A stretch of 64,000 bases of DNA from Patescibacteria group bacterium. Its GTDB lineage: Bacteria; Patescibacteriota; Microgenomatia; Levybacterales; UBA12049. Positions 1-64,000 of the stretch are shown here, one piece after another (within the stretch, counting starts at the first letter, position 1; each line of letters begins with the position of its first letter). The DNA is taken from contig JBBTXS010000001.1 of assembly GCA_038062115.1 (NCBI GenBank), positions 10,607 through 74,606 of the forward strand. The letters run 5' to 3'. The position numbers and the translations under genes were made by a program. The notes beneath the pieces were generated by a model. That model did no database searches. It saw only the letters and a program-made list of their open reading frames with translations, and was not told the DNA's origin.

Positions 1-701
1 GGCAAATGATACTGCGCACGATTGATCTTTTGGAGAACTTGAAGATTAGTCCTATAATTGTAGTAGTGGGGTTTGCGAAGAAATCAGTGACTGATCTTTT
101 GGGACAAAGAGTTGTCTTTGTGGATCAAAAGAAAAGGTTGGGTACTGCCCACGCTGTAAAATGTGCGTTAAAATATTTGCCTAGACATGTAACCGATGTT
201 CTAGTTTTAAATGGAGACGATTCGGCTTTTTACGAGGGGGAAACAATTATAAATCTGATTAAAGTTCACCAAAAGAAAAATACAGAGGTTACATTTCTAA
301 CTATTGAACTTGATAATCCATCCGGACTTGGTAGGATAATAAGGGACGATAAAGAACAACTTCTTGCGATTATCGAGGATAAAGATGCGTCTTTACAGCA
401 GAAAAAAATAGAGGAAATTAACCCAGGATGTTATTTGTTCAAGGTATCTTTTTTACGTAAATATTTAAGAAAAATTAAGAAGAGTAAAACAACAGACGAA
501 TACTATCTTACAAGACTTGTAGATATTGCTGCAGCAAATAATGAAAAGATAGAAACTTTAAGGGGAGGAAAAATCCCGTGGAGAGGGATAAATACGCCTT
601 TGGAATTAAAAGAAGCAGAAAGATTCTATTTTCAGCACTCCACCTCCGAGGAGTCGCTTCGCAACACCTCGGAGGTGACCGAATGGGCTCCTCCGAGGTG
701 A
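1..701 (+). CDS. Sugar-1-phosphate nucleotidylyltransferase domain protein (GlmU N-terminal-domain-like), probably 5'-partial at window edge
   Basis: ORF 6..701 has no in-frame stop before the window edge. It lacks the N-terminal glycine-rich loop expected for this fold and starts in the region equivalent to the first beta-alpha unit. LGTAHA and VLNGDD motifs are typical of NTP-transferase domains. The last ~21 codons (HSTSEESLRNTSEVTEWAPPR) are encoded by a palindromic repeat. Confidence 0.7.
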   Translation, partial: QMILRTIDLLENLKISPIIVVVGFAKKSVTDLLGQRVVFVDQKKRLGTAHAVKCALKYLPRHVTDVLVLNGDDSAFYEGETIINLIKVHQKKNTEVTFLTIELDNPSGLGRIIRDDKEQLLAIIEDKDASLQQKKIEEINPGCYLFKVSFLRKYLRKIKKSKTTDEYYLTRLVDIAAANNEKIETLRGGKIPWRGINTPLELKEAERFYFQHSTSEESLRNTSEVTEWAPPR

Positions 702-712
702 ACATCGGAGGA
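641..712. repeat. GC-rich double-hairpin palindromic element (MITE/REP-like)
   Basis: CACCTCCGAGG (641-651) pairs perfectly with CCTCGGAGGTG (667-677). TCCTCCG (689-695) pairs with CGGAGGA (706-712). The element is GC-rich in AT-rich DNA and sits between two ORFs. Confidence 0.6.
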
Positions 713-1374
713 TGATACTTAGAGTTAATTGTATGTACAGACAGTTTGAAAAAGAAAATTTCTTTGATTTATCAAATTTTGAGTTTAGGGACATTTTCGA
801 TAATGTAAATTTTGTCTGGGAAGCAATACCAAAGATTGAGAACTACATAAATTCCCTTTTTCAAAAAAGAATTCTTGTTGGGAATTATAAAGATAAAAAA
901 AATGTTTTCGTTGGGGAGGGTTCAATTGTTATGAGTGAGGCTCTAATCGATGGTCCTGCGATAATTGGGAAAAATTGTGTGATTGGACATGCTAGTTATT
1001 TAAGGCAAAATTGTTTATTTGGAGATAATGTGCAAATAGGTCATGGGTCGGAGATCAAAAATTCAATATTTTTAAATAACGCTAGGGCAGCGCACCTTAA
1101 TTATATTGGAGATAGCATTATTGGTAATAATGTCAACATTTCAGGAGGAGCAATGGTAGCAAATTACAGGTTGGATAAACAGCCGGTTGGTGTTCACGCT
1201 GGAAATCAATGGATTGAAACTGGTCTTCAAAAATTCGGCGCAATCATTGGAGATAGCTCAAATATTGGAGCAAACGCAGTTCTTAATCCAGGGACAATTT
1301 TAGAAAAAAAAACGATTGTTTATCCTTTAACTTCTGTAAAAGGAGTACACAAAAATAATGATACCATCAGATAA
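712..1374 (+). CDS. Left-handed beta-helix (hexapeptide-repeat) acyltransferase, GlmU C-terminal-domain-like
   Basis: The ORF shows repeated hexapeptide pattern (IGKNCVIGHASYL, GDNVQIGHGSEI, IGDSIIGNNVNISGG, IGDSSNIGANAVL). A GAGGTG SD-like sequence lies 11 nt upstream of ATG 712. ATG 733 is an alternative start. Confidence 0.75.
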   Translation: MILRVNCMYRQFEKENFFDLSNFEFRDIFDNVNFVWEAIPKIENYINSLFQKRILVGNYKDKKNVFVGEGSIVMSEALIDGPAIIGKNCVIGHASYLRQNCLFGDNVQIGHGSEIKNSIFLNNARAAHLNYIGDSIIGNNVNISGGAMVANYRLDKQPVGVHAGNQWIETGLQKFGAIIGDSSNIGANAVLNPGTILEKKTIVYPLTSVKGVHKNNDTIR

Positions 1375-2050
1375 TAATTTTTCAGCCGTTATTCTCTTTG
1401 ATATTGATTATACCTTGTTTGCTGCAAACAAATTTAGAAGAAAAATATTTAAGGCAATAAAAAAAAATATAGCATACAATAAAATCAACAATATAGACAG
1501 GGTGTTAAAAAATGCATATATTGCTTCTAGAGAAGATACTGGTTATTTTAGGCTTAGGCCATTTTTAGAAAATCTTTCGACAAAATTAAAAACAAAAGTT
1601 TCCTCCGACGCTTTGGAAAAAACAATCCTTAAAGAAAACATTATTACAGGGAATCTTTACGAAGGAGCAAAGAAAGTTTTGCATACGCTTTCAAAAAATA
1701 AGCTACTTAGAATTGGTATATTCTCTGGAGGAGAGTATGCGTTTCAAAGGAAAAAAATTAGACAAATTGAAGACTTTCTGCACAAGGAACATATTCACAT
1801 TTTTACTTCTAGAAAACGTAAAGAATTACCTTACATTGTTGATAAATATAAAAAATACAAGTTATACATTGTCGATGACGTTCTTGAAGTATTGCATACA
1901 GCTAAATCACTTAATAAAAATATATTTACCATCTGGATTAAGAGAAGAAGATTTGCAAAAGAAAAGGAAATAATCCCTGGTTTTACGCCAGAGGCAATAA
2001 TAAAAAATTTAAGAGAGGTTATTGATATTGTAGGGAGGAATTTTCAATGA
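1358..2050 (+). CDS. HAD-superfamily hydrolase (putative)
   Basis: The N-terminal motif ILFDIDYTLF (DxDxT) and the C-terminal VDD motif fit a HAD hydrolase. It overlaps the upstream gene by 17 nt. Confidence 0.55.
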   Translation: MIPSDNNFSAVILFDIDYTLFAANKFRRKIFKAIKKNIAYNKINNIDRVLKNAYIASREDTGYFRLRPFLENLSTKLKTKVSSDALEKTILKENIITGNLYEGAKKVLHTLSKNKLLRIGIFSGGEYAFQRKKIRQIEDFLHKEHIHIFTSRKRKELPYIVDKYKKYKLYIVDDVLEVLHTAKSLNKNIFTIWIKRRRFAKEKEIIPGFTPEAIIKNLREVIDIVGRNFQ

Positions 2051-2060
2051 TCAAATTATT

Positions 2061-2085
2061 CTACAAATCCACCCCAAGGGTGGAC
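2061..2085. repeat. 25-nt repeat containing a 7-bp hairpin (copy 1 of 2)
   Basis: CTACAAATCCACCCCAAGGGTGGAC is identical to 10604-10628. The stem is TCCACCC/GGGTGGA at 2068-2084. It lies 11 nt after a stop codon. Confidence 0.7.
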
Positions 2086-2159
2086 GTTATTCACTTTGCT
2101 GAGTCTGCTTCTTGACTGATTGGTTGTTTTGTGATTAGCTTAAATAGGGTCAGCAATTT

Positions 2160-2588
2160 ATGTTTGATTCGTTTGCTATCAAATACCAAAAATTTGCTCC
2201 AGTTTTTTTACGTATAGGTTTAGCTTTATTATTTGTTCTATTTGGACTTCAAAAGTTATTGCATCCTAGTCAAACTACTGCTGAGATACAGTTGCTCACA
2301 AATTTCGAATTGGTAGATGCTGCGGCTTTAAATTTTTATTTGGGACTCCTTGAGCTTTTCGTTGCAGCATCTTTTTTACTTGGTTTCAAAGTAAGATTAT
2401 TTGCTCTAATTTCTTTTTTACTAGTTGCCATGTTCTTCCTTTCGTTTCTGAGTCGGTATGGCGTATCACTAAATCCAGATTTGTATCGCGATGTAGGATT
2501 GGTAGGGGCATCAATAGCATTATTCTTACTAGGAGCAGGACCTCTAAGCCTTGATAACCCTTCCAATAAAAAAGAAAGTAATGAATAA
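2160..2588 (+). CDS. DoxX-family membrane protein
   Basis: A small protein of four predicted TM helices. The N-terminal pattern FLRIGLALLFVLFGLQKL resembles DoxX/DoxD-like proteins. Confidence 0.55.
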   Translation: MFDSFAIKYQKFAPVFLRIGLALLFVLFGLQKLLHPSQTTAEIQLLTNFELVDAAALNFYLGLLELFVAASFLLGFKVRLFALISFLLVAMFFLSFLSRYGVSLNPDLYRDVGLVGASIALFLLGAGPLSLDNPSNKKESNE

Positions 2589-3060
2589 ATATCTTGGTTT
2601 AGCTTTGTTTAGTGTATTCTTACTGGCAAGTGGATTTATCTATCAGGCATACTATCGTCCCGCTAGTATTGAAAGGATTAAGTCTACGGGTAAAGCAGTA
2701 TTTATTAACATGCGGGTCATAAAGAATCATTGGAAGTGGGATCCTGATACAATAAAAGTTAAACCTGGAGATAAGATAGTCCTAAACATTTATAACGAAG
2801 ACACATATGACCATGGGTTTGCAATAGATGTATTCGGGGTTAATCGCAGGTTATTTCCCCAAACTACAACTGTGGTTGAATTTACGCCTTCTTTGGTTGG
2901 CAAATTTAATTTTTATTGTTCAGTGCCCTGCGGAGAGGGTCATTATGACCAAATTGGTACTCTTATTGTGGGAGACGGACATGTTAGATCAGGTATATAT
3001 CCTAATAAGAACTTTGCATGTAGTACGACTAATAAAATGGTGCATTCTATGTCATTCTGA
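2581..3060 (+). CDS. Membrane-anchored cupredoxin-like copper-binding domain protein
   Basis: An N-terminal TM anchor is followed by a pattern typical of cupredoxin_1-type domains found next to Cu-ATPases: WDPDTIKVKPGDKIVLNIYNEDTYDHGF ... FYCSVPCGEGHYDQIGTLIV. The preferred start is ATG 2581 (the ORF track gives 2551). The C-terminal tail runs into a repeat element. Confidence 0.65.
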   Translation: MNKYLGLALFSVFLLASGFIYQAYYRPASIERIKSTGKAVFINMRVIKNHWKWDPDTIKVKPGDKIVLNIYNEDTYDHGFAIDVFGVNRRLFPQTTTVVEFTPSLVGKFNFYCSVPCGEGHYDQIGTLIVGDGHVRSGIYPNKNFACSTTNKMVHSMSF

Positions 3061-3101
3061 ACTTGATTCAGAATCTAGATTCCCGCTTTTGCGGGAATGA
3101 C
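3051..3101. repeat. GTCAT...ATGAC palindromic MITE-like element (short, two hairpins)
   Basis: Sequence: GTCATTCTGAA-CTTGA-TTCAGAATC-TAG-ATTCCCGC-TTTT-GCGGGAATGAC. The termini GTCATTC and GAATGAC are inverted. It sits between the cupredoxin gene and copA and supplies a spurious ATG at 3097. Confidence 0.65.
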
Positions 3102-3114
3102 GAAGGGTGTTTTT

Positions 3115-5571
3115 ATGAAAGAAAAGCCCCAATTTACTCAAAAACTCTATAGAATTCAGGGAATGCACTGCGCTTCCTGTGCTGTTTTAATTAACACAGT
3201 TCTACAAAAACAAAAAGGAGTAGAGTCTGTAAATGCAAGTTTTGGAGCTGAAAAACTTTCTATTTCATTTGATCCAAATGTTATACCCGAGGAAAAAGTA
3301 TTGGGTTTTGGTAAATCTTTGGGATACTCTTTTGTGTCGGAGGAGTCAAGAACTGAGGATGAATTTAAAAAAGAAAGGGATGCTCATATCAGAGAGCTTA
3401 GAAATAGAACTATTGTAAGTTTTCTTCTTTCAAGCCCTATTATTGCATATTATATGGCAGTTCACATGTTTAATCTTAAGCATGTCCACGCAATAATGGT
3501 TGGAAGTTTATTTATAGATTTAAACTGGATTTATTTACTAATGACAATTCCAGTTCAATTTTGGGTGGGATGGATTTTTTATAGAAGCGCCTGGACGGCA
3601 TTTAAGGTTGGTTCAACCTCGATGGACACGCTTGTAGTTTTGGGAACGAGTGCTGCATTTTTTTATAGTCTTATTGGCTTTCTGTTTTCAACTACCTATG
3701 GAAAGCTACAAACACTCTGGATAGGACTTGATCATCCTTTTTGGGAGTCATCTGCTGCTTTAATGTCGTTTTTAATTATGGGCCGCTTCCTTGAAGCTGT
3801 GTCTCGTGGAAAAGTTTCTGAGGCAGTAAGTAAATTGTTGCAGCTTGCACCAGAAAAAGCAATTTTACTTAAAAACGGTGAGGAAAAAGAAATTCTGGCG
3901 AGCGACTTAAAAAAAGACGATATATTTATTGTTAAGCCTGGAAGTAAAATTCCAACAGATGGAATAATTATTAAAGGCGAATCGGCATTGGACGAAAAAA
4001 TAGTAACAGGAGAATCAATGCCAGTCAATAAAAAAGTAAACGACGAAGTAATTGGGGGTACAGTAAATTCGTATGGATTGCTTCACTGTAAAGCAACTAA
4101 AGTTGGAAGCGAGACTTTACTACACCAAATAGTTAGAATGGTTCGCGAGGCTCAAGCAACAAGAGCACCGCTTCAACGCGTTGCAGACTGGATATCCGAA
4201 CGATTTGTGCCAACAGTTATAGTTTTAAGCCTTATCTCCTTTAACTATTGGTATTTTATAAAAGCAGACGGTTTTACTCCATCGCTTCTTTTTATGGTTG
4301 CAGCACTTATTATTTCTTGTCCATGTGCTTTGGGATTAGCAACTCCTATTGCTACTATGGTTGGTACAGCAAAAGGCGCTGAGTCTGGAATATTAATTAA
4401 AGGCGGAGAGGCTTTAGAAAAAGCGCATAAGATTACAGCGGTTGCGTTCGATAAGACAGGAACTTTAACAAAGGGAGAACCAGCTGTGACAGACGTCATT
4501 GCAATTAATTCCTCTGTCATTGCGAGGAGCGAAGCGACGAAGCAATCTCACGAGATTGCCACGGGTTCTTCGAGCCCTCGCAATGACATATTGAGGCTTG
4601 CTGCAGTTGCCGAGAGAGGTTCGGAACACCCCCTCGCTCAAGCTGTAGTTAAAAAAGCAAAAGAACTAAATTTAGAAGTTCCGGAGCCTGAAAACTTTAA
4701 AACAATTTCAGGGATGGGAGTTTCATCAGACTATAAAGGGAAACAAATTATGGTTGGGAATCAGCTTTTTATGGAGAAAGAAAGCATCAATATAAACGAG
4801 ATTGCTTCTGAGGTAAATAGACTTAGAGCTGAGGCAAAAACTGTGGTCTATGTTGCGTATGATAAAAAAGTTATTGGATGTGTTGCCCTTGCCGATACGC
4901 TCAAGAAACATTCTATTGCTGCGATAAATGCTCTAAAGAAGAGAAAAAAAGAAATAATTATGATTACTGGCGATAACGAACAGACTGCTCATGCAATTGG
5001 AAAGCAGTTGGGAATAGACAAGGTTTATGCCAATGTGTTGCCTGAGAAAAAAGAAGAACTTATTGAGTCTATTAAGAAAGAGGGTAAGGTAGTTGCTTTT
5101 GTTGGGGATGGGATAAATGATTCGCCAGCACTGGCCAAGAGTGACTTGGGTATTGCTGTTGGGTCTGGTACTGATGTTGCAATAGAGACTGGAGAAATAA
5201 TTCTTGTTCGCGATGATCTTCGAGATGTGGTTACAGCGATTGATCTTTCACAAAAGACAATCTATAAAATCTGGCAAAACTTTTTCTGGGCTTTTGTTTA
5301 TAATATAGTTGCGATTCCTATTGCTGCAGGACTGCATCTGGTATTTACTCGACACAGTGGGATTCCGGCGGGCTGGGTAACTTACCTCGGAGATGTTTAT
5401 TCTCTGATTCCAGTTATTGGCAATGAGGTTTCTTCTATTTGGCTAAATTTGTCCCAATCTGCTTTAAGGCCGGAAATCGCCGGATTTGCCATGGCATTTT
5501 CATCAGTCTCGGTTGTCCTCAACTCCCTTCTCCTTCGCCTCTACAAAAAACCAAAATTCGCGGATTCTTGA
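3115..5571 (+). CDS. copA: Copper-translocating P1B-type ATPase
   Basis: The protein carries an N-terminal HMA domain (GMHCASCA), the CPC motif (SCPCALGLATP), DKTGTLT, the HP motif (SEHPLA), TGDN and GDGINDSPAL. An SD-like AAGGG precedes ATG 3115. The ORF-track start at 3097 lies inside the repeat. Confidence 0.95.
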   Translation: MKEKPQFTQKLYRIQGMHCASCAVLINTVLQKQKGVESVNASFGAEKLSISFDPNVIPEEKVLGFGKSLGYSFVSEESRTEDEFKKERDAHIRELRNRTIVSFLLSSPIIAYYMAVHMFNLKHVHAIMVGSLFIDLNWIYLLMTIPVQFWVGWIFYRSAWTAFKVGSTSMDTLVVLGTSAAFFYSLIGFLFSTTYGKLQTLWIGLDHPFWESSAALMSFLIMGRFLEAVSRGKVSEAVSKLLQLAPEKAILLKNGEEKEILASDLKKDDIFIVKPGSKIPTDGIIIKGESALDEKIVTGESMPVNKKVNDEVIGGTVNSYGLLHCKATKVGSETLLHQIVRMVREAQATRAPLQRVADWISERFVPTVIVLSLISFNYWYFIKADGFTPSLLFMVAALIISCPCALGLATPIATMVGTAKGAESGILIKGGEALEKAHKITAVAFDKTGTLTKGEPAVTDVIAINSSVIARSEATKQSHEIATGSSSPRNDILRLAAVAERGSEHPLAQAVVKKAKELNLEVPEPENFKTISGMGVSSDYKGKQIMVGNQLFMEKESININEIASEVNRLRAEAKTVVYVAYDKKVIGCVALADTLKKHSIAAINALKKRKKEIIMITGDNEQTAHAIGKQLGIDKVYANVLPEKKEELIESIKKEGKVVAFVGDGINDSPALAKSDLGIAVGSGTDVAIETGEIILVRDDLRDVVTAIDLSQKTIYKIWQNFFWAFVYNIVAIPIAAGLHLVFTRHSGIPAGWVTYLGDVYSLIPVIGNEVSSIWLNLSQSALRPEIAGFAMAFSSVSVVLNSLLLRLYKKPKFADS
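4516..4587. repeat. GTCAT...ATGAC palindromic MITE-like element inserted in frame in copA
   Basis: The element is 72 nt (24 codons) with perfect 12-bp terminal inverted repeats GTCATTGCGAGG / CCTCGCAATGAC. An internal hairpin is GCAATCTC-AC-GAGATTGC. It encodes VIARSEATKQSHEIATGSSSPRND. Confidence 0.8.
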
Positions 5572-5611
5572 CAACCATGAGTCACGCCGTGTAGGTTAAC
5601 TGTTTTGTAAC

Positions 5612-5986
5612 ATGATTTTAAAGTCTAAAGACCGAGGAAAGTTTTTATCGCTTTTGCTAGCATTAAGCTTCTTTGGAATATTAGCAAGCGCGCCACAAGC
5701 AGTCGACCCTGATGTGATGTCGAGATTCCATGGTATGTTACCTGTATGGTATAGGTTATGGGTGACAATATACCTAGTTTCACAAATTGTAGTTCTTATC
5801 GGAATATGGAAGCGGAAAAGGTTTGCCGTATACGCATTTTTCCTTTTGAGCGGGATTCAGGTAGTGCTTATTAGTACCGCATTGAAACCAATTTACGATT
5901 CACATATCATTGCTATTGCTGTCTTTGCAATGTGGCAGGGTCTTTGGGTATGGGCAATCAAGCGTAAATGGCATATCTTTATTTAA
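5612..5986 (+). CDS. Hypothetical small membrane protein
   Basis: The ORF has four predicted hydrophobic helices and no motif I recognise. Confidence 0.4.
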   Translation: MILKSKDRGKFLSLLLALSFFGILASAPQAVDPDVMSRFHGMLPVWYRLWVTIYLVSQIVVLIGIWKRKRFAVYAFFLLSGIQVVLISTALKPIYDSHIIAIAVFAMWQGLWVWAIKRKWHIFI

Positions 5987-6174
5987 TAATTATGCATCTT
6001 TTAATAGCTCCTAGGTTTTGGGTTCACTATAGAACTAAAATTAATTTTAGTAAACATAATATGAATTATAGATGTTGTGTTTAAATATCAAAAAGGGTTT
6101 CGCGCAGATTTTGCTGGAGCAAAAATTGTGATGTTGTGTAAAGTTCTATATCATTTGAAAGGAATTTAAAAAAT

Positions 6175-6621
6175 ATGAGTAGTGAAAAATTTACATTATT
6201 ACACGCAGCGGTTTACTTTATGCTTATTAAAGATGGCAAAATACTTCTTGTTAGACGTTTTAATACTGGTTGGCAAGATGGAAAATATAGCCTTATCGCA
6301 GGACATCTTGAGAGGAATGAGACAGTTAAACAGGCAATGATAAGAGAAGCAAAAGAAGAAGCAGGAATTAATCTTAACCCAAAGGATTTACATATTGTAC
6401 ATACCATGCATAGGAAGTCTAAGGATGACCTTGAATATATTGATTTTTTCCTAAGTTGCGATACATGGCAAGGGAAGCCTAGGATAACAGAGCATGATAA
6501 ATGTGACGACATGCAATGGTTTTCTCTTAAAAACCTTCCTGAAGATACATTACGACACATAAGAAAAGCAATAGAAAGCTATTCAAATAAGATTTCATTT
6601 TCCGAGTTGGGTTTTGAATAA
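6175..6621 (+). CDS. NUDIX hydrolase
   Basis: The Nudix box is GHLERNETVKQAMIREAKEEAGI (GX5EX7REUXEEXGU). Confidence 0.85.
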   Translation: MSSEKFTLLHAAVYFMLIKDGKILLVRRFNTGWQDGKYSLIAGHLERNETVKQAMIREAKEEAGINLNPKDLHIVHTMHRKSKDDLEYIDFFLSCDTWQGKPRITEHDKCDDMQWFSLKNLPEDTLRHIRKAIESYSNKISFSELGFE

Positions 6622-6626
6622 TTAAT

Positions 6627-7109
6627 ATGCAAAGAAATATAGCTGTAGCGCTTGAGTGTTTTGTTAAAAAGGATGGAAAATACTTAATGCTTCATAGGAG
6701 TAAGAATAAGAAAATAATGCCAGATGTCTGGATGGCGCCTGGAGGAAAGAGAGAATTTAATGAAAGTTTGTTTGAGGCTGCTAGACGAGAGATTAAAGAG
6801 GAGACAGGACTTGAAATTAAAAATCTTCGAATCAAAGCAACGGGTAATGCGTATCTTAAAGATTTAGATCAAGAACTATATTTTCATTTTATAGTTGGTG
6901 ATTACGCTGGGGGAAAGCTCAAACAAAACTCTGAAGACGGAGAATTTATGTGGTTAACGCCTAAAGAAATATCAAAACTTAACAATCTACTTTCGGAAAT
7001 TCGTGAAGTTATGCCTTATATTTTTACTAATGATGACAAGGTCATTTCTTACAAGGCAGTATACGAAAAAGGAAATAAAATGGTCGACTTCCAAATTGAA
7101 AAACCTTAA
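6627..7109 (+). CDS. NUDIX hydrolase (second, tandem)
   Basis: The Nudix box is PGGKREFNESLFEAARREIKEETGL. Confidence 0.85.
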   Translation: MQRNIAVALECFVKKDGKYLMLHRSKNKKIMPDVWMAPGGKREFNESLFEAARREIKEETGLEIKNLRIKATGNAYLKDLDQELYFHFIVGDYAGGKLKQNSEDGEFMWLTPKEISKLNNLLSEIREVMPYIFTNDDKVISYKAVYEKGNKMVDFQIEKP

Positions 7110-7321
7110 AACCTGAGTCGTGAAATCTTCTCAAACACACTTGCCTTTATATGTTTCATAAATGTCAATTGCGACAACAGCCATACGCAACCTATTCCTA
7201 ATCCGAGGGTTATCGTTTGTAAAACATTTTGGAAAAAGTAACAGTTATTCATGGTTCTAAAACAGATATTAGCAATCTTTAAATAGTTTATCAAGTATCA
7301 ATTTTTTTTATTTTTTGAGGG

Positions 7322-7354
7322 TTGACAAAGAGGATAAAAGAGTTCTACTATAAT
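7322..7354 (+). promoter_or_regulatory. Sigma70-like promoter candidate for copZ operon
   Basis: TTGACA lies at 7322-7327. The -10 candidates are TACTAT (7346-7351, 18-nt spacer) and TATAAT (7349-7354, 21-nt spacer). A T-rich tract lies upstream. The ATG at 7363 has no SD, so the transcript may be leaderless. Confidence 0.4.
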
Positions 7355-7362
7355 TATGTAAG

Positions 7363-7584
7363 ATGCCAATAATTACAAAAAAAGCTCTTAATATAGAAGG
7401 CATGCATTGCAATTCCTGCGCATCGGGGATTCAGCTGGTTTTGCAAAACACAGACGGCGTTTTGAATGCAACTGCCAGTTATGATTCCAAAAAAGGCGAA
7501 GTTGAGTTTGACGAGGAAAAAACGAATTTGGAGAACATTGTTAAGTCAATCGAGCAACTGGGATATAAGGCGACGCCGCAGTAA
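7363..7584 (+). CDS. copZ: Heavy-metal-associated (HMA) copper chaperone
   Basis: A 73-aa protein with the GMHCNSCA metal-binding motif and ferredoxin-like HMA length. Confidence 0.85.
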   Translation: MPIITKKALNIEGMHCNSCASGIQLVLQNTDGVLNATASYDSKKGEVEFDEEKTNLENIVKSIEQLGYKATPQ

Positions 7585-7593
7585 ATGCGCGTT

Positions 7594-7669
7594 GTCATGC
7601 TGAATTTATTTCAGCATCTTGAAATAAGTAAAGGACTGCATCTAGACTCTGAAACAAGTTCAGGGTGAC
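7594..7669. repeat. GTCAT...GTGAC palindromic MITE-like element
   Basis: The termini are GTCATGCTGAA (left) and TTCAGGGTGAC (right), matching 9 of 11 as inverted repeats. Hairpins are ATGCTGAA-TTTA-TTCAGCAT and CTGAA-ACAAG-TTCAG. It is intergenic. Confidence 0.65.
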
Positions 7670-7685
7670 ACAAAGAGGATAAGTT

Positions 7686-8000
7686 ATGAAGTCTTTATTA
7701 AGTTTTTTCTCAACCACTAGTTTGTTGTTATTAACGCTTGCGGAGCCTGCTTTTGCAAATGGAGACAGTCACCCACCAGGAACTCCACACACAGAGGAAG
7801 CAACAAGTATAGATCCCGTAATAGTTGTTGGTATTGCAATAGTTTTGGTAATTGGCGGTTTTATACTTTGGAAATTTGTTCTTCATGGTCCTAAATCATC
7901 TTTACCTAATCAATTATCCTCGTCTGAAAAAACGCCACCTGTTCAGGAAAAAAATGTTTCTCAGAGCAATCTGGGTGATAATCCTCCAAAGAATGGATAG
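7686..8000 (+). CDS. Signal-peptide plus single-TM anchored protein with short His/Pro-rich ectodomain
   Basis: The ORF has a signal-like N-terminus ending AFA-NG, then GDSHPPGTPHTEE, a TM helix and a low-complexity tail. An SD (AGAGGA) lies 7 nt upstream. Confidence 0.5.
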   Translation: MKSLLSFFSTTSLLLLTLAEPAFANGDSHPPGTPHTEEATSIDPVIVVGIAIVLVIGGFILWKFVLHGPKSSLPNQLSSSEKTPPVQEKNVSQSNLGDNPPKNG

Positions 8001-8002
8001 AT

Positions 8003-10072
8003 ATGGATGAGACAACTGCCAATGTCCCTGCGCAAGCTCCTGTAGAGAATAAAGTTCCTGTTGTTCCTGGAAAAAAACATCCACCTTTGTTGTTTCTTAT
8101 TCTGCTTTTCGGTTTAATAGGTATATTTATTTATGGGTTGAGGTTTGTATTTTCTTTAGGTAGCGGGGATGTAGGCTCTGTTCCTTTTCTTCTTTTTGAC
8201 TATACGGTTGGACTTACAATGATTTTTCTTCCCTGCACTCTGCCGCTTGCCTTTGTTATCGTGCCACTTGTGATGGGTAAGTCGTACCAGAAAGGAATTG
8301 GCATGGCTTTGGCATTTGGATTGGGGGTAACTATTACTCTTAGTTTCTATGGGGTGCTTATTGGATTGTTGGGTCAGGCGCTTGGAATCCACCAAGTTGA
8401 GACTGCAAAAAATATTTTGTATGCGGTAGCAGGTCTATTTGCAATTCTTTTTGCTCTGGGAGAGCTTAAGCTTATTCGTTTTGCAGCTCCTGTTTATGGG
8501 GGTGCTGTTCCACAATTTATCATGAAACAAAAAGATATTGCAAAAGCGTTATTTCTTGGTCTTTTTTTGGGAAATGTAGGAGTAGGCTGTCCGAATCCTC
8601 TTTTTAACGCAGTAATTATTCCTCAGATCATTGCTACAGGCGATGCTTTCCAAGGGTGGCTCATTATGTTTGTGCAGGCGCTTGGACGTATCACTCCACT
8701 TTTTATCCTTGCGTTTCTTGCAATTTTGGGGATCAATGCGACTCGATTTCTTGTTCTTCACAAAGATGCGGTTAGTAGGATTACAGCTTGGTCTACAATT
8801 TATATTGGTGGATTTTTGCTTACCCTTGGACTTTTTGGACACGATTGGTGGGTCATCTCGGGAATGCATACTTTTGTAGAGTTTGTGACTCAAGAAAACT
8901 TTGTCACAAATCTTCTTGGGAGCAAGGTCCAAGAACTTGGACATACTCACGGGATTCCAACTGGAGCAGGATTATTCGGCATGCCTATTGCTTTGGGAAC
9001 CCCATTTATCCTTTTTATCTGGATCTTTCCAATGGTTTGGTACTATCTGTTCAAAAAAAAGAGCATCATTACACTTCCTCCCGAGCAGCAAGCGTTTGAG
9101 AAAAGATATACACGTCTTATTGGCTGGTTTTTTGTAGTCGTGTCGCTTTGGCTCATAACGGTTTTTGGATATTTTCTTCCCCATATGTTTGCAGATCATT
9201 GGTCCAAAATGGGGCATGAGGGGGAGGAAATAGATCATATGATGAAAGAGAAGACAGTAGAAAAGCAAGATTTTCATGCAACACTTTCAAGCACTCCATC
9301 GGCAATTCAAGCTGCTAAACCATTTACACTTAAGGTTGTTCTGCATGATAAACGCGGCAGACCAGTTAACGATTTACAGATATCTCATGAAAGAATTTTG
9401 CACGTAATTTTGGTAAGCGAAGACATGGAAGAGTTTAAGCATGTTCATCCAGAAGATGCAAAAAATTATGTAGCAAAAACTGGACAGACTGAATTTGAAA
9501 TTCCTATAACTCTTTCAAAAGCCGGGCGTTACAGAGTTCTGGTTGATGGATCTAGAAAAGGAGTAGGGGAGGTATCCGATCTTGGGTGGCTTGAGGTTGG
9601 AATTGTCGGAGATAGCGTGGGAGAACCAGTTCTTATAAAGAAAGATCGTCGTCTAAATCGAATATTTGGAGAATATGATGTTTCACTAGTGCCGACTCCT
9701 CACAATGCTCTTAGATCAGGAGAGAAAACACAATTAAGCTATTTTATTAGAGATAGAGAAACTGGCAACCCAATCTTTGATATAGAACAATATCTTGGCG
9801 CTGACATGCATCTTGCGATTATGTCTATTGATTTATCTACTATTCTTCATACTCATGGAGCAAGATGGGAGCCAAAGTTGGGGCCAAATCAAGGTGTCGC
9901 GTTTCCAGAGATCCGAGCAAACTACACTTTTCCCTATCCAGGGCTTTGGAAAATCTACGGACAATTCCAGCATAAAGGCAAAGTTGTGACGACTGAGTTT
10001 ATGGTGGAGGTTGCGCCGGGCATAATGGATGCTCAAAACATGGCTCCGCATATGGATGACAATGGGCATTAG
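8003..10072 (+). CDS. Fusion protein: CcdA/DsbD-like thiol-disulfide transporter core plus two tandem His-motif beta-sandwich-like domains
   Basis: The CcdA-like signatures are FLPCTLPL and GVGCPNPLF in TM helices. The C-terminal ~270 aa contain two repeats of the pattern HxxLxS.D...F.H.H (ILHVILVSEDMEEFKHVHPED and MHLAIMSIDLSTILHTHG). Confidence 0.6.
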   Translation: MDETTANVPAQAPVENKVPVVPGKKHPPLLFLILLFGLIGIFIYGLRFVFSLGSGDVGSVPFLLFDYTVGLTMIFLPCTLPLAFVIVPLVMGKSYQKGIGMALAFGLGVTITLSFYGVLIGLLGQALGIHQVETAKNILYAVAGLFAILFALGELKLIRFAAPVYGGAVPQFIMKQKDIAKALFLGLFLGNVGVGCPNPLFNAVIIPQIIATGDAFQGWLIMFVQALGRITPLFILAFLAILGINATRFLVLHKDAVSRITAWSTIYIGGFLLTLGLFGHDWWVISGMHTFVEFVTQENFVTNLLGSKVQELGHTHGIPTGAGLFGMPIALGTPFILFIWIFPMVWYYLFKKKSIITLPPEQQAFEKRYTRLIGWFFVVVSLWLITVFGYFLPHMFADHWSKMGHEGEEIDHMMKEKTVEKQDFHATLSSTPSAIQAAKPFTLKVVLHDKRGRPVNDLQISHERILHVILVSEDMEEFKHVHPEDAKNYVAKTGQTEFEIPITLSKAGRYRVLVDGSRKGVGEVSDLGWLEVGIVGDSVGEPVLIKKDRRLNRIFGEYDVSLVPTPHNALRSGEKTQLSYFIRDRETGNPIFDIEQYLGADMHLAIMSIDLSTILHTHGARWEPKLGPNQGVAFPEIRANYTFPYPGLWKIYGQFQHKGKVVTTEFMVEVAPGIMDAQNMAPHMDDNGH

Positions 10073-10090
10073 TAACGTACCTTACGCACT

Positions 10091-10188
10091 GTCATCCCGA
10101 GCGAAGCCAGGTACCGTCTGGCACCTGGCGAAGCGAGGGATCTCCCGCAACTAGGGTGAGAGAGATTTCTCGACAAGCTCGAAATGAC
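10091..10188. repeat. GTCAT...ATGAC palindromic MITE-like element
   Basis: The element is 98 nt, running GTCATCCCGAGCGAAGC ... CTCGAAATGAC, with an internal stem CCAGGT/ACCTGG. It is GC-rich and intergenic. Confidence 0.65.
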
Positions 10189-10219
10189 AAAGGTTGCGTA
10201 ACATGAGTTAGTAATTATG

Positions 10220-10305
10220 TTATTCTTCGAGCGAGGCTGAAAGCCGAGTCGAGAAGTTCTACCTTCAAGATAGTTCTCGACTCACTTCGTTCGCTCGAAC
10301 AATAA
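10220..10305. repeat. Second-type palindromic MITE-like element
   Basis: The ~17-nt near-perfect terminal inverted repeats are TTATTCTTCGAGCGAGG and (as reverse complement) TTATTGTTCGAGCGAAC. An internal 10-bp stem pairs GAGTCGAGAA (10246-10255) with TTCTCGACTC (10274-10283). Confidence 0.65.
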
Positions 10306-10312
10306 AACTTAT

Positions 10313-10579
10313 ATGGGTAAGAATATTACTATTCAGCTTGTATCCACTCCAGGTTGTACTCATTGCGAGGAGGTACGAAAAGTACTGCATGAAGTGAAAT
10401 CGCAGTATCCGCAAATGCAGATACAAGAACTCGATGCAACAAATCCGGACGGATTAGAACTTGTCGCCAAGCATGGTATTTTGGCAAGCCCTGGAGTTAT
10501 CATTAACGGAGAGCTTTTCGCAACAGGAGGGCTTAATAAAGACAGTTTTATTAAAAAATTAGCCTCTCTAAAAAATTAA
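10313..10579 (+). CDS. Small thioredoxin/glutaredoxin-like protein (CxxC)
   Basis: An 88-aa protein with a PGCTHCEE active-site-like motif near the N-terminus, in the size class of single-domain thioredoxin-fold proteins. Confidence 0.7.
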   Translation: MGKNITIQLVSTPGCTHCEEVRKVLHEVKSQYPQMQIQELDATNPDGLELVAKHGILASPGVIINGELFATGGLNKDSFIKKLASLKN

Positions 10580-10603
10580 CCGCTCATTTCTCCGCAGGTG
10601 TAG

Positions 10604-10645
10604 CTACAAATCCACCCCAAGGGTGGACCGTCCCAAGTGGGGACG
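10604..10645. repeat. 25-nt repeat (copy 2 of 2) plus an adjacent second hairpin
   Basis: 10604-10628 is identical to 2061-2085. Hairpin 1 is at 10611-10627. Hairpin 2 is CGTCCC-AAGTG-GGGACG at 10629-10645. Confidence 0.7.
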
Positions 10646-10677
10646 TTCGTACGACAGAGTTTGTATTTGTATATGGC

Positions 10678-11712
10678 TTGTTTGAGGAGTATAATAAACT
10701 TATGGCAATTCTGCTGGGGCTAACACTTCTTTCTTGTTTTATTACTGCTATTCTTATTATTCCCTTTATAGACTTTTTATACAAAATACGGCTTAGACGT
10801 CAAAAGCAAAAGACAGTTGATATGTTTAATAAGCCAACACCAGTGTTTGATAAGCACAATAACTGGAAAGTTGGTACACCTTTTGGTGGAGGAATACTTA
10901 TTGTAAGCGTTGTATCCATATTAACTCTTTGGGCTTATGGAATATTAAGCATAGATGTTAAAATATGGCAGGTATTTGTAATTTTGTTTACATTTGTGGG
11001 CTTTGGGCTTTTAGGTCTTTACGATGATGCAAAGAAGTTAGTCAATGGAAAAAAATCTTCGTTTTTTGGCTTAAGATTTAGGCACAAATTTATACTTCAG
11101 TGGATTTTGGCATTTATTGTAGCAATTATTTTATATACACAGCTTGGATACGATTTTGTGTTTATCCGTGGATTTGGCTTAGCCGACCTTGGGTTTTTAT
11201 TTGTTCCATTCGCAACGTTCGTAATTGTTGCTTTTGCTAACGCCTTTAATATTGCAGATGGACTAGATGGATTAGCATCAGGACTACTTTTAATTTGCCT
11301 GGTTGCATTTTTGGTGATTACCGCAAACCAATTAGATCAGCCCCTTGGCATTTTTATAGCTATTCTTATGGGAAGTATTTCTGCTTTCTTGTATTTCAAC
11401 ATTTACAAGGCAAGAATTTGGCTTGGTGACGTTGGAGCACTTTCTCTTGGGGCGGTTTTAGGGTTAATAGGGCTTTTGACTGGTAAAACTGTTGCCCTTG
11501 CATTTATTGGAGGTGTGTTTGTGTTGGAAGTTGCTTCGTCCTTAATTCAGATTTGCTCCAAGAAATTTTTAGGCAAAAAGGTATTTCCGGCTTCTCCTTT
11601 GCACTTGCTTTTGCTGCGTATTGGTTGGGATGAGCCAAAAATAGTAATGAGAGCGTGGATACTTGGTTTTTTATTTGCAGTTTTAGGACTTTACATAGCC
11701 TTCATCAGATAA
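10678..11712 (+). CDS. mraY: Phospho-N-acetylmuramoyl-pentapeptide transferase
   Basis: The NAFNIADGLDGLA motif, a polytopic profile and dcw context support the call. 10678 is a TTG codon. ATG 10702, with GAGGAG upstream, is the more likely start. Confidence 0.9.
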   Translation: MFEEYNKLMAILLGLTLLSCFITAILIIPFIDFLYKIRLRRQKQKTVDMFNKPTPVFDKHNNWKVGTPFGGGILIVSVVSILTLWAYGILSIDVKIWQVFVILFTFVGFGLLGLYDDAKKLVNGKKSSFFGLRFRHKFILQWILAFIVAIILYTQLGYDFVFIRGFGLADLGFLFVPFATFVIVAFANAFNIADGLDGLASGLLLICLVAFLVITANQLDQPLGIFIAILMGSISAFLYFNIYKARIWLGDVGALSLGAVLGLIGLLTGKTVALAFIGGVFVLEVASSLIQICSKKFLGKKVFPASPLHLLLLRIGWDEPKIVMRAWILGFLFAVLGLYIAFIR

Positions 11713-11737
11713 TAAACCCTTCATAACTCAAAACAGT

Positions 11738-12805
11738 ATGAAAAAAGTAGATTTTATTCTTTTAGCAACAGTTGTTTTTCTAACTCTTTTTGGGTTTTTC
11801 ATGATATACGATGCTTCTTCGTATGTTGCCTTTCGCGATTTTTCCGATAAATATCATTACGTTAAAGATCAATTTGTTTGGGTAGTGCTTGGTTTTACAG
11901 GACTGATTTTCTTTTCTTATTTTAATTACCATAGGCTTTATAACCTTTCTTTGCCTCTACTTTTTATAGCCATAGTTTTGTTAGTTTTAGTATTTGTTCC
12001 GGGAATTGGTGTCTATTTGTTAGGCGCACGTCGTTGGGTGGACTTTAAAATATTTTTATTGCAGCCCGCGGAGTTTGTAAAATTGGCTCTTGCTATCTAT
12101 CTTTCTGCTTGGTTTGCCAACAAAGAGAAAGGAAGGCTCATGGCATTTCTCATGCTTCTAGGCTTAGTCCTTTTTTTAATAGTTATTCAGCCTGATATGG
12201 GAACTGCTGTTGTTATACTTTGTGAAGCCATGTTAATATATTTTTTGTCGGGCGGTAATGTATTATATTTTGCAATTTTAATGCCGATAATATCAATACT
12301 TGGGATGTTTTTAATTAAACTATCGCCCTATAGAGCAAAAAGGCTTGAAGCATTTTTGAATGTCAATCAATCTATAGAGAGTAGCTCCTATCATGTTAAA
12401 CAGATACTAATTGCATTAGGATCCGGAGGAATTACAGGGGTCGGGCTTGGGAACAGTTTGCAAAAATACGCTTACCTTCCCGAAACGACAACTGATTCAA
12501 TATTTGCCATTATTGCGGAGGAACTTGGTTTTGTAGGCGCAACCTGCATTATAATTTTGTTTATTATAATAGTCTGGAGGGGTTTTAATATAGCAAGTCT
12601 TGCAAAAGATGACTTTGGCAAGCTTTTGGCAACAGGCATCACAACGTTTTTAGCAGTCCAAACAATTATTAATTTAGGAGCTCTTGTCTCTCTTTTCCCC
12701 CTAACTGGAATTCCTCTTCCTTTTATTTCGTACGGAGGATCAGCTCTTATTATTGACCTTTGTTCTATTGGGATACTTTTGAATATTTCTAAGAATAGTT
12801 CATAG
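11738..12805 (+). CDS. ftsW: SEDS-family cell-division peptidoglycan polymerase
   Basis: The protein shows SEDS hallmarks (QPAEFVKLAL, PDMGTA, LPETTTDSIFA, PLPFISYGGS) and lies between mraY and murG. Confidence 0.85.
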   Translation: MKKVDFILLATVVFLTLFGFFMIYDASSYVAFRDFSDKYHYVKDQFVWVVLGFTGLIFFSYFNYHRLYNLSLPLLFIAIVLLVLVFVPGIGVYLLGARRWVDFKIFLLQPAEFVKLALAIYLSAWFANKEKGRLMAFLMLLGLVLFLIVIQPDMGTAVVILCEAMLIYFLSGGNVLYFAILMPIISILGMFLIKLSPYRAKRLEAFLNVNQSIESSSYHVKQILIALGSGGITGVGLGNSLQKYAYLPETTTDSIFAIIAEELGFVGATCIIILFIIIVWRGFNIASLAKDDFGKLLATGITTFLAVQTIINLGALVSLFPLTGIPLPFISYGGSALIIDLCSIGILLNISKNSS

Positions 12806-12812
12806 AGTTTAT

Positions 12813-12892
12813 GTCATTGCGAGCGTGAGCGAAGCAATCCCCTTCTTTTTGAGATTGCTTCGTCTCAGGCTTCGCCTGATCCTCGCAATGAC
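12813..12892. repeat. GTCAT...ATGAC palindromic MITE-like element
   Basis: The element is 80 nt with 11-bp perfect terminal inverted repeats GTCATTGCGAG / CTCGCAATGAC. It lies in the ftsW-murG spacer and is read through by the GTG-initiated ORF-track extension. Confidence 0.75.
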
Positions 12893-12914
12893 AATAGAAC
12901 AGTTTAGAGTTTAT

Positions 12915-14069
12915 ATGAAAATAGTAATTGTTGGTGGTCATTTGGCTCCAGCGTTAGCGGCAATAGACAATTTACCTAAAGATACAAAACTTCTGTTTAT
13001 TGGAAGAAAATATACTTTTGAAGGAGACAAAGCTTTGTCTTTGGAGTATAGAGAGATTACTAAACGCAAGGTCCCGTTTACAAATGTCATAAGCGGAAGG
13101 CTTCAGAGAAGGCTCACTCGCCATACAATCCCTTCACTTATAAAAGTTCCATATGGATTCATTCAGTCTTTTTTTATCTTGCAAAAGTTTAAGCCAGATG
13201 TGTTTTTAGGTTTTGGTGGGTATTTATCTTTACCTCTTGGTTTAGCAGCTTTTATTTTAAGAATCCCGATTGTTATTCACGAGCAAACATTAGAAGCAGG
13301 TATTGCGAATAAGATTCTTTCGTTTTTTGCTAAAAAGATCTGTATTTCATGGGAATCATCAAGAAAATTTTTTCCAAAAAATAAAACTGTTCTTATTGGA
13401 AACCCGATACGAAAATTTTCTCTGTCATCCCGACCAAGCCCGAAGGGCGCGTGGAGGAATCTCGGAGATTCCTCGACTCCGTTTCACTTCGCTCGGAATG
13501 ACACCCCTATTATTTACATCACTGGTGGGAGTTCTGGCTCGCACTTTATAAATACACTGGTTGAGGGCTGTATCAAAGAGCTATTGGAAAAGTTCGTCAT
13601 TATTCACCAAACAGGAGATGCGCAAGAATACCGTGACTTTGACCGACTTAACAATCTTAGAGATAGTCTACCATCAAAATTAAAAGCAAGATACTTTCTG
13701 ATAAAATTTGTTGAACCGAAAGACGTTGGATCATGTTTACAAAAAGCGCATTTAGTAGTTTCACGCGCTGGTATAAATACTATAACAGAGCTTATTTTTT
13801 TAAAAAAGCCATCTTTGTTGATTCCTCTGCGTTATTCCCAAAATAACGAACAAATAAAGAATGCCCTTTTTTTAAAAAGCCTAGGGCTTGGGGAAGTTTT
13901 GGAACAAGGCCATTTAAGCTCGCAAAAGTTTTTGCAAAAAGTAATAGAGATGGTTAATAATATAAATAAGTATAAGATTAAAGATAAATCTAATGCTTTA
14001 ATCAATAAAAATGCTGCCCAAAAGATAATTGAAGTCATTCAATATGCTACAAAGAGCAAGAAAAACTAA
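12915..14069 (+). CDS. murG: UDP-GlcNAc:lipid I N-acetylglucosaminyltransferase
   Basis: MKIVIVGGHLAP, HEQT, GNPIR and TGGSSGS motifs of the GT28 MurG fold, plus dcw position, support the call. The start moves to ATG 12915 because the 12825 extension is repeat-encoded. Confidence 0.9.
   Translation: MKIVIVGGHLAPALAAIDNLPKDTKLLFIGRKYTFEGDKALSLEYREITKRKVPFTNVISGRLQRRLTRHTIPSLIKVPYGFIQSFFILQKFKPDVFLGFGGYLSLPLGLAAFILRIPIVIHEQTLEAGIANKILSFFAKKICISWESSRKFFPKNKTVLIGNPIRKFSLSSRPSPKGAWRNLGDSSTPFHFARNDTPIIYITGGSSGSHFINTLVEGCIKELLEKFVIIHQTGDAQEYRDFDRLNNLRDSLPSKLKARYFLIKFVEPKDVGSCLQKAHLVVSRAGINTITELIFLKKPSLLIPLRYSQNNEQIKNALFLKSLGLGEVLEQGHLSSQKFLQKVIEMVNNINKYKIKDKSNALINKNAAQKIIEVIQYATKSKKN
13424..13502. 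repeat. GTCAT...ATGAC palindromic MITE-like element embedded in frame in murG
   Basis: The element runs GTCATCCCGACC ... CTCGGAATGAC with an internal 10-bp palindrome GAGGAATCTC/GAGATTCCTC. It encodes roughly SSRPSPKGAWRNLGDSSTPFHFARND in the interdomain linker. Confidence 0.7.
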
Positions 14070-14451
14070 TTCTTTTTTAAAAACCGCATTTTATATTTTT
14101 CTCTCATCCGTTTTATTTTTGTTACTTTTAAATATACTCTTTCCTAAAGCCTCGTGGTTTAAAAAGCCAATGGTTATTGATCCAGTAGTAAGAAATGCGA
14201 AGACAGACACCTCAAAAATTGAAAAATTGCTTTCAGATTCTAATATTCCATTTTCTTCAATTAGCTTCGCTCGAAGTTATTTCGATATAGAGCTTAAGGA
14301 TAATGGGAGGGTATATATATCTTCTAAAAAAGATATTGTTATTCAAATCTCCTCTTTACAAGCGATACTAAAACAGCTTACAATAAATGGAAAGAGGTTT
14401 CAACTTATAGATTTTAGATTCGATAAACCAGTAATTGTTTTTGAAAAATAA
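14029..14451 (+). CDS. FtsQ/DivIB-like cell-division protein (short form, putative)
   Basis: It has an N-terminal TM anchor and a small extracytoplasmic domain. The call rests mainly on its position between murG and ftsA. ATG 14044 is an alternative start. Confidence 0.45.
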   Translation: MKSFNMLQRARKTNSFLKTAFYIFLSSVLFLLLLNILFPKASWFKKPMVIDPVVRNAKTDTSKIEKLLSDSNIPFSSISFARSYFDIELKDNGRVYISSKKDIVIQISSLQAILKQLTINGKRFQLIDFRFDKPVIVFEK

Positions 14452-14459
14452 GAGTTAAT

Positions 14460-15767
14460 ATGAGTGAAGGAAAAATTGTCGCGGGGATAGATGTAGGAAC
14501 TTCAAAAATTGTTTCTATTATTGCAAAAATAGATGAGGGCGCGTCTAACGCCAAAACAGTAAATGTTCTTGGCGTTTCCGAGGTCCCATCGGTTGGAATA
14601 AAAAAAGGTCAGATAGTCGATATAAAAGAGGCGGTCGAGTGTATAAATAACTCTCTTGATGGGGCAGAACGTATGGCTGGTTACTCGGTATCCCATGCTA
14701 TAGCATCAATTGGTGGAAGTCACATTGAATCACAGAACTCAAGAGGGGTAGTTGCGGTTGCAACGCGTCTTGGAGAAATCTCACAGAATGATTTAGACAG
14801 AGTAATTGATGCTGCTCGGGCAGTTTCTCTTCCATCAAGCCGCCAAATTATTCATGTTCTAGCTCGAAATTACACAGTAGATGGCCAAGAAGGCATAAAG
14901 GATCCAATTGGCATGACTGGCATTAGGCTTGAGGTAGATACCCATATTATATCTTGTGGTGTAACATCACTTTCTAATTTAGAAAAGGCTTTTTCTCAAG
15001 TTGGAATAGACATAGACGCTGTTGTTTTTAATGGATATGCAAGTAGTCTTGCAGTATTGTCTGATACAGAAAAGGAATTGGGTGTTGTTTTGGTTGATAT
15101 AGGCGCTGGGACTTGCGATATATCTATTTATATAGAGGGTGCTGTTGCTTATTCTTCGGTTTTGCCAGTTGGTGCAAGACACATAACCAATGATTTGGCT
15201 ATTGGACTTAGAATTTCCTTGGAGTCTTCGGAGAAAATAAAACTGTTTTTGTCCGGTTCAACAAAAAAGCAAAAGCTCGCAGAATTCGAAGAACATAAAG
15301 CGCGAGAAAACAGGAATATAGACGAAATAGACTTAAGTCCACTAAGCCTCCCAGAGGAGATTCGTAAAGTCTCCCAAAAGACTTTAATAGAGGGCATTAT
15401 AAGACCAAGGCTTAACGAGATTTTTACGATGATTGGCTTAGAAATAAAAAGAAGCGGATTTGGAGGCCAAACGCCATCAGGATTGGTGGTAACTGGGGGG
15501 GGAGCACAAACAATTGGCATTGTAAATGCTGCAAAACGAGTGCTTGCTATGCCAGTAAGGGTTGGATACCCAACTAACATAAAAGGAATTATTGATGAAA
15601 TTCAAGATACTCCTTTTGCAACGGTTGTTGGCTTGTGTGTGTATGGTGGAACAATTGAGACCCCATCGTCTTTGCCTTTTGGCATTTCTTTACCAAAGCT
15701 TCCAGGGCTTTTCTTAAATAAAATATTTTCAAAAATAATAGGTATCGCCAAATCCTTCCTGCCCTAG
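14460..15767 (+). CDS. ftsA: Cell-division protein FtsA (actin-like ATPase)
   Basis: GIDVGTSKI and VDIGAGTCD phosphate motifs, VVTGGGAQ, and its position upstream of ftsZ support the call. Confidence 0.9.
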   Translation: MSEGKIVAGIDVGTSKIVSIIAKIDEGASNAKTVNVLGVSEVPSVGIKKGQIVDIKEAVECINNSLDGAERMAGYSVSHAIASIGGSHIESQNSRGVVAVATRLGEISQNDLDRVIDAARAVSLPSSRQIIHVLARNYTVDGQEGIKDPIGMTGIRLEVDTHIISCGVTSLSNLEKAFSQVGIDIDAVVFNGYASSLAVLSDTEKELGVVLVDIGAGTCDISIYIEGAVAYSSVLPVGARHITNDLAIGLRISLESSEKIKLFLSGSTKKQKLAEFEEHKARENRNIDEIDLSPLSLPEEIRKVSQKTLIEGIIRPRLNEIFTMIGLEIKRSGFGGQTPSGLVVTGGGAQTIGIVNAAKRVLAMPVRVGYPTNIKGIIDEIQDTPFATVVGLCVYGGTIETPSSLPFGISLPKLPGLFLNKIFSKIIGIAKSFLP

Positions 15768-15818
15768 TTTGAGTGGGTTGCAAAACTAGATTTTGTGTGT
15801 TAGGATGAGCTCGCGGCT

Positions 15819-16934
15819 ATGTTAATAAAACCTCAGACAACCAATTTTGCCAAAATTCGAGTCATGGGGATAGGAGGTGGAGGTAACAATGCAGTTAACT
15901 CCATGATTGTTCAGAGCGAGGTAAAAGGAGTAGACTTTATTTCGGTAAATACCGATGCACAAGCTCTTCTTTTATGCCAATCTCCAACAAAACTTCAAAT
16001 AGGAGAAAATCTTACTAAGGGATTAGGGTCTGGCGGCAACCCCGAAATTGGCAGGCAAGCAGCAGAAGAATCTTACGAGAAAATAAAAGATATTATAGAG
16101 GCTTCAGACATGATTTTTTTAACAGCGGGAATGGGCGGAGGAACTGGAACTGGCGCAACGCCAATAATTGCAAAGGCAGCCAAAGAGGTTGGGGCTCTAA
16201 CTGTTGCTGTTGTTACAAAGCCTTTTACATTTGAGGGGACTCGTCGCATGGTAGCGGCAGAGGAGGGTATAGATACGTTGAGGGATAAGGTAGATACGCT
16301 TATTGTTATCCCAAATCAAAGGATTCTTGATGTTGTGGATAAAAAGATGTCGCTTCTTGAGGCATTTAGAGTTGCAGATTCTGTGCTTAGCCAAGGCGTC
16401 CAAGGAATCTCAGATATCATAACAGTTCCGGGGCTTATTAATGTTGACTTTGCCGATGTTAAAACTATTATGAGTAATTCTGGCTCGGCTCTAATGGGAG
16501 TAGGTACTGGAGTTGGTGAAAACAGGGCACAAACTGCCGCACGGATGGCTATCGCATCGCCTCTCCTTGAGATTTCTATGGAAGGAGCTCGAGGATTATT
16601 ATTAAATATTACAGGCGGATCTGATCTTACAATGAGCGAGGTTGATGAGGCGGCAAAAATTATTGCCCAATCTGCAGACCCTGATGCAAATATTATTTTT
16701 GGAGCAACAATAGATGAGGCTATGCGTGATCAGATAAAAATAACAGTTATTGCTACCGGATTTGATCAAACAAGGCAAACTCTTAAGGAGTTTATATCTC
16801 CACCTGTCAGTACAGCTAATCCAGATGGGCAAAATATTGAAGAGGATTTAGAAAAACCAAAGTCCAAAGAGATACCCAAGGAAGATAAAGACGAAATCTG
16901 GGACATCCCCGCATTCTTGAGGCAGAAGAACTAA
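15819..16934 (+). CDS. ftsZ: Cell-division GTPase FtsZ
   Basis: [11 protein letters not shown] and the tubulin signature [12 protein letters not shown] are present, with a C-terminal conserved peptide DIPAFLR. Confidence 0.97.
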
Positions 16935-16960
16935 TCTTGTTGGCATGTATCATTTAATTT

Positions 16961-17815
16961 TTACTGCGATGATGGTTTAGGAAGGTATTCAGGAGGAACT
17001 GTTGCTTGCATTTCCCCTCGAATAATTTTACTAAGTTTTATATAATTTCCACCTGCTTCTTTAATAAGTTCGTCAACTGTTAAGCACTTTCCATCATGGA
17101 ATCGGTATCTTCGGAAGAGATTATAATTCTTGATTTTTTCATCAGCATAATTTTGAACACCTTTTATATCATATCCCACAAACAACACAGCGATATTATG
17201 AATTTTTTGCTGTAGCGCTCTTTTTACAATTGATTCGATGGCAGTAGTCATGGTGGTAAAAGCTTCCTCTCTGTGTCCTTGTGGAGCAACAATCTCTATT
17301 CCAGCTCTTTGTAATAGTGGAATTGCATGATCTGTATATTGCTTTGTATAGCCTGCAATTACTTTTAAGAGCTGGGGATCTGTCATATCTATCCCATATT
17401 CGTCTATTAACTTCCGAGCCAAAACAGTATCCTCGTTGGCTAATCTTCCTGTTTCTTTAGTAAAAATTGGGAAAACTTGTACATGGATTGGAGTTCCTAC
17501 AGGTTTATACCAACCTTTATGCTGATGTATACCGTTGGGTATAAAAACTTCTCTTCGACTAAAAGTCGAACTTCGAAATGTTCTTCCGATAACACGTGCC
17601 GAATCTCCTTTGTTTGCGTGCATGTGAGCGATTATGATTCCGTAACCCTCTTTATTAAGTTCCTCTGCTCTTTGCCACCCTTCTGATTTTGGTTTTGACG
17701 CTTCGGTAGGTAATGGTAGTAAAGCTGCTGTTCCAACTACGCGTCGAATGGCTTGTGCTGTTATAGGAACTCTTGTCTCTTGTGCTTCAGGTGATCGTGC
17801 CATAGCGATTTGCAT
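16961..17815 (-). CDS. Hypothetical protein with acyltransferase-like HX4D and PxG motifs (LPLAT/PlsC-like, tentative)
   Basis: HANKGD (HX4D) lies near residue 66 and IVAPQGHRE resembles the FPEGTR block. It is the only minus-strand gene between 0 and 23 kb. Confidence 0.35.
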   Translation of the reverse strand: MQIAMARSPEAQETRVPITAQAIRRVVGTAALLPLPTEASKPKSEGWQRAEELNKEGYGIIIAHMHANKGDSARVIGRTFRSSTFSRREVFIPNGIHQHKGWYKPVGTPIHVQVFPIFTKETGRLANEDTVLARKLIDEYGIDMTDPQLLKVIAGYTKQYTDHAIPLLQRAGIEIVAPQGHREEAFTTMTTAIESIVKRALQQKIHNIAVLFVGYDIKGVQNYADEKIKNYNLFRRYRFHDGKCLTVDELIKEAGGNYIKLSKIIRGEMQATVPPEYLPKPSSQ

Positions 17816-17863
17816 TATAGCAACTTCTTGAACAAATTGTTCGATTAGACTACAATATAAAAC

Positions 17864-20692
17864 ATGTTCAAACCAGTTTCCCCAAAAGTTGATTTCCCAA
17901 AGCTTGAAGAGGAGATTTTAAAGTTCTGGAAAAAAAACAAAATTTTTGAAAAGTCTCTCAAGAAAGAATCACCAAAAGGCGACTGGACATTTTTGGACGG
18001 TCCGCCATTTATAACTGGTCTTCCTCATTACGGAAGCCTTCTCTCAAGTATCCCCAAAGATGTTTTTCCACGATTTAAAACAATGCAAGGGTATAGGGTT
18101 CGCCGTGTTTGGGGGTGGGACTGCCATGGTCTGCCTGCAGAAAATAAAGTGGAAGAGAAGCTTAAAATTCAAAGAAAGAAAGATATAGAAGAGAAAATTG
18201 GTGTTAAGCGCTTCATTGATGAGTGTAAACTGTATGTCTCACAAGTTTCTTTAGAATGGGAGTGGTATGTGGATCATATTGGTAGGTGGGTGGATTTAAA
18301 AAATGCCTACAGAACCATGGATATTGCTTATATGGAAAGCGTTTTGTGGGTGTTTAGAAACATGTATGATAAAGGGCTAATTTATAGGGGACTTCGCGTT
18401 TCACTTTATTGTCCTCATTGTGCAACGCCAATCTCTAATTTTGAAGTCGCGATGGATGTGGATAACTATAAAGAAGTTTTGGACTCGGCAACTACCTATA
18501 AATATCAATTAAAAGACGAAAAGAACACTTATGTTCTCGCGTGGTCGACAACTCCATGGAATAAAATTGTTACGCCCGCTTTGGCTGTTAACCCAAAACT
18601 AACTTATATAAAAATTGCTCAAGGCAAGGAAAAATATATTTTAGCTAAATCAACTGCAAAAATGATTGTTGGTGAATACAAAATAGAGGATGAATTTAAA
18701 GGCGAAAAATTAGTAGGAAAAAAATTTGTTCCTCATTATGACTACTATTCAGTTTTAAAAGGAGAGAAAGCGTTTGAAATTATAGGAGGAGATTTTGTAA
18801 CAGATGAGGAGGGGACGGGGGTTGTGACAATCGCTTCCTATGGGGAAGAAGATTTAAAGGTAATGGTTTCTCAAAACATACATATAGAAATGCACCTAGA
18901 TGGGGAAGGAATCATAAAAAAAGATGTGCCTCTTTTTGGCGGGATGTATTATCTTAAAGCCAATAAAGCTGTAAATGAAGATTTAAGAAAACGGCGTCTT
19001 ATTTATAAGGATCAAGAACTTCCGCATAGCGTCCCTCTTTGCTGGAGGTGTTCAACAAGACTTTATTATGCTCCTCAGGACGCTTGGTATGTAAATGTCC
19101 AAAAATTAAAAGACAAAATGAAAAAAACAAACGATCTTGTCAATTGGTTTCCCTCTCATTTTAAGCATGGAAGATTTTTAAAAAGTTTGGAAAGTGCTCC
19201 TGATTGGAATATTTCAAGAAGCAGATACTGGGGATCGCCGGTTCCAGTGTGGGAATGCGAATGCAATGAGCGGTTTGTTCCGGGATCGATTAAAGAGCTT
19301 GAGAAACGATCAGGAAGCAAAATTACTGATTTACACAAACCAGAAATAGATAAAGTTACGATAATATGCGACAAGTGCGGTAAGAGCGCTCATCGCGTTT
19401 CGGAAGTTTTGGATAGCTGGATTGAGGCGGGAAGCGCTTCATTTGGGGAACGCCATTATCCTTTTGATCCGCCAGCCGGCGGACAAAATATAAAAGATTT
19501 TTACCCTCCGGATTTTATAGGTGAGTATACTGGTCAAATACGAGCGTGGTTTTATGTGCTTCATGTAATCGCTAATGCATTAAATCTTCGAGATGACGGC
19601 CTAAATGTGCTATCAAAAAATGTTTTAGTTGAAGGAATAATTTTAGGGACAGATGGTAGGAAGATGAGCAAAAATTATGGTAATTATCCAGATCCAAGAG
19701 AAATGCTTGGAAAATATGGAGGAGATGCGTTACGTCTCTATTTGCTTTCTTCACCTGTTATGAATGGTGAAGATATTTTAATTTCGGAAGAGCAATACAG
19801 AAATCAAGTTAAAGGCATGATGTTAATTTTATGGAATGTTTACAATTTTTTTGTAACATATTCTAATCTTGTAAATTGGAATTGTGATTTAAAAACAGGA
19901 GAGTTGACCGTGTTAGACAGATGGATACTTGCAAGACTTACGCAGTTGGTTATAGAGACAAACGAAAATTTAGAAAAATATAATACTATAGCGGCTACAA
20001 GAGCAATTGAAAATTTTGTTATTAATGATTTTTCGACTTGGTATATTAGGCGATCACGAAATCGAGTAGGTTTTAGTGCTGACAAAAAAGACAGAGACAC
20101 GGCGTTATCAGTAATGTATGGGGTTTTAGTAGCTTTGAGTAAGCTAATAGCTCCAATTACTCCTTTTATTGCTGAGGAGATATTTCGGAACCTAACTCAG
20201 GAAGAATCAGTACATCTACAAGACTTTCCAAAAGGAGATAGAAGTTTACTAAATAAAGAATTAATAAAAGATATGGATTTAGTTAGGAAAATTGTAGAAC
20301 TTGGTCATGCATTTAGAAAAGAGAAAAATATAAAGGTTAGACAACCGCTTTCTAAATTTTCAATTTTCAATTTTCAATTTTCAATCGATAGAGAATTGGT
20401 TGACTTAATAAAAGACGAACTAAATGTTAAGGAAGTCTCATTTATAAAGGGGAAAGGAGAATTAAGAGTTGAGTTCGATACTTTTCTAACTCAAGAGTTA
20501 AAAGATGAAGGATTGGCACGGGATATTGTTAGGCAAATCCAGGATGCACGAAAAAAGACTAGGACGAGATTCGATGAATGGGTAAATGTTATTTTTCCAG
20601 ACTGGCCTTATGAATTCGAAGAATACATAAAACAGAGGGCCTTAGTTAAAAAACTAGAAAAAGGAAATAAGTTTTTGGTTGCACCCGCATGA
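17864..20692 (+). CDS. ileS: Isoleucyl-tRNA synthetase (type 2 / eukaryote-like form)
   Basis: DGPPFITGLPHYGS (the HIGH region), GWDCHGLPAE and KMSKNYGNYPDP (KMSKS) match the class Ia IleRS pattern rather than ValRS. Confidence 0.9.
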   Translation: MFKPVSPKVDFPKLEEEILKFWKKNKIFEKSLKKESPKGDWTFLDGPPFITGLPHYGSLLSSIPKDVFPRFKTMQGYRVRRVWGWDCHGLPAENKVEEKLKIQRKKDIEEKIGVKRFIDECKLYVSQVSLEWEWYVDHIGRWVDLKNAYRTMDIAYMESVLWVFRNMYDKGLIYRGLRVSLYCPHCATPISNFEVAMDVDNYKEVLDSATTYKYQLKDEKNTYVLAWSTTPWNKIVTPALAVNPKLTYIKIAQGKEKYILAKSTAKMIVGEYKIEDEFKGEKLVGKKFVPHYDYYSVLKGEKAFEIIGGDFVTDEEGTGVVTIASYGEEDLKVMVSQNIHIEMHLDGEGIIKKDVPLFGGMYYLKANKAVNEDLRKRRLIYKDQELPHSVPLCWRCSTRLYYAPQDAWYVNVQKLKDKMKKTNDLVNWFPSHFKHGRFLKSLESAPDWNISRSRYWGSPVPVWECECNERFVPGSIKELEKRSGSKITDLHKPEIDKVTIICDKCGKSAHRVSEVLDSWIEAGSASFGERHYPFDPPAGGQNIKDFYPPDFIGEYTGQIRAWFYVLHVIANALNLRDDGLNVLSKNVLVEGIILGTDGRKMSKNYGNYPDPREMLGKYGGDALRLYLLSSPVMNGEDILISEEQYRNQVKGMMLILWNVYNFFVTYSNLVNWNCDLKTGELTVLDRWILARLTQLVIETNENLEKYNTIAATRAIENFVINDFSTWYIRRSRNRVGFSADKKDRDTALSVMYGVLVALSKLIAPITPFIAEEIFRNLTQEESVHLQDFPKGDRSLLNKELIKDMDLVRKIVELGHAFRKEKNIKVRQPLSKFSIFNFQFSIDRELVDLIKDELNVKEVSFIKGKGELRVEFDTFLTQELKDEGLARDIVRQIQDARKKTRTRFDEWVNVIFPDWPYEFEEYIKQRALVKKLEKGNKFLVAPA
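20357..20384. repeat. Heptanucleotide tandem repeat (TTTTCAA)x4 inside ileS
   Basis: Four perfect 7-nt units read directly from the sequence. They encode FSIFNFQFSI. Confidence 0.9.
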
Positions 20693-21768
20693 ATAAGAGG
20701 TTTCTTTTTAGTCTTGACTATGGTTTAATCGTTCCCGCAATTGTTTTGGTGACTTTAAGCTTAACTACTCTTTTTTCCATAAATATTGCATTATTTAAGA
20801 ATCAATTAATTTTTTTTATTATATCAATTTTGGCTTTAATATTTTTCTCTCAAGTTAATTATAAAATTCTTAAAAAATATTGTGGGTTAATCTATGTTAC
20901 ATCAATTGTTCTTTTTATTTTGGTTTTAGTAATTGGGGTTGAAAGTAGAGGTTCTGTTAGGTGGTTTGAGATTATGGGGTTTAGAATCCAGTTTTCAGAG
21001 ATTCTTAAACCTTTTCTTGCTATATCTTTTTCAGCATATCTTGCAAATAGAGAAAATCATTCTTACAAAACATTTTTTTTAATAATTTGTTTTTTAGCCC
21101 CAATTGCTGTTTTAATTTTAGTTCAACCAGATCTCGGAAACGCGTTAATATACATATTGGTAACTGTACTTACCTTATTTATTTACGGGTTTCCATTGCC
21201 TTTATTTTTGCTAAGTTCTATTTTAGTAAGTATCGTTGCGCCTTTTCTTTGGCAATTTATGCATCAATACCAAAAACAGCGTATTATTACCTTTTTTCAT
21301 CCGACCGACCCTTTAGGTTTTTCTTATAACGCTATTCAATCAATAATAACAATTGGTTCGGGAATGATTGTAGGTAAGGGTCTAGGACAAGGCACTCAAT
21401 CAGGGCTTCAATTTCTACCAGAGCGTCATACTGATTTTATTTTTGCCACTCTATCTGAAGGGTTGGGGTTTATTGGCGGAGTTATTGTTTTATTGTCTTT
21501 TTCTTTTCTTTTGTACAGAATTATTATAATTTTTTCAAATGCTCAAGACTCTTTTTTTAAACTTTTTGCAATAACCGTTTTTTCTCTTATACTTTTACAA
21601 TTTTTTATAAATATAGGCATGAATATAGGCGTCATTCCTGTTGTTGGCGTTACATTGCCTTTTATTTCTTATGGAGGAAGCTCTCTTTTATCTAACTTTA
21701 TAATACTTGGCATTCTTTCTGCTATTAGCCAAGATCCAACCAAAAGAAAAGTTCTGGAAATTAATTAG
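20689..21768 (+). CDS. rodA: SEDS-family elongation peptidoglycan polymerase RodA
   Basis: This second SEDS paralogue carries QPDLGNA, LPERHTDFIFA and LPFISYGGSS. Its ATGA overlaps the ileS stop. Confidence 0.8.
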   Translation: MNKRFLFSLDYGLIVPAIVLVTLSLTTLFSINIALFKNQLIFFIISILALIFFSQVNYKILKKYCGLIYVTSIVLFILVLVIGVESRGSVRWFEIMGFRIQFSEILKPFLAISFSAYLANRENHSYKTFFLIICFLAPIAVLILVQPDLGNALIYILVTVLTLFIYGFPLPLFLLSSILVSIVAPFLWQFMHQYQKQRIITFFHPTDPLGFSYNAIQSIITIGSGMIVGKGLGQGTQSGLQFLPERHTDFIFATLSEGLGFIGGVIVLLSFSFLLYRIIIIFSNAQDSFFKLFAITVFSLILLQFFINIGMNIGVIPVVGVTLPFISYGGSSLLSNFIILGILSAISQDPTKRKVLEIN

Positions 21769-21789
21769 AAGGTCTGATATAATAACTTT

Positions 21790-22116
21790 ATGGAATATGC
21801 AATTTTTAGATCGGGTGGCAAACAATACAAAGTTTCTAAAGGTAGCATAATTGAAGTTGATAGACTTCCTTTGGTTGAAGGCAAAGAGACAATGCTAGAT
21901 GATGTGCTCCTGTGGGTTGCAAATGGAGAGTCCAAGATTGGAACACCAAAGCTTGCAAATGTTAAAGTAAGGGCCAAGATTTTAGGACAAATAAAGGGAG
22001 ATAAAATAAGAGTTGCTAAATTTAAGGCAAAAGTTAGATACAGAAGAGTTATGGGCTTTCGACCCTCTTTAACTCGATTACAGATTGAAGATATTGAATC
22101 ATTGTCAACTACTTGA
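21790..22116 (+). CDS. rplU: 50S ribosomal protein L21
   Basis: MEYAIFRSGGKQYKV is the canonical L21 N-terminus. Confidence 0.95.
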   Translation: MEYAIFRSGGKQYKVSKGSIIEVDRLPLVEGKETMLDDVLLWVANGESKIGTPKLANVKVRAKILGQIKGDKIRVAKFKAKVRYRRVMGFRPSLTRLQIEDIESLSTT

Positions 22117-22190
22117 TCTACTTTGATCTGCTTGACTTCTGTGAAAAATGCATATAAAATATTTTTGTTTTCACAAAGAAGGTCATATTT

Positions 22191-22442
22191 ATGGCACATA
22201 CAAAAGCTCAAGGTTCGGTAAAAGGAAATAGAGATTCTATTTCAAAACGACTAGGAATTAAGCTTTATGCAGGGCAGAAAGCTTTTACTGGCAATATTAT
22301 TGCTCGACAAAAAGGTAGTAAGTTTTTTCCAGGAATAGGTGTTTCTATAGGTCGCGATTTTACGCTTTTTGCTACACGTAATGGGGTTGTTAATTTTAGA
22401 ATCTTGAAAGGCAAGAAGATCGCCGAAGTAAGAAATAATTAG
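22191..22442 (+). CDS. rpmA: 50S ribosomal protein L27
   Basis: MAHTKAQGS...GNIIARQKGSKFFPG is the canonical L27 pattern. Confidence 0.95.
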   Translation: MAHTKAQGSVKGNRDSISKRLGIKLYAGQKAFTGNIIARQKGSKFFPGIGVSIGRDFTLFATRNGVVNFRILKGKKIAEVRNN

Positions 22443-22465
22443 TTAATCAAATAGTTGCCCTTTAT

Positions 22466-23311
22466 ATGGATAATATAGACGAAAGAATATTTGAATTGGA
22501 TGTCAATTTACTTCAGTCGAATCCCCTTCAGCCGCGAGGAATTATACCGCCTCAATCTCTAAACGAGCTTGTTGATTCTATAAGAGAGCAGGGAATTTTA
22601 GAGCCATTAGTTATTGCTAGAACTCCAGCAGGATACCAAATAGTTGCAGGGGAAAGGCGCTGGCGTGCTGCTAAGATACTTGGGATTCAAAAAGTACCAG
22701 TGGTAATTAAGGAAACAACACCTCAGGGGATGCTTGAAATGTCTATTGTGGAAAATGTTCAGCGAGAAGACTTAAACCCAATAGAAAGAGCGCAAGCTTA
22801 TAAAAGATTAATAGACGACTTTGGTCTTGCAACAAACGAAGTAGCAAAAAGAGTTGGCAAAAGCTCCCCAACAATATCAAATACAATAAGACTCTTGTCT
22901 CTTCCCGATGCAATTAAAGACGCATTGGTTGCTGGAGTCATTACAGAAGGGCATGTTCGTCCTCTCATATCTTTAGGCGACACGCAATTGATGCTTGATC
23001 TATTTAAAAAGATTTTGCGAGATAATTTTACAGTGAGAGCAACAGAAGATAAAGCTCGCGAAATTAAAGGCGAAGTTCAAAAAAAAGAGCCTCATGCTAT
23101 ACATGATAGACTTTGGATTCCCGAACTTGACGAAATGGCTAAAAATTTAGAGAAAAAGCATAATTTGGGTAAAGTAACTATATATCAATCCAGAAGTTTA
23201 GGAAGAATAGTTATTGTAGTTAGGGGAAGCGTTGAGGAAAGTGGGTCTAAAATTAAAGAAATTTATAATGTCCTTATGCAAGAATCTACAGCTCGCGGAT
23301 CCTCAGGATGA
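22466..23311 (+). CDS. parB: ParB/Spo0J chromosome-partitioning protein
   Basis: The GERRWRAAKILG arginine patch, an HTH segment and the NP..PR N-terminal box are present. No parA is adjacent. Confidence 0.9.
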   Translation: MDNIDERIFELDVNLLQSNPLQPRGIIPPQSLNELVDSIREQGILEPLVIARTPAGYQIVAGERRWRAAKILGIQKVPVVIKETTPQGMLEMSIVENVQREDLNPIERAQAYKRLIDDFGLATNEVAKRVGKSSPTISNTIRLLSLPDAIKDALVAGVITEGHVRPLISLGDTQLMLDLFKKILRDNFTVRATEDKAREIKGEVQKKEPHAIHDRLWIPELDEMAKNLEKKHNLGKVTIYQSRSLGRIVIVVRGSVEESGSKIKEIYNVLMQESTARGSSG

Positions 23312-23335
23312 AAATGGTTTATAACCCAGATTCAG

Positions 23336-23896
23336 TTATTTATAAGGATTTTTAATAAGACTCATAGAATCTAGCGGCCAGTAGGCAAAAAATGACTCTC
23401 CTATTATATTTTTTCTAGGAACAAAACCCCATTCTCTTGAATCCGAGCTATAAAGCCTGTTATCTCCTAAAACAAAATAATTTTCATCTGTTACAGTTAT
23501 TTCTTGCGATTCTTTAAGAAATGATCCTGCGTTAGTTTCAATTTCTCGTTTTATGTAAGAGATTTCATCAAGCTTTTTGCCATTAAGATAGATATTTCCG
23601 TCTTTAATAAGCACTCTATCCCCAGGGACGCCGATAACTCTTTTTATATAGTCTTTTTCTGGATCTTGAGGGGATTTGAATACAATTACAACGCCTAGTT
23701 TTGGGTCGTGGAAATGAAGACTAATTATATTGGTAAGAATATATTGATTATCACGAAAATTAGGATACATAGACTCTCCCTTTACCTGAAAAGGACGAAA
23801 GAAAAAAATATATATGACAAGAAATACACTAGCAGCCAATAAAAGGCTTTGAATTGTGTCGATTAAGAAGTTGTAAATTTTGCGTATTATAAACAT
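23336..23896 (-). CDS. lepB: Signal peptidase I
   Basis: GESMYPNF (the catalytic Ser box), KRVIGVPGD and GDNRLYSSDSREWG are present. Confidence 0.9.
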   Translation of the reverse strand: MFIIRKIYNFLIDTIQSLLLAASVFLVIYIFFFRPFQVKGESMYPNFRDNQYILTNIISLHFHDPKLGVVIVFKSPQDPEKDYIKRVIGVPGDRVLIKDGNIYLNGKKLDEISYIKREIETNAGSFLKESQEITVTDENYFVLGDNRLYSSDSREWGFVPRKNIIGESFFAYWPLDSMSLIKNPYK

Positions 23897-23925
23897 CTAA
23901 TTTATTGTCGTAGATTTAGCACCTT

Positions 23926-23954
23926 TTGTCAATGAGGGCTATTTATGATAAGAT
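23926..23954 (+). promoter_or_regulatory. Sigma70-like promoter candidate for tRNA-Val
   Basis: TTGTCA (23926-23931), a 17-nt spacer and TAAGAT (23949-23954). The mature tRNA 5' end lies 11 nt downstream. Confidence 0.4.
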
Positions 23955-23965
23955 GAGCTAAATTT

Positions 23966-24037
23966 GGACTCGTAGCTCAGCGGTAGAGCGCTTCATTCAC
24001 ATTGAAGAAGTCAGAGGTTCGAATCCTCTCGGGTCCA
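23966..24037 (+). tRNA. tRNA-Val (anticodon CAC)
   Basis: I folded the cloverleaf by hand. The acceptor stem is GGACTCG/CGGGTCC (one G-U pair). The D arm is GCTC-AGCGGTA-GAGC. The anticodon stem CTTCA/TGAAG carries loop TTCACAT. The T arm is AGAGG-TTCGAAT-CCTCT. The discriminator is A and CCA is not encoded. Confidence 0.9.
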
Positions 24038-24059
24038 CAAATCTAAAATTCTGAACAAA

Positions 24060-24083
24060 CTTTAATACTGGAAAGTATTAAAG
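24060..24083 (+). terminator. AT-rich hairpin after tRNA (weak terminator candidate)
   Basis: CTTTAATACT-GGAA-AGTATTAAAG forms a 10-bp stem, and a T-rich stretch lies ~15 nt downstream. Confidence 0.3.
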
Positions 24084-24295
24084 AAATGTTTCATTCTTTT
24101 TATATACAACGACCTACGAGGTAGCGAAGCTGCCACTTCATAGATCTAACTACCGTAACCCCCAATCCCTCGAACCATATCGCTAATTTTGTAATGCAAG
24201 ATGTCCCAAACACAAAAGTAGTGAAAAAAAGTACTAAAGAGATTATAATAAGAATGTAAATAGATCTAGAAATAGATTGATACTAAGATAAAGTT

Positions 24296-24433
24296 ATGCA
24301 TACGCCGAAAAAATCAATTATTGCCAAGCAGGCAAAAGCCTACCTATATGAAAAGCAACTCGACCATATAGTTTATAAACTCTACGGCATTACGCCGGAG
24401 GAAATTGAAGTTGTGGATAGTAATAATGAATAA
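24296..24433 (+). pseudogene. C-terminal remnant (45 codons) of an R-M / N6-adenine methyltransferase-type enzyme
   Basis: It translates to MHTPKKSIIAKQAKAYLYEKQLDHIVYKLYGITPEEIEVVDSNNE. The LD..VY.LYG(L/I)T.EEI..(V/I) ending is the characteristic C-terminus of type IIG/Eco57I-like and related methyltransferase-containing restriction enzymes. Stops lie immediately upstream, so only the stump remains. Confidence 0.55.
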
Positions 24434-24689
24434 AGACAATAAGTATACAGCCTTCAGCCATAATGAAATTGATAGATTCTTCAGGTTTTTAGAATATATA
24501 TTAATTGTATCAGCACTTTACTATCTAAGCGAGCTAAGTGGGCATATGTTGTTAAAGGTTGTTTTTTACGTTGGTTATTTCTTTTTATATGTGGAGTTAT
24601 TAAACCTATCCAGTGCACTAATAGATCCTTACTCAGAAATTAGACTTATAAAGAAGCATCGATTAATGTTTAGAATGGTAGTTTTTTAA
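24426..24689 (+). CDS. Hypothetical small membrane protein
   Basis: An 87-aa ORF with two hydrophobic helices and no recognisable motif. Its start overlaps the remnant stop. Confidence 0.3.
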   Translation: MNKDNKYTAFSHNEIDRFFRFLEYILIVSALYYLSELSGHMLLKVVFYVGYFFLYVELLNLSSALIDPYSEIRLIKKHRLMFRMVVF

Positions 24690-24888
24690 TTTCAGCTATC
24701 TTTACTGCAGGACTACAGGTTGGCATTAATATTATAATTTATGAACATCTTCTAATAAAATAGTTTTGTATTTTTATCGCCAAAGAAATTACAATTGTGG
24801 AAGGTAAAAATGACACACTTTGATTTATCACCGGCGGAGAAAATTACGAAATGATAATGGGGACAGGTAGAGTACAATTAAATTAACT

Positions 24889-25902
24889 ATGAAAAAAATA
24901 CCAGACAATCAAATCTCTTTCTATCAATCGACGGATGGATCGGTGAATATTGAGGTACTGTATGCCGAAGAGAACATTTGGCTTACCCAAAAGAAGATGG
25001 CAGAGCTTTTTGATTGCTCATCCGATAATATTTCACTTCATCTAAAAAATATCTATAACGAAAAAGAATTAGATCAAAGTTCAACTACCGAGGATTTCTC
25101 GGTAGTTCAAAAAGAAGGCAGCAGGGAGGTTTCAAGAAGGATTACTTTTTTTAGCTTGGAAGCCATAATTGCTGTTGGCTATCGGGTTAATTCGGAAAGA
25201 GGCACACAGTTTCGTCAATGGGCAACGGGGATTTTGAAAAACTATATCCATAAAGGATATGCTCTGGATAGTAACCGTATGAAATATGGCTCCCGTTTTA
25301 GCACCAGGTATTTTGATGAACTGTACGAAGAAATCAAAGACATTCGTACGAGCGAACGGATGATCTATCAGAAAATTACCGATATTTACGCAACAGCTAT
25401 CGACTACTCACCAAAAGCATACGAGAGCAAACAGTTTTTCGCTACTGTCCAAAACAAGCTTCATTTTGCGATCACAGGAGAAACCGCCGCAGAAATAATT
25501 ACCAACAGGGTAAGCAGTAAGAAAGACAAAATGGGGCTCACTTCGTGGCGAAAGTCTCCGCAGGGTAAAATTATGCCAAGTGATGCGACAATTGCCAAAA
25601 ATTATTTGGACAAAAAAGAACTCACTCGTCTTAATCGTATCGGCAATATGTATTTAGATTATGCGGAAATGCAGGCGGCGAGAGGAAAGGCAATGACGAT
25701 GAAAGATTGGACAGAAAAATTGAACGCTTTTTTGAAGTTTAGCGAATATGAGATTTTGACCAACGCCGGCAGGATCAGCCACATTGTGGCAGAAACTCTT
25801 GCCCTTGCTGAGTACGAAAAATATAAAAAAGTACAGGACAAAAACTACATCTCCGATTTTGATCAGGAGATTAAAAAACTTTTGAAGAAAGCTAAGAAGT
25901 AA
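24889..25902 (+). CDS. RhuM-family protein
   Basis: The N-terminal pattern ISFYQSTDGSVNIEVLYAEENIWLTQKKMAELF ... AVGYRVNSERGTQFRQWATGILKNY matches the conserved core of RhuM-family proteins. Confidence 0.8.
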   Translation: MKKIPDNQISFYQSTDGSVNIEVLYAEENIWLTQKKMAELFDCSSDNISLHLKNIYNEKELDQSSTTEDFSVVQKEGSREVSRRITFFSLEAIIAVGYRVNSERGTQFRQWATGILKNYIHKGYALDSNRMKYGSRFSTRYFDELYEEIKDIRTSERMIYQKITDIYATAIDYSPKAYESKQFFATVQNKLHFAITGETAAEIITNRVSSKKDKMGLTSWRKSPQGKIMPSDATIAKNYLDKKELTRLNRIGNMYLDYAEMQAARGKAMTMKDWTEKLNAFLKFSEYEILTNAGRISHIVAETLALAEYEKYKKVQDKNYISDFDQEIKKLLKKAKK

Positions 25903-26606
25903 TGCCTAAATATTACAACCCAAACCGAAAACGAAATCTTTATGATCCAAGCTCAAAAGAGCCATATAGATTAAGTCGGACAAAGATAGATCTTTTTATT
26001 GAATGTCCACTGTGTTTTTGTTTGGATAGAAGATTAGGTGTTGCACAACCTTCTGGTCCATCTTTTGCTCTTAACACTGCTGTAGATAAACTTCTTAAAA
26101 AAGAATTTGATATTCATAGAGCAAAAGGAAGTTCTCACCCACTGATGAAAAAGTATGGAGTCGGTGCTATTCCTCTTGCTCACCAAAAAATCGATCAATG
26201 GAGAGATGCTTTGGGCGGTGGCATTACTTATCTTCATAGTCCCACAAACTTTATGATTACAGGCGGAATTGATGATATATGGATAAATTCAAAAGGAGAA
26301 CATTTTATAGTTGATTACAAAAGTACTTCAAAAGCTGGAGAAGTAACTTTAGATGATGAGTGGAAAATTTCTTACAAAAGACAGACCGAGATTTACCAAT
26401 GGTTGTTTCGTCAAAACGGATTCAAAGTTTCAAACATAGGTTATTTTGTTTATTGCAATGGAGATACAGATAAAGAAGCTTTCGATGCAAAATTGGAGTT
26501 TAAAATAAAAATTATTTTATACGAAGGAAATGATAGCTGGGTTGAGAAAACAATTTTAAGAGCACACGAATGTTTACAAAGCAATTTGCCCTCTGATTTC
26601 TGGTAA
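25902..26606 (+). CDS. Cas4-like PD-(D/E)XK nuclease (C-terminus apparently frameshifted)
   Basis: It has an N-terminal Cys (ECPLCF), the GGIDD...VDYKS (D...(D/E)xK) core and the QTEIYQW motif. The ATG overlaps the RhuM stop (TAATG). The expected terminal CxxC (GKDCDFCKY) lies in the +1 frame at 26602-26652. Confidence 0.65.
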   Translation: MPKYYNPNRKRNLYDPSSKEPYRLSRTKIDLFIECPLCFCLDRRLGVAQPSGPSFALNTAVDKLLKKEFDIHRAKGSSHPLMKKYGVGAIPLAHQKIDQWRDALGGGITYLHSPTNFMITGGIDDIWINSKGEHFIVDYKSTSKAGEVTLDDEWKISYKRQTEIYQWLFRQNGFKVSNIGYFVYCNGDTDKEAFDAKLEFKIKIILYEGNDSWVEKTILRAHECLQSNLPSDFW

Positions 26607-26766
26607 AGATTGCGATTTTTGTAAATATAGAGAGGCAGTCTCAAATATGTAAAATGAGACAGTTTGATCCCGATTAAATCGGTACAGGTTTATCATCATC
26701 AACAATAGGGCTATTCATCCTCCTTCTCCGTCAGTTGGCGGATTCGGTGGGGTTGAATATTTATAT

Positions 26767-27822
26767 ATGACCATTATTTTTTTCACTCGGCTTTTTTATC
26801 CCCATATTGGCGGCGTTGAGAAACATGTTTTGGAAATTAGTAAAATTATTATAAAAAAAGGTTATAAAGTTACAGTTATTGCCGAACAGCACGATCAAAA
26901 ATTAAAACTTAAAGACAGTATTCAGGGTATAGAAATCTATAGAATTCCAGTTGGAAAAGACGATTGGTTCAAAAAATTTAGAATATGGTTTAAATTATGG
27001 AAATATAAAAATCTGATTAAAACAGGAGATATTATCCATTGCCACGATGTTTTTTTCTGGTATCTCCCTTTTAGATTCTTATATCGAAATAAACCTATTT
27101 ACACCACGTTTCACGGATACGAAGGAAATAACTTGCCATCAAAAAAAGCCATTTTCATGCACAAGATTGCAGAGAAACTATCAAAGGGCAATATATGTAT
27201 TGGCGATTATCTAAAGAAATGGTATGGGACTAAGCCAGATTTTGTGACATATGGCGGCGTAGAAGTATTAAGTATTAAGTATAAAGTATTAAGTATAAAT
27301 AAGGAGAAAAAAATAAAGATTGTATTTGTTGGTCGGCTAGAACAGGAAACGGGAATAATGGAATATCTTAAAGCGCTAAAAATTCTTAAAGAAAAAGGAT
27401 ACGAGCTTCATATGGATATCTTAGGAGATGGATCACGGCGCGGACAAGCTGAGAAGTTTTGCAATGCAAATAAATTAGATGTTTGTTTTAAGGGATTTGT
27501 AGATAATATTGCTGGTTATTTACTTGAATCAGACTTTGTTTTTACGTCTAGATACCTTGGGATATTAGAGGCGTTTGCTAATAAAAAATTAGTTTTTGCA
27601 TTATATAATAACGAAATAAAAGAAGATTATCTTAAGATGTCCTCTTTTGCAAAACACATGATAATAAGTAAAGATGACGACAGCCTTGCATTGACGTTTG
27701 TCAATTTTATAAAGGATCAGCAAGTAAAGAATAGAATATTAGAACGTGCTTTTGAATGGGTAAAGAGTCAGTCTTGGGATAAAGTAAGTCGGTTATACAT
27801 AGATCTTTGGAGAAGAAAGTAA
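26767..27822 (+). CDS. Glycosyltransferase, GT-B fold (GT4-like)
   Basis: The N-terminal FYPHIGGVEKHV and the VFVGRLEQETG start of the C-terminal Rossmann domain fit GT4. Confidence 0.75.
   Translation: MTIIFFTRLFYPHIGGVEKHVLEISKIIIKKGYKVTVIAEQHDQKLKLKDSIQGIEIYRIPVGKDDWFKKFRIWFKLWKYKNLIKTGDIIHCHDVFFWYLPFRFLYRNKPIYTTFHGYEGNNLPSKKAIFMHKIAEKLSKGNICIGDYLKKWYGTKPDFVTYGGVEVLSIKYKVLSINKEKKIKIVFVGRLEQETGIMEYLKALKILKEKGYELHMDILGDGSRRGQAEKFCNANKLDVCFKGFVDNIAGYLLESDFVFTSRYLGILEAFANKKLVFALYNNEIKEDYLKMSSFAKHMIISKDDDSLALTFVNFIKDQQVKNRILERAFEWVKSQSWDKVSRLYIDLWRRK
27264..27298. repeat. Heptanucleotide tandem repeat (AGTATWA)x5 inside the GT4 gene
   Basis: AGTATTA AGTATTA AGTATAA AGTATTA AGTATAA, read directly from the sequence. 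It encodes LSIKYKVLSI at the interdomain linker. Confidence 0.9.
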
Positions 27823-28616
27823 TGAAATCAAAATCAGAATTTTTTTTCAGACGATATTTGCATATTGCTCCTTTAGGTTTGGCTCTTTGGCGATCGGTTG
27901 AGGCTAGGCATTTATCAACAGTTAACTTAAAACGTCCTATCCTTGACATAGGGTGCGGTTGGGGAGAGTTTGCCGAGGCGTTTGGAGAAAAAATTGATAT
28001 GGGGGTTGATATTGCACCTCGCGATTTATATGTTGCGGCAAAAGGAGGCATGTATAAAAATCTTACGCTTGCCGATGCTCGCGATCTACCATTTGCAGAG
28101 AATAGCTACTCATCGATTATCTCAATTAGCACATTTGAACATATTTCAAACGCTGAAAAACTTTTGAAAGAGATGTATCGCGTGCTCAAGCCTAATGGGG
28201 TTCTTGCTATTACAATGGAAACAGAAGAAGTTGATAAGAATACCTTTTACCGTCCATTGCTAAAAAAGATGGGTTTTGGTTTTTTAAGCGATTGGCTAAC
28301 TTATGCTTATAACACAAACTTTAGTCGTCTTAACCTGCCATCAAAAGAAAAATGGATACGAGATATTGAAAAAGCAGGATTCAAAATTGTAATGAAAAAA
28401 GATATCATCTCTCCCGCAATTACAAAGCTTTATGACTTTTTTATTGCGACCTCATGGCCTGCGCAGCTTTTTAGACCAATTATTGGGAGAAGAAAAGTGT
28501 TTAGGCCAAAATTTGCTGAAGACCTTCTTGTTAAGATATTCTTAAAGTACGTTGAAGAGGATGAAAAAATTGGCACAAATCTTTTTATAGTTGCAGAAAA
28601 AGGTATTCGTAGATAA
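27822..28616 (+). CDS. Class I SAM-dependent methyltransferase
   Basis: ILDIGCGWGEF is motif I, and the central region resembles Methyltransf_11. There is a TAATG overlap with the upstream gene. Confidence 0.75.
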   Translation: MKSKSEFFFRRYLHIAPLGLALWRSVEARHLSTVNLKRPILDIGCGWGEFAEAFGEKIDMGVDIAPRDLYVAAKGGMYKNLTLADARDLPFAENSYSSIISISTFEHISNAEKLLKEMYRVLKPNGVLAITMETEEVDKNTFYRPLLKKMGFGFLSDWLTYAYNTNFSRLNLPSKEKWIRDIEKAGFKIVMKKDIISPAITKLYDFFIATSWPAQLFRPIIGRRKVFRPKFAEDLLVKIFLKYVEEDEKIGTNLFIVAEKGIRR

Positions 28617-28636
28617 CCTATTGGTATCATTATAGT

Positions 28637-29101
28637 ATGGATAGCTACATTGATGTAAGTTTTCATGTGATAGTTAGCTTGCTTTTGGGTTATATTATCT
28701 TTAGACTTTTTGGCTTAAGCGATAGAAAAAGTCTTTTGATATCCTTTCTTTTTACCTTTTTGGGGGGTGTATTAATTGACGTAGATCATTTTATTGATCA
28801 TTTCTTGAGTTTTGGCATTAATTTTAATTACGATTACTTTATAAAAGGAGAGTACTTTTTAAAAAGTAATAAGGCATATATAGTTTTTCATGCGGTTGAA
28901 TACATAATTCTTTCAGGCTTACTGGCTATTCTCCTAGGAGATAGAAAAAAGAAAATGATCTTTACCGCGTTGGCATTAGGGATGCTTTTTCATATTCTGA
29001 TTGATATTTTGTTATTCCCCAATCCTATAAAGGGTTATTTTATCCTTTATAGAATGTTGAATGGTTTTAATGTCGATATGAGTAAAGGAATTTTAGAATA
29101 A
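28637..29101 (+). CDS. Small polytopic membrane protein, YdjM/DUF457-like metal-dependent hydrolase (tentative)
   Basis: It has four to five TM helices with a DVDHFIDH motif and conserved His residues. Confidence 0.35.
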   Translation: MDSYIDVSFHVIVSLLLGYIIFRLFGLSDRKSLLISFLFTFLGGVLIDVDHFIDHFLSFGINFNYDYFIKGEYFLKSNKAYIVFHAVEYIILSGLLAILLGDRKKKMIFTALALGMLFHILIDILLFPNPIKGYFILYRMLNGFNVDMSKGILE

Positions 29102-30800
29102 TAAAGATAGAAACTCCAACTAGACTAAGTAGGCTTACAAATTTTAACAGCTTGTAAATAGGAATATCTTCATAGACTACTTTTAATTCGTACAAGCCTT
29201 GAGGAGCTGAAAGGTGAATGATCCCTTTATCTGAAGGTTTAAGAGGAATTACCTTTTCGTTTACGAACGCTTTCCACCCTGGGAAATAGAGAGTATTTTC
29301 TTGAAGCAAAAGAGGGGTTTTTGCAGAAACGCTATAAATATGTTTTGTTGATGCTCTAATAAGATTTTTTATTTCTCCCTCTCCTTTTATTATTTCTATG
29401 TTGCTTTTTGGGCGTTTAGAAAACCATGGATGTTTTATGTCAATCCATTTTGAATTTGCATAAAAATGTCCTTCGCCCTCGGAAGTACTTTTCCAAAGGT
29501 TTGCTTTCAAAATGCTGTCATTAATCTCTGGAATGACTCTTCTATGGCCCCAATTTAGAATAGTATATCCAATAGTGGCAACGATTAGTACATATACAAG
29601 AACATTTCTCTTTACTAAAATTAAACTAAGAAATCCAGCTAGGATTGCAATAGAAAAAGTCAGTAACAACAAAAGACGATGAGATCCCGCTGCTTTAACA
29701 AAAGAAAAATTCTCCCATAAAAATTTTGAATAAGGAGAAATAAGAAAAAGTATTATAAAACTTATAATTAACCAAAACCTTTGATCGTTTAAGTATTTTT
29801 TAGCCGTTTTTTTTAAAAAAAACAAAATAAAACTTGCTATAACAACAAAAATTTGTGTATAACCGATCAAAAAAGATATTTGTCCGATTGGTCCTTGAAA
29901 TAAAAATCCCGCTCTCCATGGAGAATAGAATAATTCAAAAACTTGCGGAAAATATACTGTTGTCACCGGAGCTTTTTGAATGTAAAGATAGGAGTTAAAT
30001 ATAAAAGGAGCAAGCCAAATATAAAGAGAAAGAATTGTAGTAATCATAAAGACATAGATATTTTGCATGAGTCCATTTTTAGCACGATGTTTGTTCAAAA
30101 AAAATATATATGGGGCTATAATGCTTATGGCAAAAAAACCGATTATTGCATGGGACATAATTAGAAGAGAAAGAAAAGTTCCAGCCCACAATAAAAAGGT
30201 AAAATCTTTTTTTTCATAATACTTTTGAATAAAAAAAAATATTAGCGGGAGAATTGTAAATGCCAATATTTCTCCAATTGCTATCTTAAAATGAATGTCA
30301 ATTAAGTGATAGGGGGTAAAGATATAAAATATAGAAGCAGTAAAAGCGGCTAAACTATTTTTTAATAATTTTTGAGAGAATATATACATAAAAATTCCAG
30401 ACAAAATAATATTAAGAGCTAAGAATATTTTCATACTTTCGATAAAACCTAGTCCCAAAAAATGCAAAAAAGATAAAAGATAATAGGGCAATGGGTAGTT
30501 GAAAATAAAAAGCGGATAGCCGTAGGTTGCGTTTAAATCTTTTGCCCAGGATGGCATTATATTTCTATCTATCAAAGAGTCATAGAATGCCATACTTCTA
30601 TAAATATGTATATTAAAATCCCCACTTTCATAGTCGCCATTTCTAAAAATACTTATGATTGGCAATATCGAAATTAGTATCAATAAAAAAAATAAATTAA
30701 TTTTCTGTTTTGGGAAAATGAACTTATAAATTAATAAGCCACTAATTAATATAAGTGAAGAAGCAATATTAACTACAATCATTCTATACGGATCAAGCAT
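29067..30800 (-). CDS. Large polytopic membrane protein, PTPS-related / GT-C-like
   Basis: The protein has more than 12 TM helices. The first-loop pattern GDYESGDFNIHIYRSMAF...PSWAKDLNATYGYPLFIFNYPLPYY resembles the membrane PTPS-related family (COG5617-type). Confidence 0.55.
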   Translation of the reverse strand: MLDPYRMIVVNIASSLILISGLLIYKFIFPKQKINLFFLLILISILPIISIFRNGDYESGDFNIHIYRSMAFYDSLIDRNIMPSWAKDLNATYGYPLFIFNYPLPYYLLSFLHFLGLGFIESMKIFLALNIILSGIFMYIFSQKLLKNSLAAFTASIFYIFTPYHLIDIHFKIAIGEILAFTILPLIFFFIQKYYEKKDFTFLLWAGTFLSLLIMSHAIIGFFAISIIAPYIFFLNKHRAKNGLMQNIYVFMITTILSLYIWLAPFIFNSYLYIQKAPVTTVYFPQVFELFYSPWRAGFLFQGPIGQISFLIGYTQIFVVIASFILFFLKKTAKKYLNDQRFWLIISFIILFLISPYSKFLWENFSFVKAAGSHRLLLLLTFSIAILAGFLSLILVKRNVLVYVLIVATIGYTILNWGHRRVIPEINDSILKANLWKSTSEGEGHFYANSKWIDIKHPWFSKRPKSNIEIIKGEGEIKNLIRASTKHIYSVSAKTPLLLQENTLYFPGWKAFVNEKVIPLKPSDKGIIHLSAPQGLYELKVVYEDIPIYKLLKFVSLLSLVGVSIFIILKFLYSYRH

Positions 30801-30838
30801 GATGGTATAATATAATTTACGAAGTAAAAGAACAAGTT

Positions 30839-33397
30839 ATGAAGGTATCTTTTATAGCAACAGTTTTAAATGAAGAAAAGACAATCGATGACTTTCTAAA
30901 GTCTATTTTTTACCAATCACGAATTCCAGATGAAGTAATTGTTGTGGATGGAGGAAGTACCGATGCTACGGCATCGGTAATCTCAAATCTCAAATCTCAA
31001 ATCTCAAATAAACGAATAAAGTTTAAATTTATCATAAAGAAGGGAAATAGATCGGTAGGGAGGAATGAGGCGATCAGAAAGGCTAACAACGAAATTATTG
31101 TTTGTTCTGATGCTGGATGCGTTTTGGACAAGAATTGGGTAAAAAATGTAATCGAACCATTTTTTGACTCAGGAGTAGATGTTGTGGCAGGGTATTATAA
31201 AGGAAAAGCAAATTCTATATTTCAGAAATGTTTGATCCCCTATGTCTTAGTGATGCCAGATAAAATTAATCCTCAGAGTTTTCTGCCAGCAACGCGCTCC
31301 ATGGCTTTTAGAAAATCTGTATGGGAAAAAATTGGAGGATTTCCAGAAGAATTTTCCTATAATGAAGACTATGTTTTTGCTCAAAAATTAAAAAAAGCTG
31401 ACGCTAAAATAGTTTTTGCTAGAAATGCTATCGTTTACTGGATACCAAGAAAAAACTTTAAAGAAGCATTTATTATGTTTTTCTGCTTTTCCCTTGGAGA
31501 TACAGGGGCTGGAATTTATAGATCAAAAGTTTTGCTTTTATTTGCAAGATACTTAGTCTTGCCTTATTTGTTATTTTTGGCAGTTGTTTATAAATCTACT
31601 ATTCTATCATTTTTTATAACGCTGTCCTTACCTATTTATGTAATATGGGCGATAGTTAAAAATTATAAATATGTAAAAGACAAAAAGGGTTTATTTTTTC
31701 TTCCTTTAATACAATTTACATCAGATTTAGCTATAATTTTAGGAACATTTGGCGGTTTCATAAAATATGTAAGTGTTAACTCGCTATTTAATGTGATTAG
31801 AAAAAATAAGACTGTAAGTATTATTATTGGAATATATATTCTTACAATGTTATCAGTTTTAAACTGGGGCATCCCAAATCCTAATCACCCTTTTTCGTAT
31901 CATATGGATGAATGGCATCAATTGCAGGCAGTGCGCGCAGTTTTTAAATACGGAACGCCAAATGTTGAGGGCGCAGCTAATGGAACAATGTTTCATTTTT
32001 TTCTCTCGGGTGTTTATCTTCTGCCATTTATTATGTTAGACATAGTAAACCCTTTTGCAATAAAGTCAGCTATTGGAGCACTTTTAGTGCAGGAAAGATT
32101 ATTCCAGATCATGAGGCTAAATACCCTCTTATTTGGTATAGCATCGATTATACTAATTGCAAAAATTGCAAAAAATTACTTTAAAATTAATCCATTTATT
32201 GCAGCATTTATTTTTACAGTAACACCTATTTGGCTAATTCTTAGCAATTACTTCAAATACGATATTGCGCTCATTTTTTGGATATTACTTTCTATGCTTT
32301 TTACTCTTCGATTTTGTCAAAAACCAACCCTGGGAAATTTAATAATGGCCTCAGTATTAAGCGCATTTGCCTTGTCTTCGAAAATTAGCGCTTTGCCAAT
32401 TGTATTAGTTTTAGTTTTTTCATTTATGCTATTTACTCCAAAGGCTCACAAAAGTTACAAAAATTTGTTCATTGCCTTATTAGTCTTCTCCTTTACCTTC
32501 GCATTGTTTGGAATACCTGATTTAGTTTTTGGAAAAGGAAACCTATTTGGGTATTTTTATTCCAATGTTTTTACGGTTCCCAAGCTTAGTAGTAATTACA
32601 TTTATGGCAATTGGCTTTATTTATTTTTCTACTCGTTTATATTGGAATTTGGTCACACGCTATCTATTTTATTTGGGTTAAGCTTAATCTTTTGGCTTAT
32701 AAATTTTATAAGAGCCATAAAGAATAAAACATTGAGTCATAAGAAATATGAATTGTTTATTTTTATTGCTTTTGTCATTTATCTTATTAGCCTTCTTCCT
32801 CTTAAAATATATGCGACAGGCAATAGGGCACTTGTACTACTTCCTTTTATGGCTATAATGACTGGATCTTTTTTACAAGTGTTTCTTAAACGGAGAAAAA
32901 AAGTTAGTATTCTTATATTAGCATTGCTTTTTATTCTGCAATCATTCGAATCCTTCTCTTGGGTTTATATGAAATGGGCGAAAAGTCCACAAGAAGAAGC
33001 ATCCATTTGGATTGCGAAGCATACTACACAAGGTACAACAATTGGAATAGAAAACATTCCCATTTATCAATCGCTGCCCGATATTATTGTTAAAGAATTT
33101 TATTTTAAAGAATATAATCAGGATAAAAATAATTTATTTAAATATGAAGTAATCGATAGTAAAACAAAAAATTTGCCAAGTGTAATTGTTGTTTCAAATG
33201 GCAATGGTTCTTTGCATTACGAAAGAAATTCTTCTAAAAAAAACCTGGTAGTTCGTATCCAAAAGGAAAACTATAAACGTGCCGCTGTGTTTATGCCAGA
33301 TTTTACTTTTTTTAGATTTTTTGGTACAGAACAAGGATTTTATTTTTTGCCATTGGTTGCTTCTCCGCTAAGCATTGAGGTGTACAGAAAAATCTAG
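30839..33397 (+). CDS. Fusion protein: GT2 (GT-A) glycosyltransferase domain plus GT-C-like polytopic membrane domain
   Basis: The N-terminal ~230 aa carry VSFIATVLNEEKTI, VIVVDGGSTDAT and CSDAGC. They are followed by ~600 aa with many TM helices and an MDEWHQ loop motif resembling the PMT/ArnT DE motif. Confidence 0.75.
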   Translation: MKVSFIATVLNEEKTIDDFLKSIFYQSRIPDEVIVVDGGSTDATASVISNLKSQISNKRIKFKFIIKKGNRSVGRNEAIRKANNEIIVCSDAGCVLDKNWVKNVIEPFFDSGVDVVAGYYKGKANSIFQKCLIPYVLVMPDKINPQSFLPATRSMAFRKSVWEKIGGFPEEFSYNEDYVFAQKLKKADAKIVFARNAIVYWIPRKNFKEAFIMFFCFSLGDTGAGIYRSKVLLLFARYLVLPYLLFLAVVYKSTILSFFITLSLPIYVIWAIVKNYKYVKDKKGLFFLPLIQFTSDLAIILGTFGGFIKYVSVNSLFNVIRKNKTVSIIIGIYILTMLSVLNWGIPNPNHPFSYHMDEWHQLQAVRAVFKYGTPNVEGAANGTMFHFFLSGVYLLPFIMLDIVNPFAIKSAIGALLVQERLFQIMRLNTLLFGIASIILIAKIAKNYFKINPFIAAFIFTVTPIWLILSNYFKYDIALIFWILLSMLFTLRFCQKPTLGNLIMASVLSAFALSSKISALPIVLVLVFSFMLFTPKAHKSYKNLFIALLVFSFTFALFGIPDLVFGKGNLFGYFYSNVFTVPKLSSNYIYGNWLYLFFYSFILEFGHTLSILFGLSLIFWLINFIRAIKNKTLSHKKYELFIFIAFVIYLISLLPLKIYATGNRALVLLPFMAIMTGSFLQVFLKRRKKVSILILALLFILQSFESFSWVYMKWAKSPQEEASIWIAKHTTQGTTIGIENIPIYQSLPDIIVKEFYFKEYNQDKNNLFKYEVIDSKTKNLPSVIVVSNGNGSLHYERNSSKKNLVVRIQKENYKRAAVFMPDFTFFRFFGTEQGFYFLPLVASPLSIEVYRKI
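30980..31007. repeat. Heptanucleotide tandem repeat (ATCTCAA)x4 inside the GT2 domain
   Basis: Four perfect 7-nt units read directly from the sequence. They encode ISNLKSQISN at about codons 47-56. Confidence 0.9.
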
Positions 33398-33413
33398 TAA
33401 AATGTAAACCTGC

Positions 33414-34295
33414 ATGGAGAAAGTATTAATTATAGGTGGTTGTGGGTATATTGGCAGTAGGTTATTCCAATACTTAAGTGAAAAAAAATATAGCGTAGAT
33501 ACAGTTGACACAGAATGGTTTGGAAATTTTGTCAATCCTAAAAATATAAAATGTAATTATAATACATTGAGTAAAAAATTTTTAAATTCTTATGGCGTTA
33601 TAATTCTTCTCGCAGGCCATTCTAGTGTACAGATGTGTAAAGATAATATGTTTGCATCATTTAAGAATAACGTTAACAACTTTATAAATTTACTAAGTAA
33701 GTTATCAGACCAGCTATTTATTTATGCAAGCTCCTCAAGTGTTTACGGCAACACCAAAAATATTAGCGCTAAAGAAGATTACGAGAGATACATACCAACA
33801 AATTATTATGACCTAACAAAAAAAACGATCGATTATTATGCGCATCTTAGCAAAATTTCTTATTATGGGTTAAGACTTGGTACAGTTAATGGTTTTTCTC
33901 CAAATTTAAGAGTAGATTTGATGATTAACAAAATGTATGAAGCCGCTCGGAATACAGGAAAGATTAAAATTATTAATGCTAATACTCACAGGCCAATTTT
34001 AGGAATGATTGATCTTTGTCGGGCAATCTCTCAAATTATTCGCATGAAAGATAAACCCGGAATATATAACCTTGCAAGCTTTAATATGACTGTTAAAGAA
34101 ATTAGTTACTATGTAAAAAAAACTGTTGGGAAAGTAGGGATAATTGAAGGGAAAGGGCAAGCAGGCTATAATTTCTCAATTAACACAAATAAATTTAAAA
34201 ACACTTTTAATTTTAAGTTTCTAGATGATGTAGAAAGTATAATTGCTTCTCTTAAAATAGGGTATAAAAAAGCATACAAGTCGATACGCTTCTAA
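33414..34295 (+). CDS. NAD-dependent sugar epimerase/dehydratase (extended SDR)
   Basis: IIGGCGYIGS is the Rossmann motif, and ASSSSVYG and YYDLTKK (YxxxK) are present. Confidence 0.75.
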   Translation: MEKVLIIGGCGYIGSRLFQYLSEKKYSVDTVDTEWFGNFVNPKNIKCNYNTLSKKFLNSYGVIILLAGHSSVQMCKDNMFASFKNNVNNFINLLSKLSDQLFIYASSSSVYGNTKNISAKEDYERYIPTNYYDLTKKTIDYYAHLSKISYYGLRLGTVNGFSPNLRVDLMINKMYEAARNTGKIKIINANTHRPILGMIDLCRAISQIIRMKDKPGIYNLASFNMTVKEISYYVKKTVGKVGIIEGKGQAGYNFSINTNKFKNTFNFKFLDDVESIIASLKIGYKKAYKSIRF

Positions 34296-34298
34296 GTT

Positions 34299-35510
34299 AT
34301 GAAGAATAGAGAAACCTGCAGATGTTGTAACGAAAACAATTTATTTCCTTATCTTAATTTAGGCTTGCAACCTCTTGCTAATAGTTATCATAAAGGTGAG
34401 AACTTAAAAAAATATCAACTAAAAGTAATGCTATGTGAAAATTGTTTCCATAGTCAATTAAGCGTTGTAGTTGAAAGAGACTTAATGTTTAAAAACTACC
34501 TATATGTTAGCGGTACTACAGAAACTTTTCGAAATCACTTAAAGCAGTTAGCCGAAGATGCTGTATCAAGAGTTGGTGAGAAATTAAACTTAGATGTATT
34601 AGATATTGCATGTAATGACGCAACTTTACTTGAGTATTTTAAAAAGCTAGGTTGTTATATACAAGGTGTTGATCCAGCAGAGAATTTACAGCTAATTACA
34701 AAAAAAAAGAAAATTCCGGTTGAGGTTAATTACTGGACTCAAAATCTTGCGAGAAAACTAAGAAAAAAGTTCGATATCATTACTGGTACCAATGTATTTG
34801 CACACGTTGACGACTTAGACGAATTCTTAAAGGCGTGTAAAATTGCCTTAAAACCCAATGGATTGCTGATATTGGAATTTCCTTATTGTAATATGATGAT
34901 TGAAAATAATGAATTTGACACGGTTTATCATGAGCATCTTTCGTATTTTCTAGTGAATTCATTCAAAACTCTTATAGAAAGAATGAACTTTCATATTATA
35001 GATTTATTACAAACACCCATTCACGGGGGAAGCATTCGTTTTTTTCTAAAAGATGGAAATGGCGAGCATTCTAATAAGGTTTATAGGATTATCAAACTAG
35101 AAAAAGCTAAAGATCTTTTAGATAAAGCAGCATATAAAATTTTTTCAAACCGTATTCATAGAAATAAAAAAGATTTAAAAAATTTAGTTAAAAAATTAAA
35201 AGAAAAAAAGCAAAAAATGATTGGGTATGGAGCGTCTGCAAAGGGAAATACTATGCTTAACTACTTCAAACTAGACCTAGATTATGTAGTAGATGATAAT
35301 CCATTGAAATGGGGGTATTTTACTCCGGGAAGAAATATACCTATTCGAAACCCAAATGATATGAAATTGGAAAAAAATGGATTGAATATTGTAATTTTAT
35401 CATGGAATTTTTCCAAAGAAATATTAACAAAAATAGCTAACATTCGGGGGGAAAATAGAAGTGACAGATATATTTTGTATATTCCAACTGTGCAGATTAA
35501 ATCAGTATGA
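34299..35510 (+). CDS. NDP-sugar C-methyltransferase, TcaB9/TylCIII-like (paralogue 1)
   Basis: The N-terminal 4-Cys motif is CRCC...CENC, with SAM motif VLDIACNDATLL. The ~400 aa three-domain layout includes YGASAKGNT in the C-terminal domain. Confidence 0.7.
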   Translation: MKNRETCRCCNENNLFPYLNLGLQPLANSYHKGENLKKYQLKVMLCENCFHSQLSVVVERDLMFKNYLYVSGTTETFRNHLKQLAEDAVSRVGEKLNLDVLDIACNDATLLEYFKKLGCYIQGVDPAENLQLITKKKKIPVEVNYWTQNLARKLRKKFDIITGTNVFAHVDDLDEFLKACKIALKPNGLLILEFPYCNMMIENNEFDTVYHEHLSYFLVNSFKTLIERMNFHIIDLLQTPIHGGSIRFFLKDGNGEHSNKVYRIIKLEKAKDLLDKAAYKIFSNRIHRNKKDLKNLVKKLKEKKQKMIGYGASAKGNTMLNYFKLDLDYVVDDNPLKWGYFTPGRNIPIRNPNDMKLEKNGLNIVILSWNFSKEILTKIANIRGENRSDRYILYIPTVQIKSV

Positions 35511-36367
35511 TATACGATTGTTTTAATTTTTTTGACGAGTTTGACTTACTTGATATTCGACTTAATACTCTTGATAAAGTAGTTGACGCATTCGTTTTAG
35601 TAGAAGCAACAGTTACTTTTACTAATAAAAAAAAGCCTTTATATTATAGGGAAAATAAAGACAGATTTAAAAAATTCAATAGTAAAATTATTCATGTTGT
35701 AATAGAGGATAGTCCAAATGTATGGAATCCGTGGATTATCGAAAACCATCAATTAAGCTGTGTAACAAGAGGGTTAAAGCGAGCAAAACCTACTGATACA
35801 ATTCTTATATCATGCGTAGACGAAATTCCAAAACCTGAAAAAATTCTTGAGTGGAGAAAGAAACATGGAAAATATAAAGTTTTCTTAGAGCGCATGAGTT
35901 ATTATTATCTTAATTTCGTAAATTACAATGGAGAGCCGTGGCTTGGAACGCAAATGTATACATATAAAGATTTATTAACCTACAAAAGTCCTTATATAGC
36001 GCGCTTCACGCCTCCAGACGTAAGAATACGAGATGGAGGATGGCATTTTTCTTATATGGGGGGCATAAAGCAGATTCAAAAAAAATTGGCCTCTTTTTCT
36101 CATCAAGAATATAATAACAAAAATTATAATACGGAAGATAAAATTCTTAAGGCAATTTTGGAGAGAAGGGATTTTTTACCGACAAAATTACGTTTTAAGG
36201 TTATGGACGATCATTTACTACCTTCGTATGTTGTAGAAAATAAAGAAAAATTTTCTAAGATGCTTATAAATCCATCAAAGCTTTACTCTTATAGAAATTT
36301 ACAAATGTTAAATTTTTACAGAATAAAAAATCTTCTAAGGACAGTAAAGCACAAAATTTACCACTAA
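35507..36367 (+). CDS. Glycosyltransferase family 17-like (GnT-III-like)
   Basis: MIYDCFNFFDEFDLLDIRLNTLDKVVDAFVLVEATVTFTNKKKPLYY matches the conserved N-terminus of bacterial GT17 homologues. Confidence 0.7.
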   Translation: MIYDCFNFFDEFDLLDIRLNTLDKVVDAFVLVEATVTFTNKKKPLYYRENKDRFKKFNSKIIHVVIEDSPNVWNPWIIENHQLSCVTRGLKRAKPTDTILISCVDEIPKPEKILEWRKKHGKYKVFLERMSYYYLNFVNYNGEPWLGTQMYTYKDLLTYKSPYIARFTPPDVRIRDGGWHFSYMGGIKQIQKKLASFSHQEYNNKNYNTEDKILKAILERRDFLPTKLRFKVMDDHLLPSYVVENKEKFSKMLINPSKLYSYRNLQMLNFYRIKNLLRTVKHKIYH

Positions 36368-36391
36368 ATATCCATAGCGATAAATTATATT

Positions 36392-37867
36392 ATGCATGAA
36401 AAGTATAAAACAGACATCTTCTCACTTAAATTAAAAACATTTCGTGGAATAAGCCTACTTATTGCAAGAGAATTCTTTATAAAGGCATTAGCAACCATTG
36501 GACAGATTATTTTGGTTCGATTTCTTGCTCCTGAGTATTTTGGAATATTTGCTATCATAACTTTTATTATAAGTTTTTTTGAGCTATTTACGGATATTAG
36601 TTTTAATCAAGCAATAATTCGGAAAAAGGATAAACCTGATTATCTTGCGCTTTCCACAATTTTTTTTGTTAGAGAGATACTTACTATACTATCGGTAGTA
36701 ATTTTATTTATATTTGCATCGTATATAGTTAGTTTTTTTTCTAGTTTTTCTACAAATGAAGTTTTAATGATTCGTGTATTTTCTCTTACCTTACTCTTAA
36801 AGCCTCTTCGCAGTATTATTATTTCTATTCTTGAGAGAGAGCTTAGATACGATATAATCCCAAGAATCGATATAATAGGAGTTTTGGTTTACTATATAGC
36901 TGTTATCTTTTTTTCAATTAATCATTTTTATGCATGGAGTTTTATATGGGCAGTATTTATTAAAGAAGTTGTTGAGTCTGCTGTTGCCTTTTGTTATCAT
37001 CCTTGGTTTCCAAGGTTTAGTTTTAGATTTTCAAGCATTAAGGATATGATCAAATATGGTTCGTATCTTCAGCTAGGAACAGTTATTAGTTTTATTCACA
37101 AATCAATAATTCCAGTCATCGCTGGAAATCGTACTAGTCCTTATGAGGTAGGACTTCTTGATTGGAGTATGAATATTGCTTCGATTCCACGGTCAATTAC
37201 TGATAATTATGGAAGAGTTTCTTTTGCTGCGTTCTCAAGGATTCAAAGCAATAGGAGATTATTGTCGATGGCAATTGAGAAGTCTTTTGGCATAATAAGC
37301 GTTATATGCATATTTTTTAGTCTAATAACATTGGGGTTTGGACGAGAACTTATTCAATATATTTTGACTAATAAGTGGTTGCCAGCTCTTCCTGCACTAA
37401 ATTGGTTTATTGGAAGTATTATTTTTATTGGAGGAACTGCGTCGTTTGGACAAGCACTTATTGCTATAGGAAAGACGAAAGAAATACTTATTGTATCAAC
37501 TATCGTCGTAATTGCTGAATGGTTTCTTTCATACACATTCCTTAGTATTTGGAATTTTACAGGCATTGCAATGGCCTCTTTTATTGGGTCTTTGGCGCTT
37601 TTTGTGTTATATATATTTCTGGGAAGAAAGAATGGATTGTCTGTAAATCTTAAAAACACTTTTATATATAAAAGTGTTCTATTTTGCTTAATGATATTAT
37701 TAATTACTTTAATAAATTATTTATTACACGGTTCCCTTTTATTTTTGATATTAAAATTAATTTTAGTAAGTACAGCTTATCTTTTATTTTCTTACCTTCT
37801 TTGTAGAAATGAAGTAATAGAGATTTTTATTTTAATCAAACAAACCCTAAAATTTATAAAGAAATGA
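36392..37867 (+). CDS. Wzx-like polysaccharide flippase (MOP superfamily)
   Basis: The protein has ~12-14 TM helices and an N-terminal pattern typical of polysaccharide biosynthesis (PST) proteins, and it lies in a glycan locus. Confidence 0.65.
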   Translation: MHEKYKTDIFSLKLKTFRGISLLIAREFFIKALATIGQIILVRFLAPEYFGIFAIITFIISFFELFTDISFNQAIIRKKDKPDYLALSTIFFVREILTILSVVILFIFASYIVSFFSSFSTNEVLMIRVFSLTLLLKPLRSIIISILERELRYDIIPRIDIIGVLVYYIAVIFFSINHFYAWSFIWAVFIKEVVESAVAFCYHPWFPRFSFRFSSIKDMIKYGSYLQLGTVISFIHKSIIPVIAGNRTSPYEVGLLDWSMNIASIPRSITDNYGRVSFAAFSRIQSNRRLLSMAIEKSFGIISVICIFFSLITLGFGRELIQYILTNKWLPALPALNWFIGSIIFIGGTASFGQALIAIGKTKEILIVSTIVVIAEWFLSYTFLSIWNFTGIAMASFIGSLALFVLYIFLGRKNGLSVNLKNTFIYKSVLFCLMILLITLINYLLHGSLLFLILKLILVSTAYLLFSYLLCRNEVIEIFILIKQTLKFIKK

Positions 37868-37885
37868 GCTTAAATATTAAAAAAT

Positions 37886-38800
37886 ATGGGATATGCTGTT
37901 TTTAAAAAAATAAAATTGTCAACAATTATACTTAATTGGAATGGAAAGGATAGGACGCTAAAATGTTTAAATTCATTAATGTCAATAAAAAAGGATAGTT
38001 TTGAGAACTATATAATGGTTGTTGATAATAACTCTTTCGATGGTTCTGTTAAAGTATTTAAAAAGTTTTATCCATCAATTAATCTGATTAGAAATGAAAA
38101 AAATTTAGGTTGGGCTGGAGGAAATAACGTTGGAGTTAGGTATGCGCTCAAAAGTGGAGCTGATTGCATTTTTATTTTAAATAACGATGCTGTAGTTAAA
38201 AAAGATTCAATCGAAAAATTGTTAGACGTGCTTTACTCAAAAAAAGAAATTGGAATAGTAGGGCCCAAAATGTACTATTCTCCAAATAAAAAAATAATTG
38301 CTGATGCTGGTGGGATAATTAAACAACATAGATTTTTTGGTATAAATAGAGGAAATGGAGAGACAGATGAGGGTCAATACGATGTTATTGAGAAGGTAGG
38401 TTTTGTTTCGGGAGCAGCAATGTTGGTAAAAAATCAAGTTTTTAAAAAAATTGGTTTATTTGATGAAAGTTATTTTCTATATTATGAAGATGTAGATTTT
38501 TGTTTTAGAGGCAGAAAGGCGGGTTATTTGTCGGTTTTTGTTCCTAATTCTATTGTGTATCATAAATTTGGAGCAACAAGCAAGATTGGATCCCCCCTGC
38601 ATAATTATTACACTACCCGCAATCACTATATCTTTGTTGAAAAATATGCACCATTAAAAGAAAAAATGAGAGAACTGTTTAGGACGCCTAAGACCATTAC
38701 AGAATTTTTTTTGTCCAAAGATGAAGTCAGAAAAAAATATTCTATACTGGGCGTTAGAGATTACTTTCTGAGGAGATTCGGTGAAAAAAGATATTGGTAA
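37886..38800 (+). CDS. Glycosyltransferase family 2
   Basis: STIILNWNG, VVDNNSFDGS, NLGWAGGNN, LNNDA and YYEDVDFCFR are present. Confidence 0.85.
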   Translation: MGYAVFKKIKLSTIILNWNGKDRTLKCLNSLMSIKKDSFENYIMVVDNNSFDGSVKVFKKFYPSINLIRNEKNLGWAGGNNVGVRYALKSGADCIFILNNDAVVKKDSIEKLLDVLYSKKEIGIVGPKMYYSPNKKIIADAGGIIKQHRFFGINRGNGETDEGQYDVIEKVGFVSGAAMLVKNQVFKKIGLFDESYFLYYEDVDFCFRGRKAGYLSVFVPNSIVYHKFGATSKIGSPLHNYYTTRNHYIFVEKYAPLKEKMRELFRTPKTITEFFLSKDEVRKKYSILGVRDYFLRRFGEKRYW

Positions 38801-38814
38801 TTTAGATAAGATAT

Positions 38815-39897
38815 ATGAAAATTGCAGTTTTTCATGAATTAAATCAAGGAGGAGCTAGACGTACAGTAAATGAGTTTACAAAAAGATTAAGAGAAAAGCA
38901 TATTGTTGATCTTTATATAGTTGATTCAGAAAAAAATCTTGAAGAATTACCTTTTTTTACTAACATTTTCTTCTATAAATTTGTTCCGAAAAAATGGCAC
39001 GGCGGAGATTGGAAGATCAGGTTATACAAGGATACTGTTGAAGTTCTTAAGCTCTATATTCTGCATAGAAAAATTGCTAGGATAATTAATAATAATAAAT
39101 ACGAAGTTGCGTTTATTCATCCATCAAAGTATACCCAGTCACCTTTTGTTCTACAATTTTTAAAGCCTTTTTCGATCTACTACTGTCAAGAACCACTTAG
39201 AATAGCATATGAGGATATCTTTAAACAAAAAAAAACAGATATTTTCCGTTATTGGTATGAAAAAGCTAATCGATCGCTTAGGATGAAGATTGATGCTTTT
39301 AATATAAGAGGCGTAGATAAAATTCTTGTTAACTCAGAGTTTTCCAAAAGAAATATTGCAAATGCCTATGAAAAAGAAAGCGAGGTTTGTTATCTTGGAG
39401 TAGATACCGGCTTTTTTAAACCATGTATGGGTAAAAAGGATACAGATATTCTTTTTGTGGGCAGCGATGATGATATTGATGGATATCCACTTCTTGAAAA
39501 AGTCGTAAAGCATATGAACTTAAAACCTAAAATTAAAGTCATTAATAGTAAAGCTTGGGCTTCGGAAGCTGCTCTTTTAGATGCATATCAAAGAGCAAGA
39601 ATTGTCGTCTGTTTTGCGCATAATGAGCCGTTTGGTTTGATTCCGCTTGAGGCAGCTTCATGCGGGTCTGTAGCAGTTGTAGTTGATGAGGGAGGGTATA
39701 AAGAATCAATAATTGACGGAAAAACAGGATTTTTGGTTTCCCGTAACCCAATAGAGATTGCTAAAAAACTGGACTGGTTACTTTCAAATTTAGACAAAGT
39801 TTCTACAATTAGTAAAATTGCAAGAGAAAATGTTGTTAAAAATTGGACATGGGACAAAAGCGTACAAACACTATGGGATATCTTAAGCAAACAGTAA
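38815..39897 (+). CDS. Glycosyltransferase, GT-B fold (GT4-like)
   Basis: The C-terminal EX7E-type block is EPFGLIPLEAASCGSVAVVVDEGG. Confidence 0.8.
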   Translation: MKIAVFHELNQGGARRTVNEFTKRLREKHIVDLYIVDSEKNLEELPFFTNIFFYKFVPKKWHGGDWKIRLYKDTVEVLKLYILHRKIARIINNNKYEVAFIHPSKYTQSPFVLQFLKPFSIYYCQEPLRIAYEDIFKQKKTDIFRYWYEKANRSLRMKIDAFNIRGVDKILVNSEFSKRNIANAYEKESEVCYLGVDTGFFKPCMGKKDTDILFVGSDDDIDGYPLLEKVVKHMNLKPKIKVINSKAWASEAALLDAYQRARIVVCFAHNEPFGLIPLEAASCGSVAVVVDEGGYKESIIDGKTGFLVSRNPIEIAKKLDWLLSNLDKVSTISKIARENVVKNWTWDKSVQTLWDILSKQ

Positions 39898-41108
39898 TTA
39901 ATGTTTCATGGGCGGGCATACTCAGAGCAAGTACAAGGATAATTACTTTTATTAGAATCATTGTTCTTGCAAGAATTCTTACCCCATCGCAGTTTGGAGT
40001 ATTTGGTATTGCCTCACTTGTCTTATCTTTCCTTGAGATTTTAACAGAGACTGGAATTAATGTTTTTTTAATACAGGAAAAAAAAGCTATTAAATATTAT
40101 ATTAATGACGCATGGCTTGTCTCTATTTTAAGAGGTATACTTATTTCTGTTTTTATTATTGGATCATCCCCTTTTATTATTAAGTTTTTTAATTCTGCCG
40201 ATGCGCAAAGATTGCTATTGTTGATTAGCGTTGTTCCCTTGGTAAGAGGTTTTATAAATCCAGCGATCGTAAGATATCAAAAAGAACTACTTTTTAATAA
40301 AGACTTTTTTTTAAGATTGGCAGTTTTTGGATTTGATTCTATAGTTGCTGTTATTCTTGCTATTGTTACAAGGGACGCGTCAAGTTTTGTATGGGGATTA
40401 ATAGCTGGAGCTTTCCTTGAAGTTTCGATTTCTTTTGTATTTATAAAACCTACGCCAGCAATTTCTTTTCAAAAAAATAATATCAAAAAAATAATAAGCC
40501 GGGGAAAGTGGGTAACACTTTTTGTGATCTTTAATTACATCGCCCAAGAAGGAGACAATGTTGTTGTTGGCAAAATTTTAGGAACTGGCTCTTTAGGGAT
40601 ATATCAGATGGGTTATAAGATATCAACGTTGCCGATTAGTGAAATTTCCGATGTCGTAAACAAAGTTATCTTTCCAGTATATTCTAAAATTGCTTCGGAC
40701 AAGATTAGATTAAGAAAAGCATTCTTAAAGACTATGCTTATAGTTATTCTTTTAGTTTTATTACTTGGATTCTTAATATTTTTATTGCCAAATAGTTTAA
40801 TGATTTATGTTTTAGGTGCAAATTGGGTTGACGTTGCTTCAATTTTGAAAATTCTTGTATTTTACGGAATTTTTAGGGCGATTGTAGGGACAACAGCGTC
40901 TTTATTTTTGGCTTTGGGAAAGCAAAATTACTTTGCAACAATGACTTTTTTAAGACTGCTTGTTTTAGCAATTACAATTATCCCATTAACACTATTATAT
41001 GGAATTGTGGGAGCGAGTTTTTCGGCACTACTATCTGTAATTATTGAATTGCCGTTGACAGTGTACTTGCTTTTTCTTGTTTTTGGTAAGAAAAGTAATT
41101 TTAAATGA
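39873..41108 (+). CDS. Wzx-like polysaccharide flippase (second copy)
   Basis: A polytopic protein with a PST-family-like N-terminus (VINVSWAGILRASTRIITFIRIIVLARIL). The start is set at ATG 39873 (the ORF track gives 39843). Confidence 0.65.
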   Translation: MGYLKQTVINVSWAGILRASTRIITFIRIIVLARILTPSQFGVFGIASLVLSFLEILTETGINVFLIQEKKAIKYYINDAWLVSILRGILISVFIIGSSPFIIKFFNSADAQRLLLLISVVPLVRGFINPAIVRYQKELLFNKDFFLRLAVFGFDSIVAVILAIVTRDASSFVWGLIAGAFLEVSISFVFIKPTPAISFQKNNIKKIISRGKWVTLFVIFNYIAQEGDNVVVGKILGTGSLGIYQMGYKISTLPISEISDVVNKVIFPVYSKIASDKIRLRKAFLKTMLIVILLVLLLGFLIFLLPNSLMIYVLGANWVDVASILKILVFYGIFRAIVGTTASLFLALGKQNYFATMTFLRLLVLAITIIPLTLLYGIVGASFSALLSVIIELPLTVYLLFLVFGKKSNFK

Positions 41109-43366
41109 AGCTGAAGAATTCAGAAAAAATAAAACTTTCTATAATTATTGTTCATTATAGAGTTAAAAATGATTTATTTAATTGCATTGACTCTATAAAT
41201 AAATCGAATCCCAATGTTTCCTACGAAGTGATTGTAGTAGATAATGATGAGCAAAAGACCATTGAAAAAGAATTAAAGAAAAAATTTCCTAAAGTTAAAT
41301 ATATAAAAAGTCCTGGAAATATTGGATTTGGAGCAGGAAATAATTTGGGAGCAAGATATGCAGAGGGCTCATGCTTCTTCTTTTTAAATCCCGATACAAT
41401 AGTTTCTACTAAAGCAATAGATGCATTATTCAAGTTCATTCATAATAAAAAAAATGTAGGCGTAGTTGCTCCTTTACTATATGATATGGGTAACAAAGTT
41501 TATTCGCAACAAGGGTCAAGATCATTAGGGGTTTTAGAGGGAATCGTTGTGTTATCTTTTTTAAATAAGCTATTTCCAAATAACTATATTTCTAAAAAAT
41601 ATTTACTAGCTTCCTGGAATAAGATAAATACGCAAGAGGTAGATGTAGTTCCTGGTACAGCCTTTATGATAAAAAAGAGAATTTTTGAAAAGGTTGGGGG
41701 ATTTGAAGAAAAATTATTTCTTTATTTTGAAGAATTTGATATTTGCAACAGAGTCAAAAATCTTGGATACAATATATATATCGTGACAGATGCAAAGGTA
41801 AAACATTTATGGGGGGTAAGTACAAAGAAAGCTAATTTTGATATAAAAAAGATTTTTGAAAAGAGCAGATTTTATTATTTTAGGAAACATTATGGATTAG
41901 TTTCAGCTTATCTTGTAGAAGTCTTTACTCGTTTAAATAAAACACATTTATTATTGGGTTTTATATTAACATTTGGGGCTTTTTTACGACTCTATAGATT
42001 ACAAGAACTTATGCCTTTTATTGGAGATCAGGGATGGTTTTATCTGTCTGCACGCGACATGATTTTAACAGGCAATATACCACTTGTTGGAATTACGTCA
42101 AGTCATGTGTGGCTCCATCAAGGTCCTTTATGGACATACATACTGAGCCTAATGCTTAGTCTATTTAATTTTAATCCAATAAGCGGAGTATATCTCACGG
42201 TATTTTTAGGAATAATTACAATTTTAGTTATCTATATATCTTGTTCTGACATGTTTTCAAAAAAAGTAGGTATTATTGCGGCAAGTTTTTATGCAATGTC
42301 ACCTTTAACTATTATGCACTCACGCTTTGCTTATCATACAAGTCCTATTCCTCTATTTACTATTTTGTTTATTTTATTTTTATATAAGTGGGTAAGCGGA
42401 AAAAGTATTTATTTTCCATTAATTATTTTTACCTTAGCAATTCTTTACAATTTAGAGCTTGCTACAGCTTCATTGTGGTTTGTGCTGATAAGTATTTTAA
42501 TCTATGGTTTTTGGAAAAAAAAACCGTGGTTAAAAAATACATACAAAAAAAACATAATTCTTCTTTCAATTGTTAGTTTTATTATTCCTATGCTTCCAGT
42601 AATTGTATATGATATTAACCATAGATTTCCTCAAACAGTAGGTTTTGCGGTATGGATTGTTTATAAAGTCTTTAAATTTGTAATTCATTTCGGACAATTA
42701 TCTGTTTTAAACAACAATGGTAGTTTACTCCTATCGTTTTTTTATAACAATATTCAAAGACTGTTATTTTTACCAGACGGAAGAGTCGCTGTGTTATTAT
42801 TTATAACTTCGTTGTCTTATTTTTTTTACTCTTTATATCAGATGCATAAGAACAAAAAATATAATATTGGCCACATAATCATAGCAAACATTTTTATAAT
42901 TTCTGGAATTGGTTTATTTATTAATCAAACACCATCAGAGGCATATTTACCAATGTTCTTTCCTTTAGTAATAATTATACAAGCTTTATTAATGTTCAAC
43001 GTATTAAACAAGAAGCATTTTTCATATGCAGGTATTTTGCTATTTATACTTATTGCGTTTATTAACAGTTATTCAATAATTAACAATGGATATAGCTATA
43101 TAAGAAAGGAGAAAAATATAACATTTACCGATAGATTGAACGCTTCACATGAGATAATTAGTTATTCTAAGGGTAATAAGTATAACTTAATAGGCAAAGG
43201 GTGGTTAAGCGAGTTTGATAGTTATACTATGAATTACCAATACTTGACTTGGTGGATGGGAAACGCGCCAGCAAAAGAGAATAGCGAGATTAAAATTTTT
43301 GTTACAGAAGAAAAAGGTAAGATAATAATCGAGAAGAAAACAATAAAAGTAAATAATTTTTTATGA
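41105..43366 (+). CDS. Fusion protein: GT2 (GT-A) domain plus ArnT/PMT-like polytopic membrane domain
   Basis: LSIIIVHYRVKN, VVDNDE, NIGFGAGNN, LNPDT and YFEEFDICNR are followed by ~470 aa of TM helices. Confidence 0.75.
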   Translation: MKLKNSEKIKLSIIIVHYRVKNDLFNCIDSINKSNPNVSYEVIVVDNDEQKTIEKELKKKFPKVKYIKSPGNIGFGAGNNLGARYAEGSCFFFLNPDTIVSTKAIDALFKFIHNKKNVGVVAPLLYDMGNKVYSQQGSRSLGVLEGIVVLSFLNKLFPNNYISKKYLLASWNKINTQEVDVVPGTAFMIKKRIFEKVGGFEEKLFLYFEEFDICNRVKNLGYNIYIVTDAKVKHLWGVSTKKANFDIKKIFEKSRFYYFRKHYGLVSAYLVEVFTRLNKTHLLLGFILTFGAFLRLYRLQELMPFIGDQGWFYLSARDMILTGNIPLVGITSSHVWLHQGPLWTYILSLMLSLFNFNPISGVYLTVFLGIITILVIYISCSDMFSKKVGIIAASFYAMSPLTIMHSRFAYHTSPIPLFTILFILFLYKWVSGKSIYFPLIIFTLAILYNLELATASLWFVLISILIYGFWKKKPWLKNTYKKNIILLSIVSFIIPMLPVIVYDINHRFPQTVGFAVWIVYKVFKFVIHFGQLSVLNNNGSLLLSFFYNNIQRLLFLPDGRVAVLLFITSLSYFFYSLYQMHKNKKYNIGHIIIANIFIISGIGLFINQTPSEAYLPMFFPLVIIIQALLMFNVLNKKHFSYAGILLFILIAFINSYSIINNGYSYIRKEKNITFTDRLNASHEIISYSKGNKYNLIGKGWLSEFDSYTMNYQYLTWWMGNAPAKENSEIKIFVTEEKGKIIIEKKTIKVNNFL

Positions 43367-44121
43367 TAAGCGCCATAATATTGACTAAAAATGAAGAAAA
43401 AAATATTGTTGATTGTTTAGAATCACTTAAGTGGTGCGATGAGATTGTTATAATTGATGATAATTCAGAAGATAGAACTGTCGAAATTGCTCAAAAGTTT
43501 GGGGCGAAAATTTTTAAACATTCCCTTGATGATGATTTTTCCAAACAGAGAAACTTTGGTCTTAAAAAAGCAAAAGGAGATTGGATTTTATTTATCGATG
43601 CCGATGAAAGAATAGCAGAAGAATTAAAAAACGAAATAGAGAACGTGATTTCATCACAAATTCTGCTCCAGCAAAATCTGCGCGGTTTTTATATACGAAG
43701 AACTGACATTTTGTGGGGGAAAAAATTGAAACATGGAGAGACTGGAAACATAAAATTATTAAGACTGGCGAAAAAGAATTTTGGAAAGTGGGAAGATAAG
43801 GTTCATGAGAGATGGAGAGTAAAAGGTCCTGTTGGTGAACTAAAAAATCCGCTAATTCATTGTCCACATCAAACCATAAGTGAATATCTTACAGAAATTA
43901 ATTTTTATACAGATATAAGAGCAAATGAATTGCACAAAGAAGGTGTACGTATATATTGGATGTCAATAATTTTGTATCCAGCAGGAAAATTTATGTTAAA
44001 TTATTTCATCAAAAAGGGGGTTCTTGATGGGCTCCCTGGTCTAATTGTTGCAATACTTATGTCGTTTCATTCGTTTCTAGTAAGAGGTAAATTATGGTTT
44101 ATGAATAGTAAAAATGAATAA
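43363..44121 (+). CDS. Glycosyltransferase family 2 with C-terminal membrane anchor
   Basis: ISAIILTKNEEKNIVDCLESL, IIDDNSEDRT and IDADE are present, with two C-terminal hydrophobic helices. An ATGA overlap joins it to the upstream gene. Confidence 0.8.
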   Translation: MISAIILTKNEEKNIVDCLESLKWCDEIVIIDDNSEDRTVEIAQKFGAKIFKHSLDDDFSKQRNFGLKKAKGDWILFIDADERIAEELKNEIENVISSQILLQQNLRGFYIRRTDILWGKKLKHGETGNIKLLRLAKKNFGKWEDKVHERWRVKGPVGELKNPLIHCPHQTISEYLTEINFYTDIRANELHKEGVRIYWMSIILYPAGKFMLNYFIKKGVLDGLPGLIVAILMSFHSFLVRGKLWFMNSKNE

Positions 44122-45604
44122 GTGGTTTATCGTTCTTTTGATTTTTCTTTTTTCAACTATATTAAGATTATGGAATCTTAATCAAATGGGAAGAACATGG
44201 GACGAGGGCGCATATGTAGAGATGGGTTATCGATTTGTTCAACTTATTCAAAAAGGTGATTTTACAAATAGTTATTGGTACAAAACTTCAGATGCCCCTC
44301 CTTTTGCAAGATATGTATATGGTTTAGTTGGGCAGCTTGATATTTCCCATTATGACTATACTTTTAGTAGATTGGTGTCAGTTCTTCTTTCCTCACTTTC
44401 AACTGCGATAGTAACTTTAATCGGTTGGAAATATGTGTCTTCCTTCGTGGGAATAACAGCAGGTTTAATCTTTGCGACGTTGCCATTTTTTTTAGGTTTT
44501 TCGCAACTTGCTACTCTAGAAAGCTTTATTATGTTTTTCTTCACAGCATCCGTATATTATTTCCTCGATTTTCTTGAAAACCTTTCACTTAAAAAGATGA
44601 TTATAACAGGAGTATTAATAGGGTTTTCATTGTTAACAAAATATACCAATATATTACTTTTACCCCTTTTTATCTTGATCTATTTACTTTGGTATTTCCA
44701 TGTAGGGAGGAATAGAGGTTATAAAAGACTCAACTATAAATTGGTCGGGATATTTATCACCGCGTTAATTACTTTCTTTCTTCTATGGCCTATGCCATGG
44801 CTCCATTTAAAAGAAGTGATAAATTTTAATTATGAATGGCGGATTATTGGATCAAAACATTCAGTTCCTGAAGTTTTTTTTGGAAGATTAATGTTAACAC
44901 CTAAAATTTATTATATTGTGCATTTTTTAATTACTACGCCCCTGATTATATTAGGACTATTTTTTGTAGGTTTAAAAAACATCTCAGATAAAAAAAAGTG
45001 GGTTTTATATGCTTTAGTTGCTTGGTTTGTATTACCGTTTGCTCAATCATTATATAATTTTCGCCAACACGGAATTCGCTATATCATCGAAATTTATGCT
45101 CCTTTTTCGCTAATTGCAGCTATTGGTTTTGATTATCTTGTAAGTAAATTCACAAAAAGTATAAAGACAAAAGTTTTGTATCTTATTCCAGTTGTTATCT
45201 ATATGTTGATAATACTTATTAAAATTACCCCCTACTATCTTGATTATTTTAATATCTTGGTCGGAGGAGCAAAAGGAGTTTATGAAAAACGGTTGTTTCA
45301 ACTAGGATGGTGGGGTCAGGGAATAAAAGAGGCAGTGTTATATGTTGCTAAAAATGCTCGTACTAACGCAAGAGTTGGCCTTGCAGTAGAACCATTAACA
45401 AGTGTTCCGCCAATAAAACATCTTAAGATGTATAGTTTTGAGAAAGATAAAGCATACGATTATGTATTGGTTAGTTATTTTATGATAGTTAGGGAAGGAT
45501 TCGATGATAGTTCAATAAAGAAAAACTATAATCTTGTTCACTCAGTTTCTGCGGATGGAGCCTCCCTTATAGATGTATACAAACGTAAGGTAGGCAACAT
45601 GTGA
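44114..45604 (+). CDS. GT-C fold glycosyltransferase (PMT/ArnT-like, GT39/GT83-type)
   Basis: A polytopic protein whose first extracytoplasmic loop carries WDEGAY (a DE motif). Confidence 0.7.
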   Translation: MNKWFIVLLIFLFSTILRLWNLNQMGRTWDEGAYVEMGYRFVQLIQKGDFTNSYWYKTSDAPPFARYVYGLVGQLDISHYDYTFSRLVSVLLSSLSTAIVTLIGWKYVSSFVGITAGLIFATLPFFLGFSQLATLESFIMFFFTASVYYFLDFLENLSLKKMIITGVLIGFSLLTKYTNILLLPLFILIYLLWYFHVGRNRGYKRLNYKLVGIFITALITFFLLWPMPWLHLKEVINFNYEWRIIGSKHSVPEVFFGRLMLTPKIYYIVHFLITTPLIILGLFFVGLKNISDKKKWVLYALVAWFVLPFAQSLYNFRQHGIRYIIEIYAPFSLIAAIGFDYLVSKFTKSIKTKVLYLIPVVIYMLIILIKITPYYLDYFNILVGGAKGVYEKRLFQLGWWGQGIKEAVLYVAKNARTNARVGLAVEPLTSVPPIKHLKMYSFEKDKAYDYVLVSYFMIVREGFDDSSIKKNYNLVHSVSADGASLIDVYKRKVGNM

Positions 45605-45651
45605 TTCTTTAGTTGTATAAAGTTCAGTTTTAATGATATCATACTAGCTAA

Positions 45652-46698
45652 ATGAAAATTGAGTACAAAAAAGTTATCGAGAGAAAAACTCTACTCATAA
45701 CTGGTGGAACTGGGTCTTTTGGCAATAGCGTTGTTGGAAAACTTCTGGAATACAATCCTAAAAAGATCATAATTTTTAGCAGGGACGAAAAGAAACAACT
45801 TGATATGAGGAATAAATACGCGAGTCAGTTACTAAAATTTGTAATTGGTGATGTCCGAGATAAAGAAAGTATTGAAAAGGCTATAGACGGAGTAGATTAC
45901 GTATTTCATGCTGCAGCCCTGAAACAAGTCCCAACCTGTGAGTTTTTTCCACTTGAAGCAATAAAAACGAATGTTTTGGGTACTTATAATGTTATTAACT
46001 TAGCAATGCATCACAAAGTTAAGAAAGTTGTAATACTTAGTACAGATAAAGCAGTGTATCCAATAAATGTGGTTGGTATGACAAAGGCACTAGTGGAAAA
46101 AGTCATGATAGCAGAGTCAAAAAACTACACTGATTTAGGCAAGACTGATACGGTAGTATGTTGTGTTAGATATGGAAATGTTCTCTATACCAGGGGATCA
46201 GTTTTGCCATATTTCGTGTCTATTTTTAAGGAAAATAAAAAGTTGCCAGTTACACATCCGAATATGACTCGTTTTTTGCTACCGTTAATAGACGCTGTTG
46301 ATTTAGTGCTCTATGTTCTTTCAAATGGAGAAAATGGGCATATTTATGTGAGAAAGTCCCCAGCGTGCACCTTAAAAACTCTGGCTGAGTCTGTCTGTAA
46401 GATTTTTAATTATAAAAAAGGGTACGAAGAAGTTGGAGTACGAGCAGGTGAAAAAATGCATGAGACTTTAGTAACAAAGGAAGAGCTATTAAGAACGGGA
46501 GAATCTTCACGCTACTTTAAAATACCTCCTGAAAGTCAAGGGCTTGATTATAACAAATACTTTTATAGAGGAGACATAGATATAGAGAGTATTAAGCCCT
46601 ATACCTCTGAAAACACAAAAAGACTCAACGTTTTAGAAACTGTTAGGATTTTATTAAAACTTCCTGAGATACAGCACGAGTTGAAATTAAGGAAGTAA
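45652..46698 (+). CDS. UDP-GlcNAc 4,6-dehydratase, CapE/FnlA-like
   Basis: LLITGGTGSFGN, STDKAV, YGNV..TRGSV and MTRFLLPLIDAVDLVLYVL resemble the CapD/FnlA/PseB family, closest by motif to FnlA/CapE. Confidence 0.75.
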   Translation: MKIEYKKVIERKTLLITGGTGSFGNSVVGKLLEYNPKKIIIFSRDEKKQLDMRNKYASQLLKFVIGDVRDKESIEKAIDGVDYVFHAAALKQVPTCEFFPLEAIKTNVLGTYNVINLAMHHKVKKVVILSTDKAVYPINVVGMTKALVEKVMIAESKNYTDLGKTDTVVCCVRYGNVLYTRGSVLPYFVSIFKENKKLPVTHPNMTRFLLPLIDAVDLVLYVLSNGENGHIYVRKSPACTLKTLAESVCKIFNYKKGYEEVGVRAGEKMHETLVTKEELLRTGESSRYFKIPPESQGLDYNKYFYRGDIDIESIKPYTSENTKRLNVLETVRILLKLPEIQHELKLRK

Positions 46699-47421
46699 AA
46701 AGGCTTTGAATGCGTACTTAAAGTAATCGCGGAAAATTCTAAAATTATACTTGAAATGGGATTTAGAATTAGTTCTTGGGGTTAATGTATATGGTATTTC
46801 TTTAAAACGAGAGTGTTTTTTTTTAAGATAGTACAATTCCTCCAAGATTATAGAAAAACTTTTTTCTTTAAATTTAATTCCTTTCAAGAGTTCTAACCTG
46901 ACCATTCTAAATCCATTGGTACAATCTTTTATTCCAACATTAAAAAGTAGTGATGCTATGTAATTGCCGATTATAGAAATTAATTGTCTAAAATAGGGGA
47001 CGTTAACGACTTTTCCTCCTTTAATGTAGCGCGATGCTTTAACACAGTCTATATCCTCTGACATAACTTTTATAAAGTCAACTATATATTTAGGTGGGTT
47101 AGTAAGGTCAGAATCCATTGTGAGATAAAATTTGTATCTCTCTTTAATAGCATACGAAATTCCTGTCTGAAGAGCTGCACCATATCCATTATTCTTTTTA
47201 TGACTTAGAATAACTAATTGATTTTTATATTGTTTTTTTTTATTTTTAAGTAGATCGGCGGTTTTATCTATACTTCCGTCATCAACAATTATTAATTTTA
47301 TTTGATTTTTGATCTTGGTTATTTCTTTGATAACCTTATCGATACATGAAGAAGCAGTATTTTCTTCATTAAACATGGGGATTATTATACAAAGTAATTT
47401 ATTTTTAAATTTTGATACCAT
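46687..47421 (-). CDS. GT2 polyprenol-phosphate glycosyltransferase (DPM1/GtrB/CsbB-like)
   Basis: LCIIIPMFNEE, IIVDDGSIDKT and MDSDL are present. The start is set at Met42 of the ORF-track ORF (47421), because the extension overlaps the upstream epimerase gene. Confidence 0.75.
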   Translation of the reverse strand: MVSKFKNKLLCIIIPMFNEENTASSCIDKVIKEITKIKNQIKLIIVDDGSIDKTADLLKNKKKQYKNQLVILSHKKNNGYGAALQTGISYAIKERYKFYLTMDSDLTNPPKYIVDFIKVMSEDIDCVKASRYIKGGKVVNVPYFRQLISIIGNYIASLLFNVGIKDCTNGFRMVRLELLKGIKFKEKSFSIILEELYYLKKKHSRFKEIPYTLTPRTNSKSHFKYNFRIFRDYFKYAFKAFLLP

Positions 47422-48595
47422 CTTCCATAAAAGAATGCTGTATAGGCAAATGATTATCTTCTGGTAGGTGACCACGAAGCCGATTCTCTCGCAGCCGCTT
47501 AACAATATCCTCGGCAATTTCTTGTGTTCCATTTCTGCTCCCAAATGGCTGGTGCCACTTGGTCACTGTTATTTTCTCAAGCTTTTTAAAAATAATTTCA
47601 GGCGTGTATTTTTCCGATTTGTCTGGGTCAAATTTTACTGCAGAACGGATATCATAAACCTGTGGCCGTTCCGTTGCTTTTCTAATATTGATACAGGGAA
47701 TATTGAGAATGCAGGCTTCTTCATTAACTGTTCCAGAATCAGTAATAATTGCTTTAGCATGGGTCATAAGAATAAGAATTTTTTCGTATCCTATTGGGTC
47801 GGTCATGATGAGGTTTTTTGGAAGCTTTTGTTTCATTTCTTTTATGACAGCTTGTGTTCGGTAACTTGCAGCAAAATAAACAGTATGCTTGGCGTGTTCA
47901 ATTAGATTCAAAATAGCCAGGAATGACTTTTGTATATGGACATTTTCTCTTCTATGGCAGGTCATAAAATAATAATTGTTTTTTTGTAGTCCTCTTTTGG
48001 CAAAAAATTCTTCAGTTGCCATTTTCTCCAATTTTACTTTTTTACTAAAATAAAATCTTTCCAAGATATCAATGCCAGGATGTCCGGTAACCACAATATA
48101 TTTGGGATTAAGTCCTTCTGCGATACCTTGGTCTTTATACCCTTGCGCATATGTATAGATTACATCAGCAAGATGGTCAGCAAGCGTTCTATATTTTTCC
48201 TCAGGTAACCGCCAATCATACGAGTGCCAGCATCCTTCGATATGAAGAATTGGGATATTCAATTGAGCTGCAGCAATGCAACCAACTACAGTATTGGTAT
48301 CTCCCAAAAATACTACAGCATCGGGTTTGATTTTATGTAACACTGGGTACAATGAAGCAATAGCTTTTGATGCAACTTCTGCATCTGTCTCTCCTTTGCA
48401 ATCAAGCTCTATGTCTGGCTTTTTGACATGAAGTTCTTTAAAAAATACGCCTTTTAAATTATCTGAGTAATGCTGACCAGACCAAATAAGAATCAAATCA
48501 ACATCTTTTGCTTTTTGAAGATGCTCCAATATGAGTACTGCGCGAATAAGTTCTGCTCGTGTTCCCAAAACAAATGCTAATTTATGTTTTTTCAT
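47405..48595 (-). CDS. UDP-N-acetylglucosamine 2-epimerase (non-hydrolysing type, WecB/FnlC-like)
   Basis: VLGTRAELIR, ILHIEGC...LPEEKYR and VTGHPGIDIL blocks match the epimerase_2 family. Confidence 0.8.
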   Translation of the reverse strand: MKKHKLAFVLGTRAELIRAVLILEHLQKAKDVDLILIWSGQHYSDNLKGVFFKELHVKKPDIELDCKGETDAEVASKAIASLYPVLHKIKPDAVVFLGDTNTVVGCIAAAQLNIPILHIEGCWHSYDWRLPEEKYRTLADHLADVIYTYAQGYKDQGIAEGLNPKYIVVTGHPGIDILERFYFSKKVKLEKMATEEFFAKRGLQKNNYYFMTCHRRENVHIQKSFLAILNLIEHAKHTVYFAASYRTQAVIKEMKQKLPKNLIMTDPIGYEKILILMTHAKAIITDSGTVNEEACILNIPCINIRKATERPQVYDIRSAVKFDPDKSEKYTPEIIFKKLEKITVTKWHQPFGSRNGTQEIAEDIVKRLRENRLRGHLPEDNHLPIQHSFMEDGIKI

Positions 48596-49461
48596 ATAAG
48601 TTCTTTCTCAAAATCAAGTAATTCTTTGAGCGCTTGGGGCAATGATCTAGTATATTTATTTAGAGTTGATGAGTCAAGATAATAACTACTAAGTGCTCGA
48701 GAAATTTTTTTACCGTGTGATTTTTCAACAACTTTTGAGGAGCGAATAAGTTGTAAAAATTCTTTAATGATTCTGAATTTCGTAACAGGCCCAACAGGTG
48801 CAAAATGATAAATGTTAGATTGTTTTGATAATTCAGAAAATCTGTTGTTTTGAATAATATACTTGCATAGGGTGGCAAACTGGCAAGTTGTGCAACCTGT
48901 CCAGATTTGATTTGTAAATCCACGTAATTTTTTCTGCTTTGCTCTTTTTGCCCATTCCAATATTCCTTTATGTTTTATTGGATCAAGTCCGATGATTGAT
49001 GTTCGAATATTCAAGGCATTAGGAACGCGTAATTCCCCAAGCAATTTACTTATTCCGTAATTACTATCAGCAGATGCAGGAGATATCTCATCTACTTTTC
49101 CAGCTAAAGAGGAAAATACCGCATCAGATGAAACGTGAATAATTTTAAAGTTATGCTTTTTTGATAATTCGAGTAAAATGTGAGGGAAAAGAGAGTTAAT
49201 ATGAATTAATTTGCTTGTAGGTGCATTTTGCTCAACAATTCCTATACAATTTATAACAAAATCAATCTTTTTTAATTTTTTTTGAATAATTTCAAAATCT
49301 TTTTTAGTAAATTGTGCACGGAATAAAAACAAGTTTTTTTTTATTTCACTTTTGTTTCTTGTTGTACCAAAAATCGAATTTGGAAAATAATTTTTTAAAA
49401 ATCTAAAGACTATTCTTCCGGTCATTCCTTTTGCTCCAAGCACAACGACTTTATCTTTCAT
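48592..49461 (-). CDS. RmlD-like NAD(P)-dependent sugar reductase (SDR)
   Basis: VVVLGAKGMTGRIV is the Rossmann motif, with SSDAVF and YGISK (YxxxK). It is 289 aa. Confidence 0.65.
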   Translation of the reverse strand: MKDKVVVLGAKGMTGRIVFRFLKNYFPNSIFGTTRNKSEIKKNLFLFRAQFTKKDFEIIQKKLKKIDFVINCIGIVEQNAPTSKLIHINSLFPHILLELSKKHNFKIIHVSSDAVFSSLAGKVDEISPASADSNYGISKLLGELRVPNALNIRTSIIGLDPIKHKGILEWAKRAKQKKLRGFTNQIWTGCTTCQFATLCKYIIQNNRFSELSKQSNIYHFAPVGPVTKFRIIKEFLQLIRSSKVVEKSHGKKISRALSSYYLDSSTLNKYTRSLPQALKELLDFEKELI

Positions 49462-50729
49462 AAGCTAATTATTTTTACCTTTGGTAATGGGATAATAAAT
49501 TTTAGTTTATTTTTTAGATTAATGTTTCTTTTTTTTATTTCATTAATAAATGACCAAGCAAACAACAAGATATAGTTAGGTTTACTCTTATGAAGTTTTT
49601 TTAATGAAGGATAAATTTTTAAATGTGTTCCGGGAGTAAAAGCATATTGCTTTGCTGGTGAGTCATCCACTATATAATCAAGATATTTTTTATCAATTCC
49701 ACAATAATTCATAATAATTGTAGCTCTTCCAGATGCCCCATATCCTACAATTTTCATTTTTTTTTGTTTTAGATTATTAAGAATTTTGAGAAGACCGTTT
49801 TTTTGTTTGGTTATTTTTTTTGCTAACTTTGCGAAAGTTTCAGCTTTGTGTAGGCATTGTTCCTTTTCTTTTCTAATAAGCTTATTAATTTTTTCTGAGA
49901 CAGCATTTTTTCCAGTCCTTTTATTTTGCAGATAATACATTATTGACCCTCCATGTAATTTTGCAAATTTTATATCAAATATTTCCATCTTATGCATTTC
50001 AAAGAACTTTTGCAGAGTAAGTAAAGAATAGTAATATTGATGCTCATGATATATCATGTCATATTGTGTTTTTCTAGCAAGATTTGCTAAGTAATGTACT
50101 TGAAAAGCTAAAATTCCATCTTTTTTTAGAAGTAGTTTTATTCCGCGGACTATATCATGCATGTCTTGGATATGTGCAAAAGTGTTAAAGCTATAAATTG
50201 CATCTACCTTGCCATATTTACCATTGATTTCTTTTGCAAGTTTTTGGGTAAAGTACGCATTAATTATTGGTAGACCTTTTTCAATTAATGGTTTTACAAT
50301 ATTTGTTGCGGGATCAACTCCTAAAGCTTTGTAGCCATTTTTTATTAAAGATTTAATAAAAGATCCATCATTGCATCCGATCTCAACTATAAAGGTTTTT
50401 GAAGCATTAGGATAAAGTTTTTTAATATACTTGACGTTTTCATCGAAATAATCAACAAGAGTTTTTATAGCTGACGAATGGTAAAAATAATCTTTAAAAA
50501 TTAAATCCTTATTAATAACTGCATTAGCTTGAAGTAGATAACATTTTTTGCAAAAAATAAGTTCCAATGGATAAAATTTTTCATTCTCTAGGGTTTTTTT
50601 ACTAAGATTTTTAAGGAATTCCCCGGCAAGAGGCATTAATCCCAAATTTATAACTGGTTCAACTTGGTTACTAAAACAGAAGCGACAATAGTCGTAATAC
50701 CTATATTCGCCAATATTTTTAGGAGTCAT
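49458..50729 (-). CDS. NDP-sugar C-methyltransferase, TcaB9/TylCIII-like (paralogue 2)
   Basis: The 4-Cys motif is CRFC...CKKC, with SAM motif IVEIGCNDGS and YGASGRATI in the C-terminal domain. Confidence 0.7.
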   Translation of the reverse strand: MTPKNIGEYRYYDYCRFCFSNQVEPVINLGLMPLAGEFLKNLSKKTLENEKFYPLELIFCKKCYLLQANAVINKDLIFKDYFYHSSAIKTLVDYFDENVKYIKKLYPNASKTFIVEIGCNDGSFIKSLIKNGYKALGVDPATNIVKPLIEKGLPIINAYFTQKLAKEINGKYGKVDAIYSFNTFAHIQDMHDIVRGIKLLLKKDGILAFQVHYLANLARKTQYDMIYHEHQYYYSLLTLQKFFEMHKMEIFDIKFAKLHGGSIMYYLQNKRTGKNAVSEKINKLIRKEKEQCLHKAETFAKLAKKITKQKNGLLKILNNLKQKKMKIVGYGASGRATIIMNYCGIDKKYLDYIVDDSPAKQYAFTPGTHLKIYPSLKKLHKSKPNYILLFAWSFINEIKKRNINLKNKLKFIIPLPKVKIISL

Positions 50730-50777
50730 ACAATAATAATGTAGTATAATATAGTTTACACTTGATAATAAATCAAC

Positions 50778-51923
50778 ATGTATATAGTAGATATTAAGCG
50801 AACTCCAGTCGGAAAATTTTTGGGATCTTTATCAAATTTATCTGCACCAGAACTATCAAAGCCATTGTTCTTTTATTTTTTAAATAAATATCCATATCTT
50901 AAGAAAGGAACAGATGAAGTGATTATGGGAAATGTGCTATCTTCTGGTATTGGTTTGAATCCTGCCAGAATAGCCGCTTTTAAAAGCGGCATTAGTGAAA
51001 CCGTACCATCATATACTATAAATCATGCGTGCGCATCGGGAATGAATGCTGTAATACAAGGATTTCGTTTGATCAAAACAAATGATGCGAATCTTATTTT
51101 GGCAGGAGGAATGGAAAGTATGTCCCAGGCTCCATATCTTGTAAAAAGAGCCAGACAGGGAGCTAAAGCTGGTTCAACTGAATTGATAGATTCGCTTCAG
51201 AATGACGCATTATGCTGCAGCATAAGCAATCAAATGATGGGGAAAACAGCTGAGAATATTGCGCGAAAATATTCTATAAGCCGTGAAGAACAAGATATCT
51301 TCTCTTTGAATAGCCATAAGAAAGCATTGAAAGCGCAGAAAAAGAAAATTTTCTCTAAAGAAATTATAGAAATGAAAGAACTGCAAGCTGATGAGGAGCC
51401 GCGAAAGGATACTTCCCTTGGAAAATTGGCAAAACTTAAACCGGTTTTTAAAACTAATGGAACTGTCACAGCAGGAAATTCAAGTAGTATTAATGATGGA
51501 GCAGCTCTTGTATTATTGTCTTCGGAAAAAGGTTTAAAGAAATACAGCTTATTGCCTATTGCTCAGATTTTGGACGCAGTGTTCGTGGGATTAAAGCCGG
51601 AACTGATGGGTATGGGCCCAAAATACGCGATAGAAGAAGTACTAAAAAGAAATTCTTTAAAAATTAGGGATATTGATCTTTTTGAGATTAATGAAGCATT
51701 TGCAGCACAAGTATTGGCTGTTATGAAAGAGTTGAAAATAGATTCAAGAATTGTAAATATTTATGGAGGCGCTATCGCTCTTGGACACCCTTTAGCAATG
51801 AGTGGAGTACGGATAATTGGCAGCCTAATTGCAGGACTAAAACAAGCCAGTGGTAAGTTAGGTATTGCTAGTGTTTGCGTTGGGGGAGGGCAAGGAGCGG
51901 CAATACTTATAAAAAACATATGA
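50778..51923 (+). CDS. Acetyl-CoA C-acetyltransferase (biosynthetic thiolase)
   Basis: NHACASGMNAV (the catalytic Cys), GNSSSINDGAA, GGAIALGHPLAMSG and CVGGGQGAA are present. Confidence 0.9.
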   Translation: MYIVDIKRTPVGKFLGSLSNLSAPELSKPLFFYFLNKYPYLKKGTDEVIMGNVLSSGIGLNPARIAAFKSGISETVPSYTINHACASGMNAVIQGFRLIKTNDANLILAGGMESMSQAPYLVKRARQGAKAGSTELIDSLQNDALCCSISNQMMGKTAENIARKYSISREEQDIFSLNSHKKALKAQKKKIFSKEIIEMKELQADEEPRKDTSLGKLAKLKPVFKTNGTVTAGNSSSINDGAALVLLSSEKGLKKYSLLPIAQILDAVFVGLKPELMGMGPKYAIEEVLKRNSLKIRDIDLFEINEAFAAQVLAVMKELKIDSRIVNIYGGAIALGHPLAMSGVRIIGSLIAGLKQASGKLGIASVCVGGGQGAAILIKNI

Positions 51924-52648
51924 GACAAACAGCATTAGTAACTGGATCAAGTCGGGGAATCGGAAAAGCCATTGCTATTCGACTAGCTAAGGAAGGATAC
52001 CAGATTATATTACATGGTTTTCATTCGAGTAAAGAATTGAAAGCTACCGAAAAAGAATTGAGAACGCTCAACGCTTTGGCAATGACAATATGCTTTGATG
52101 TTTCAAAAAAAGCTGAGGTGGAGTCTAATTGCAAGTTGGTCTTGAAAAAAGTTGGGGTCGTTGATGTGTTGGTGAATAACGCCGGAATTGTCAGAGACAG
52201 AACTTTTCTCAAAATGTCAGGACAAGAATGGAATGAGGTTCTCAAAACAAATCTGTATGGCCCTTTTTATGTAACTCAACAGTTATTGCCAAAAATGCAG
52301 GAACGTGCATATGGCAGAATTATCAATATGTCCTCGATCGCGGCGAAAGGAGCATATGGAAAAACAAGCTACTCTGCCTCAAAAGCAGGCCTTATTGGTA
52401 TGACCAAGTCATTAGCTCTTGAGGTGGCAAAATACAATATTACTGTCAACGCAGTCTGTCCTGGTTACATCGATACGCATATGTCTGGTAGCATTCCTGC
52501 TAAATATCGGAAACAGTTTCTACCTCAAATTGCCTTAGGTAGGATAGGTACGCCTGAAGAAGTGGCAAGTCTTGTTGCCTATTTAGCTGGGAACGAAAGT
52601 TCATATATAACAGCTGCTGTAATTGACATTAACGGCGGATGGTTATAA
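51920..52648 (+). CDS. 3-oxoacyl reductase, FabG/PhaB-like classical SDR
   Basis: ALVTGSSRGIGKAIA, NNAG and YSASKAG are present. The start is set at ATG 51920, which overlaps the thiolase stop as ATGA (the ORF track gives 51875). Confidence 0.85.
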   Translation: MRQTALVTGSSRGIGKAIAIRLAKEGYQIILHGFHSSKELKATEKELRTLNALAMTICFDVSKKAEVESNCKLVLKKVGVVDVLVNNAGIVRDRTFLKMSGQEWNEVLKTNLYGPFYVTQQLLPKMQERAYGRIINMSSIAAKGAYGKTSYSASKAGLIGMTKSLALEVAKYNITVNAVCPGYIDTHMSGSIPAKYRKQFLPQIALGRIGTPEEVASLVAYLAGNESSYITAAVIDINGGWL

Positions 52649-53524
52649 ATTGTTAATGCTATCTCGTGAAGTTTTTAACGGCCCATTATCTACTTGAACT
52701 AAAAGATCTAAAATCTTCTGAATAAAACTTATCCTTTCACCAAAAGTATATCGTAGTGGAATGACAGGATGATTATAATGTCCTTTAAGATCAACAAAAT
52801 CAATCGCGTGAAATAAATACAGAAGATATTTATGCCTAGTTTTTAAAAAGGCTAAGATTAGTTTGCGATACCAATCACCTAAAAAATAGGCAAAGGTAGT
52901 GTGTATTGGGAGGCGAAAAAAAGGCATTACGGAAATTGGTAATTCTAACAGCTCATTGTTTCGATGCATACCTTTAGCAATAAATGGATGCTGTTGACTT
53001 AGGAGGTAACTCAAACGGCCAAAAGTTTTATATCTGTTTTTACCTCCTTTTATATTAGCATAAATACTCATTAAAATTTGAGAAAATCCTGGAATAAGAC
53101 TGGCATCGTATTTATAATTAAGTTTTTGTAAAATCGTGATTATTTCTTTGTCTTGATAATAACCCGGACCTCTAAAACCAACAGGTTCTTTTCCGCAAAT
53201 TTTTATAATCTGTTGATGGGTCTTAATGATTTGTTGCTTTTTCTGTTGATAGGACATAGTGCCGAATGAGATTGGATGATCAAAGCTGTGGTTAGCGATT
53301 TCATGTCCGATGGATAATGCTTTTTTACAAAAAGCTTGGCAAGCTTTTAATTTAAGATCTTGACCAATAACCATAAACGTTGCTTTTGATTGGGATTTTT
53401 TTAATAGATTAAGAAGTACAGGTAAAGCCTGAGAATAAATATATTCCTGATCTTTGTTGATTTTGATATTAAATTCCTTTTCATAAACCCAAAAATTGTC
53501 AACGTCAACATGAAGATTAATCAT
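52643..53524 (-). CDS. Polysaccharide deacetylase family protein (CE4-like)
   Basis: The N-terminal LHVDVDN and the HEIANHSFDHP metal-binding block support the call. Confidence 0.65.
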   Translation of the reverse strand: MINLHVDVDNFWVYEKEFNIKINKDQEYIYSQALPVLLNLLKKSQSKATFMVIGQDLKLKACQAFCKKALSIGHEIANHSFDHPISFGTMSYQQKKQQIIKTHQQIIKICGKEPVGFRGPGYYQDKEIITILQKLNYKYDASLIPGFSQILMSIYANIKGGKNRYKTFGRLSYLLSQQHPFIAKGMHRNNELLELPISVMPFFRLPIHTTFAYFLGDWYRKLILAFLKTRHKYLLYLFHAIDFVDLKGHYNHPVIPLRYTFGERISFIQKILDLLVQVDNGPLKTSRDSINNL

Positions 53525-54216
53525 AAGTCGGGAACGATTACTTTATCTCGTTTTCCAATAATGCGAGGGGGTAATCCGGCCACGATATTGTAGGGCTCAA
53601 TTTTATTTTTAATAACAGTATTAGCACCAACTATCGCACCTTCTCCAATGTATGCTCCGGGAAGTAAAACAGCTCCTGTGCCGACACAGGAATCTTTTTC
53701 AAGTACAATTTCTTTAGAATAGAATGCTTTGTATTCTTCTGGAATCATAGGACCGCTCATACGTTTTCCACCATATGGCCGTTCGCTATTGGCATAGATT
53801 TTAGCTGAAGCTCCAATACCTACATAATCATGTATTATCACCTTTTCTCGTGCAGCAATAATAGCATAGGGCGCAATATGAACTCTTTTTCCTATTTGTA
53901 TTTCCCCTAACATTGCTTCAATACGGCATCCCATATCTATCCAAGTATAATCATCGATTGAAATATTTTTAGTTCCATTCAAAAAAACTCCAACATCAAT
54001 AAGCACATTTTTACCCATTCTTTTGAGCATTGTTTTATAGTACAAATACCGCAAGCTGTATCCAAAACCTCCAGGAATATAGCGAATAAACATCTCAAAA
54101 ATAGAAAGGAAGGATTTTAAAATAAGTATTACTATGTATCGGATCGGAATTTTTTCGCCTTTAATAAATTTAGCAAAGGCTTGGTATTCTATATCGTACG
54201 GAGACTTATTCTTCAT
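53521..54216 (-). CDS. Hexapeptide-repeat (LbH) O-acetyltransferase with N-terminal membrane segment
   Basis: Hexapeptide repeats (IGKRVHIAPYAII, VGIGASAKI, VGTGAVLLPGAYIGEGAIVGANTVI) follow one hydrophobic helix. Confidence 0.75.
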   Translation of the reverse strand: MKNKSPYDIEYQAFAKFIKGEKIPIRYIVILILKSFLSIFEMFIRYIPGGFGYSLRYLYYKTMLKRMGKNVLIDVGVFLNGTKNISIDDYTWIDMGCRIEAMLGEIQIGKRVHIAPYAIIAAREKVIIHDYVGIGASAKIYANSERPYGGKRMSGPMIPEEYKAFYSKEIVLEKDSCVGTGAVLLPGAYIGEGAIVGANTVIKNKIEPYNIVAGLPPRIIGKRDKVIVPDL

Positions 54217-54317
54217 AAGTGTGCTATCTCCAAGGTAATTTTACCAGAAAACGGAGATTATAGACAGAAAGGAATTATCTTACGGTTTTGGTTCAGGAGG
54301 TAGAATTTTACTTTGGT

Positions 54318-55292
54318 TCATTTTTCAACTGACACATATATCCATTCTGCTGTAAATGATCTAGCAGTTGCTAGAGGATTTTGCTTTTTAAGTTTCCTAA
54401 AAAACTCATGAGATGCCTTTGTTATTATAGTGTCTCTGTCTTGTTCTTCTTTTCTTGGTGCATCCTTGCCTCCAATCTCTGGCAAAATGCCCGCCTGTAA
54501 ACGTTTAATTCTTACAAATCTTAGCCAATCTTTATATTTTACTTTTATCTGTTTATATGTTACTTTCTCGTTTTTAAAACCGACAGATTTTAAGATCTTT
54601 AAATAATATTCAATTGGTCGGGGAGTGGGAAAAATAAATATGCGTTGCTGAATTTGTTTTTCGATTCGTTTATCAAGACTATTTTTATATTTATTGAATT
54701 TTTTATCAGTACGTATAATTTCAATGGCAATATCATGGATTTTATTTACTGAATCATCAATCATTAAAACCCCACGATTTCTTGGAGCGCGGATAATGTT
54801 GCCGCTTTGAAAAGTAAAAGTTCCGTGATTTTTTAAGGCTGCATAAATACCCTTAAATGCCTCTTTTATATTTGGTATGAGATGAACAGTATTTGCGGAT
54901 ACCACATGGTCCACAGAATTTTTTCCAATTGTTTCATCAAGTGCCGTATATCCATCAACTTTTTTTTCCAAAAGAAAAAAAGAAACATTTTTATTTAAGT
55001 GAAATATTTCGTATGCTTTTGTTAACCAAGAGGGTGAGTTGTCTACAAGTAATAATTTGAAATTTGTTTTTAAATATTTTAATAAATATATGCTTGATGT
55101 GCCGGTTCCAGCTCCATAATCAACCACAATATCGCTATTTTTTATTTTTTTCCCCACAATTTTTATTAATTCCTTGATATTTTCTTTATGCCAAGAGGCA
55201 TTTACAACAGCATTATGATAGGCGATTGCGCCGTTGGATAGAGGTCGACTTGGTTTCCATGTTGAATATCGCACTAAATTTTTTTGGGTCAT
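54318..55292 (-). CDS. Class I SAM-dependent methyltransferase
   Basis: VVDYGAGTGTSS is motif I and LLVDNSP is the acidic motif II. Confidence 0.7.
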   Translation of the reverse strand: MTQKNLVRYSTWKPSRPLSNGAIAYHNAVVNASWHKENIKELIKIVGKKIKNSDIVVDYGAGTGTSSIYLLKYLKTNFKLLLVDNSPSWLTKAYEIFHLNKNVSFFLLEKKVDGYTALDETIGKNSVDHVVSANTVHLIPNIKEAFKGIYAALKNHGTFTFQSGNIIRAPRNRGVLMIDDSVNKIHDIAIEIIRTDKKFNKYKNSLDKRIEKQIQQRIFIFPTPRPIEYYLKILKSVGFKNEKVTYKQIKVKYKDWLRFVRIKRLQAGILPEIGGKDAPRKEEQDRDTIITKASHEFFRKLKKQNPLATARSFTAEWIYVSVEK

Positions 55293-55315
55293 TTTGGGTT
55301 ATAATACTATAGTTT

Positions 55316-55585
55316 ATGCGTTTTAATAAATCAACACATATAAAGATTCTGATTGAAGCGCTTTTCTACTTTTCTATAGAAGTCTTATTAACCCTTTTTT
55401 TCAGGAAAATTAGAAACCTATTTCCTATTCCTACAATAGGAGAAAATAAAATAGTTGGATACGCGCAGTACTTTGGCTATCCCTTTTATTTCGATAACTT
55501 CGTATTTTTTCTATTTATTATTTCTCCTTTACTTTTATTATCCATAGTCACGGTAAGAAGAAAAATTTTCAAAATAAAAACATGA
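55316..55585 (+). CDS. Hypothetical small membrane protein
   Basis: An 89-aa ORF with two hydrophobic helices. An ATGA overlap joins it to the next gene. Confidence 0.35.
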   Translation: MRFNKSTHIKILIEALFYFSIEVLLTLFFRKIRNLFPIPTIGENKIVGYAQYFGYPFYFDNFVFFLFIISPLLLLSIVTVRRKIFKIKT

Positions 55586-57561
55586 TTATTAAAAATAAAT
55601 CTTTATTCTTTCAAGCAATTATAATTTTTTTATTTTTCTGTGTTTTAGCGATTGTTACCTTTAAAGGGTATTGTAAGGTATATAAAAATTATAATTTTGA
55701 TACCCAAGCGCTTTTAACATGGGATTATTCTTCATATAAAGGTCTTCTTCCATATAAAGACACATTTTATCCTTATGGACTTCTTCCGTACTACGAAAAT
55801 ACCCTCCCTTTTTTTCAATTGATTTCTTTTTTTATTGGGCCAATTTTATATACTTTATTTTTTATCGTCATTATGAAAGTCTGGCAAGACAAGCTGTATG
55901 CTCTATTAATTTTTATACTTTTTTATTTTTTTATCGAAAAATTTATAGGACATGACGTGTTTAATCGGTATGGGATAATTACTATTTTAGCATGTATAAC
56001 AGCATATTTATTTTTAAGAAACAGCTATTTGCCATCTAAAATTACCCTTGTACTTGGAGTAGCTACAGGACTAATATTTTCTTTGGTGAATGATCAGGGA
56101 ACGTACGGGGTTTTAATAGTTACTCTATTTATACTTTTTAATCCGATAATAAAGTACGGCTTTAGAAACATATTCTCAAGAAATTATTACAAAAATACAG
56201 GTAAATCAATAATTGTTTTCTCTTTGGGTATAATAATAGGACTAATTCCTTTTGCAGTATATTTAACTTATAACAATATTTTATATGATTTTTATGTCTC
56301 ATTTATAAGATTATCAGATAGCGCTTTATATGCTAAAACTCCATTTTTTCCTTATTCACGATCTCCTGAAAATTTATTTACATTTGTATCAATTTTTCTG
56401 ACAATTTTTTACATCACTTACAATAAGTTTTTTAGAAAAATTGATTTTAATTTTATATTTTACTTACAGTTAGGCTTAATATCTGTTTTGATACTTCTTG
56501 AACAGAAAAGTTTAATTCGTTCAATTTCAGAACAAATTACTTTTATATCATTTCTTCTTTTTATGCTGCTTTTTTACGATTTTAGAAAGTTTTTAGAAAA
56601 ACTGAAGGTACCAAGTCTATCTATTTTAATTTGTTCTTCGATACTTGGAATATTTATTCTTTACAGAATACCATTTAAGCACTTTAATACTGAATATAAT
56701 TTAGCCAATCTAGATCCGAAAGCGTGTCTTAATAAAAACGTAAATAATTTATTAAGTAGTAAAAATGAATATGGTTTAGTTAAACAAAGAATTGAGAAAG
56801 ACTTAAATTATAAAGGAAAGATATTTAGCTTTCCTGGCGATCCAATTTTTTATATACTTAATAAGCAAAAGCCGCCCTATTATTCTAATGTCTATGATTC
56901 TTCTTCTCTTATTGCTCAAGAGAAACAGGTTAGGTATATAAAAGAAAGAGGCATACAATACATTATATATAATAAAAAAGTATTGGCTGTACAAGATGGT
57001 GTTCCGGATTTTATTAGGGGAAATTTTGAATTAAGATTTATACTAAATAATTTTACTCCAGTTAATAAAATTGGTGATTTCCTGTTGCTTAAAAAAGATT
57101 CAGGAAAAGATTTTTTTAAAGAAAGGTTTCTCGATACAGTTCCTAAATTTAAAAAGTATTTATTACAAGTTGATTTTGCTTTTATTCCAAAATCAGAAGG
57201 CTTGTATAAGAAACGTTTTTTAAATAATATTAATAATCTAGTTTTACAAAAAAGTACAGTACGAAATATTAATTCATTTTTAACCAACAAATCTGTAGGC
57301 TCAGACAATACTGTTCTTGTTGTGTGGGGAAGTAATGTTGGTCAAAAAGGTGACAGGGCATGGATTACTTTGAAAACTAAAGATAATTTAGAGACAACAA
57401 TATATTTCTATAAATGCACTAACAGAAAGCCGTGTATTATAAATTTGTCACGTTTACCTTTATTTTACAAAAATAGGATAATAGAAAAGATTATAGTAAA
57501 TTCAAGCTTTAATGATTTAATAGAGATGAGAAACAGCTCTAATGATAATACATTATGGTAA
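55582..57561 (+). CDS. Hypothetical polytopic membrane protein with C-terminal soluble domain
   Basis: About 350 aa of TM helices are followed by ~280 aa of hydrophilic sequence. The coding sequence is extremely AT-rich. I recognise no family. Confidence 0.5.
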   Translation: MIIKNKSLFFQAIIIFLFFCVLAIVTFKGYCKVYKNYNFDTQALLTWDYSSYKGLLPYKDTFYPYGLLPYYENTLPFFQLISFFIGPILYTLFFIVIMKVWQDKLYALLIFILFYFFIEKFIGHDVFNRYGIITILACITAYLFLRNSYLPSKITLVLGVATGLIFSLVNDQGTYGVLIVTLFILFNPIIKYGFRNIFSRNYYKNTGKSIIVFSLGIIIGLIPFAVYLTYNNILYDFYVSFIRLSDSALYAKTPFFPYSRSPENLFTFVSIFLTIFYITYNKFFRKIDFNFIFYLQLGLISVLILLEQKSLIRSISEQITFISFLLFMLLFYDFRKFLEKLKVPSLSILICSSILGIFILYRIPFKHFNTEYNLANLDPKACLNKNVNNLLSSKNEYGLVKQRIEKDLNYKGKIFSFPGDPIFYILNKQKPPYYSNVYDSSSLIAQEKQVRYIKERGIQYIIYNKKVLAVQDGVPDFIRGNFELRFILNNFTPVNKIGDFLLLKKDSGKDFFKERFLDTVPKFKKYLLQVDFAFIPKSEGLYKKRFLNNINNLVLQKSTVRNINSFLTNKSVGSDNTVLVVWGSNVGQKGDRAWITLKTKDNLETTIYFYKCTNRKPCIINLSRLPLFYKNRIIEKIIVNSSFNDLIEMRNSSNDNTLW

Positions 57562-57570
57562 GGATTCAAA

Positions 57571-59424
57571 ATGTATAGTATTGACAGACTTTTTTTAAAT
57601 ATTGTTGATAATTACAAATTTCTTAGAGCAGATTACGTAAGCATTACGTTTAATATTATTGGGATAATGCATGTTATAGTAAATTTTTTGTTAGCAATAA
57701 GTCTTATTCTAATCTTTTATTTAATTGGTAAAAAAATAAGGTTATTAATTATTAAAGAAAACTTTGGCAATCTAGAACATTTTATAAATATTGCGTTGGG
57801 TTACATTTTGGTTGGAACTGGTATCGCAATATTAGGCGCGTTATCTCTGTTACATGCTCGAATCCTATTTACGTATATAGTAATCTTAGTAATTATTGCA
57901 TTACACCCTCTTAGCAAACTCAAAGACACTCTAAAAGATCTTTTTGATGTAATTAATAAATCGAATGTATATTTTAATAGAGATAAATGGATTTATATTG
58001 GAATTTTTGTTTTTATTCTGATTTCTTTTTTACGATTAATTCCTCCAGAGATAGGTGAAGACGCAGTGGGCTATCATACAGATTTACCTCTTATTTATCT
58101 AAAATCCCATACCATGATGTTAGACTCTAAGGAGATACAACGGGTTCTTCCCATTCCTCAGCTAGGCGAAATGGTTTATGTGATTACACAATTTCTAGGA
58201 GTTAAAGATGCCTCAAGATATGTTCACTTTATGTTTTATGTTCTTGTAGTTATGCTTCTTTGCTACATAGGAAGCAATAAAAAAACTAATTTTTTGGGGA
58301 TGTATGCTCCAGTATTATTTGTGTCTGCTCCAGTTATTATCCGCCACGCATCAATTGCAAACGTTGATTTTCAGGCGCTGTTTTTATGGCTGCTATCTGT
58401 TTTTTTAATTGTTAGTGAAAAAAAATATACAATGCGTAGCGTAATGCTTTCTGGATTTTTTTTTGGTGGAGGATTGTCAACTAAACTGTGGGAAGTAGCT
58501 TTCTCTCCAATATTTTTCTTATATTTTTTCTTTACCAAGAAACACAAATTGTACTACTTTAAACTAGGTATGGTATTCTTATTTTTTGCCTTCCTAGTTT
58601 CCTGTATTTGGTACATAAGAGCTTACATAATTACTGGCAATCCAGTATTTCCAGCTTTTTCTTATGTTTCAGACGACAAAGCCATAGACAAGATTACGTT
58701 GTTTAACTATATAGGTATCAATAGGTTGTTGTTTTCTTATTCTAATTTAGTAGTCTTTAGTCCATTATTTTTTTTAGGAATCATTTTTTTGTTGTGTCGT
58801 ATATCCTATGTTATAAAACGATTAAAACGTTCGGGGGTTTTTTTATTTTTTATTTTACTTAGTATTGAACACCTTTTTATTTATTATTATTTGCCGAGGT
58901 ATTTGTTAAATTTGTACTCAGTTTCTATGCTCATTGTTTCAAGTGGAATACATCAATTTATTGTATATAGCAAAATGGGAAAATATATCTTCTGCATCGT
59001 ATTTTTGACTCTATTTTTTTACTATTTTCTAAATACACTTTTTATATTGCCGTATGGTTTTGGTTGGGCAGATAAAAATAAGTATCTTACGAGAATCTTT
59101 GCAAAGGATAGCTCTAGTTATTATGATTTTGATGGATTATTTGATAAGCATCTCTCAAAAAAAGATCTCGTTGCTGTATACAGGCTTGCCGGATTTTATT
59201 ATGCAAATTTTGAATATATAGACATAGGTTACATTTTCGATAAGAACCATAGATCTTTTGATTTATTAAGAAAAAAAGGGGTAACAAAATTGATTGTATT
59301 TGGTGGAGACACAGAATGGTTTTGTAAACAATTAAAACTAACAGGATGCGATCCAAGCAAGTACAGTCTTCTTGCAAGTTATCTACCAGGACTTAGGTAT
59401 TTATATTCCATAAATGAAAAATAA
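57571..59424 (+). CDS. Polytopic membrane protein, GT-C-like (tentative)
   Basis: The protein has more than 12 TM helices. An acidic first-loop motif PPEIGEDAVGYH is reminiscent of GT-C catalytic loops. A C-terminal soluble domain follows. Confidence 0.5.
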   Translation: MYSIDRLFLNIVDNYKFLRADYVSITFNIIGIMHVIVNFLLAISLILIFYLIGKKIRLLIIKENFGNLEHFINIALGYILVGTGIAILGALSLLHARILFTYIVILVIIALHPLSKLKDTLKDLFDVINKSNVYFNRDKWIYIGIFVFILISFLRLIPPEIGEDAVGYHTDLPLIYLKSHTMMLDSKEIQRVLPIPQLGEMVYVITQFLGVKDASRYVHFMFYVLVVMLLCYIGSNKKTNFLGMYAPVLFVSAPVIIRHASIANVDFQALFLWLLSVFLIVSEKKYTMRSVMLSGFFFGGGLSTKLWEVAFSPIFFLYFFFTKKHKLYYFKLGMVFLFFAFLVSCIWYIRAYIITGNPVFPAFSYVSDDKAIDKITLFNYIGINRLLFSYSNLVVFSPLFFLGIIFLLCRISYVIKRLKRSGVFLFFILLSIEHLFIYYYLPRYLLNLYSVSMLIVSSGIHQFIVYSKMGKYIFCIVFLTLFFYYFLNTLFILPYGFGWADKNKYLTRIFAKDSSSYYDFDGLFDKHLSKKDLVAVYRLAGFYYANFEYIDIGYIFDKNHRSFDLLRKKGVTKLIVFGGDTEWFCKQLKLTGCDPSKYSLLASYLPGLRYLYSINEK

Positions 59425-59447
59425 TGTAAAATTATTACTAATTACAC

Positions 59448-60719
59448 ATGAGGTATAAAAACTTAAAGACTAAAGTTAAACGATTAAAGAATGATCATTA
59501 TAGGACCGTAAGAGCGTGCAGATCTTGTAAGTCTAATAAGCTTGTCGATATTTTGTCTTTAGGTGATCATTATTTATCCGATTTTACAAAGACTAACAAA
59601 GAACCTAAAAAATATCCCCTTTGCTTAATACTTTGCGAAACATGTAATTTACTCCAGCTTAAACACACAGCTCCGCAATCATCTCTTTATACAGAAAGAT
59701 ACGGTTATAAATCTGGAATCAATAATACTATGAAAAAAGAATTAAAAGAAATTGTAGAAAAGTCACTTAAAAAAGTTAAGGATCAAGGGTTTAAAGCATT
59801 AATCGCAGTTGATATAGGCGCAAACGATGGAACATTGTTAAGTTATTATCCAAAGCATATAGTAAGAGTTGGGGTTGAGCCAATTAGAAAATTTGCAAAG
59901 GAATGCGAACAACATGCAGATTTTGTTATAAATAATTTTTTTAATTATAGATCATATATACAAAAAGTAAAGAATAAAAAAGCTCATATAATAACTGCCA
60001 TATCTTGTTTTTACGATATTGACAATCCCAATCAATTTGTTTCTGATGTAAAAAAAATTTTGCATAAACGTGGAGTTTTTGTTGTTCAGCAAAATTATCT
60101 TGTAGAAATGCTAAGACAAAATGCTTTTGATAATATCTTACACGAACATCTTGGTTATTATTCTCTAAAATCGCTTGAAAATTTACTAAATAGACATAAC
60201 TTAGCCGTCTTTGACGTAGAGAAAAGCCCAATAAATGGAGGAAGCTTTAGAACCTATATCTCTCATAAAAATAGTAGACTCGTTGAGGAATCCGTTAAGC
60301 GATTAAGAGAGCATGAAAAGAGCTTTAAGCTTAATGAAATTAAAATATATAAAAATTTTGCCAATAGAATAAAAAAGAACAGGAACAATTTATATAAATT
60401 TATAGTAAATCTTGTGAAAAAGAATAAAAAAGTATATATTTATGGAGCATCTACGCGGGGTAATACGCTATTGCAATTTTGTAATTTAGATAAAAGCCTA
60501 ATTAGCGCCGCAGTTGAGAGAAATTCAGAAAAATGGGGCAAAAAAATTGCCTCTGTTGCTATACCAATTATATCTGAAGAACAAGCGCGGTTAGAAAACC
60601 CTGATTATATGTTAGTTTTACCATGGTTTTTTAAGGAAGAATTTTTAAAAAGAGAACAAGATTATCTTAAAAAAGGAGGACATTTTATCTTTCCATTACC
60701 CACTCTAGAAATTATTTAA
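59448..60719 (+). CDS. NDP-sugar C-methyltransferase, TcaB9/TylCIII-like (paralogue 3)
   Basis: The 4-Cys motif is CRSC...CETC, with SAM motif AVDIGANDGT and YGASTRGNT in the C-terminal domain. Confidence 0.7.
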   Translation: MRYKNLKTKVKRLKNDHYRTVRACRSCKSNKLVDILSLGDHYLSDFTKTNKEPKKYPLCLILCETCNLLQLKHTAPQSSLYTERYGYKSGINNTMKKELKEIVEKSLKKVKDQGFKALIAVDIGANDGTLLSYYPKHIVRVGVEPIRKFAKECEQHADFVINNFFNYRSYIQKVKNKKAHIITAISCFYDIDNPNQFVSDVKKILHKRGVFVVQQNYLVEMLRQNAFDNILHEHLGYYSLKSLENLLNRHNLAVFDVEKSPINGGSFRTYISHKNSRLVEESVKRLREHEKSFKLNEIKIYKNFANRIKKNRNNLYKFIVNLVKKNKKVYIYGASTRGNTLLQFCNLDKSLISAAVERNSEKWGKKIASVAIPIISEEQARLENPDYMLVLPWFFKEEFLKREQDYLKKGGHFIFPLPTLEII

Positions 60720-61451
60720 TAAGTGCATTTTTATATTAGTTATTTTTAACCTTAAAACTGTAAAAAACGCTTCTTTTAACTCTTTTAAGTTTAGATTTGA
60801 ACGATTTATGTCAACTGGTATAAAATCTATTGGAATCTCCGCAAAACTAAAACCTTTTTTATAAATTTGGTTTGCAATTTCCGTAAGAACAATAAAACCA
60901 TTGGATGCAACTAAATTAAAGTCGATTGTTTCAAGAACGTATCTTCTGTAGCACCTAAAACCGCTTGTATTATCGGTTAATGAAATACCTAACATAAATT
61001 TAATCCATAGATTGGCAAAGCGGCTTATTAGTCTTCTTTTTAAGCTCCATTTGATTATTTGTGAAGAGACCATATACCTAGAAGCAACTACCACGTCATA
61101 TTTTTTTGCTTTTTCTATTAATCTTGGTAGGTCATTTGGATTATGAACTAAATCAGCATCCATTTCTATAAATAAAGCTGCCTTTTTATCCTTGAGAGCT
61201 TCTTTGAACCCTCTAACAACAGCCGATCCTCTTCCGCCTTTTGATTTTCTAACAATAACATTTATTCTTTTGTTTCCTAGAAAATTTTTATTTATTATTT
61301 GCGCTGTTTTATCGGGAGAGTTGTCGTCAACTACTAAGATTTTTGCATTTGGTACATTATTTAATGTTCCCAATAGAACCTTTATTATCGAACCTTTTGC
61401 ATTATAAGTTGGTACTACTATGATAATATTTTTGTCCTTCGATTTTATCAT
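60705..61451 (-). CDS. GT2 polyprenol-phosphate glycosyltransferase (DPM1/CsbB-like)
   Basis: IIVVPTYNAKGS, VVDDNSPDKT, GRGSA and MDADL are present. It overlaps the YfhO-like gene upstream by 4 nt. Confidence 0.8.
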   Translation of the reverse strand: MIKSKDKNIIIVVPTYNAKGSIIKVLLGTLNNVPNAKILVVDDNSPDKTAQIINKNFLGNKRINVIVRKSKGGRGSAVVRGFKEALKDKKAALFIEMDADLVHNPNDLPRLIEKAKKYDVVVASRYMVSSQIIKWSLKRRLISRFANLWIKFMLGISLTDNTSGFRCYRRYVLETIDFNLVASNGFIVLTEIANQIYKKGFSFAEIPIDFIPVDINRSNLNLKELKEAFFTVLRLKITNIKMHLLNNF

Positions 61452-63841
61452 GCCCAGAAAGTTTGTATAGAGCGCACGTGACTATATAAATATTTTCTAT
61501 TGCGATGTATAAATAATATTGCTACAAAAAGAGTTAATATAGAAATTGCTTTGCCAATTTTATAAGAAATTGGGTCATAAACAAAAGTTATATCGTGCAT
61601 TCCTTTTTTAAGATAGATTGATCTAAACATGTAATTTGTTTTAAGAATTTCTGTTTCGCGCCCATTGTCGTACGCTTTCCAACCAGGATACCAGATTTCG
61701 CTTAAGACGAGAAAACCAGACGAATAAACACTAGTTTTTAACTTAATTTCATTTGGCTTGTATGAAGTAATCTTAACAGATCTAAATTTTTCTTTGTTTT
61801 TAAGAGTAACTCTTGAGGCTTTTTCTAATAAAATATATTCTTTAGGATTATAATTCTTACTTTGCAGTATTCTAAAAGTCTCTTTTTTGTCTTGTATTAC
61901 ATTTGCATTGCCAACAATATATGCCCTAGGAAGGATATCGATATCTTGGTAAAGATAGTAATTTTTGTTATATATGTTTGCATATTCTTTATTAGGTAAA
62001 GCACCTTTAGAAATTACATATTTGACATTTAGCATTTTTAGAATTTTTGGGTTTTTAATATTGTAGAAATCAAGAAAATTCTCATAAGGAGTTTTTAAAT
62101 GATCTCCAATTAACCAAACAAATTCTTGATAGTGTTTAAGATAGCTGGAATTTATACCCGTTACGCTTTCTATTCTTTCTGCACTTAAGGGGGTAATAAA
62201 TTTTCCAGACAAATCAAATACTCTAAATTTACTTTTATCGTACTTAATTTTTCTGATTATTTCAGGGATTGTAAATACCTCGTTAATGTTTCTTGTTTCG
62301 TAGAACTTCATTCCAAAAGAACCAAGGTCGAATGTGATTAATGCAATTATTATTACTTTTATAATGAAAGATAGACCGTATCTTTTTAGCAGTCTTAGAA
62401 TGATAACTGAAAAAATAATAAAAATTGACAAAATAATAAGATCATTTTGTATTTGAAAATATAAAGTTGAATGGTTTATTCCAAGTGCGTAACTATTTTT
62501 CAATATAAATTTTTCCAGTAATACAATCTTGTCTTGACGAAAATTTAACGACAAAACAAAAATTATGATAGTTAAGAAAATTCCTAGAAGAAGAACTTCA
62601 AATTTTTTAACTTTTATTATACTCGCGTATTTATTTTTAATAAAAAAATTTATTCCAATACCAGCAAGAATTGATATGGAAAATCCATAAATATACAAAA
62701 ATCTCGCTGGTACGCGAAACATATTAAAACCCGGAACGTATTTATAAAAGATTGGAAAGATGAAAAAATGAGAGCCAAAAGAAAATAAAAGCGCAAAAAG
62801 AGCCAACAAAACAAATATTAAGACATATTTATTTCTATTATATATGACTGCTATTCCAGCAAAAATCAGAGGTAAAATTCCAGCGTAGCCGCAAAGCGAC
62901 CAGAAATTTCCTTTTCCCCAATATGTTTGGTTTAAAGGAGATCCAAAGAAATGTGGAAGTAGAAATGATACAAGCTGTTTTGGTGGCAGCGCGAAGTCCG
63001 AGGCAAATTCGTATGATAAACCCGCACTCCTAATAGACAGTCTTGATAGTTGTAGGCTTGGTAAAATCTGAATAGATGAAAGCAAGAAAGCAACAATAAA
63101 AGCAATAATAGGAACAAACATTATAGGTAATATATGTTTCTTGTATGTTTTGTAATCCATAATGATACGAAGTGCAAAATATCCCAAAGAAGCAAGAGAG
63201 CCAAAAACTGCTGGTTGAGTATGCCCAGCCAATACCATAAAAGACAAAGGAATTCCAGATATAATTCCAAAAATAATTTGCTTTTTAATAAGTGCAAGTT
63301 CGAATAAGAAAAGGATGAGTGGAAACCATATAATAGCATCCGCAACAAATAAATGTCCTTCGTAGATAAGGAGGGTGAAGGTTCCACTCAGCATCATAGA
63401 TATACCAGAAACTAATGAGCTGAATTTTTCTAAACCTATTCTTCTTGCAAAAAGATACGTAAAAAGTCCTATTAAGAAAAAATCTAGTATAAACGCATAC
63501 CCAAATACTAAATTTATTGGGAAAAGATAAAAGAGTAATGTAAATGGATAAAACATCCCCGATTGAGCATCGCCTAAGAAGGGTATGCCACTGAACATAT
63601 ATGGATCCCAAAGCGGAAAGGTATGATATTTTAAAACAGACTCTACTAGAAACGATCTCCAAAATGAATACATGCTTATTACATCGGATGCGGGATAGAT
63701 CATCCGATTATGATTAATGATTAACTTGTAAAAGAAGCTTACTGAAATAAGAAGAATAATAAAAATTTCTTTATATTCCAGAGCAAATTTTTTAATAATT
63801 TGAAGAAAGTATTTTGTAGATTTTGTGACGCATGAAATCAT
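61448..63841 (-). CDS. YfhO-family polytopic membrane glycosyltransferase (GT-C-like)
   Basis: The N-terminal conserved pattern FPLWDPYMFSGIPFLGDAQSGMFYPF, many TM helices and a ~250-aa C-terminal soluble domain fit the family. Confidence 0.75.
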   Translation of the reverse strand: MISCVTKSTKYFLQIIKKFALEYKEIFIILLISVSFFYKLIINHNRMIYPASDVISMYSFWRSFLVESVLKYHTFPLWDPYMFSGIPFLGDAQSGMFYPFTLLFYLFPINLVFGYAFILDFFLIGLFTYLFARRIGLEKFSSLVSGISMMLSGTFTLLIYEGHLFVADAIIWFPLILFLFELALIKKQIIFGIISGIPLSFMVLAGHTQPAVFGSLASLGYFALRIIMDYKTYKKHILPIMFVPIIAFIVAFLLSSIQILPSLQLSRLSIRSAGLSYEFASDFALPPKQLVSFLLPHFFGSPLNQTYWGKGNFWSLCGYAGILPLIFAGIAVIYNRNKYVLIFVLLALFALLFSFGSHFFIFPIFYKYVPGFNMFRVPARFLYIYGFSISILAGIGINFFIKNKYASIIKVKKFEVLLLGIFLTIIIFVLSLNFRQDKIVLLEKFILKNSYALGINHSTLYFQIQNDLIILSIFIIFSVIILRLLKRYGLSFIIKVIIIALITFDLGSFGMKFYETRNINEVFTIPEIIRKIKYDKSKFRVFDLSGKFITPLSAERIESVTGINSSYLKHYQEFVWLIGDHLKTPYENFLDFYNIKNPKILKMLNVKYVISKGALPNKEYANIYNKNYYLYQDIDILPRAYIVGNANVIQDKKETFRILQSKNYNPKEYILLEKASRVTLKNKEKFRSVKITSYKPNEIKLKTSVYSSGFLVLSEIWYPGWKAYDNGRETEILKTNYMFRSIYLKKGMHDITFVYDPISYKIGKAISILTLFVAILFIHRNRKYLYSHVRSIQTFWA

Positions 63842-63880
63842 GTATTATTTTATGTATTGTACCATTCTAATCACATTTAC

Positions 63881-63915
63881 CTCGAGCGAGCGCTTCTGAC
63901 ACGGGAGTCGATAAG
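63881..63915. repeat. Possible half-copy of the second-type palindromic element
   Basis: CTCGAGCGAGCGCTTCTGACACGGGAGTCGATAAG resembles the left half of element 10220-10305 (CTTCGAGCGAGGCTGAAAGCCGAGTCGAGAAG). They share the blocks TCGAGCGAG, CTGA and GAGTCGA. Confidence 0.3.
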
Positions 63916-64000
63916 CCCAGTCCAGTCTATGTTAGAATAAGAATGATTTGTGTGCGTAACCGTTATGGCACAAAAAATAGTGTTTATTGCTTTTATACTT

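What the first reader, a model, noticed from the sequence alone, without database searches (positions are those of the whole stretch)
2160..10579. Copper-handling plus thiol-redox gene island in a reduced genome
The contiguous genes encode:
- DoxX and a membrane-anchored cupredoxin with a CSVPCGEGH site.
- CopA, two NUDIX hydrolases and CopZ.
- A His/Pro-rich anchored protein.
- A CcdA-like fusion protein.
- A CxxC thioredoxin-fold protein.

Pairing a DsbD/CcdA-type electron conduit and a thioredoxin with copper export is conceptually similar to the Scs (suppressor of copper sensitivity) systems of enterobacteria. The domain architecture here is different.

No CsoR or CopY-type regulator is visible. 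The segment is bracketed by the identical 25-nt motif and is rich in palindromic elements.
Basis: partly seen in the sequence, partly recalled or inferred. Interest (0 to 1): 0.55.

Follow-up and report, generated by a model that had tools for sequence, protein, structure and literature searches.

The report
Conserved copper and thiol-redox gene module
This stretch of a tiny-genome (Patescibacteria) bacterium carries a six-gene set, conserved across that group and seemingly undescribed, that couples copper export to a thioredoxin-fed membrane protein and a respiratory-type copper protein; in relatives the same membrane protein is fused to nitrite reductase or a copper oxidase.

Summary
In detail: every gene call holds under HMMs, and the 25-nt repeat and palindromic elements are real.

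Six genes form a core that is co-conserved across Patescibacteria. They are a small thioredoxin, DoxX, a divergent CcdA-like 9-TM protein, a membrane-anchored CuA-type cupredoxin, CopA and CopZ. In 30 well-flanked loci the cupredoxin is present in 29, CopA in 28, CopZ in 27 and the thioredoxin in 25.

The two NUDIX genes, the 124-aa membrane protein and the His/Pro protein are lineage-specific passengers. The 25-nt motif belongs to a dispersed REP-like element, not an island boundary.

The CcdA-like module keeps two invariant membrane cysteines and an invariant His/Glu outer loop. Here it carries two tandem Ig-like domains, each with a three-histidine site. Relatives carry a multicopper oxidase or a bona fide NirK in that position. 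The cupredoxin keeps all CuA ligands (axial Met or Gln).

Best reading: this is a module that builds, maintains and possibly feeds electrons to copper proteins on the cell surface. It is broader than a Scs-like detoxification system. It is a new variant of known kinds and is relevant to how CPR NirK obtains electrons.

The parts
2160..2588 (+). DoxX-family 4-TM membrane protein (core component)
   Evidence: Pfam DoxX 35.3 bits. DoxX or a divergent DoxX (hhalign 99.95%, E 1.2e-38) is present in 54 of 80 related loci, usually between the thioredoxin and the CcdA-like gene. In L001 it is fused in-frame to the cupredoxin.
2581..3060 (+). Membrane-anchored CuA-type cupredoxin (core). One N-terminal TM helix, then a cupredoxin domain with H78, C113, C117 and H121, and Gln124 at the axial position.
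   Evidence: Pfam Cupredoxin_1. NCBIfam best hit is the NosZ CuA domain at 1e-13. Best PDB hit is the Thermus ba3 subunit II CuA domain, 6pty, 7.7e-11. The four ligands are invariant in 71 of 71 sequences; the axial residue is Met in 37, Gln in 33 and His in 1. Present in 70 of 80 loci.
3097..5571 (+). CopA, a copper-translocating P1B-type ATPase with an N-terminal HMA domain (core)
   Evidence: TIGR01525 613 bits and TIGR01511 559 bits, both above cutoff. CPC and DKTGT motifs. Present in 73 of 80 loci.
4516..4587 (.). Palindromic MITE-like element inserted in-frame in copA. It adds 20 aa (SVIARSEATKQSHEIATGSS).
   Evidence: The insertion is absent from 7 CopA homologues. The terminal inverted repeat is GTCATTGCGAGG...CCTCGCAATGAC.
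5612..5986 (+). 124-aa membrane ORF of no known family (passenger, not conserved)
   Evidence: No Pfam or NCBIfam hit. Homologues in 0 of 80 loci.
6175..7109 (+). Two tandem NUDIX hydrolase genes, 6175-6621 and 6627-7109 (passengers)
   Evidence: Pfam NUDIX 70.5 and 63.2 bits. NUDIX homologues occur in only 2 of 80 loci.
7363..7584 (+). CopZ-like HMA metallochaperone, MxCxxC motif (core)
   Evidence: Pfam HMA 63.7 bits. Present in 72 of 80 loci, and in 27 of 30 well-flanked loci as a separate small ORF.
7686..8000 (+). 104-aa secreted and anchored His/Pro-rich protein (Levybacteria-specific accessory)
   Evidence: No family. Homologues occur only in L001-L003, always just upstream of the CcdA-like gene.
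8003..9232 (+). CcdA/DsbD-like 9-TM module of the 689-aa protein (aa 1-410). It has invariant C78 (LPCTLP) and C196 (GCPxP), and an outer loop with invariant H280, H289, E293, E298, H314 and H316.
   Evidence: Pfam DsbD_TM 37.6 bits. Invariant columns in 93 sequences. AF2 model with pLDDT 85.8. It is a distinct small subfamily: 212 clusters at E<=1e-3 in 1.84 billion representatives.
9260..10027 (+). Two tandem Ig-like beta-sandwich ectodomains (aa 420-540 and 545-675) with no Cys. Each has a three-His site (H467/H480/H482 and H603/H616/H618), plus H462 and a C-terminal HxxxxxH tail.
   Evidence: AF2 C-terminal model: pLDDT 88, pTM 0.86. The two domains are homologous: hhalign 99.3%, E 1.8e-20. 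Invariant His residues. The YtkA Pfam hit is weak, E 4.6e-4, below cutoff. Foldseek gives only generic Ig/FN3 matches.
10073..10312 (.). 240-nt spacer filled with palindromic element sequence, between the CcdA-like gene and the thioredoxin gene
   Evidence: Sequence. Element terminus at 10091. In L001 and L003 the spacer is about 80 nt or less.
10313..10579 (+). 88-aa thioredoxin-fold protein (CTHC), no signal peptide. Inferred to be the dedicated cytoplasmic electron donor (core).
   Evidence: Pfam Thioredoxin_3 40.7 bits. Present in 63 of 80 loci. CxxC is present in 60 of 64 sequences, and none has an N-terminal hydrophobic segment.
2061..2085 (+). Partial copy (25 nt) of a dispersed REP-like hairpin element
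10591..10628 (+). Full copy (about 38 nt) of the REP-like element: TCCGCAGGTG-N-AATCCACCCCAAGGGTGGAC
   Evidence: The same extended consensus occurs in most of 31 metagenome contigs. It is absent from L001-L080.

Best explanation
The segment holds one lineage's version of a conserved Patescibacterial module for supplying, assembling and keeping functional copper proteins on the outer face of the cell membrane. Copper efflux is built into it.

Proposed mechanism:
1. In the cytoplasm, CopZ hands Cu(I) to CopA, which pumps it out. (Function is inferred from family membership.)
2. A dedicated small cytoplasmic thioredoxin reduces the two membrane-embedded cysteines (C78 and C196) of a divergent CcdA-like 9-TM module, which carries reducing equivalents across the membrane. 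(Inferred from family, invariant residues and gene linkage.)
3. On the outer side, the module presents an invariant His/Glu loop and a covalently attached copper cassette. In this genome the cassette is two Ig-like domains, each with a three-His site. In relatives it is a multicopper oxidase or a NirK nitrite reductase.
4. Beside it sits a membrane-anchored CuA-type cupredoxin. Its CxxxC pair is the only conserved extracytoplasmic cysteine pair in the cluster. It is therefore the likeliest client to be kept reduced and then loaded with copper exported by CopA. This parallels TlpA/CcdA plus Sco/PCuAC/CtaK acting on oxidase subunit II.
5. DoxX is a conserved membrane partner of the cupredoxin with an unknown role.

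The net result in this organism is handling and tolerance of copper at the cell surface, together with a redox-competent copper centre.

The NUDIX genes, the 124-aa ORF and the His/Pro protein are add-ons. The flanking 25-nt repeats are REP-like elements.
For: Gene linkage:
- In 80 related loci, CopA is present in 73, CopZ in 72, the cupredoxin in 70, the thioredoxin in 63, and DoxX or DoxX-like in 54.
- The usual order is Trx-DoxX-CcdA-like-cupredoxin-CopA-CopZ on one strand, with overlapping stops and starts.
- In the 30 loci with enough flank, the counts are 29, 28, 27 and 25 for the cupredoxin, CopA, CopZ and the thioredoxin; all four occur together in 23.

CcdA-like module:
- DsbD_TM scores above the Pfam cutoff.
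- C78 and C196 are invariant in 93 sequences.
- The AF2 model and the charge distribution give an N-in, C-out topology, with the His/Glu loop and the C-terminal domains outside.
- The ectodomains contain no Cys.

Fusion partners are copper enzymes:
- Multicopper oxidase in 11 loci, and NirK in 4 (TIGR02376, 323 bits against a cutoff of 296).
- NirK lies 2 kb from the module in Ryanbacteria. It is fused but frameshifted in a 695-kb contig.

Cupredoxin:
- The CuA ligand set is invariant, with Met/Gln alternation at the axial position.
- The DoxX-cupredoxin fusion in L001 places the cupredoxin outside the membrane, provided the DoxX C-terminus is cytoplasmic.

Precedents from the literature:
- CcdA/TlpA keep CuA cysteines reduced, and CtaK (a YtkA domain with a His-rich tail) helps CuA assembly (PMC9145763, PMC13344008).
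- CopA/CopZ are needed to metallate a periplasmic multicopper oxidase (PMC8456105, title and abstract as listed; the paper itself was not read).
Against: - No extracytoplasmic thioredoxin-fold adaptor (ResA/TlpA/DsbD-gamma type) is encoded in any cluster. Known CcdA proteins use one, so direct reduction of a cupredoxin would be unprecedented.
- The positive-inside count for the cupredoxin anchor is ambiguous: 1.2 K+R before the helix against 2.0 after it.
- The YtkA similarity of the Ig-like domains is below threshold. Foldseek finds only generic Ig/FN3 folds, so copper binding by them rests on invariant histidines alone.
- No oxidase subunit I, NirK or multicopper oxidase is present in this 64-kb window. 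The purpose of the CuA centre in this organism is therefore unknown.
- No regulator was found, so copper responsiveness is untested.
Confidence: 0.5

Rival explanations
1. A minimal thiol-driven electron-transfer chain. NAD(P)H feeds thioredoxin, which reduces the CcdA-like dithiol. Electrons pass through copper on the His/Glu loop to the CuA cupredoxin and then to a terminal copper cassette. That cassette reduces nitrite (NirK), O2 (multicopper oxidase) or an unknown acceptor (the three-His Ig-like domains of this window). In this view the module supplies catalytic electrons, not only maintenance. CopA/CopZ serve mainly to metallate the chain.
For: - CuA centres are known only as electron-transfer sites, and all ligands are invariant here.
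- NirK needs a protein electron donor, and the TM module is covalently fused to NirK in 4 loci and linked to it in others.
- Cupredoxin-tethered NirKs exist in the PDB and match this cupredoxin (2dv6 and 6tfd).
- Danczak et al. note that CPR nirK genomes each carry a cupredoxin, but that electrons reach it 'by an unknown means' (PMC5581439).
- The redox potentials run downhill from thioredoxin to CuA to nitrite or O2 (established values, from my own knowledge).
Against: - No CcdA/DsbD protein is known to pass electrons to a metal centre.
- Converting a two-electron dithiol into one-electron copper chemistry is hypothetical.
- Most CPR NirKs are unfused, and at least one is unlinked to the module.
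- The window's cassette has no recognised catalytic fold.
- Multicopper oxidases normally take electrons from their substrates.
Confidence: 0.25
2. A pure copper-detoxification island of the Scs/DsbD type. CopZ/CopA remove cytoplasmic Cu(I). The thioredoxin and the CcdA-like protein repair envelope protein thiols oxidised by copper. The His-rich ectodomains and the cupredoxin simply sequester copper.
For: - CopA and CopZ are canonical efflux parts.
- DsbD (cutA2) and ScsB are classical copper-tolerance determinants (established knowledge).
- CueO/CopA-like multicopper oxidase cassettes in 11 loci fit surface Cu(I) detoxification.
- There are many invariant histidines on the outer face.
Against: - No periplasmic thioredoxin, DsbC or ScsC-like partner is present, and the ectodomains have no Cys, unlike ScsB/DsbD alpha domains.
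- NirK cassettes are not detoxification enzymes.
- A fully liganded CuA site is unnecessary for sequestration.
- No copper sensor gene is linked to the cluster.
Confidence: 0.13
3. A CupA-like arrangement. The cupredoxin faces the cytoplasm and chaperones or reduces copper for CopA. The thioredoxin re-reduces the cupredoxin's cysteines. The two cysteines of the CcdA-like module bind Cu(I), so that module acts as a copper transporter or insertase for its ectodomain rather than as an electron conduit.
For: - The cupredoxin gene is adjacent to copA in almost every locus, in both gene orders.
- S. pneumoniae CupA is a membrane-anchored cupredoxin with a two-Cys binuclear Cu(I) site next to copA, and its cysteines need an unknown reductant (PMC5646241).
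- The positive-inside rule is ambiguous for the anchor.
- The DsbD family belongs to a transporter superfamily that includes metal carriers (my own knowledge).
Against: - The CupA match is insignificant (E 0.63), whereas CuA domains of oxidases match at 1e-8 to 1e-11.
- Ba3 subunit II has the same architecture of one TM helix plus a CuA domain, and its domain is outside (established knowledge).
- A CopZ and an HMA domain on CopA already serve the cytoplasmic route.
- The DoxX-cupredoxin fusion predicts an outside location.
- The dedicated thioredoxin fits thiol-disulfide exchange with a CcdA-type protein.
Confidence: 0.08
4. A recently acquired mobile genomic island delimited by 25-nt direct repeats (att-like sites).
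For: Exact 25-nt direct repeats lie just outside the first and last genes. The left flank differs between the window and L001.
Against: - No integrase or transposase is present.
- The motif is part of a dispersed element found in 31 metagenome contigs, often singly, and is absent from all related loci.
- The Trx-MraY-FtsW-MurG junction is conserved in L001 at 78% protein identity.
- In four Parcubacteria loci, FtsW-MurG lie about 7 kb upstream of the cluster.
- GC content is no different from the adjacent dcw genes.
Confidence: 0.03

Closest known systems
CuA-site biogenesis machinery of cytochrome c oxidase: CcdA/TlpA reductant pathway plus Sco, PCuAC or CtaK(YtkA) copper chaperones, acting on subunit II
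   Same: - A thioredoxin-to-CcdA-type route across the membrane.
- An outer-face His-rich beta-sandwich domain with a C-terminal His tail, as in CtaK.
- A client with the H...CxxxCxxxH(x2)M/Q CuA motif and the single-TM architecture of ba3 subunit II.
- Copper arriving through a P1B ATPase.
   Different: - There is no oxidase subunit I, no Sco, no PCuAC and no TlpA/ResA-type adaptor.
- The CcdA-like module has three extra TM helices and an invariant His/Glu loop, and is fused to the putative chaperone domains.
- The YtkA match is below threshold.
- The host lacks cytochromes.
Scs (suppressor of copper sensitivity) and DsbD/CutA2 systems of Proteobacteria
   Same: A DsbD-family membrane reductant conduit is genetically tied to copper tolerance functions.
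   Different: - ScsB/DsbD carry Cys-containing Ig-like alpha domains and work with periplasmic thioredoxin-fold partners (ScsC, DsbC, DsbG).
- Here the Ig-like domains have no Cys and there is no such partner.
- The donor thioredoxin is encoded in the cluster, and the cluster also holds CopA, CopZ and a CuA cupredoxin.
S. pneumoniae copY-cupA-copA operon (CupA, a membrane-anchored cupredoxin chaperone)
   Same: A gene for a membrane-anchored cupredoxin with two Cys copper ligands lies immediately next to copA.
   Different: - There is no significant sequence match to CupA (E 0.63).
- The ligand set is CuA-type (2 His, 2 Cys, Met/Gln), not Cys2Met2.
- The cupredoxin is probably on the opposite side of the membrane.
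- CopZ is also present.
- There is no CopY.
CopZ-CopA-dependent maturation of the periplasmic multicopper oxidase CutO in Rhodobacter capsulatus (cutFOG)
   Same: An efflux ATPase and its chaperone supply copper to an extracytoplasmic copper enzyme encoded nearby. The multicopper oxidase cassettes in relatives of this cluster fit that logic.
   Different: There is no CutF or CutG. Here the oxidase is fused to a CcdA-like membrane module and is accompanied by a thioredoxin and a CuA cupredoxin.
Cupredoxin-tethered NirK nitrite reductases (e.g. Hyphomicrobium denitrificans, PDB 2dv6)
   Same: A cupredoxin acts as dedicated donor to NirK. The tethered cupredoxin domains match this cupredoxin at 5e-5 to 1e-4.
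   Different: - There the extra domain is a type-1 blue-copper domain fused to NirK.
- Here the cupredoxin is a separate CuA-type protein, and NirK (when present) is fused to the CcdA-like module.

Membership tests
P1B-1 copper ATPase (CopA) | Family HMMs above curated cutoffs; CPC transmembrane motif; DKTGT phosphorylation site; N-terminal MxCxxC HMA domain | tested here: met
   TIGR01525 613 bits (cutoff 346) and TIGR01511 559 bits (cutoff 397). SCPC, DKTGT and GMHCASC are visible in the translation.
CopZ-type HMA metallochaperone | Single HMA domain of about 70 aa with MxCxxC | tested here: met
   Pfam HMA 63.7 bits and GMHCNSC motif. The CopZ-specific NCBIfam models score below their cutoffs (53 against 91-95), so it is filed as an HMA chaperone, not as a CopZ equivalog.
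CuA-type cupredoxin domain (COX subunit II / NosZ C-terminal type) | Ligand set His, Cys-x3-Cys-x3-His, and an axial Met two residues further on, in a cupredoxin fold | tested here: met
   Alignment to Thermus ba3 CuA. H78, C113, C117 and H121 are invariant in 71 of 71 sequences. The axial position is Met in 37, Gln in 33 and His in 1; this window has Gln.
CuA-type cupredoxin domain (COX subunit II / NosZ C-terminal type) | Works as the electron entry site of a partner catalytic subunit (oxidase subunit I, the NosZ propeller, or qCuANOR) | tested here: not met
   No such partner is present in the window, and none is conserved in the 80 loci. NirK or multicopper oxidase cassettes are the only redox partners seen nearby.
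CuA-type cupredoxin domain (COX subunit II / NosZ C-terminal type) | Binds two copper ions as a mixed-valence purple centre | not testable with these tools
   Requires UV-vis and EPR measurements on purified protein.
CcdA/DsbD transmembrane thiol-disulfide transporter | DsbD_TM family match; one conserved Cys in each of two Pro-containing TM motifs within a 6-TM core | tested here: met
   PF02683 scores 37.6 bits (cutoff 27.1), and 17 of 22 members match. C78 (LPCTLP) and C196 (GCPxP) are invariant in 93 sequences. The helix pattern in the AF2 model agrees.
CcdA/DsbD transmembrane thiol-disulfide transporter | Cytoplasmic thioredoxin donor | tested here: inconclusive
   A signal-less CxxC thioredoxin-fold gene is linked in 63 of 80 loci. 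The interaction itself is inferred.
CcdA/DsbD transmembrane thiol-disulfide transporter | Extracytoplasmic thioredoxin-fold acceptor (ResA, CcsX, TlpA or DsbD-gamma) | tested here: not met
   None is conserved in the clusters. The fused ectodomains have no Cys. phmmer with the module does not retrieve canonical CcdA among 1.84 billion representatives. It is a divergent subfamily.
Scs system (ScsABCD) | ScsB with Cys-bearing N-terminal alpha domains, plus a periplasmic ScsC thioredoxin-like partner | tested here: not met
   The domain order and Cys content differ. No ScsC-like gene is present.
YtkA/CtaK copper chaperone domain (PF13115) | Pfam YtkA match above the gathering score | tested here: inconclusive
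   21.2 bits against a cutoff of 25.9, E 4.6e-4. Only 3 of 22 members match at E<0.01. Two homologues carry a precomputed PF13115 hit. The fold is a generic Ig-like sandwich.
DoxX family | PF07681 match above cutoff | tested here: met
   35.3 bits against 23.6. The divergent members in other loci are linked to it by hhalign, E 1.2e-38.
Mobile genomic island | Integrase or transposase; att-like direct repeats unique to the ends; an empty site in relatives; atypical composition | tested here: not met
   No recombinase is present. The repeat belongs to a dispersed family. The right junction is conserved in L001. GC content is similar to the neighbouring dcw genes.

The most novel reading that the evidence does not exclude
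Patescibacteria, which lack quinones and cytochromes, may use this module as a new kind of trans-membrane electron path. Cytoplasmic thioredoxin would reduce a CcdA-like dithiol. Electrons would then pass through copper bound on the invariant His/Glu loop to a CuA cupredoxin, and finally to a swappable terminal copper cassette. That cassette is NirK for nitrite, a multicopper oxidase for O2, or the novel three-His Ig-like pair found in this window for an unknown acceptor. This would explain how CPR NirK is supplied with electrons. It would also make the three-His Ig-like pair a previously unrecognised copper redox domain.
Probability: 0.25. Interest if true: 0.85.

Novelty: new variant of a known kind. 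Interest (0 to 1): 0.64.

Why it matters
CPR/Patescibacteria are thought to be fermentative symbionts with almost no redox machinery, so two things here are unexpected.
- A conserved six-gene investment in surface copper proteins.
- A CuA-type centre, otherwise known only from respiratory enzymes.

The physical fusion of a CcdA-like reductant conduit to NirK or to multicopper oxidases gives a concrete, testable candidate for a problem stated in the literature. Electrons reach the periplasmic cupredoxin and NirK of CPR bacteria 'by an unknown means' (PMC5581439).

The result also corrects a widespread database annotation. These proteins are labelled 'cytochrome c biogenesis protein CcdA' in organisms that have no cytochromes c.

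Finally, it defines a new family of three-His Ig-like ectodomains that probably bind copper.

Tried and rejected
1. The 25-nt repeats as att sites or island borders: rejected. The motif is absent from all 80 related loci. It is found in 31 unrelated metagenome contigs as part of a longer consensus, TCCGCAGGTG-N-AATCCACCCCAAGGGTGGAC. It is not a convincing terminator: there is no T-run, and the fold z-scores are -1.3 and -1.7.
2. A known RNA in the spacers: Rfam finds nothing except one tRNA at 23966.
3. A specific structural relative for the C-terminal domains: two Foldseek PDB searches, with the full-length and the C-terminal models, gave only generic tandem Ig/FN3 hits. Zcp/DUF4198 appeared among them at low TM-score. 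PDB profile searches found nothing meaningful.
4. Firm assignment of the C-terminal domains to YtkA failed; the match is below threshold.
5. CupA homology of the cupredoxin: insignificant.
6. A conserved regulator or further conserved genes: clustering of all ORFs in the loci found only the divergent DoxX and a few rare Met/His-rich proteins.
7. The promoter and terminator scan was no better than shuffles.
8. Whether most CPR NirKs are fused to the module: they are not; most are 375-435 aa and unfused.
9. An apparent variant lacking the module (L114) turned out to contain a frameshifted copy of it.
10. Literature searches for a prior description of this cluster found none. Only open-access papers were searched.

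Full report
**What is there**

The window comes from a Patescibacteria (CPR) genome. The 689-aa protein is 100% identical to NCBI 'AAB600_00115, Patescibacteria group bacterium' and 78% identical to a Candidatus Levybacteria protein. Between 2160 and 10579, ten ORFs lie on the + strand.
- DoxX
- a Cupredoxin_1 protein
- a copper P1B ATPase with an HMA domain and the CPC and DKTGT motifs
- two NUDIX hydrolases
- an HMA chaperone
- a 104-aa His/Pro-rich anchored protein with no family
- a 689-aa DsbD_TM protein
- a Thioredoxin_3 protein with CTHC

The flanks are ordinary cell-wall and division genes. Upstream are a split GlmU-like pair and a HAD hydrolase. Downstream are MraY, FtsW, MurG, FtsA and FtsZ.

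**Repeats**

The 25-nt motif is exact. It occurs only at 2061-2085 and 10604-10628, with zero expected by chance. It is nevertheless not an island boundary, for four reasons.
- The right-hand copy is part of a longer unit, TCCGCAGGTG-N-AATCCACCCCAAGGGTGGAC.
- That unit recurs, mostly singly and often near contig ends, in 31 metagenome contigs.
- It is absent from all 80 related loci, including the closest relative, L001.
- In L001 the thioredoxin gene still abuts mraY-ftsW-murG.

I file it as a REP-like dispersed hairpin.

A second repeat class has termini GTCATYSCGAG and the reverse complement. These occur six times against 0.03 expected, all between 4.5 and 13.5 kb. One copy sits in-frame inside copA and adds 20 residues that seven homologues lack. 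Another fills the 240-nt spacer before the thioredoxin gene.

**Co-conservation**

A scan of one genome per GTDB species found 194 relatives of the 689-aa protein. Apart from one contig binned as Gammaproteobacteria and a few labelled only 'bacterium', the 80 best are all labelled as Patescibacteria MAGs. They were fetched with flanks.

I searched their six-frame ORFs with the window's proteins:

| Gene | Loci with a homologue (of 80) |
|---|---|
| CopA | 73 |
| CopZ | 72 |
| Cupredoxin | 70 |
| Thioredoxin | 63 |
| DoxX | 29 |
| His/Pro protein | 3 |
| NUDIX | 2 |
| 124-aa ORF | 0 |

A further 25 loci have a divergent DoxX in the same slot (hhalign 99.95%, E 1.2e-38).

Among the 30 loci with at least 5-6 kb on both sides, the cupredoxin is present in 29, CopA in 28, CopZ in 27 and the thioredoxin in 25. 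All four occur together in 23.

The commonest order is Trx-DoxX-CcdA-like-cupredoxin-CopA-CopZ on one strand, with overlapping stop and start codons. Levybacteria, including this window, have the order DoxX-cupredoxin-CopA-CopZ-(His/Pro)-CcdA-like-Trx. No regulator or other gene is conserved alongside.

The core is therefore six genes. The NUDIX pair, the 124-aa ORF and the His/Pro protein are local additions.

**The 689-aa protein**

An alignment of 93 homologues shows these invariant residues:
- C78 in LPCTLP and C196 in GCPxP
- H280, H289, E293, E298, H314 and H316 in one loop
- H467, H480, H482, H603, H616 and H618 in the C-terminal part (H462 is conserved in at least 90% of the 93 sequences), which contains no cysteine

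AlphaFold (pLDDT 85.8) gives nine TM helices followed by two beta-sandwich domains. From the charge distribution I infer an N-in, C-out topology, with the His/Glu loop and both beta-sandwiches outside.

The two sandwiches are homologous duplicates (hhalign 99.3%, E 1.8e-20). Each carries an H...HxH triad. Modelled alone, they reach pLDDT 88 and pTM 0.86.

Foldseek finds only generic tandem Ig/FN3 folds. The Pfam YtkA match is below threshold.

The TM module is a small, distinct subfamily. phmmer against 1.84 billion representatives returns only 212 clusters at E<=1e-3, and 70 at <=1e-30.

**Variable cassette**

In the same gene position and the same cluster, the C-terminal cassette differs between lineages:

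| Cassette | Loci (of 80) |
|---|---|
| Three-His Ig-like pair (as in this window) | 62 |
| CueO/CopA-like multicopper oxidase | 11 |
| Bona fide NirK (TIGR02376, 323 bits against a cutoff of 296) | 4 |
| Short or truncated | 3 |

Unfused NirK or multicopper oxidase genes lie beside the module in L063, L005 and L071.

I looked up three unfused CPR NirKs.
- One lies 2 kb from a complete module.
- One is really a frameshifted fusion in a 695-kb contig.
- One is unlinked.

Most CPR NirKs are unfused.

**The cupredoxin**

Its best solved relatives are CuA domains of Thermus ba3 oxidase subunit II (7.7e-11 to 1.9e-8). NosZ CuA domains and nitrosocyanin follow. CupA is insignificant at E 0.63.

The four CuA ligands are invariant in 71 of 71 family members. 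The axial position alternates between Met (37) and Gln (33), which is the behaviour expected of a real ligand position.

The architecture is one N-terminal TM helix plus the domain, the same as ba3 subunit II. In L001, DoxX and the cupredoxin form one ORF. If the DoxX C-terminus is cytoplasmic, as its charges suggest, this places the cupredoxin outside. The positive-inside count for the anchor alone is ambiguous.

**Interpretation**

These points are shown directly:
- a conserved six-gene module
- a CcdA-family membrane module with two invariant cysteines
- fusion of that module to copper domains
- a fully liganded CuA-type cupredoxin
- a signal-less CxxC thioredoxin

These points are inferred:
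- CopZ and CopA deliver copper to the outer face.
- The thioredoxin feeds the CcdA-like dithiol.
- The reducing power serves the cupredoxin's CxxxC, which is the only conserved outer-face cysteine pair, and possibly copper on the His/Glu loop.
- The His-rich Ig-like domains bind copper.

Several precedents support this reading.
- TlpA/CcdA keep CuA cysteines reduced.
- CtaK (a YtkA domain with a His-rich tail) assists CuA assembly in Bacillus (PMC9145763, PMC13344008).
- CopA/CopZ-dependent metallation of a periplasmic multicopper oxidase has been reported (PMC8456105).

The NirK and multicopper oxidase cassettes argue that the module is about surface copper enzymes in general, not only detoxification. 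They also raise the bolder possibility that the module supplies catalytic electrons. That would answer the gap noted by Danczak et al., who wrote that electrons reach the CPR cupredoxin and NirK 'by an unknown means' (PMC5581439).

The main weaknesses are:
- the lack of any thioredoxin-fold adaptor on the outer face
- the unproven topology of the cupredoxin
- the unknown function of the three-His Ig-like pair and of DoxX
- the absence of any experiment

**Comparison and novelty**

The parts belong to known families. The system resembles CuA-biogenesis machinery and, more loosely, Scs/DsbD. It fails defining features of both: it has no Cys-bearing alpha domains, no ScsC/TlpA/ResA-type partner, no Sco or PCuAC, and no oxidase.

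Literature searches found no description of this cluster or of CcdA-like fusions to NirK or multicopper oxidase. I rate it a new variant of a known kind, with interest 0.64.

Noticed in passing
window 4516-4587 (inside copA, 3097-5571): A ~72-nt palindromic element (GTCATTGCGAGG...CCTCGCAATGAC) is inserted in-frame in copA, just after the DKTGT region. It adds 20 residues (SVIARSEATKQSHEIATGSS) that are absent from seven homologues. This resembles Rickettsia palindromic elements that invade coding sequence.
   Followed up: partly
window 12813-12892 and 13487-13503 (start and interior of murG), 10091-10150, 641-700: More copies or arms of the same palindromic element family lie at the 5' end of the murG ORF (encoding ...LRLLRLRLRLILAMT) and inside murG. 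GC-rich palindromes at 641-700 form the C-terminal tail of the first ORF. All six element termini in the 64-kb window lie between 4.5 and 13.5 kb.
   Followed up: partly
window 10591-10628 and 2061-2085; loci L081-L111: The 25-nt motif is part of a ~38-nt dispersed element (TCCGCAGGTG, a 7-9 nt variable spacer, then AATCCACCCCAAGGGTGGAC). It is found in 31 groundwater and other metagenome contigs, many from one sample (Ga0213870) and often close to contig ends. Its nature (REP, small-RNA end or protein-binding site) is unknown.
   Followed up: partly
L001 4531-5472: In the closest relative, DoxX and the CuA cupredoxin are read as one 313-aa ORF. This is either a natural fusion or a frame difference. 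In the window the two genes overlap by 8 nt in different frames.
   Followed up: partly
L041, L049, L061, L063, L069, L112/L113: In several genomes the CcdA-like TM module and the three-His Ig-like part are separate adjacent ORFs, split after about 360 aa. The two halves can apparently work as separate polypeptides, unless these are assembly errors.
   Followed up: no
L112 11149-11529, L115 11155-11535: A conserved 126-aa protein with no Pfam family immediately follows unfused CPR nirK genes in two unrelated contigs. It may be a NirK accessory protein.
   Followed up: no
L020 12036-12536 and four other loci: A secreted, Met/His-rich, C-terminally anchored protein (MMGSGTMGEMMTLMH...) sits next to the CcdA-like gene in five loci. 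It may be a counterpart of the window's His/Pro protein at 7686-8000.
   Followed up: no
window 24889-26606: A RhuM-family virulence-protein gene and a PD-(D/E)XK nuclease gene lie just downstream of the only tRNA in the window (23966-24037). This may be a small integrated element or a defence locus.
   Followed up: no
window 6-1374: GlmU-like functions are split into separate nucleotidyltransferase and hexapeptide-acetyltransferase ORFs. A palindromic-element-derived tail sits at the end of the first ORF.
   Followed up: no
L019, L023, L024, L040 (FtsW-MurG about 7 kb upstream of the thioredoxin gene); window and L001 (MraY-FtsW-MurG directly downstream): The copper module lies near the dcw cell-wall and division cluster in both Microgenomates-type and Parcubacteria-type genomes. 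This hints at old, vertically kept macro-synteny.
   Followed up: no

What the first reader, a model, noticed from the sequence alone, without database searches (positions are those of the whole stretch)
3051..13502. Family of GC-rich GTCAT...ATGAC palindromic MITE/RPE-like elements concentrated in the first 13.5 kb
I read at least seven copies with GTCAT-type inverted termini, and an eighth related double hairpin lies at 641-712:
- 3051-3101, 4516-4587, 7594-7669, 10091-10188, 12813-12892 and 13424-13502 are GTCAT-type.
- 10220-10305 is a second type with TTATTSTTCGAGCGA termini.

Subtypes are visible. GTCATTGCGAG...CTCGCAATGAC occurs at 4516 and 12813. GTCATCCCGA...CTCGRAATGAC occurs at 10091 and 13424. 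GTCATKCTGAA hairpins occur at 3051 and 7594.

The elements are 51-98 nt, strongly self-complementary and free of stops in several frames. They sit at gene boundaries, where they create false N-terminal extensions for copA and murG and odd C-terminal tails for two ORFs, or inside genes.

No transposase is present in the window. I did not see copies between about 13.6 and 63.8 kb.
Basis: seen in the sequence. Interest (0 to 1): 0.7.

Follow-up and report, generated by a model that had tools for sequence, protein, structure and literature searches.

The report
Hairpin repeats of the Ssn nuclease
The GC-rich palindromes are real and belong to a family described in 2025, hairpin DNA repeats cut by small "Ssn" nucleases; here they sit in a tiny groundwater bacterium, between genes and twice in frame inside essential genes.

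Summary
Seven of the eight claimed elements are related, strongly self-complementary and confined to 3-13.5 kb. The eighth, at 641-712, is only loosely related.

Each element is a head-to-head pair of short units. A unit reads GTC, then a hairpin whose stem starts AT and ends AT, then C. That is the anatomy of the NTS/SRM repeats that GIY-YIG "Ssn" nucleases bind and cut as single-stranded DNA (Chenal et al. 2025).

- The unit at 3075-3102(-) matches the Neisseria NTS at 27 of 28 positions.
- The GTCATTGCGAG type flanks ssn genes on both sides in 51 of 73 metagenome loci, so the window's doublets look like gene-less versions of a ~400-nt unit-ssn-unit element.
- One such ssn element lies on another contig of the same MAG.
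- Syntenic relatives have empty sites, or a different subtype, at the same places. This includes the same codon site of copA and the same loop of murG.

These are therefore not classical MITEs or REPs but new members of a known kind. Most units escape the published search pattern, and in-frame insertion is uncommon for this family. How they spread is still unknown.

The parts
3051..3101 (.). E1, a doublet between the cupredoxin gene and copA. The left unit is 3051-3075(+), GTC|ATTCTGAA-CTTG-ATTCAGAAT|C. The right unit is 3075-3102(-), CGTCATTCCCGCAAAAGCGGGAATCTAG. The two share a central CTAG.
   Evidence: The right unit is the only true hit of the published SRM pattern in the window (shuffles average 0.05). 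It matches the NTS CGTCATTCCCGCGMAVGCGGGAATCYRG at 27 of 28 positions and contains a dRS3 motif, ATTCCC-N8-GGGAAT. DNA fold z is -6.6 for the doublet, -5.9 for the right unit and -3.7 for the left unit. The stop of ORF 2551-3060 and the first ATG of the copA ORF (3097) lie inside it.
4516..4587 (.). E2, a type-A doublet (GTCATTGCGAG...CTCGCAATGAC) of 72 nt, equal to 24 codons, in frame inside copA (residues 474-497 of ORF 3097-5571). It lies between the DKTGT phosphorylation motif and the nucleotide-binding domain.
   Evidence: DNA fold z is -6.2. The PDB alignment of CopA shows about 20 extra residues here relative to HMA4. The syntenic relative L216 carries a different 60-nt doublet at the same codon site, also in frame.
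7594..7669 (.). E3, a doublet of two TCTGAA/GCTGAA-type units, 7594-7618(+) and 7641-7669(-, GTCAC variant with one stem mismatch), separated by a 22-nt spacer. It lies between the small HMA gene and the next ORF.
   Evidence: doublet z -3.3; left unit z -5.9. The orthologous spacer is empty in L216 and L217. The same 25-nt unit occurs in 60 IMG/VR stretches and in Sphingomonadales.
10091..10188 (.). E4, a CCCGAG/TTCGAG-type doublet between the DsbD-like gene and the thioredoxin gene. The left unit, 10091-10142(+), carries a nested hairpin at 10106-10128. The right unit is 10164-10188(-).
   Evidence: (z -3.1). The orthologous spacer is 30 nt and empty in L217, and holds one doublet in L216. 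The nested ACCGTCTGG hairpin and the outer TTACGCA arms recur in L300 and L216.
10220..10305 (.). E5, a variant doublet with GTT instead of GTC at both ends (G-TTATTCTTCGAGCGA...TCGCTCGAACAATAA-AAC). It is probably a decayed relative.
   Evidence: DNA fold z is -5.7. It is significantly similar to E7. Its inner GGCTGAAAGCC hairpin also occurs in a GTCAT unit of L216. It lacks the GTC that determines cleavage in PMC11893778.
12813..12892 (.). E6, a type-A doublet between ftsW and murG, with units 12813-12839(+) and 12853-12892(-).
   Evidence: It has the strongest fold, z -7.6. It is identical in the independent assemblies L001 and L002. In L217, ftsW and murG overlap (ATGA) with no element. 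In L216 a different (GCTGAA-type) doublet occupies the junction. The long murG ORF that starts at GTG 12825 is an artefact; the called start is 12915.
13424..13502 (.). E7, a CCCGAC/TCCGAG-type doublet inside murG (residues about 171-196 of the gene that starts at 12915), read through in frame.
   Evidence: It has a close paralogue at an intergenic site of the same MAG (L300 12036-12109). P0002/L216 carries the same insert. Other homologues carry other unit-derived inserts or none. The only pLDDT<50 segment of the AlphaFold model is residues 171-189. The fold is weak, z -1.5.
641..712 (.). E0, a double hairpin (CACCTCCGAGG...CCTCGGAGGTG, then CCTCCGAGG...CGGAGG) at the junction of the two halves of a split glmU-like gene. 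Membership of the family is unproven.
   Evidence: DNA fold z is -5.6. It has no significant similarity to E1-E7 and no other copy in any fetched locus. It shares the GCGAAGCGAC mini-hairpin core with type-A units.

Best explanation
The elements are Ssn-related hairpin repeats, the NTS/SRM family that includes the Neisseria dRS3/NTS.

Anatomy. The basic unit is 25-50 nt: GTC, then a hairpin whose basal stem starts AT... and ends ...AT, then C. Two units in inverted orientation, separated by a short variable spacer, make the 51-98 nt GTCAT...ATGAC palindromes.

What is established elsewhere. In Neisseria and Wolbachia, small single-domain GIY-YIG nucleases (Ssn, about 95 aa) bind such a unit only as single-stranded DNA. 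They cut a few nucleotides upstream of GTC.

What is shown here:
- The unit frame is present in 12 of the 14 units of E1-E7. The exceptions are the two GTT-ended units of E5.
- One unit is a near-exact NTS.
- The GTCATTGCGAG type brackets ssn genes, so the window's doublets have the layout of gene-less derivatives of a ~400-nt unit-ssn-unit element.
- The same MAG encodes such an ssn element.
- Related genomes have empty sites, or other subtypes, at the same places.
- Two copies are read through in frame, at a loop of CopA and a loop of MurG. The MurG loop is modelled at low confidence; CopA was not modelled.

What is inferred:
- The genome's Ssn recognises these units whenever the DNA is single-stranded, for example during replication, repair or DNA uptake.
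- As in Neisseria, this restricts recombination of incoming DNA around the flanked copper-homeostasis and cell-division genes.
- The doublets were spread in trans by an Ssn-dependent, non-DDE route that leaves no target duplication.
- Only in-frame, stop-free insertions in permissive loops survive selection inside genes.
For: Unit frame. All units of E1-E4, E6 and E7 have GTC directly 5' of the stem and C directly 3'. PMC11893778 identifies exactly these positions as the cleavage determinant and the key binding determinant.

Match to the known repeat. 3075-3102(-) fits the published SRM pattern and equals the NTS but for one loop base.

Link to ssn genes:
- 51 of 73 ssn loci from metagenomes have GTCATTGCGA about 57 nt upstream and TCGCAATGAC about 42 nt downstream, in convergent orientation. 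The same motif occurs in 17 of 832 control windows.
- The same layout holds in Ca. Woesebacteria (L209) and in L071. Both proteins match PF01541.
- P0241, a 99-aa GIY-YIG protein flanked by type-A units, is on contig CAYIBY010000012.1 of GCA_964361775.1. That is the assembly that also holds the window's genes.

Unit structure. Across 814 type-A units the inner segment is a co-varying hairpin. The commonest form is GCGNAGC with all four N. It folds better than shuffles, Wilcoxon p 7e-31.

Breadth. The other types hit 60 and 33 IMG/VR stretches.

Insertion polymorphism. Sites are empty, filled or differently filled in the syntenic loci L216, L217 and L218. The murG loop is a hotspot among 120 homologues.

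The insert in MurG is the only very-low-confidence segment of the model.
Against: - Only one of the window's units fits the published SRM pattern. The link to Ssn is direct for the TGCGAG and TCCCGC types, rests on a single locus for the GCTGAA type (L361), and is missing for the CCCGAG type.
- Single type-A units do not fold better than shuffles with nearest-neighbour DNA energies, z +1.4 and -0.7.
- PMC11893778 reports that changing the stem sequence abolishes SsnA activity. One Ssn is therefore unlikely to serve four stem types, and only one ssn gene of this genome was found.
- Assignment of the ssn contig to the same organism rests on metagenomic binning.
- No cleavage, mobility or transformation data exist for this organism.
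- NTS repeats are rarely intragenic in Neisseria (2%), whereas two of the seven here are.
- The relatives compared share only about 69% MurG identity, so presence or absence could reflect loss as well as gain.
Confidence: 0.8

Rival explanations
1. They are REP/REPIN-type elements, mobilised and maintained by a RAYT (an HUH Y1 transposase of the IS200/IS605 superfamily).
For: The layout is very similar: a short 5' tag plus a hairpin, and inverted doublets that form one long hairpin, as in REPINs and BIMEs. There is no target duplication, and action at the single-strand level is likely. PMC11893778 itself draws the analogy.
Against: The tag is GTC-AT, not GTAG. The gene bracketed by the units is a GIY-YIG nuclease in 51 of 73 loci. 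No Y1 transposase appears among the window's genes or among recurrent neighbours of 233 copies. REP sequences are species-specific, whereas these are near-identical across phyla.
Confidence: 0.04
2. They are classical MITEs: internally deleted copies of a DDE-transposase insertion sequence, moved by cut-and-paste through their terminal inverted repeats.
For: They are short, non-coding and dispersed, with perfect inverted termini (GTCAT...ATGAC) and presence/absence differences between relatives. A longer, gene-carrying form exists with the same ends.
Against: There is no consistent target-site duplication at E1-E7; only E6 has an imperfect ~20-nt flanking repeat. The longer form encodes a 96-99 aa GIY-YIG nuclease, not a DDE transposase. 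The whole element is a palindrome built from autonomous hairpin units, not just its termini.
Confidence: 0.04
3. They act mainly at the RNA level, as transcription terminators, mRNA stabilisers, RNase III sites or small RNAs, and are conserved for that reason.
For: They are stable hairpins at gene ends (E1, E3, E4, E5, E6). REP, ERIC and Correia elements have such side-effects (PMC10969869). The RNA-parameter MFEs are very low.
Against: There is no Rfam match. No T-run follows any element, and none is called terminator-like. Two copies lie inside coding regions. The GCGNAGC core with a free N is the classic stable DNA mini-hairpin (own knowledge). SsnA binds neither RNA nor duplex DNA. Such effects could still exist as by-products.
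Confidence: 0.07
4. They are inert relics of past invasions that the present-day nuclease no longer recognises, persisting only because deletion is slow or harmful inside genes.
For: E7 folds poorly (z -1.5). E5 has lost GTC. E3's right unit has GTCAC and a stem mismatch. Four stem types coexist but only one ssn gene is known in the MAG. The murG insert is shared with a relative whose MurG is only 69% identical, so that insert is old.
Against: Twelve of the 14 units of E1-E7 keep both the GTC and the 3' C. E2 and E6 have intact type-A ends identical to those flanking the genome's own ssn. Independent subtypes occupy the same sites in relatives.
Confidence: 0.2

Closest known systems
NTS / Ssn-related motifs (SRM) and the Ssn GIY-YIG single-strand nucleases (Chenal et al. 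2025, PMC11893778)
   Same: The unit frame is the same: GTC, hairpin, C. One unit equals the NTS at 27 of 28 positions. The units bracket small single-domain GIY-YIG genes (unit-ssn-unit). They are dispersed in clusters around particular genes and occur across many phyla.
   Different: Most units here (TGCGAG, CCCGAG and KCTGAA stems, some with an inner second hairpin or nested inserts) do not fit the published degenerate pattern. They occur almost only as inverted doublets. Two of seven are in frame inside essential genes, against 2% intragenic in N. meningitidis. The host is a Patescibacteria (CPR) genome, a group the paper does not mention.
Neisseria dRS3 repeats and intergenic mosaic elements (NIMEs)
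   Same: Unit 3078-3101 contains ATTCCC-N8-GGGAAT. Short blocks are bounded by inverted copies of the repeat.
   Different: There are no long mosaic arrays here. The spacers are 4-25 nt rather than 50-150-bp RS blocks. (Features of NIMEs are from my own knowledge and.)
REP / BIME / REPIN elements with RAYT transposases
   Same: A conserved short 5' tag plus a hairpin, inverted doublets that fold into one long hairpin, a single partner gene flanked by the repeats, and no target duplication.
   Different: The tag is GTC rather than GTAG. The partner is a hydrolytic GIY-YIG nuclease rather than an HUH Y1 transposase. The sequence is conserved across phyla rather than being species-specific.
Rickettsia palindromic elements (RPEs)
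   Same: They are palindromic selfish DNA inserted in frame into unrelated housekeeping genes, where they add a tolerated peptide loop (PMC10969869).
   Different: RPEs are about 100-150 bp and were described only in Rickettsia. Sequence relatedness was not tested here. PMC11893778 lists Rickettsia among SRM-rich genera, and type-A doublets occur in Rickettsiales contigs (L144, L154), so a link is possible but unproven.

Membership tests
Ssn-related motif (SRM/NTS) repeats | The trinucleotide GTC lies immediately 5' of the palindrome (the cleavage determinant). | tested here: met
   It is present in 12 of the 14 units of E1-E7. It is absent (GTT) in both units of E5 (criterion).
Ssn-related motif (SRM/NTS) repeats | A cytosine lies immediately 3' of the palindrome (the key binding determinant). 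| tested here: met
   Every unit of E1-E4, E6 and E7 ends ...AT|C or ...GT|C.
Ssn-related motif (SRM/NTS) repeats | A 20-50 nt semi-palindrome that folds as a single-stranded DNA hairpin. | tested here: inconclusive
   The result is clear for three simple-stem units, the TCCCGC, TCTGAA and GCTGAA types (z -5.9, -3.7, -5.9). The GTCAC variant unit of E3 does not fold better than shuffles (z -0.5). Single type-A units also do not beat shuffles (z +1.4, -0.7). Their inner segment, however, is a co-varying hairpin across 814 units.
Ssn-related motif (SRM/NTS) repeats | A match to the published search pattern HGTCWYN(0-2)YYVSBRHN(0-5)WNVSBRGN(0-2)RNCYNB. | tested here: not met
   Only 3075-3102(-) matches. 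There is one further, probably chance, hit at 46239, and the shuffle mean is 0.05. The pattern was built by hand from 29 genomes, so failing it does not exclude membership.
Ssn-related motif (SRM/NTS) repeats | The units flank a cd10448-type single-domain GIY-YIG gene (unit-ssn-unit). | tested here: met
   For type A, 51 of 73 loci have units on both sides, as do L209, L071 and L300. The TCCCGC type is covered by the paper. The GCTGAA type rests on one locus (L361). The CCCGAG type has no direct evidence. CDD itself could not be searched; PF01541 is matched.
Ssn-related motif (SRM/NTS) repeats | An Ssn homologue is encoded in the same genome. | tested here: met
   P0241 lies on GCA_964361775.1 contig CAYIBY010000012.1, and the window's genes lie on contig CAYIBY010000007.1 of the same assembly. 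The caveat is that this is a binned MAG.
Ssn-related motif (SRM/NTS) repeats | Specific binding and cleavage of the single-stranded unit by the cognate Ssn. | not testable with these tools
   This needs purified protein and oligonucleotides.
REP/REPIN-RAYT | A conserved GTAG tetranucleotide 5' of the hairpin. | tested here: not met
   The tag is GTC followed by AT. The criterion is from my own knowledge of the REP literature.
REP/REPIN-RAYT | A Y1 (HUH) transposase gene flanked by the repeats. | tested here: not met
   No such gene is in the window or among the recurrent neighbours of 233 copies. The flanked gene is GIY-YIG. The rest of the genome was not searched.
Classical MITE (DDE-derived) | A fixed-length target-site duplication. 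| tested here: not met
   The flanks of E1-E5 and E7 share no direct repeat. Only E6 has an imperfect ~20-nt one.
Classical MITE (DDE-derived) | A parent insertion sequence with the same termini that encodes a transposase. | tested here: not met
   The gene-carrying form encodes a 96-99 aa GIY-YIG nuclease.
Rickettsia palindromic elements | In-frame insertion into protein-coding genes without a stop codon. | tested here: met
   E2 adds 24 codons to copA, and E7 is read through in murG.
Rickettsia palindromic elements | Sequence similarity to an RPE family consensus. | not tested

The most novel reading that the evidence does not exclude
The ~400-nt unit-ssn-unit module may be a minimal autonomous mobile element of a new mechanistic class. 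Its only gene would be a ~97-aa hydrolytic GIY-YIG single-strand nuclease. It would move itself and its gene-less doublets through single-stranded hairpin intermediates, without a covalent transposase and without target duplication. On this reading it hops between phyla and repeatedly seeds new peptide loops in essential proteins of reduced genomes such as the CPR.
Probability: 0.4. Interest if true: 0.75.

Novelty: new member of a known kind. Interest (0 to 1): 0.45.

Why it matters
- It ties a very common kind of "junk" seen in metagenomes to a defined enzyme-repeat system. That junk is the GC-rich GTCAT hairpins, which give spurious ORFs and odd peptide tails.
- It shows that the published search pattern misses most of the family's diversity.
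- It gives a concrete, testable pair, P0241 and the window's units, in a CPR genome.
- The recurrent in-frame insertions at the same loops of CopA and MurG, with different subtypes in related genomes, offer a natural experiment on how such elements choose or survive at sites.
- If Ssn really drives their spread, this would be a transposition route not yet described.
- In practice, annotators should mask these units before calling starts and stops.

Tried and rejected
- Rfam at gathering thresholds found only one tRNA.
- Literature searches for CPR palindromic elements, and for the peptides the repeats encode (RFARND, VIPAKAGIQ), found nothing useful. Searching for the DNA words found the Ssn paper.
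- Clustering the ORFs within 1.5 kb of 233 type-A copies gave only spurious element-encoded ORFs and phage or GTA-like genes. No partner gene emerged, because most copies are far from any ssn. A tblastn search with GIY-YIG sequences recalled from memory then found two loci.
- The published SRM pattern recovers only one unit.
- The generic inverted-repeat finder missed most elements because their arms are interrupted.
- A profile search for Ssn in the window, L216 and L217 was negative.
I got round this through a homology search.
- The paper's supplements are not held.
- The terminator scan found none at the elements.
- I considered and dropped a primase-recognition idea based on the GCGAAGC hairpin of phage G4 origins: the conserved trinucleotide is GTC, not CTG (own reasoning).
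- I looked for target-site duplications at every element and found none that is consistent.
Full report
**Source and setting.** The window is AT-rich: 34% G+C overall, 36-42% over most of the first 20 kb, and 26-39% (mostly about 30%) beyond 24 kb. Its genes are found identically in a Patescibacteria MAG from Hainich groundwater (GCA_964361775.1, contig CAYIBY010000007.1) and on a 375-kb ENA contig.

The first 20 kb encodes:
- a glmU-like pair of ORFs;
- copper-homeostasis genes (cupredoxin, CopA, an HMA protein, a DsbD-like protein, thioredoxin);
- the division and cell-wall genes mraY, ftsW, murG, ftsA and ftsZ.

The rest is mostly a glycosylation and polysaccharide gene block.

- As single-stranded DNA, seven of them fold better than nearly all dinucleotide shuffles, with z from -3.1 to -7.6. 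The murG copy is weak, z -1.5.
- In a 90-nt sliding fold the four strongest hairpins of the 64 kb are all claimed elements. Nothing comparable lies beyond 19.5 kb.
- GTCAT...ATGAC pairs are six-fold over shuffles.
- A simple structural descriptor finds 13 units against 1.6 expected. Eleven are inside the claimed elements, and the two outside look like chance.
- The clustering in 13 kb has a probability of about 1e-4 under uniform placement.
- The element at 641-712 is not significantly similar to any other.

**Anatomy.** Each element is a pair of units in inverted orientation, not one palindrome. A unit is GTC, then a hairpin whose stem begins AT (once AC) and ends AT (once GT), then C. It is usually followed by TC or TAG. 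Four stem types occur:

| Stem type | Elements |
|---|---|
| ATTGC...GCAAT ("type A") | E2, E6 |
| ATYCC/ATTTC with a GAGC...CGAG interior | E4, E7 |
| AT(T/G)CTGAA...TTCAG(A/C)AT | E1 left, E3 |
| ATTCCCGC...GCGGGAAT | E1 right |

Units of different types can be paired, as in E1. A unit loop can hold a nested hairpin, as in E4 (10106-10128).

**Identification.** A full-text search for the DNA words led to Chenal et al. 2025 (PMC11893778). They describe the following:
- The Neisseria NTS is CGTCATTCCCGCGMAVGCGGGAATCYRG, which includes the older dRS3 repeat.
- Small single-domain GIY-YIG nucleases (Ssn, cd10448) bind it only as single-stranded DNA and cut a few nucleotides upstream.
- The three bases before the palindrome control cleavage.
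- The C right after the palindrome is the most important base for binding.
- ssn genes are typically flanked by such repeats.
- In N. meningitidis the pair lowers integration of transforming DNA that carries the repeat.

My independent reading of the unit (GTC | hairpin | C) coincides with those determinants. The unit at 3075-3102(-) equals the NTS except for one loop base. It is the only real hit of their degenerate SRM pattern in the window.

**Are the other types also Ssn repeats?** For type A, yes.
- The pattern GTCATTGCGAG-N30-60-CTCGCAATGAC hits 92 stretches in IMG/VR.
- The genomes hit include Bradyrhizobium, sphingomonads, Rickettsiales, Gamma- and Deltaproteobacteria, Bacteroidota, Chloroflexota, Cyanobacteria, Planctomycetota, Nitrospirae and CPR groups.
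- Two of these loci carry a ~97-aa GIY-YIG gene that sits between type-A units: L209, from Ca. Woesebacteria, and L071.
- Starting from the protein side, 80 metagenome loci encoding close relatives were fetched. Of the 73 with enough flank, 51 have a type-A unit on both sides in convergent orientation and 16 on one side. The motif occurs in 2% of control windows.

The gene-carrying form is thus unit - about 15-30 nt - ssn - a few nt - inverted unit, roughly 400 nt in all. The window's E2 and E6 have exactly this layout with the gene replaced by a short spacer.

Across 814 type-A units the segment between GTCATTGCGA and GCAATC is itself a small hairpin. It is most often GCGNAGC with all four N, and otherwise unrelated sequences with perfect stems. 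It folds better than its shuffles, p 7e-31. That is covariation at the level of the single unit.

For the GCTGAA type I found one ssn gene with such units directly downstream (L361). For the CCCGAG type I found none. Both types are nevertheless widespread, with 60 and 33 IMG/VR stretches.

**The partner gene in this genome.** One of the metagenome ssn loci came from the same aquifer (L227). Its protein, P0241 (99 aa, catalytic motifs intact), is encoded on contig CAYIBY010000012.1 of the same MAG, among housekeeping genes, and is flanked by type-A units.

That 20-kb locus holds five more elements. They include a close paralogue of the murG insert E7 at an intergenic site and an NTS-type doublet.

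**Evidence for insertion.** Three syntenic relatives were recovered through MurG homologues.

| Site | Window | L216 | L217 |
|---|---|---|---|
| DsbD-thioredoxin spacer | E4 and E5 | one doublet | 30 nt, empty |
| ftsW-murG junction | type-A doublet (E6) | GCTGAA-type doublet with a nested insert and a duplicated end | genes overlap, no element |
| Spacer after the HMA gene | E3 | empty | empty |
| copA codon site | 72-nt type-A doublet, in frame | different 60-nt doublet, in frame | not in the fetched locus |

At the ftsW-murG junction, L218 carries an unrelated AT-rich repeat.

In murG, the loop between GNPxRKF and LPIIYITGGS is 17-22 residues in most of 120 homologues. It is expanded in about a dozen, with peptides that derive from at least five different unit combinations. 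The window and P0002 share one of them.

No consistent target duplication is seen. In this lineage the base before GTCAT is usually T and the base after ATGAC is usually A. In G+C-rich hosts they are C and G.

**Consequences for the proteins.**
- E2 adds 24 residues after the DKTGT motif of CopA, where solved homologues have a short linker.
- E7 adds about 26 residues to MurG. In an AlphaFold model (mean pLDDT 84.5) the only segment below 50 is residues 171-189, inside the insert, with no secondary structure.

Both findings fit tolerated surface loops, as proposed for RPEs.

**Mechanism: shown and inferred.**

Shown:
- the family identity of the units;
- the bracket layout around ssn;
- an ssn element in the same MAG;
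- site polymorphism among relatives;
- in-frame read-through.

Taken from the literature: recognition and cleavage of the unit as single-stranded DNA only, and the effect on transformation in Neisseria.

Inferred:
- This genome's Ssn acts on these units.
- In a doublet, each strand carries one cleavable unit, with the cut just outside the element.
- This marks the flanked copper-homeostasis and division genes for restriction of incoming single-stranded DNA.
- The doublets were spread in trans.

How a purely hydrolytic nuclease could copy the element is unknown. The inverted arrangement means a single strand carries only one cleavable end, so an IS608-like same-strand excision does not fit.

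**Rivals.**
- REP/RAYT: wrong tag, wrong partner gene, and wrong conservation pattern.
- Classical MITE: no target duplication and no DDE parent.
- RNA elements: no Rfam hit, no T-runs, intragenic copies, and a DNA-type mini-hairpin core. By-product effects on transcripts remain possible.
- Inert relics: a real possibility for E5, E7 and part of E3, less so for E2 and E6.

**Novelty.** The kind is known since 2025. What is new here:
- the host group, since CPR is not mentioned in the paper;
- unit types that the published pattern does not catch;
- the explicit doublet-as-gene-less-derivative relationship, with numbers;
- recurrent in-frame insertion at the same loops of two essential proteins.

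I rate it a new member of a known kind, of moderate interest.

Noticed in passing
window 6-1374 (junction at 641-712): A glmU-like gene is split exactly at E0. ORF 6-701 matches the uridyltransferase half of GlmU (chain residues about 40-253). ORF 712-1374 matches the hexapeptide acetyltransferase half (about 285-436). The two ORFs are in different frames. E0 supplies the tail and stop of the first ORF, and a GGAGG followed by ATG (707-714) for the second.
   Followed up: partly
window 10082-10090 and 10195-10205; L300 951 and 19259; L216 3227 and 11439: A conserved outer arm, (A)CTCATGTTACGCA, lies 2-9 nt upstream of GTCAT at several elements in this lineage, on both sides of E4. This suggests a larger composite element, or a conserved region where Ssn would cut.
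   Followed up: partly
window 10106-10128; L300 about 8770-8790; L216 about 7618-7640: A small hairpin with the loop ACCGTCTGG is nested inside the loops of different units in three loci, as if it were a separate tiny insert.
   Followed up: no
window 2069-2083 and 10612-10643: The hairpin CCACCCCAAGGGTGG, preceded by AAAT, occurs twice, each time just downstream of a stop codon. The second copy is followed by another hairpin, GTCCCAAGTGGGGAC. It could be a different small repeat or a terminator-like signal.
   Followed up: no
window 12794-12812 and 12893-12914: E6 is flanked by an imperfect ~20-nt direct repeat (AATAGTTCATAGAGTTTAT / AATAGAACAGTTTAGAGTTTAT). No other element has one. In L216 the 3' end of the doublet at the same junction, plus its flank, is tandemly duplicated.
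   Followed up: partly
window 4495-4502: GTCATTGC, the first 8 nt of E2, also occurs 21 nt upstream within the native copA codons D-V-I-A. L216 has GTTGTTGC there. It could be coincidence, or a hint of homology-guided insertion.
   Followed up: no
MurG homologues P0001-P0120 (loop after GNPxRKF): Besides GTCAT-unit peptides, many homologues carry other repeat-like peptides in this loop (ASRRSGQ, SPRGEAG, KFQISNFQFSI). The loop may be a general sink for small palindromic DNA. The DsbD-thioredoxin spacers of L216 and L217 contain a similar TTTCAATTTGAAATT motif.
   Followed up: no
P0121-P0345: The Ssn-type proteins are 60-80% identical between CPR groups, cyanobacteria, Deltaproteobacteria, Elusimicrobia and others, and at least 8000 clusters were hit. 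Type-A doublets also occur on IMG/VR contigs next to portal, terminase or GTA-like genes. Both points suggest frequent transfer between phyla.
   Followed up: partly
window 24000-64000: This part is a low-G+C block (26-39%, mostly about 30%) of glycosyltransferases, methyltransferases, sugar epimerases and two large ORFs with no Pfam match (55582-57561, 57571-59424). It carries no element at all, in contrast with the first 13.5 kb.
   Followed up: partly
window 3097-3117 and 12825-12914: Start-codon artefacts. The deposited copA call begins at the ATG inside E1 (3097), but a second ATG at 3115 preceded by GAAGGGTG is a more plausible start. The longest murG ORF starts at a GTG inside E6.
   Followed up: partly

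What the first reader, a model, noticed from the sequence alone, without database searches (positions are those of the whole stretch)
4516..4587. Exact 72-nt (24-codon) palindromic element inserted in frame at the P-domain/N-domain hinge of CopA
The element has perfect 12-bp terminal inverted repeats (GTCATTGCGAGG / CCTCGCAATGAC) and starts on a codon boundary. It adds VIARSEATKQSHEIATGSSSPRND between DKTGTLTKGEPAVTDVIAINSS and ILRLAAVAERGSEHPLA.

In characterised CopA proteins only a short loop separates the phosphorylation motif region from the LLxLAAxxExxSEHP helix. The insert therefore lies in a surface hinge, and every catalytic motif stays intact.

This parallels the in-frame Rickettsia palindromic elements. 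I am not aware that it has been described for this kind of genome.
Basis: partly seen in the sequence, partly recalled or inferred. Interest (0 to 1): 0.7.

Follow-up and report, generated by a model that had tools for sequence, protein, structure and literature searches.

The report
Selfish hairpin repeat inside CopA gene
A 72-base hairpin-forming repeat, one copy of a family scattered through this genome and many other bacteria, sits in frame in a copper-pump gene of a Patescibacteria (CPR) bacterium and adds a floppy 24-residue loop; this kind of event is already known from Rickettsia and other bacteria, so it is a clear new example, not a new phenomenon.

Summary
Positions 4516-4587 hold a 72-nt element with perfect 12-bp terminal inverted repeats. 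It starts on a codon boundary inside an intact Cu+ P-type ATPase gene (3097-5571) and folds as a long hairpin (z about -6).

It is not unique. The window has three more clear copies, including a second in-frame one in MurG, and two degenerate ones. The same termini occur in at least 120 bacterial species across many phyla.

About 100 of 113 CopA homologues have the canonical 36-38-residue DKTGT-to-SEHP spacing. This protein has 57. Close relatives (about 77-84% nucleotide identity) are either empty or carry different hairpin repeats in the same loop.

The element has the tag, the AT-initial stem and the tags-outward dimer layout of the CGTC/TGTC-tagged REP superfamily (Di Nocera 2013). That superfamily includes Rickettsia RPE-4 and RPE-6, and its intragenic dimers encode 20-30 residues. 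The arm architecture here differs from the four described families.

AlphaFold2 gives low confidence for the insert between well-predicted flanks. The insert lies in the first loop of the N domain, about 10 residues past the P/N hinge.

The CopA gene is a mosaic, so the element probably arrived by homologous recombination.

Verdict: a new member of a known kind, apparently unreported for Patescibacteria. Interest is moderate.

The parts
4516..4587 (+). The 72-nt palindromic element, in frame in CopA. It encodes residues 474-497, VIARSEATKQSHEIATGSSSPRND. With the flanking T4515 and A4588 the inverted repeat is 13 bp and the ends read TGTC...GACA.
4516..4527 (+). Left terminal inverted repeat GTCATTGCGAGG: tag (T)GTC followed by a stem starting ATTGC.
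4576..4587 (+). Right terminal inverted repeat CCTCGCAATGAC, the exact complement of the left one.
4516..4547 (+). Left arm GTCATTGCGAG-GAGCGAAGCGAC-GAAGCAATC. It carries the commonest 12-nt variable segment among the 233 arms parsed from the fetched loci. These 32 nt are identical in the relative L001.
4542..4559 (+). Inner stem-loop GCAATCT-CACG-AGATTGC, the conserved GCAATC/GATTGC core of the family.
3097..5571 (+). Host gene: Cu+-exporting P1B-type ATPase (CopA), 824 codons from the first ATG. The public annotation has 818 aa, which implies a start at 3115. The ORF is intact with all catalytic motifs.
4370..5250 (+). Approximate recombination tract within CopA that contains the element. 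Here the window is closer to the element-bearing alleles L001/L004 (80-89%) than to L002 (67-78% in the windows from about 4444 to 4873, rising to 78-85% further on). The 5' 1.2 kb is 79-97% identical to the empty L002 allele (mostly 85% or more).
13424..13502 (+). Second in-frame copy of the superfamily (GTCATCCCGACC...GCTCGGAATGAC) in the MurG inter-domain linker. It reads SSRPSPKGAWRNLGDSSTPFHFARND in a different element frame. It is shared with L004 and absent from L002.
12813..12892 (+). Intergenic copy of the same GTCATTGCGAG family (80 nt) between FtsW and MurG, predicted to fold as a three-way junction. In L002 the two genes overlap, so that site is empty.
10091..10188 (+). Intergenic copy (98 nt, GTCATCCCGAGC...GCTCGAAATGAC) between DsbD and a thioredoxin gene. 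L002 is empty at this site. L004 has a related copy in the same spacer.
10222..10303 (+). Degenerate GC-rich hairpin repeat next to the previous copy. It lacks the GTCAT ends.
636..715 (+). Degenerate GC-rich hairpin repeat (CCTCCGAGG motifs, ends ...GGATGA) that forms the 3' end of ORF 6..701.

Best explanation
Positions 4516-4587 are one copy of a non-autonomous, hairpin-forming dispersed repeat. It belongs to, or is closely allied with, the CGTC/TGTC-tagged REP superfamily. It is built as two inverted arms with the tags facing outward, a REP dimer or REPIN-like layout.

Shown here:
- It is a repeat family member.
- It is absent from most orthologues and from some of the closest ones.
- It is in frame and free of stop codons.
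- The host gene is otherwise intact.
- The same CopA loop has taken up at least five different elements of this kind in closely related lineages.

Inferred:
- The copy is translated as a 24-residue, largely disordered surface loop between strand beta-1 and helix alpha-1 of the nucleotide-binding domain. Its last four residues (PRND) take over the N-terminal cap of the helix.
- Insertions land in many places, and only those that keep the frame, lack stops and fall in a structurally tolerant loop survive selection. The copy persists as a near-neutral passenger.
- In this genome the copy most likely arrived by homologous recombination of a roughly 0.9-kb CopA tract from a related, already-inserted lineage, and not by a fresh transposition.

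How the family originally moves is not known. No target-site duplication is visible and no dedicated transposase was found. My best guess is mobilisation in trans through a single-strand hairpin intermediate, followed by spread through recombination.
For: Repeat family. There are 3 pattern matches in the window against 0 expected. There are 4 clear copies and 2 degenerate ones. These share a common arm, GTCATTGCGAG-var-GAAGCAATC-CAG.

Insertion, not an ancestral loop. The spacing is 57 residues against 36-38 in about 100 of 113 homologues. There is a gap against AfCopA and HMA4. L002 and L008 are empty alleles. L002 is also empty at the other three sites.

Permissive loop. The same loop holds a 75-nt element in L001, 60 nt in L004, 78 nt in L006, a single unit in L007 and another hairpin in L009. 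The dimer inserts measure 72, 75, 60 and 78 nt, all multiples of 3, and none has a stop codon.

Translatable. Two of three frames are open on each strand. The same 24-residue peptide is in frame in unrelated Patescibacteria proteins P0124 and P0123.

Structure. Overall pLDDT is 80. The insert scores 55 then 43, between confident flanks.

Mosaic gene.

Link to the REP superfamily. The flank is [C/T]GTC in 117 of 127 elements. The stem starts with AT, the tail is CCA-like, and the dimer layout matches. L006 folds as two canonical REP hairpins. PMC3733652 reports TGTC variants, a predominance of head-to-head (HH) dimers, intragenic dimers of 20-30 residues and no associated transposase.

No RAYT homologue was found in 1.08 Mb of fetched DNA.
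Against: Translation of the insert is not shown; there are no proteomic or transcript data.

The arms do not form the 8-9-bp stem with a 4-5-nt loop that defines the four published CGTC families. Membership of that superfamily therefore rests on the tag, the AT-initial stem, the tail and the dimer layout.

Removing the 72 nt leaves a loop 4 residues shorter than canonical, so the event was not a clean insertion into a canonical loop, or the loop has changed since.

No mobility was observed. The window copies are diverged from one another and no identical copies were seen.

The recombination inference rests on sliding-window identity with six relatives, without a formal breakpoint test.

L004 carries a different subfamily at the identical right junction, which a single ancestral insertion does not explain.
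Confidence: 0.85

Rival explanations
1. It is a classical MITE: a deletion derivative of a DDE-transposase insertion sequence with the same terminal inverted repeats, cut and pasted by that transposase.
For: It has perfect 12-13-bp terminal inverted repeats, is small, exists in multiple copies, and its ends read TG...CA when the flanking T and A are included.
Against: No target-site duplication is visible at any of 7 insertion sites. No longer element with these ends was found in the window or in 1.08 Mb of fetched loci. No gene family recurs next to the elements apart from ABC and SDR genes. The ends are conserved across phyla while the stems vary, which points to recognition of structure plus tag. 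L006 resolves into two separate REP-type hairpins.
Confidence: 0.07
2. The insert has been co-opted. Either the peptide modulates the ATPase (nucleotide-binding domain dynamics, or a partner or regulatory site), or the RNA/DNA hairpin regulates copA expression. On this reading, recurrence in the same loop reflects positive selection.
For: Several related lineages carry an insert in the same loop. The left 32 nt are identical between the window and L001, although the flanking coding DNA is only about 80% identical. The RNA hairpin is strong.
Against: The inserts in the loop belong to different families and encode unrelated peptides of different lengths. Equally close relatives do without any insert. 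AlphaFold2 predicts a disordered loop. The same repeat is found in unrelated proteins and in intergenic DNA. The conserved left arm is simply the family consensus.
Confidence: 0.08
3. It is an ancestral or locally evolved loop of this CopA clade and not inserted DNA.
For: Loop length at this position varies somewhat (36-41 residues) even among alleles without a GTCAT element.
Against: The segment is a dispersed repeat found elsewhere in the window and in many phyla. Its GC content is 57% against 34% for the window. L002, the closest allele over the whole gene, has the canonical loop.
Confidence: 0.01
4. It is an assembly artefact or chimeric join in a metagenome-assembled genome.
For: The source is a MAG, and repeats can cause misjoins.
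Against: The reading frame and downstream gene are seamless. An independent assembly from another sample (L001, Logan SRR7550461) has a related element at the same site. The public NCBI protein is 100% identical, insert included. MurG in L004 shares its insert with the window.
Confidence: 0.02
5. The segment is removed or bypassed before or during translation (RNA excision or ribosomal hopping), so the protein lacks the 24 residues.
For: A stable hairpin with exact terminal complementarity could bring the two junctions together.
Against: All four dimer inserts in this loop are multiples of 3 and free of stops, which would not be required if they were removed. The MurG copy measures 79 nt between its termini, so precise excision would shift the frame. 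There are no matched take-off and landing codons at the junctions. No such mechanism is known for REP-type repeats (my own knowledge).
Confidence: 0.02

Closest known systems
CGTC-tagged REP superfamily (Di Nocera, De Gregorio, Rocco 2013, BMC Genomics 14:522; PMC3733652)
   Same: [quoted passage not shown] Here it is TGTC, and CGTC in most proteobacterial copies of the same family.
- The stem begins with AT.
- A short tail follows the stem: CCA in most copies, CTC here.
- Dimers with the tags outward.
- Dispersed and mostly intergenic, with some intragenic dimers that encode 20-30 residues.
- No adjacent transposase gene.
- Presence in several phyla.
   Different: - Each arm here has only a 5-bp ATTGC/GCAAT stem, enclosing a 4-24-nt variable segment that is often itself a mini-hairpin. 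The published families have an 8-9-bp stem and a 4-5-nt loop.
- The two arms pair with each other into one long hairpin or a three-way junction.
- The sequence GTCATTGCGAG is not found in that paper's text or supplements.
- Patescibacteria were not sampled there.
Rickettsia palindromic elements (RPE; Ogata et al. 2000 Science 290:347; Ogata et al. 2002 Genome Res 12:808, as cited in PMC10969869)
   Same: Palindromic selfish repeats inserted in frame into unrelated housekeeping genes, apparently compatible with protein fold and function. RPE-4 and RPE-6 were assigned to CGTC-4 and CGTC-1 (PMC3733652).
   Different: RPE-1-type elements are about 150 bp and encode a conserved peptide. The host is an alphaproteobacterial endosymbiont. 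Sequence similarity to RPE consensus sequences was not tested here.
REPINs and RAYT transposases (REP doublets forming hairpins; the GTAG-tagged REP families as summarised in PMC3733652)
   Same: Two inverted REP-like units form one long hairpin. The element is non-autonomous and present in many copies.
   Different: REPINs carry a GTAG tag and are associated with a RAYT gene flanked by REPs. Here the tag is TGTC/CGTC, and no RAYT or TIRYT homologue was found in the window or in 1.08 Mb of element-bearing loci.
Bacterial MITEs that make in-frame fusions (ERIC, BOX, Coxiella QMITE1, Anabaena MITEs; reviewed in PMC10969869; PMC5896051)
   Same: Small elements with terminal inverted repeats that can sit inside ORFs and add peptide segments.
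   Different: Those elements are larger (about 100-400 bp), usually have target-site duplications, and have identifiable or presumed parent insertion sequences.

Membership tests
CGTC-tagged REP superfamily (PMC3733652) | Unpaired terminal tetranucleotide tag CGTC (variants TGTC, CCTC) | tested here: met
   All 7 elements inspected in Patescibacteria loci read T|GTCAT...ATGAC|A. Among 127 family copies the 5' flank is C or T in 117. In this dimer the two tags pair with each other and are not left unpaired.
CGTC-tagged REP superfamily (PMC3733652) | Stem of 8-9 bp starting with A-T, T-A pairs, and a loop of 4-5 nt, within each unit | tested here: not met
   The arms start with AT (ATTGC...), but each arm has only a 5-bp ATTGC/GCAAT stem around a 12-14-nt segment in this copy, and 4-24 nt across the family. 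The L006 allele in the same CopA loop does meet the criterion (ATCCTGAAC-TTG-GTTCAGGAT).
CGTC-tagged REP superfamily (PMC3733652) | Three-base tail after the stem, consensus CCA | tested here: inconclusive
   Most family copies have GCAAT-CCA(G). The CopA copy has GCAAT-CTC.
CGTC-tagged REP superfamily (PMC3733652) | Units predominantly arranged as inverted dimers; intragenic dimers encode 20-30 residues | tested here: met
   The CopA copy has two inverted arms with the tags outward and encodes 24 residues. This is the same layout as the published examples, such as VIPAKAGI...IPAFAGMT.
CGTC-tagged REP superfamily (PMC3733652) | No dedicated transposase gene flanked by the repeats | tested here: met
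   tblastn with six RAYT/TIRYT sequences found nothing at E<=1e-3 in 130 loci totalling 1.08 Mb. No gene recurs next to the elements apart from ABC and SDR genes. Whole genomes were not searched.
Rickettsia palindromic elements | Palindromic repeat inserted in frame in functional genes, with an intact host ORF | tested here: met
Rickettsia palindromic elements | Sequence homology to an RPE family consensus and residence in Rickettsia | not tested
   No RPE consensus sequence was available for comparison. The host is a Patescibacteria MAG. The link is only through the shared CGTC/TGTC tag reported in PMC3733652.
REPIN/RAYT system | GTAG-tagged REP doublet plus a cognate RAYT gene flanked by REPs | tested here: not met
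   The tag is TGTC, not GTAG. No RAYT homologue was found in the fetched DNA.
MITE | Terminal inverted repeats together with a target-site duplication and a related autonomous insertion sequence | tested here: not met
   Terminal inverted repeats are present. No duplication is seen at the CopA, MurG or 10091 copies. Only copy 12813 has an imperfect direct repeat of about 20 nt nearby. No longer element with these ends was found.
P1B-type Cu+ ATPase (CopA), host gene | HMA domain, CPC in the membrane helix, DKTGT, SEHP, TGDN and GDGxNDxP motifs | tested here: met
   Pfam hits HMA, E1-E2_ATPase and Hydrolase. PDB 3j09 matches at E 1e-167.

The most novel reading that the evidence does not exclude
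TGTC-tagged hairpin repeats are currently mobile in these roughly 1-Mb Patescibacteria genomes without any dedicated transposase. They home repeatedly to the same few nucleotides of the CopA N-domain loop, or are selected there. At least three different families share the same loop and two share the identical right junction. On this reading the loop is a genuine insertion hot spot or a site of adaptive peptide or RNA-hairpin acquisition. Comparing element-rich genomes (L004-like) with element-poor sisters (L002-like) from the same sample could then reveal the long-sought mobilising activity of CGTC-type REPs.
Probability: 0.12. Interest if true: 0.7.

Novelty: new member of a known kind. Interest (0 to 1): 0.4.

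Why it matters
This extends protein-coding palindromic repeats, first seen in Rickettsia and later catalogued as intragenic REPs in several phyla, to the Patescibacteria (CPR). I found no report of them there.

It is an unusually clean natural experiment. Close relatives carry empty, differently filled and recombinant alleles of one surface loop of a well-understood enzyme. This shows how selection filters selfish-DNA insertions down to frame-preserving ones in tolerant loops, and how recombination then spreads them.

It is also a practical warning for annotation. The peptides VIARSEATKQS, SLRGAKRRSN, HCEERSDEAI, ...LAMT and ...RND are translations of a repeat found across many bacterial phyla. 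They create spurious ORFs and artificial 'lineage-specific inserts'.

The arm of the repeat is conserved from Bradyrhizobium to CPR with no known mobilising enzyme. That remains an open question, and small CPR genomes could help to narrow it down.

Tried and rejected
- Rfam: no family at gathering score in the window, and only chance-level hits around the element.
- Literature search by sequence strings or peptide strings returned only unrelated primer matches.
- Literature searches for MITE, REP or palindromic elements in Patescibacteria/CPR found nothing relevant.
- The 28-residue peptide was too short for the search for homologous proteins. A 48-residue concatenation of the two open frames found nothing, because the word index gave only 14 candidates. 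That search was wasted.
- A full HMMER scan with 30 residues gave 5 hits, two of them real long proteins.
- tRNA or tmRNA origin: no.
- A RAYT/TIRYT search and a search for recurrent neighbouring genes were both negative.
- The hairpin at 46138-46208, flagged by a generic scan, is AT-rich and unrelated.
- Intein, self-splicing intron, integron attC site and intrinsic terminator were considered from the sequence and dismissed. The element is 24 residues with no intein blocks. At 72 nt it is too small for an intron. Its ends do not fit the attC R''/R' consensus. No T-run follows the hairpin.
- A neighbour-joining tree of CopA was not decisive on its own, because the gene is a mosaic.
- I could not see Figure 2 of PMC3733652, which shows the consensus sequences. 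The statement that this family is not among the four CGTC families rests on the text, on Table 1 and on the listed peptides.
Full report
**1. The observation**

Positions 4516-4587 read GTCATTGCGAGGAGCGAAGCGACGAAGCAATCTCACGAGATTGCCACGGGTTCTTCGAGCCCTCGCAATGAC. The first and last 12 bases are exact reverse complements. The complementarity extends one more base on each side (T4515, A4588).

The segment starts on a codon boundary of the ORF 3097-5571. It is translated as VIARSEATKQSHEIATGSSSPRND, residues 474-497.

The whole segment folds into one long interrupted hairpin. As RNA the energy is -35.9 kcal/mol (z -5.9) and as DNA -22.7 kcal/mol (z -6.2). None of 200 shuffles did as well.

It is a GC island: 57% in a window that averages 34%.

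**2. The host gene**

The ORF is a Cu+-exporting P1B ATPase.
- Pfam finds HMA, E1-E2_ATPase and Hydrolase domains.
- The best solved relatives are plant HMA4 and Archaeoglobus fulgidus CopA, at E 1e-168 and 1e-167.
- CPC, DKTGT, SEHP, TGDN and GDGINDSP are all present.
- A 100% identical protein is annotated in NCBI from a 'Patescibacteria group bacterium' MAG.

In the alignment to AfCopA the insert falls in a 21-residue gap between ...VTDLVPLNGD and ERELLRLAAIAE.

**3. Is it an insertion?**

I measured the distance from DKTGT to SEHP in the 113 best homologues that have both motifs. It is 36-38 residues in about 100 of them and 57 here. Every longer loop belongs to the closest clade, with at least 64% protein identity.

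Nucleotide sequences of the relatives were fetched with the look-up of encoding contigs. They show:
- L002 and L008 (84% and 79% nucleotide identity to the window gene) have the canonical loop and no element.
- L001 has a 75-nt element at the same site. Its left 32 nt are identical to ours and its right half differs.
- L004 has a 60-nt element of another subfamily (GTCATTCTGAGC...CTCAGGATGAC) with exactly the same right junction (ATGAC|ATTTTGAG).
- L006 has a 78-nt element (GTCATCCTGAAC...GTTCAGCATGAC) at a slightly different point in the same loop.
- L007 has a single unit in the opposite orientation.
- L009 has yet another hairpin, flanked by AT-rich repeats.

The four dimer inserts measure 72, 75, 60 and 78 nt. 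All are multiples of three and all lack stop codons.

So the loop is a place where such elements are repeatedly found.

**4. It is a dispersed repeat**

The degenerate pattern GTCATYSCGA...TCGSRATGAC matches three times in the window against zero in shuffles. A scan allowing two arm mismatches finds four copies:
- 4516-4587, in CopA.
- 10091-10188, intergenic between DsbD and a thioredoxin gene.
- 12813-12892, intergenic between FtsW and MurG.
- 13424-13502, inside MurG, read as SSRPSPKGAWRNLGDSSTPFHFARND in a different element frame.

Two further GC-rich hairpins (636-715 and 10222-10303) look like degenerate relatives.

The syntenic 22-kb locus L002 has none of these. Its FtsW and MurG genes overlap, its DsbD-thioredoxin spacer is 30 nt, and its MurG linker is 7 residues shorter. 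L004 has at least six elements and shares the MurG insert.

**5. Breadth of the family**

The loci come from Bradyrhizobium and many other Alphaproteobacteria, Gamma- and Deltaproteobacteria, Pedobacter, Mucilaginibacter and Flavobacterium, Chloroflexi, Planctomycetota, Microcoleus, Zixibacteria, Rickettsiales, Coxiellaceae, Berkelbacteria and other Patescibacteria.

The 127 extracted copies share one architecture:
- Outer stem GTCATTGCGAG / CTCGCAATGAC.
- A variable segment in each arm. It is most often CGNAGC or GAGCGAAGCGAC, and sometimes a clean mini-hairpin such as GCCCCAAAGGGGCC.
- A conserved GAAGCAATC-CAG / CTG-GATTGCTTC inner stem.
- A free loop.

When both arms carry the 6-nt segment, the two are complementary in 13 of 19 elements, against 5.6 expected from shuffling. 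Most elements, however, are heterodimers of unlike arms.

The base before GTC is C (88 copies) or T (31 copies), together 117-119 of 127. The ends therefore read CGTC or TGTC.

**6. What is known**

Di Nocera, De Gregorio and Rocco (2013, PMC3733652) defined two REP superfamilies, tagged GTAG or CGTC. For the CGTC type they report:
[quoted passage not shown] - Loops are 4-5 nt.
- The tail is CCA.
- Head-to-head (HH) dimers predominate.
- The repeats occur in five phyla.
- There is no associated transposase.
- R. conorii RPE-6 and RPE-4 are CGTC-1 and CGTC-4.

Our element shares the tag, the AT-initial stem, the tail position, the tags-outward dimer layout, the 24-residue coding size and the lack of a nearby transposase.

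It differs in that each arm has only a 5-bp ATTGC/GCAAT stem around a long variable segment. The arms pair with each other and do not fold separately.

The L006 allele in the same CopA loop does fold as two textbook units, TGTC-ATCCTGAAC-TTG-GTTCAGGAT-CTT. This ties the Patescibacteria elements to the published superfamily.

The string GTCATTGCGAG does not occur in that paper or its supplements, and I could not see its Figure 2. Rfam has no matching family. I found no paper describing such repeats in Patescibacteria.

**7. Mobilisation**

No target-site duplication is visible at the CopA, MurG or 10091 copies. Only copy 12813 is flanked by an imperfect direct repeat of about 20 nt.

tblastn with six RAYT/TIRYT sequences, taken from the paper's supplement, found nothing in 1.08 Mb of element-bearing DNA including the window. 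The only protein families that recur near the elements are ABC ATPases and short-chain dehydrogenases, which are chance neighbours.

The mechanism of movement therefore remains unknown, as for published CGTC REPs.

**8. How this copy got here**

A sliding-window comparison of the CopA coding sequences shows that the window gene is a mosaic.
- Positions 3097 to about 4300 are 79-97% identical to the empty L002 allele (mostly 85% or more).
- From about 4370 to 5250, which includes the element, identity to L002 is 67-78% in the windows from about 4444 to 4873 and 78-85% further on. L001 and L004 are the closest there, at 80-89%.
- The last 250 nt are again L002-like.

Over the whole gene the window pairs with L002 (84%) and L001 pairs with L004 (83%).

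The simplest reading is that a tract of about 0.9 kb carrying the element was imported by homologous recombination from an already-inserted relative. This is an inference; no formal breakpoint test was run.

It also means that the window and L001 copies are probably the same ancient insertion. They are 84% identical over aligned columns, like their flanks.

The L004 copy is of a different subfamily at the same junction. It remains unexplained: either an independent hit at a hot spot, or conversion by another copy.

**9. Consequence for the protein**

AlphaFold2 was run with a 69-sequence alignment. It gave mean pLDDT 80 and pTM 0.76.
- A confident strand is predicted at residues 458-469, and a confident helix at 494-506 (the ...PRND-ILRLAAVAER helix).
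- Confidence drops to 55 over 471-480 and 43 over 481-490. Residues 482-491 are below 50.

The insert is thus predicted to be a floppy excursion between the first strand and first helix of the nucleotide-binding domain. Its last four residues cap the helix.

By alignment to AfCopA, and from my recollection of the domain limits (N domain from about residue 435), this is about 10 residues after the P/N hinge and not the hinge itself.

Removing the 72 nt would leave the loop four residues shorter than canonical. The element now supplies residues that the native loop once did.

**10. Translation**

Two of three frames are open on each strand of the element. The third frame ends in the TGA of ATGAC.

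A full HMMER scan of 1.84 billion representatives with the 30-residue stretch found five proteins. Three are spurious ORFs across tandem repeats.

The other two are long proteins:
- P0124, 458 residues, is an NCBI hypothetical protein of a Patescibacteria bacterium. It carries VIARSEATKQSPEIATGSASPRDD in frame.
- P0123, 496 residues, carries LVIASEAKQSNEIATGSGNPRND in frame, twice.

The frame and stop constraints on all inserts argue that they are translated. In addition, the MurG copy is 79 nt between its termini, so precise removal would break the frame. Direct evidence is still lacking.

**11. Verdict**

The element is a copy of a widespread CGTC/TGTC-tagged REP-like palindromic repeat, carried in frame in a tolerant loop of CopA.

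It is a new member, in a new host phylum and with an atypical arm architecture, of a known kind of event. The points of added interest are:
- the repeated occupation of one loop by different elements in sister lineages;
- the evidence that recombination moved the filled allele;
- the conservation of the repeat arm across many phyla without a known mobilising enzyme.

Noticed in passing
window 13424-13502 (MurG ORF, start 12915, end 14069): A second in-frame palindromic element of the same superfamily sits in the MurG inter-domain linker. It is read in a different element frame (SSRPSPKGAWRNLGDSSTPFHFARND). L004 shares it, with 21 extra nt in the loop. L002 lacks it.
   Followed up: yes
window 3097-5571: The CopA gene is a mosaic. 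The 5' 1.2 kb and the last 250 nt are L002-like (mostly 85-97% and 77-89%). The region from about 4370 to 5250 is L001/L004-like. This suggests allelic recombination between related Patescibacteria lineages.
   Followed up: partly
window 636-715: A GC-rich hairpin repeat (CCTCCGAGG motifs, DNA fold z -5.0) forms the last ~22 codons of the nucleotidyl-transferase ORF 6..701 (tail ...QHSTSEESLRNTSEVTEWAPPR). The L002 orthologue instead overlaps the next gene.
   Followed up: partly
window 10222-10303: A degenerate hairpin repeat (ATTCTTCGAGCG...CGCTCGAACAAT, three-way junction fold, z -4.8) lies directly next to copy 10091-10188, upstream of the thioredoxin gene.
   Followed up: partly
window 12790-12925: Copy 12813-12892 is flanked by an imperfect direct repeat of about 20 nt (AATAGTTCATAGAGTTTAT ... 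AATAGAACAGTTTAGAGTTTAT) that includes the FtsW stop and the region just upstream of the MurG start. No comparable repeat flanks the other copies.
   Followed up: no
window 1-14000 versus 14000-64000: All six GC-rich hairpin elements lie in the first 14 kb (the copper-homeostasis and dcw cell-wall genes). None was found in the remaining 50 kb.
   Followed up: no
L007 6068-6232, L009 9330-9527, L002 17890-17940, L004 17420-17460: A separate AT-rich repeat (AATTCAAAATTCAAAAT / TTTCAATTTGAAATTTGAAA, peptide NSKFKIQN) recurs in the same CopA loop of several relatives and next to the hairpin elements in intergenic DNA. It may mark preferred target DNA or be another repeat family.
   Followed up: no
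L004 20368-20547: The FtsW-MurG spacer of L004 holds a cluster of nested or adjacent units, with several TGTCAT heads and GGATGACA ends. This shows local pile-up of different subfamilies.
   Followed up: no
window 5347-5466 (CopA residues about 751-790): Compared with AfCopA, the protein has about 30 extra residues between the last two membrane helices. The segment is conserved across the Patescibacteria homologues (A1 consensus), so it is a clade feature and not a repeat insertion.
   Followed up: partly
P0121, P0122, P0125: Public protein sets contain ORFs that are nothing but translated tandem arrays of these repeats (VIARSEATKQS......LAMT, HCE...). These are annotation artefacts caused by the element family.
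   Followed up: no
window 4494-4504: The native codons just upstream of the element (GAC GTC ATT GCA ATT, residues DVIAI) happen to read CGTCATTGCAAT. This resembles a tag plus the start of a stem of the repeat. It may be coincidence or a homology patch that favoured insertion or conversion.
   Followed up: no
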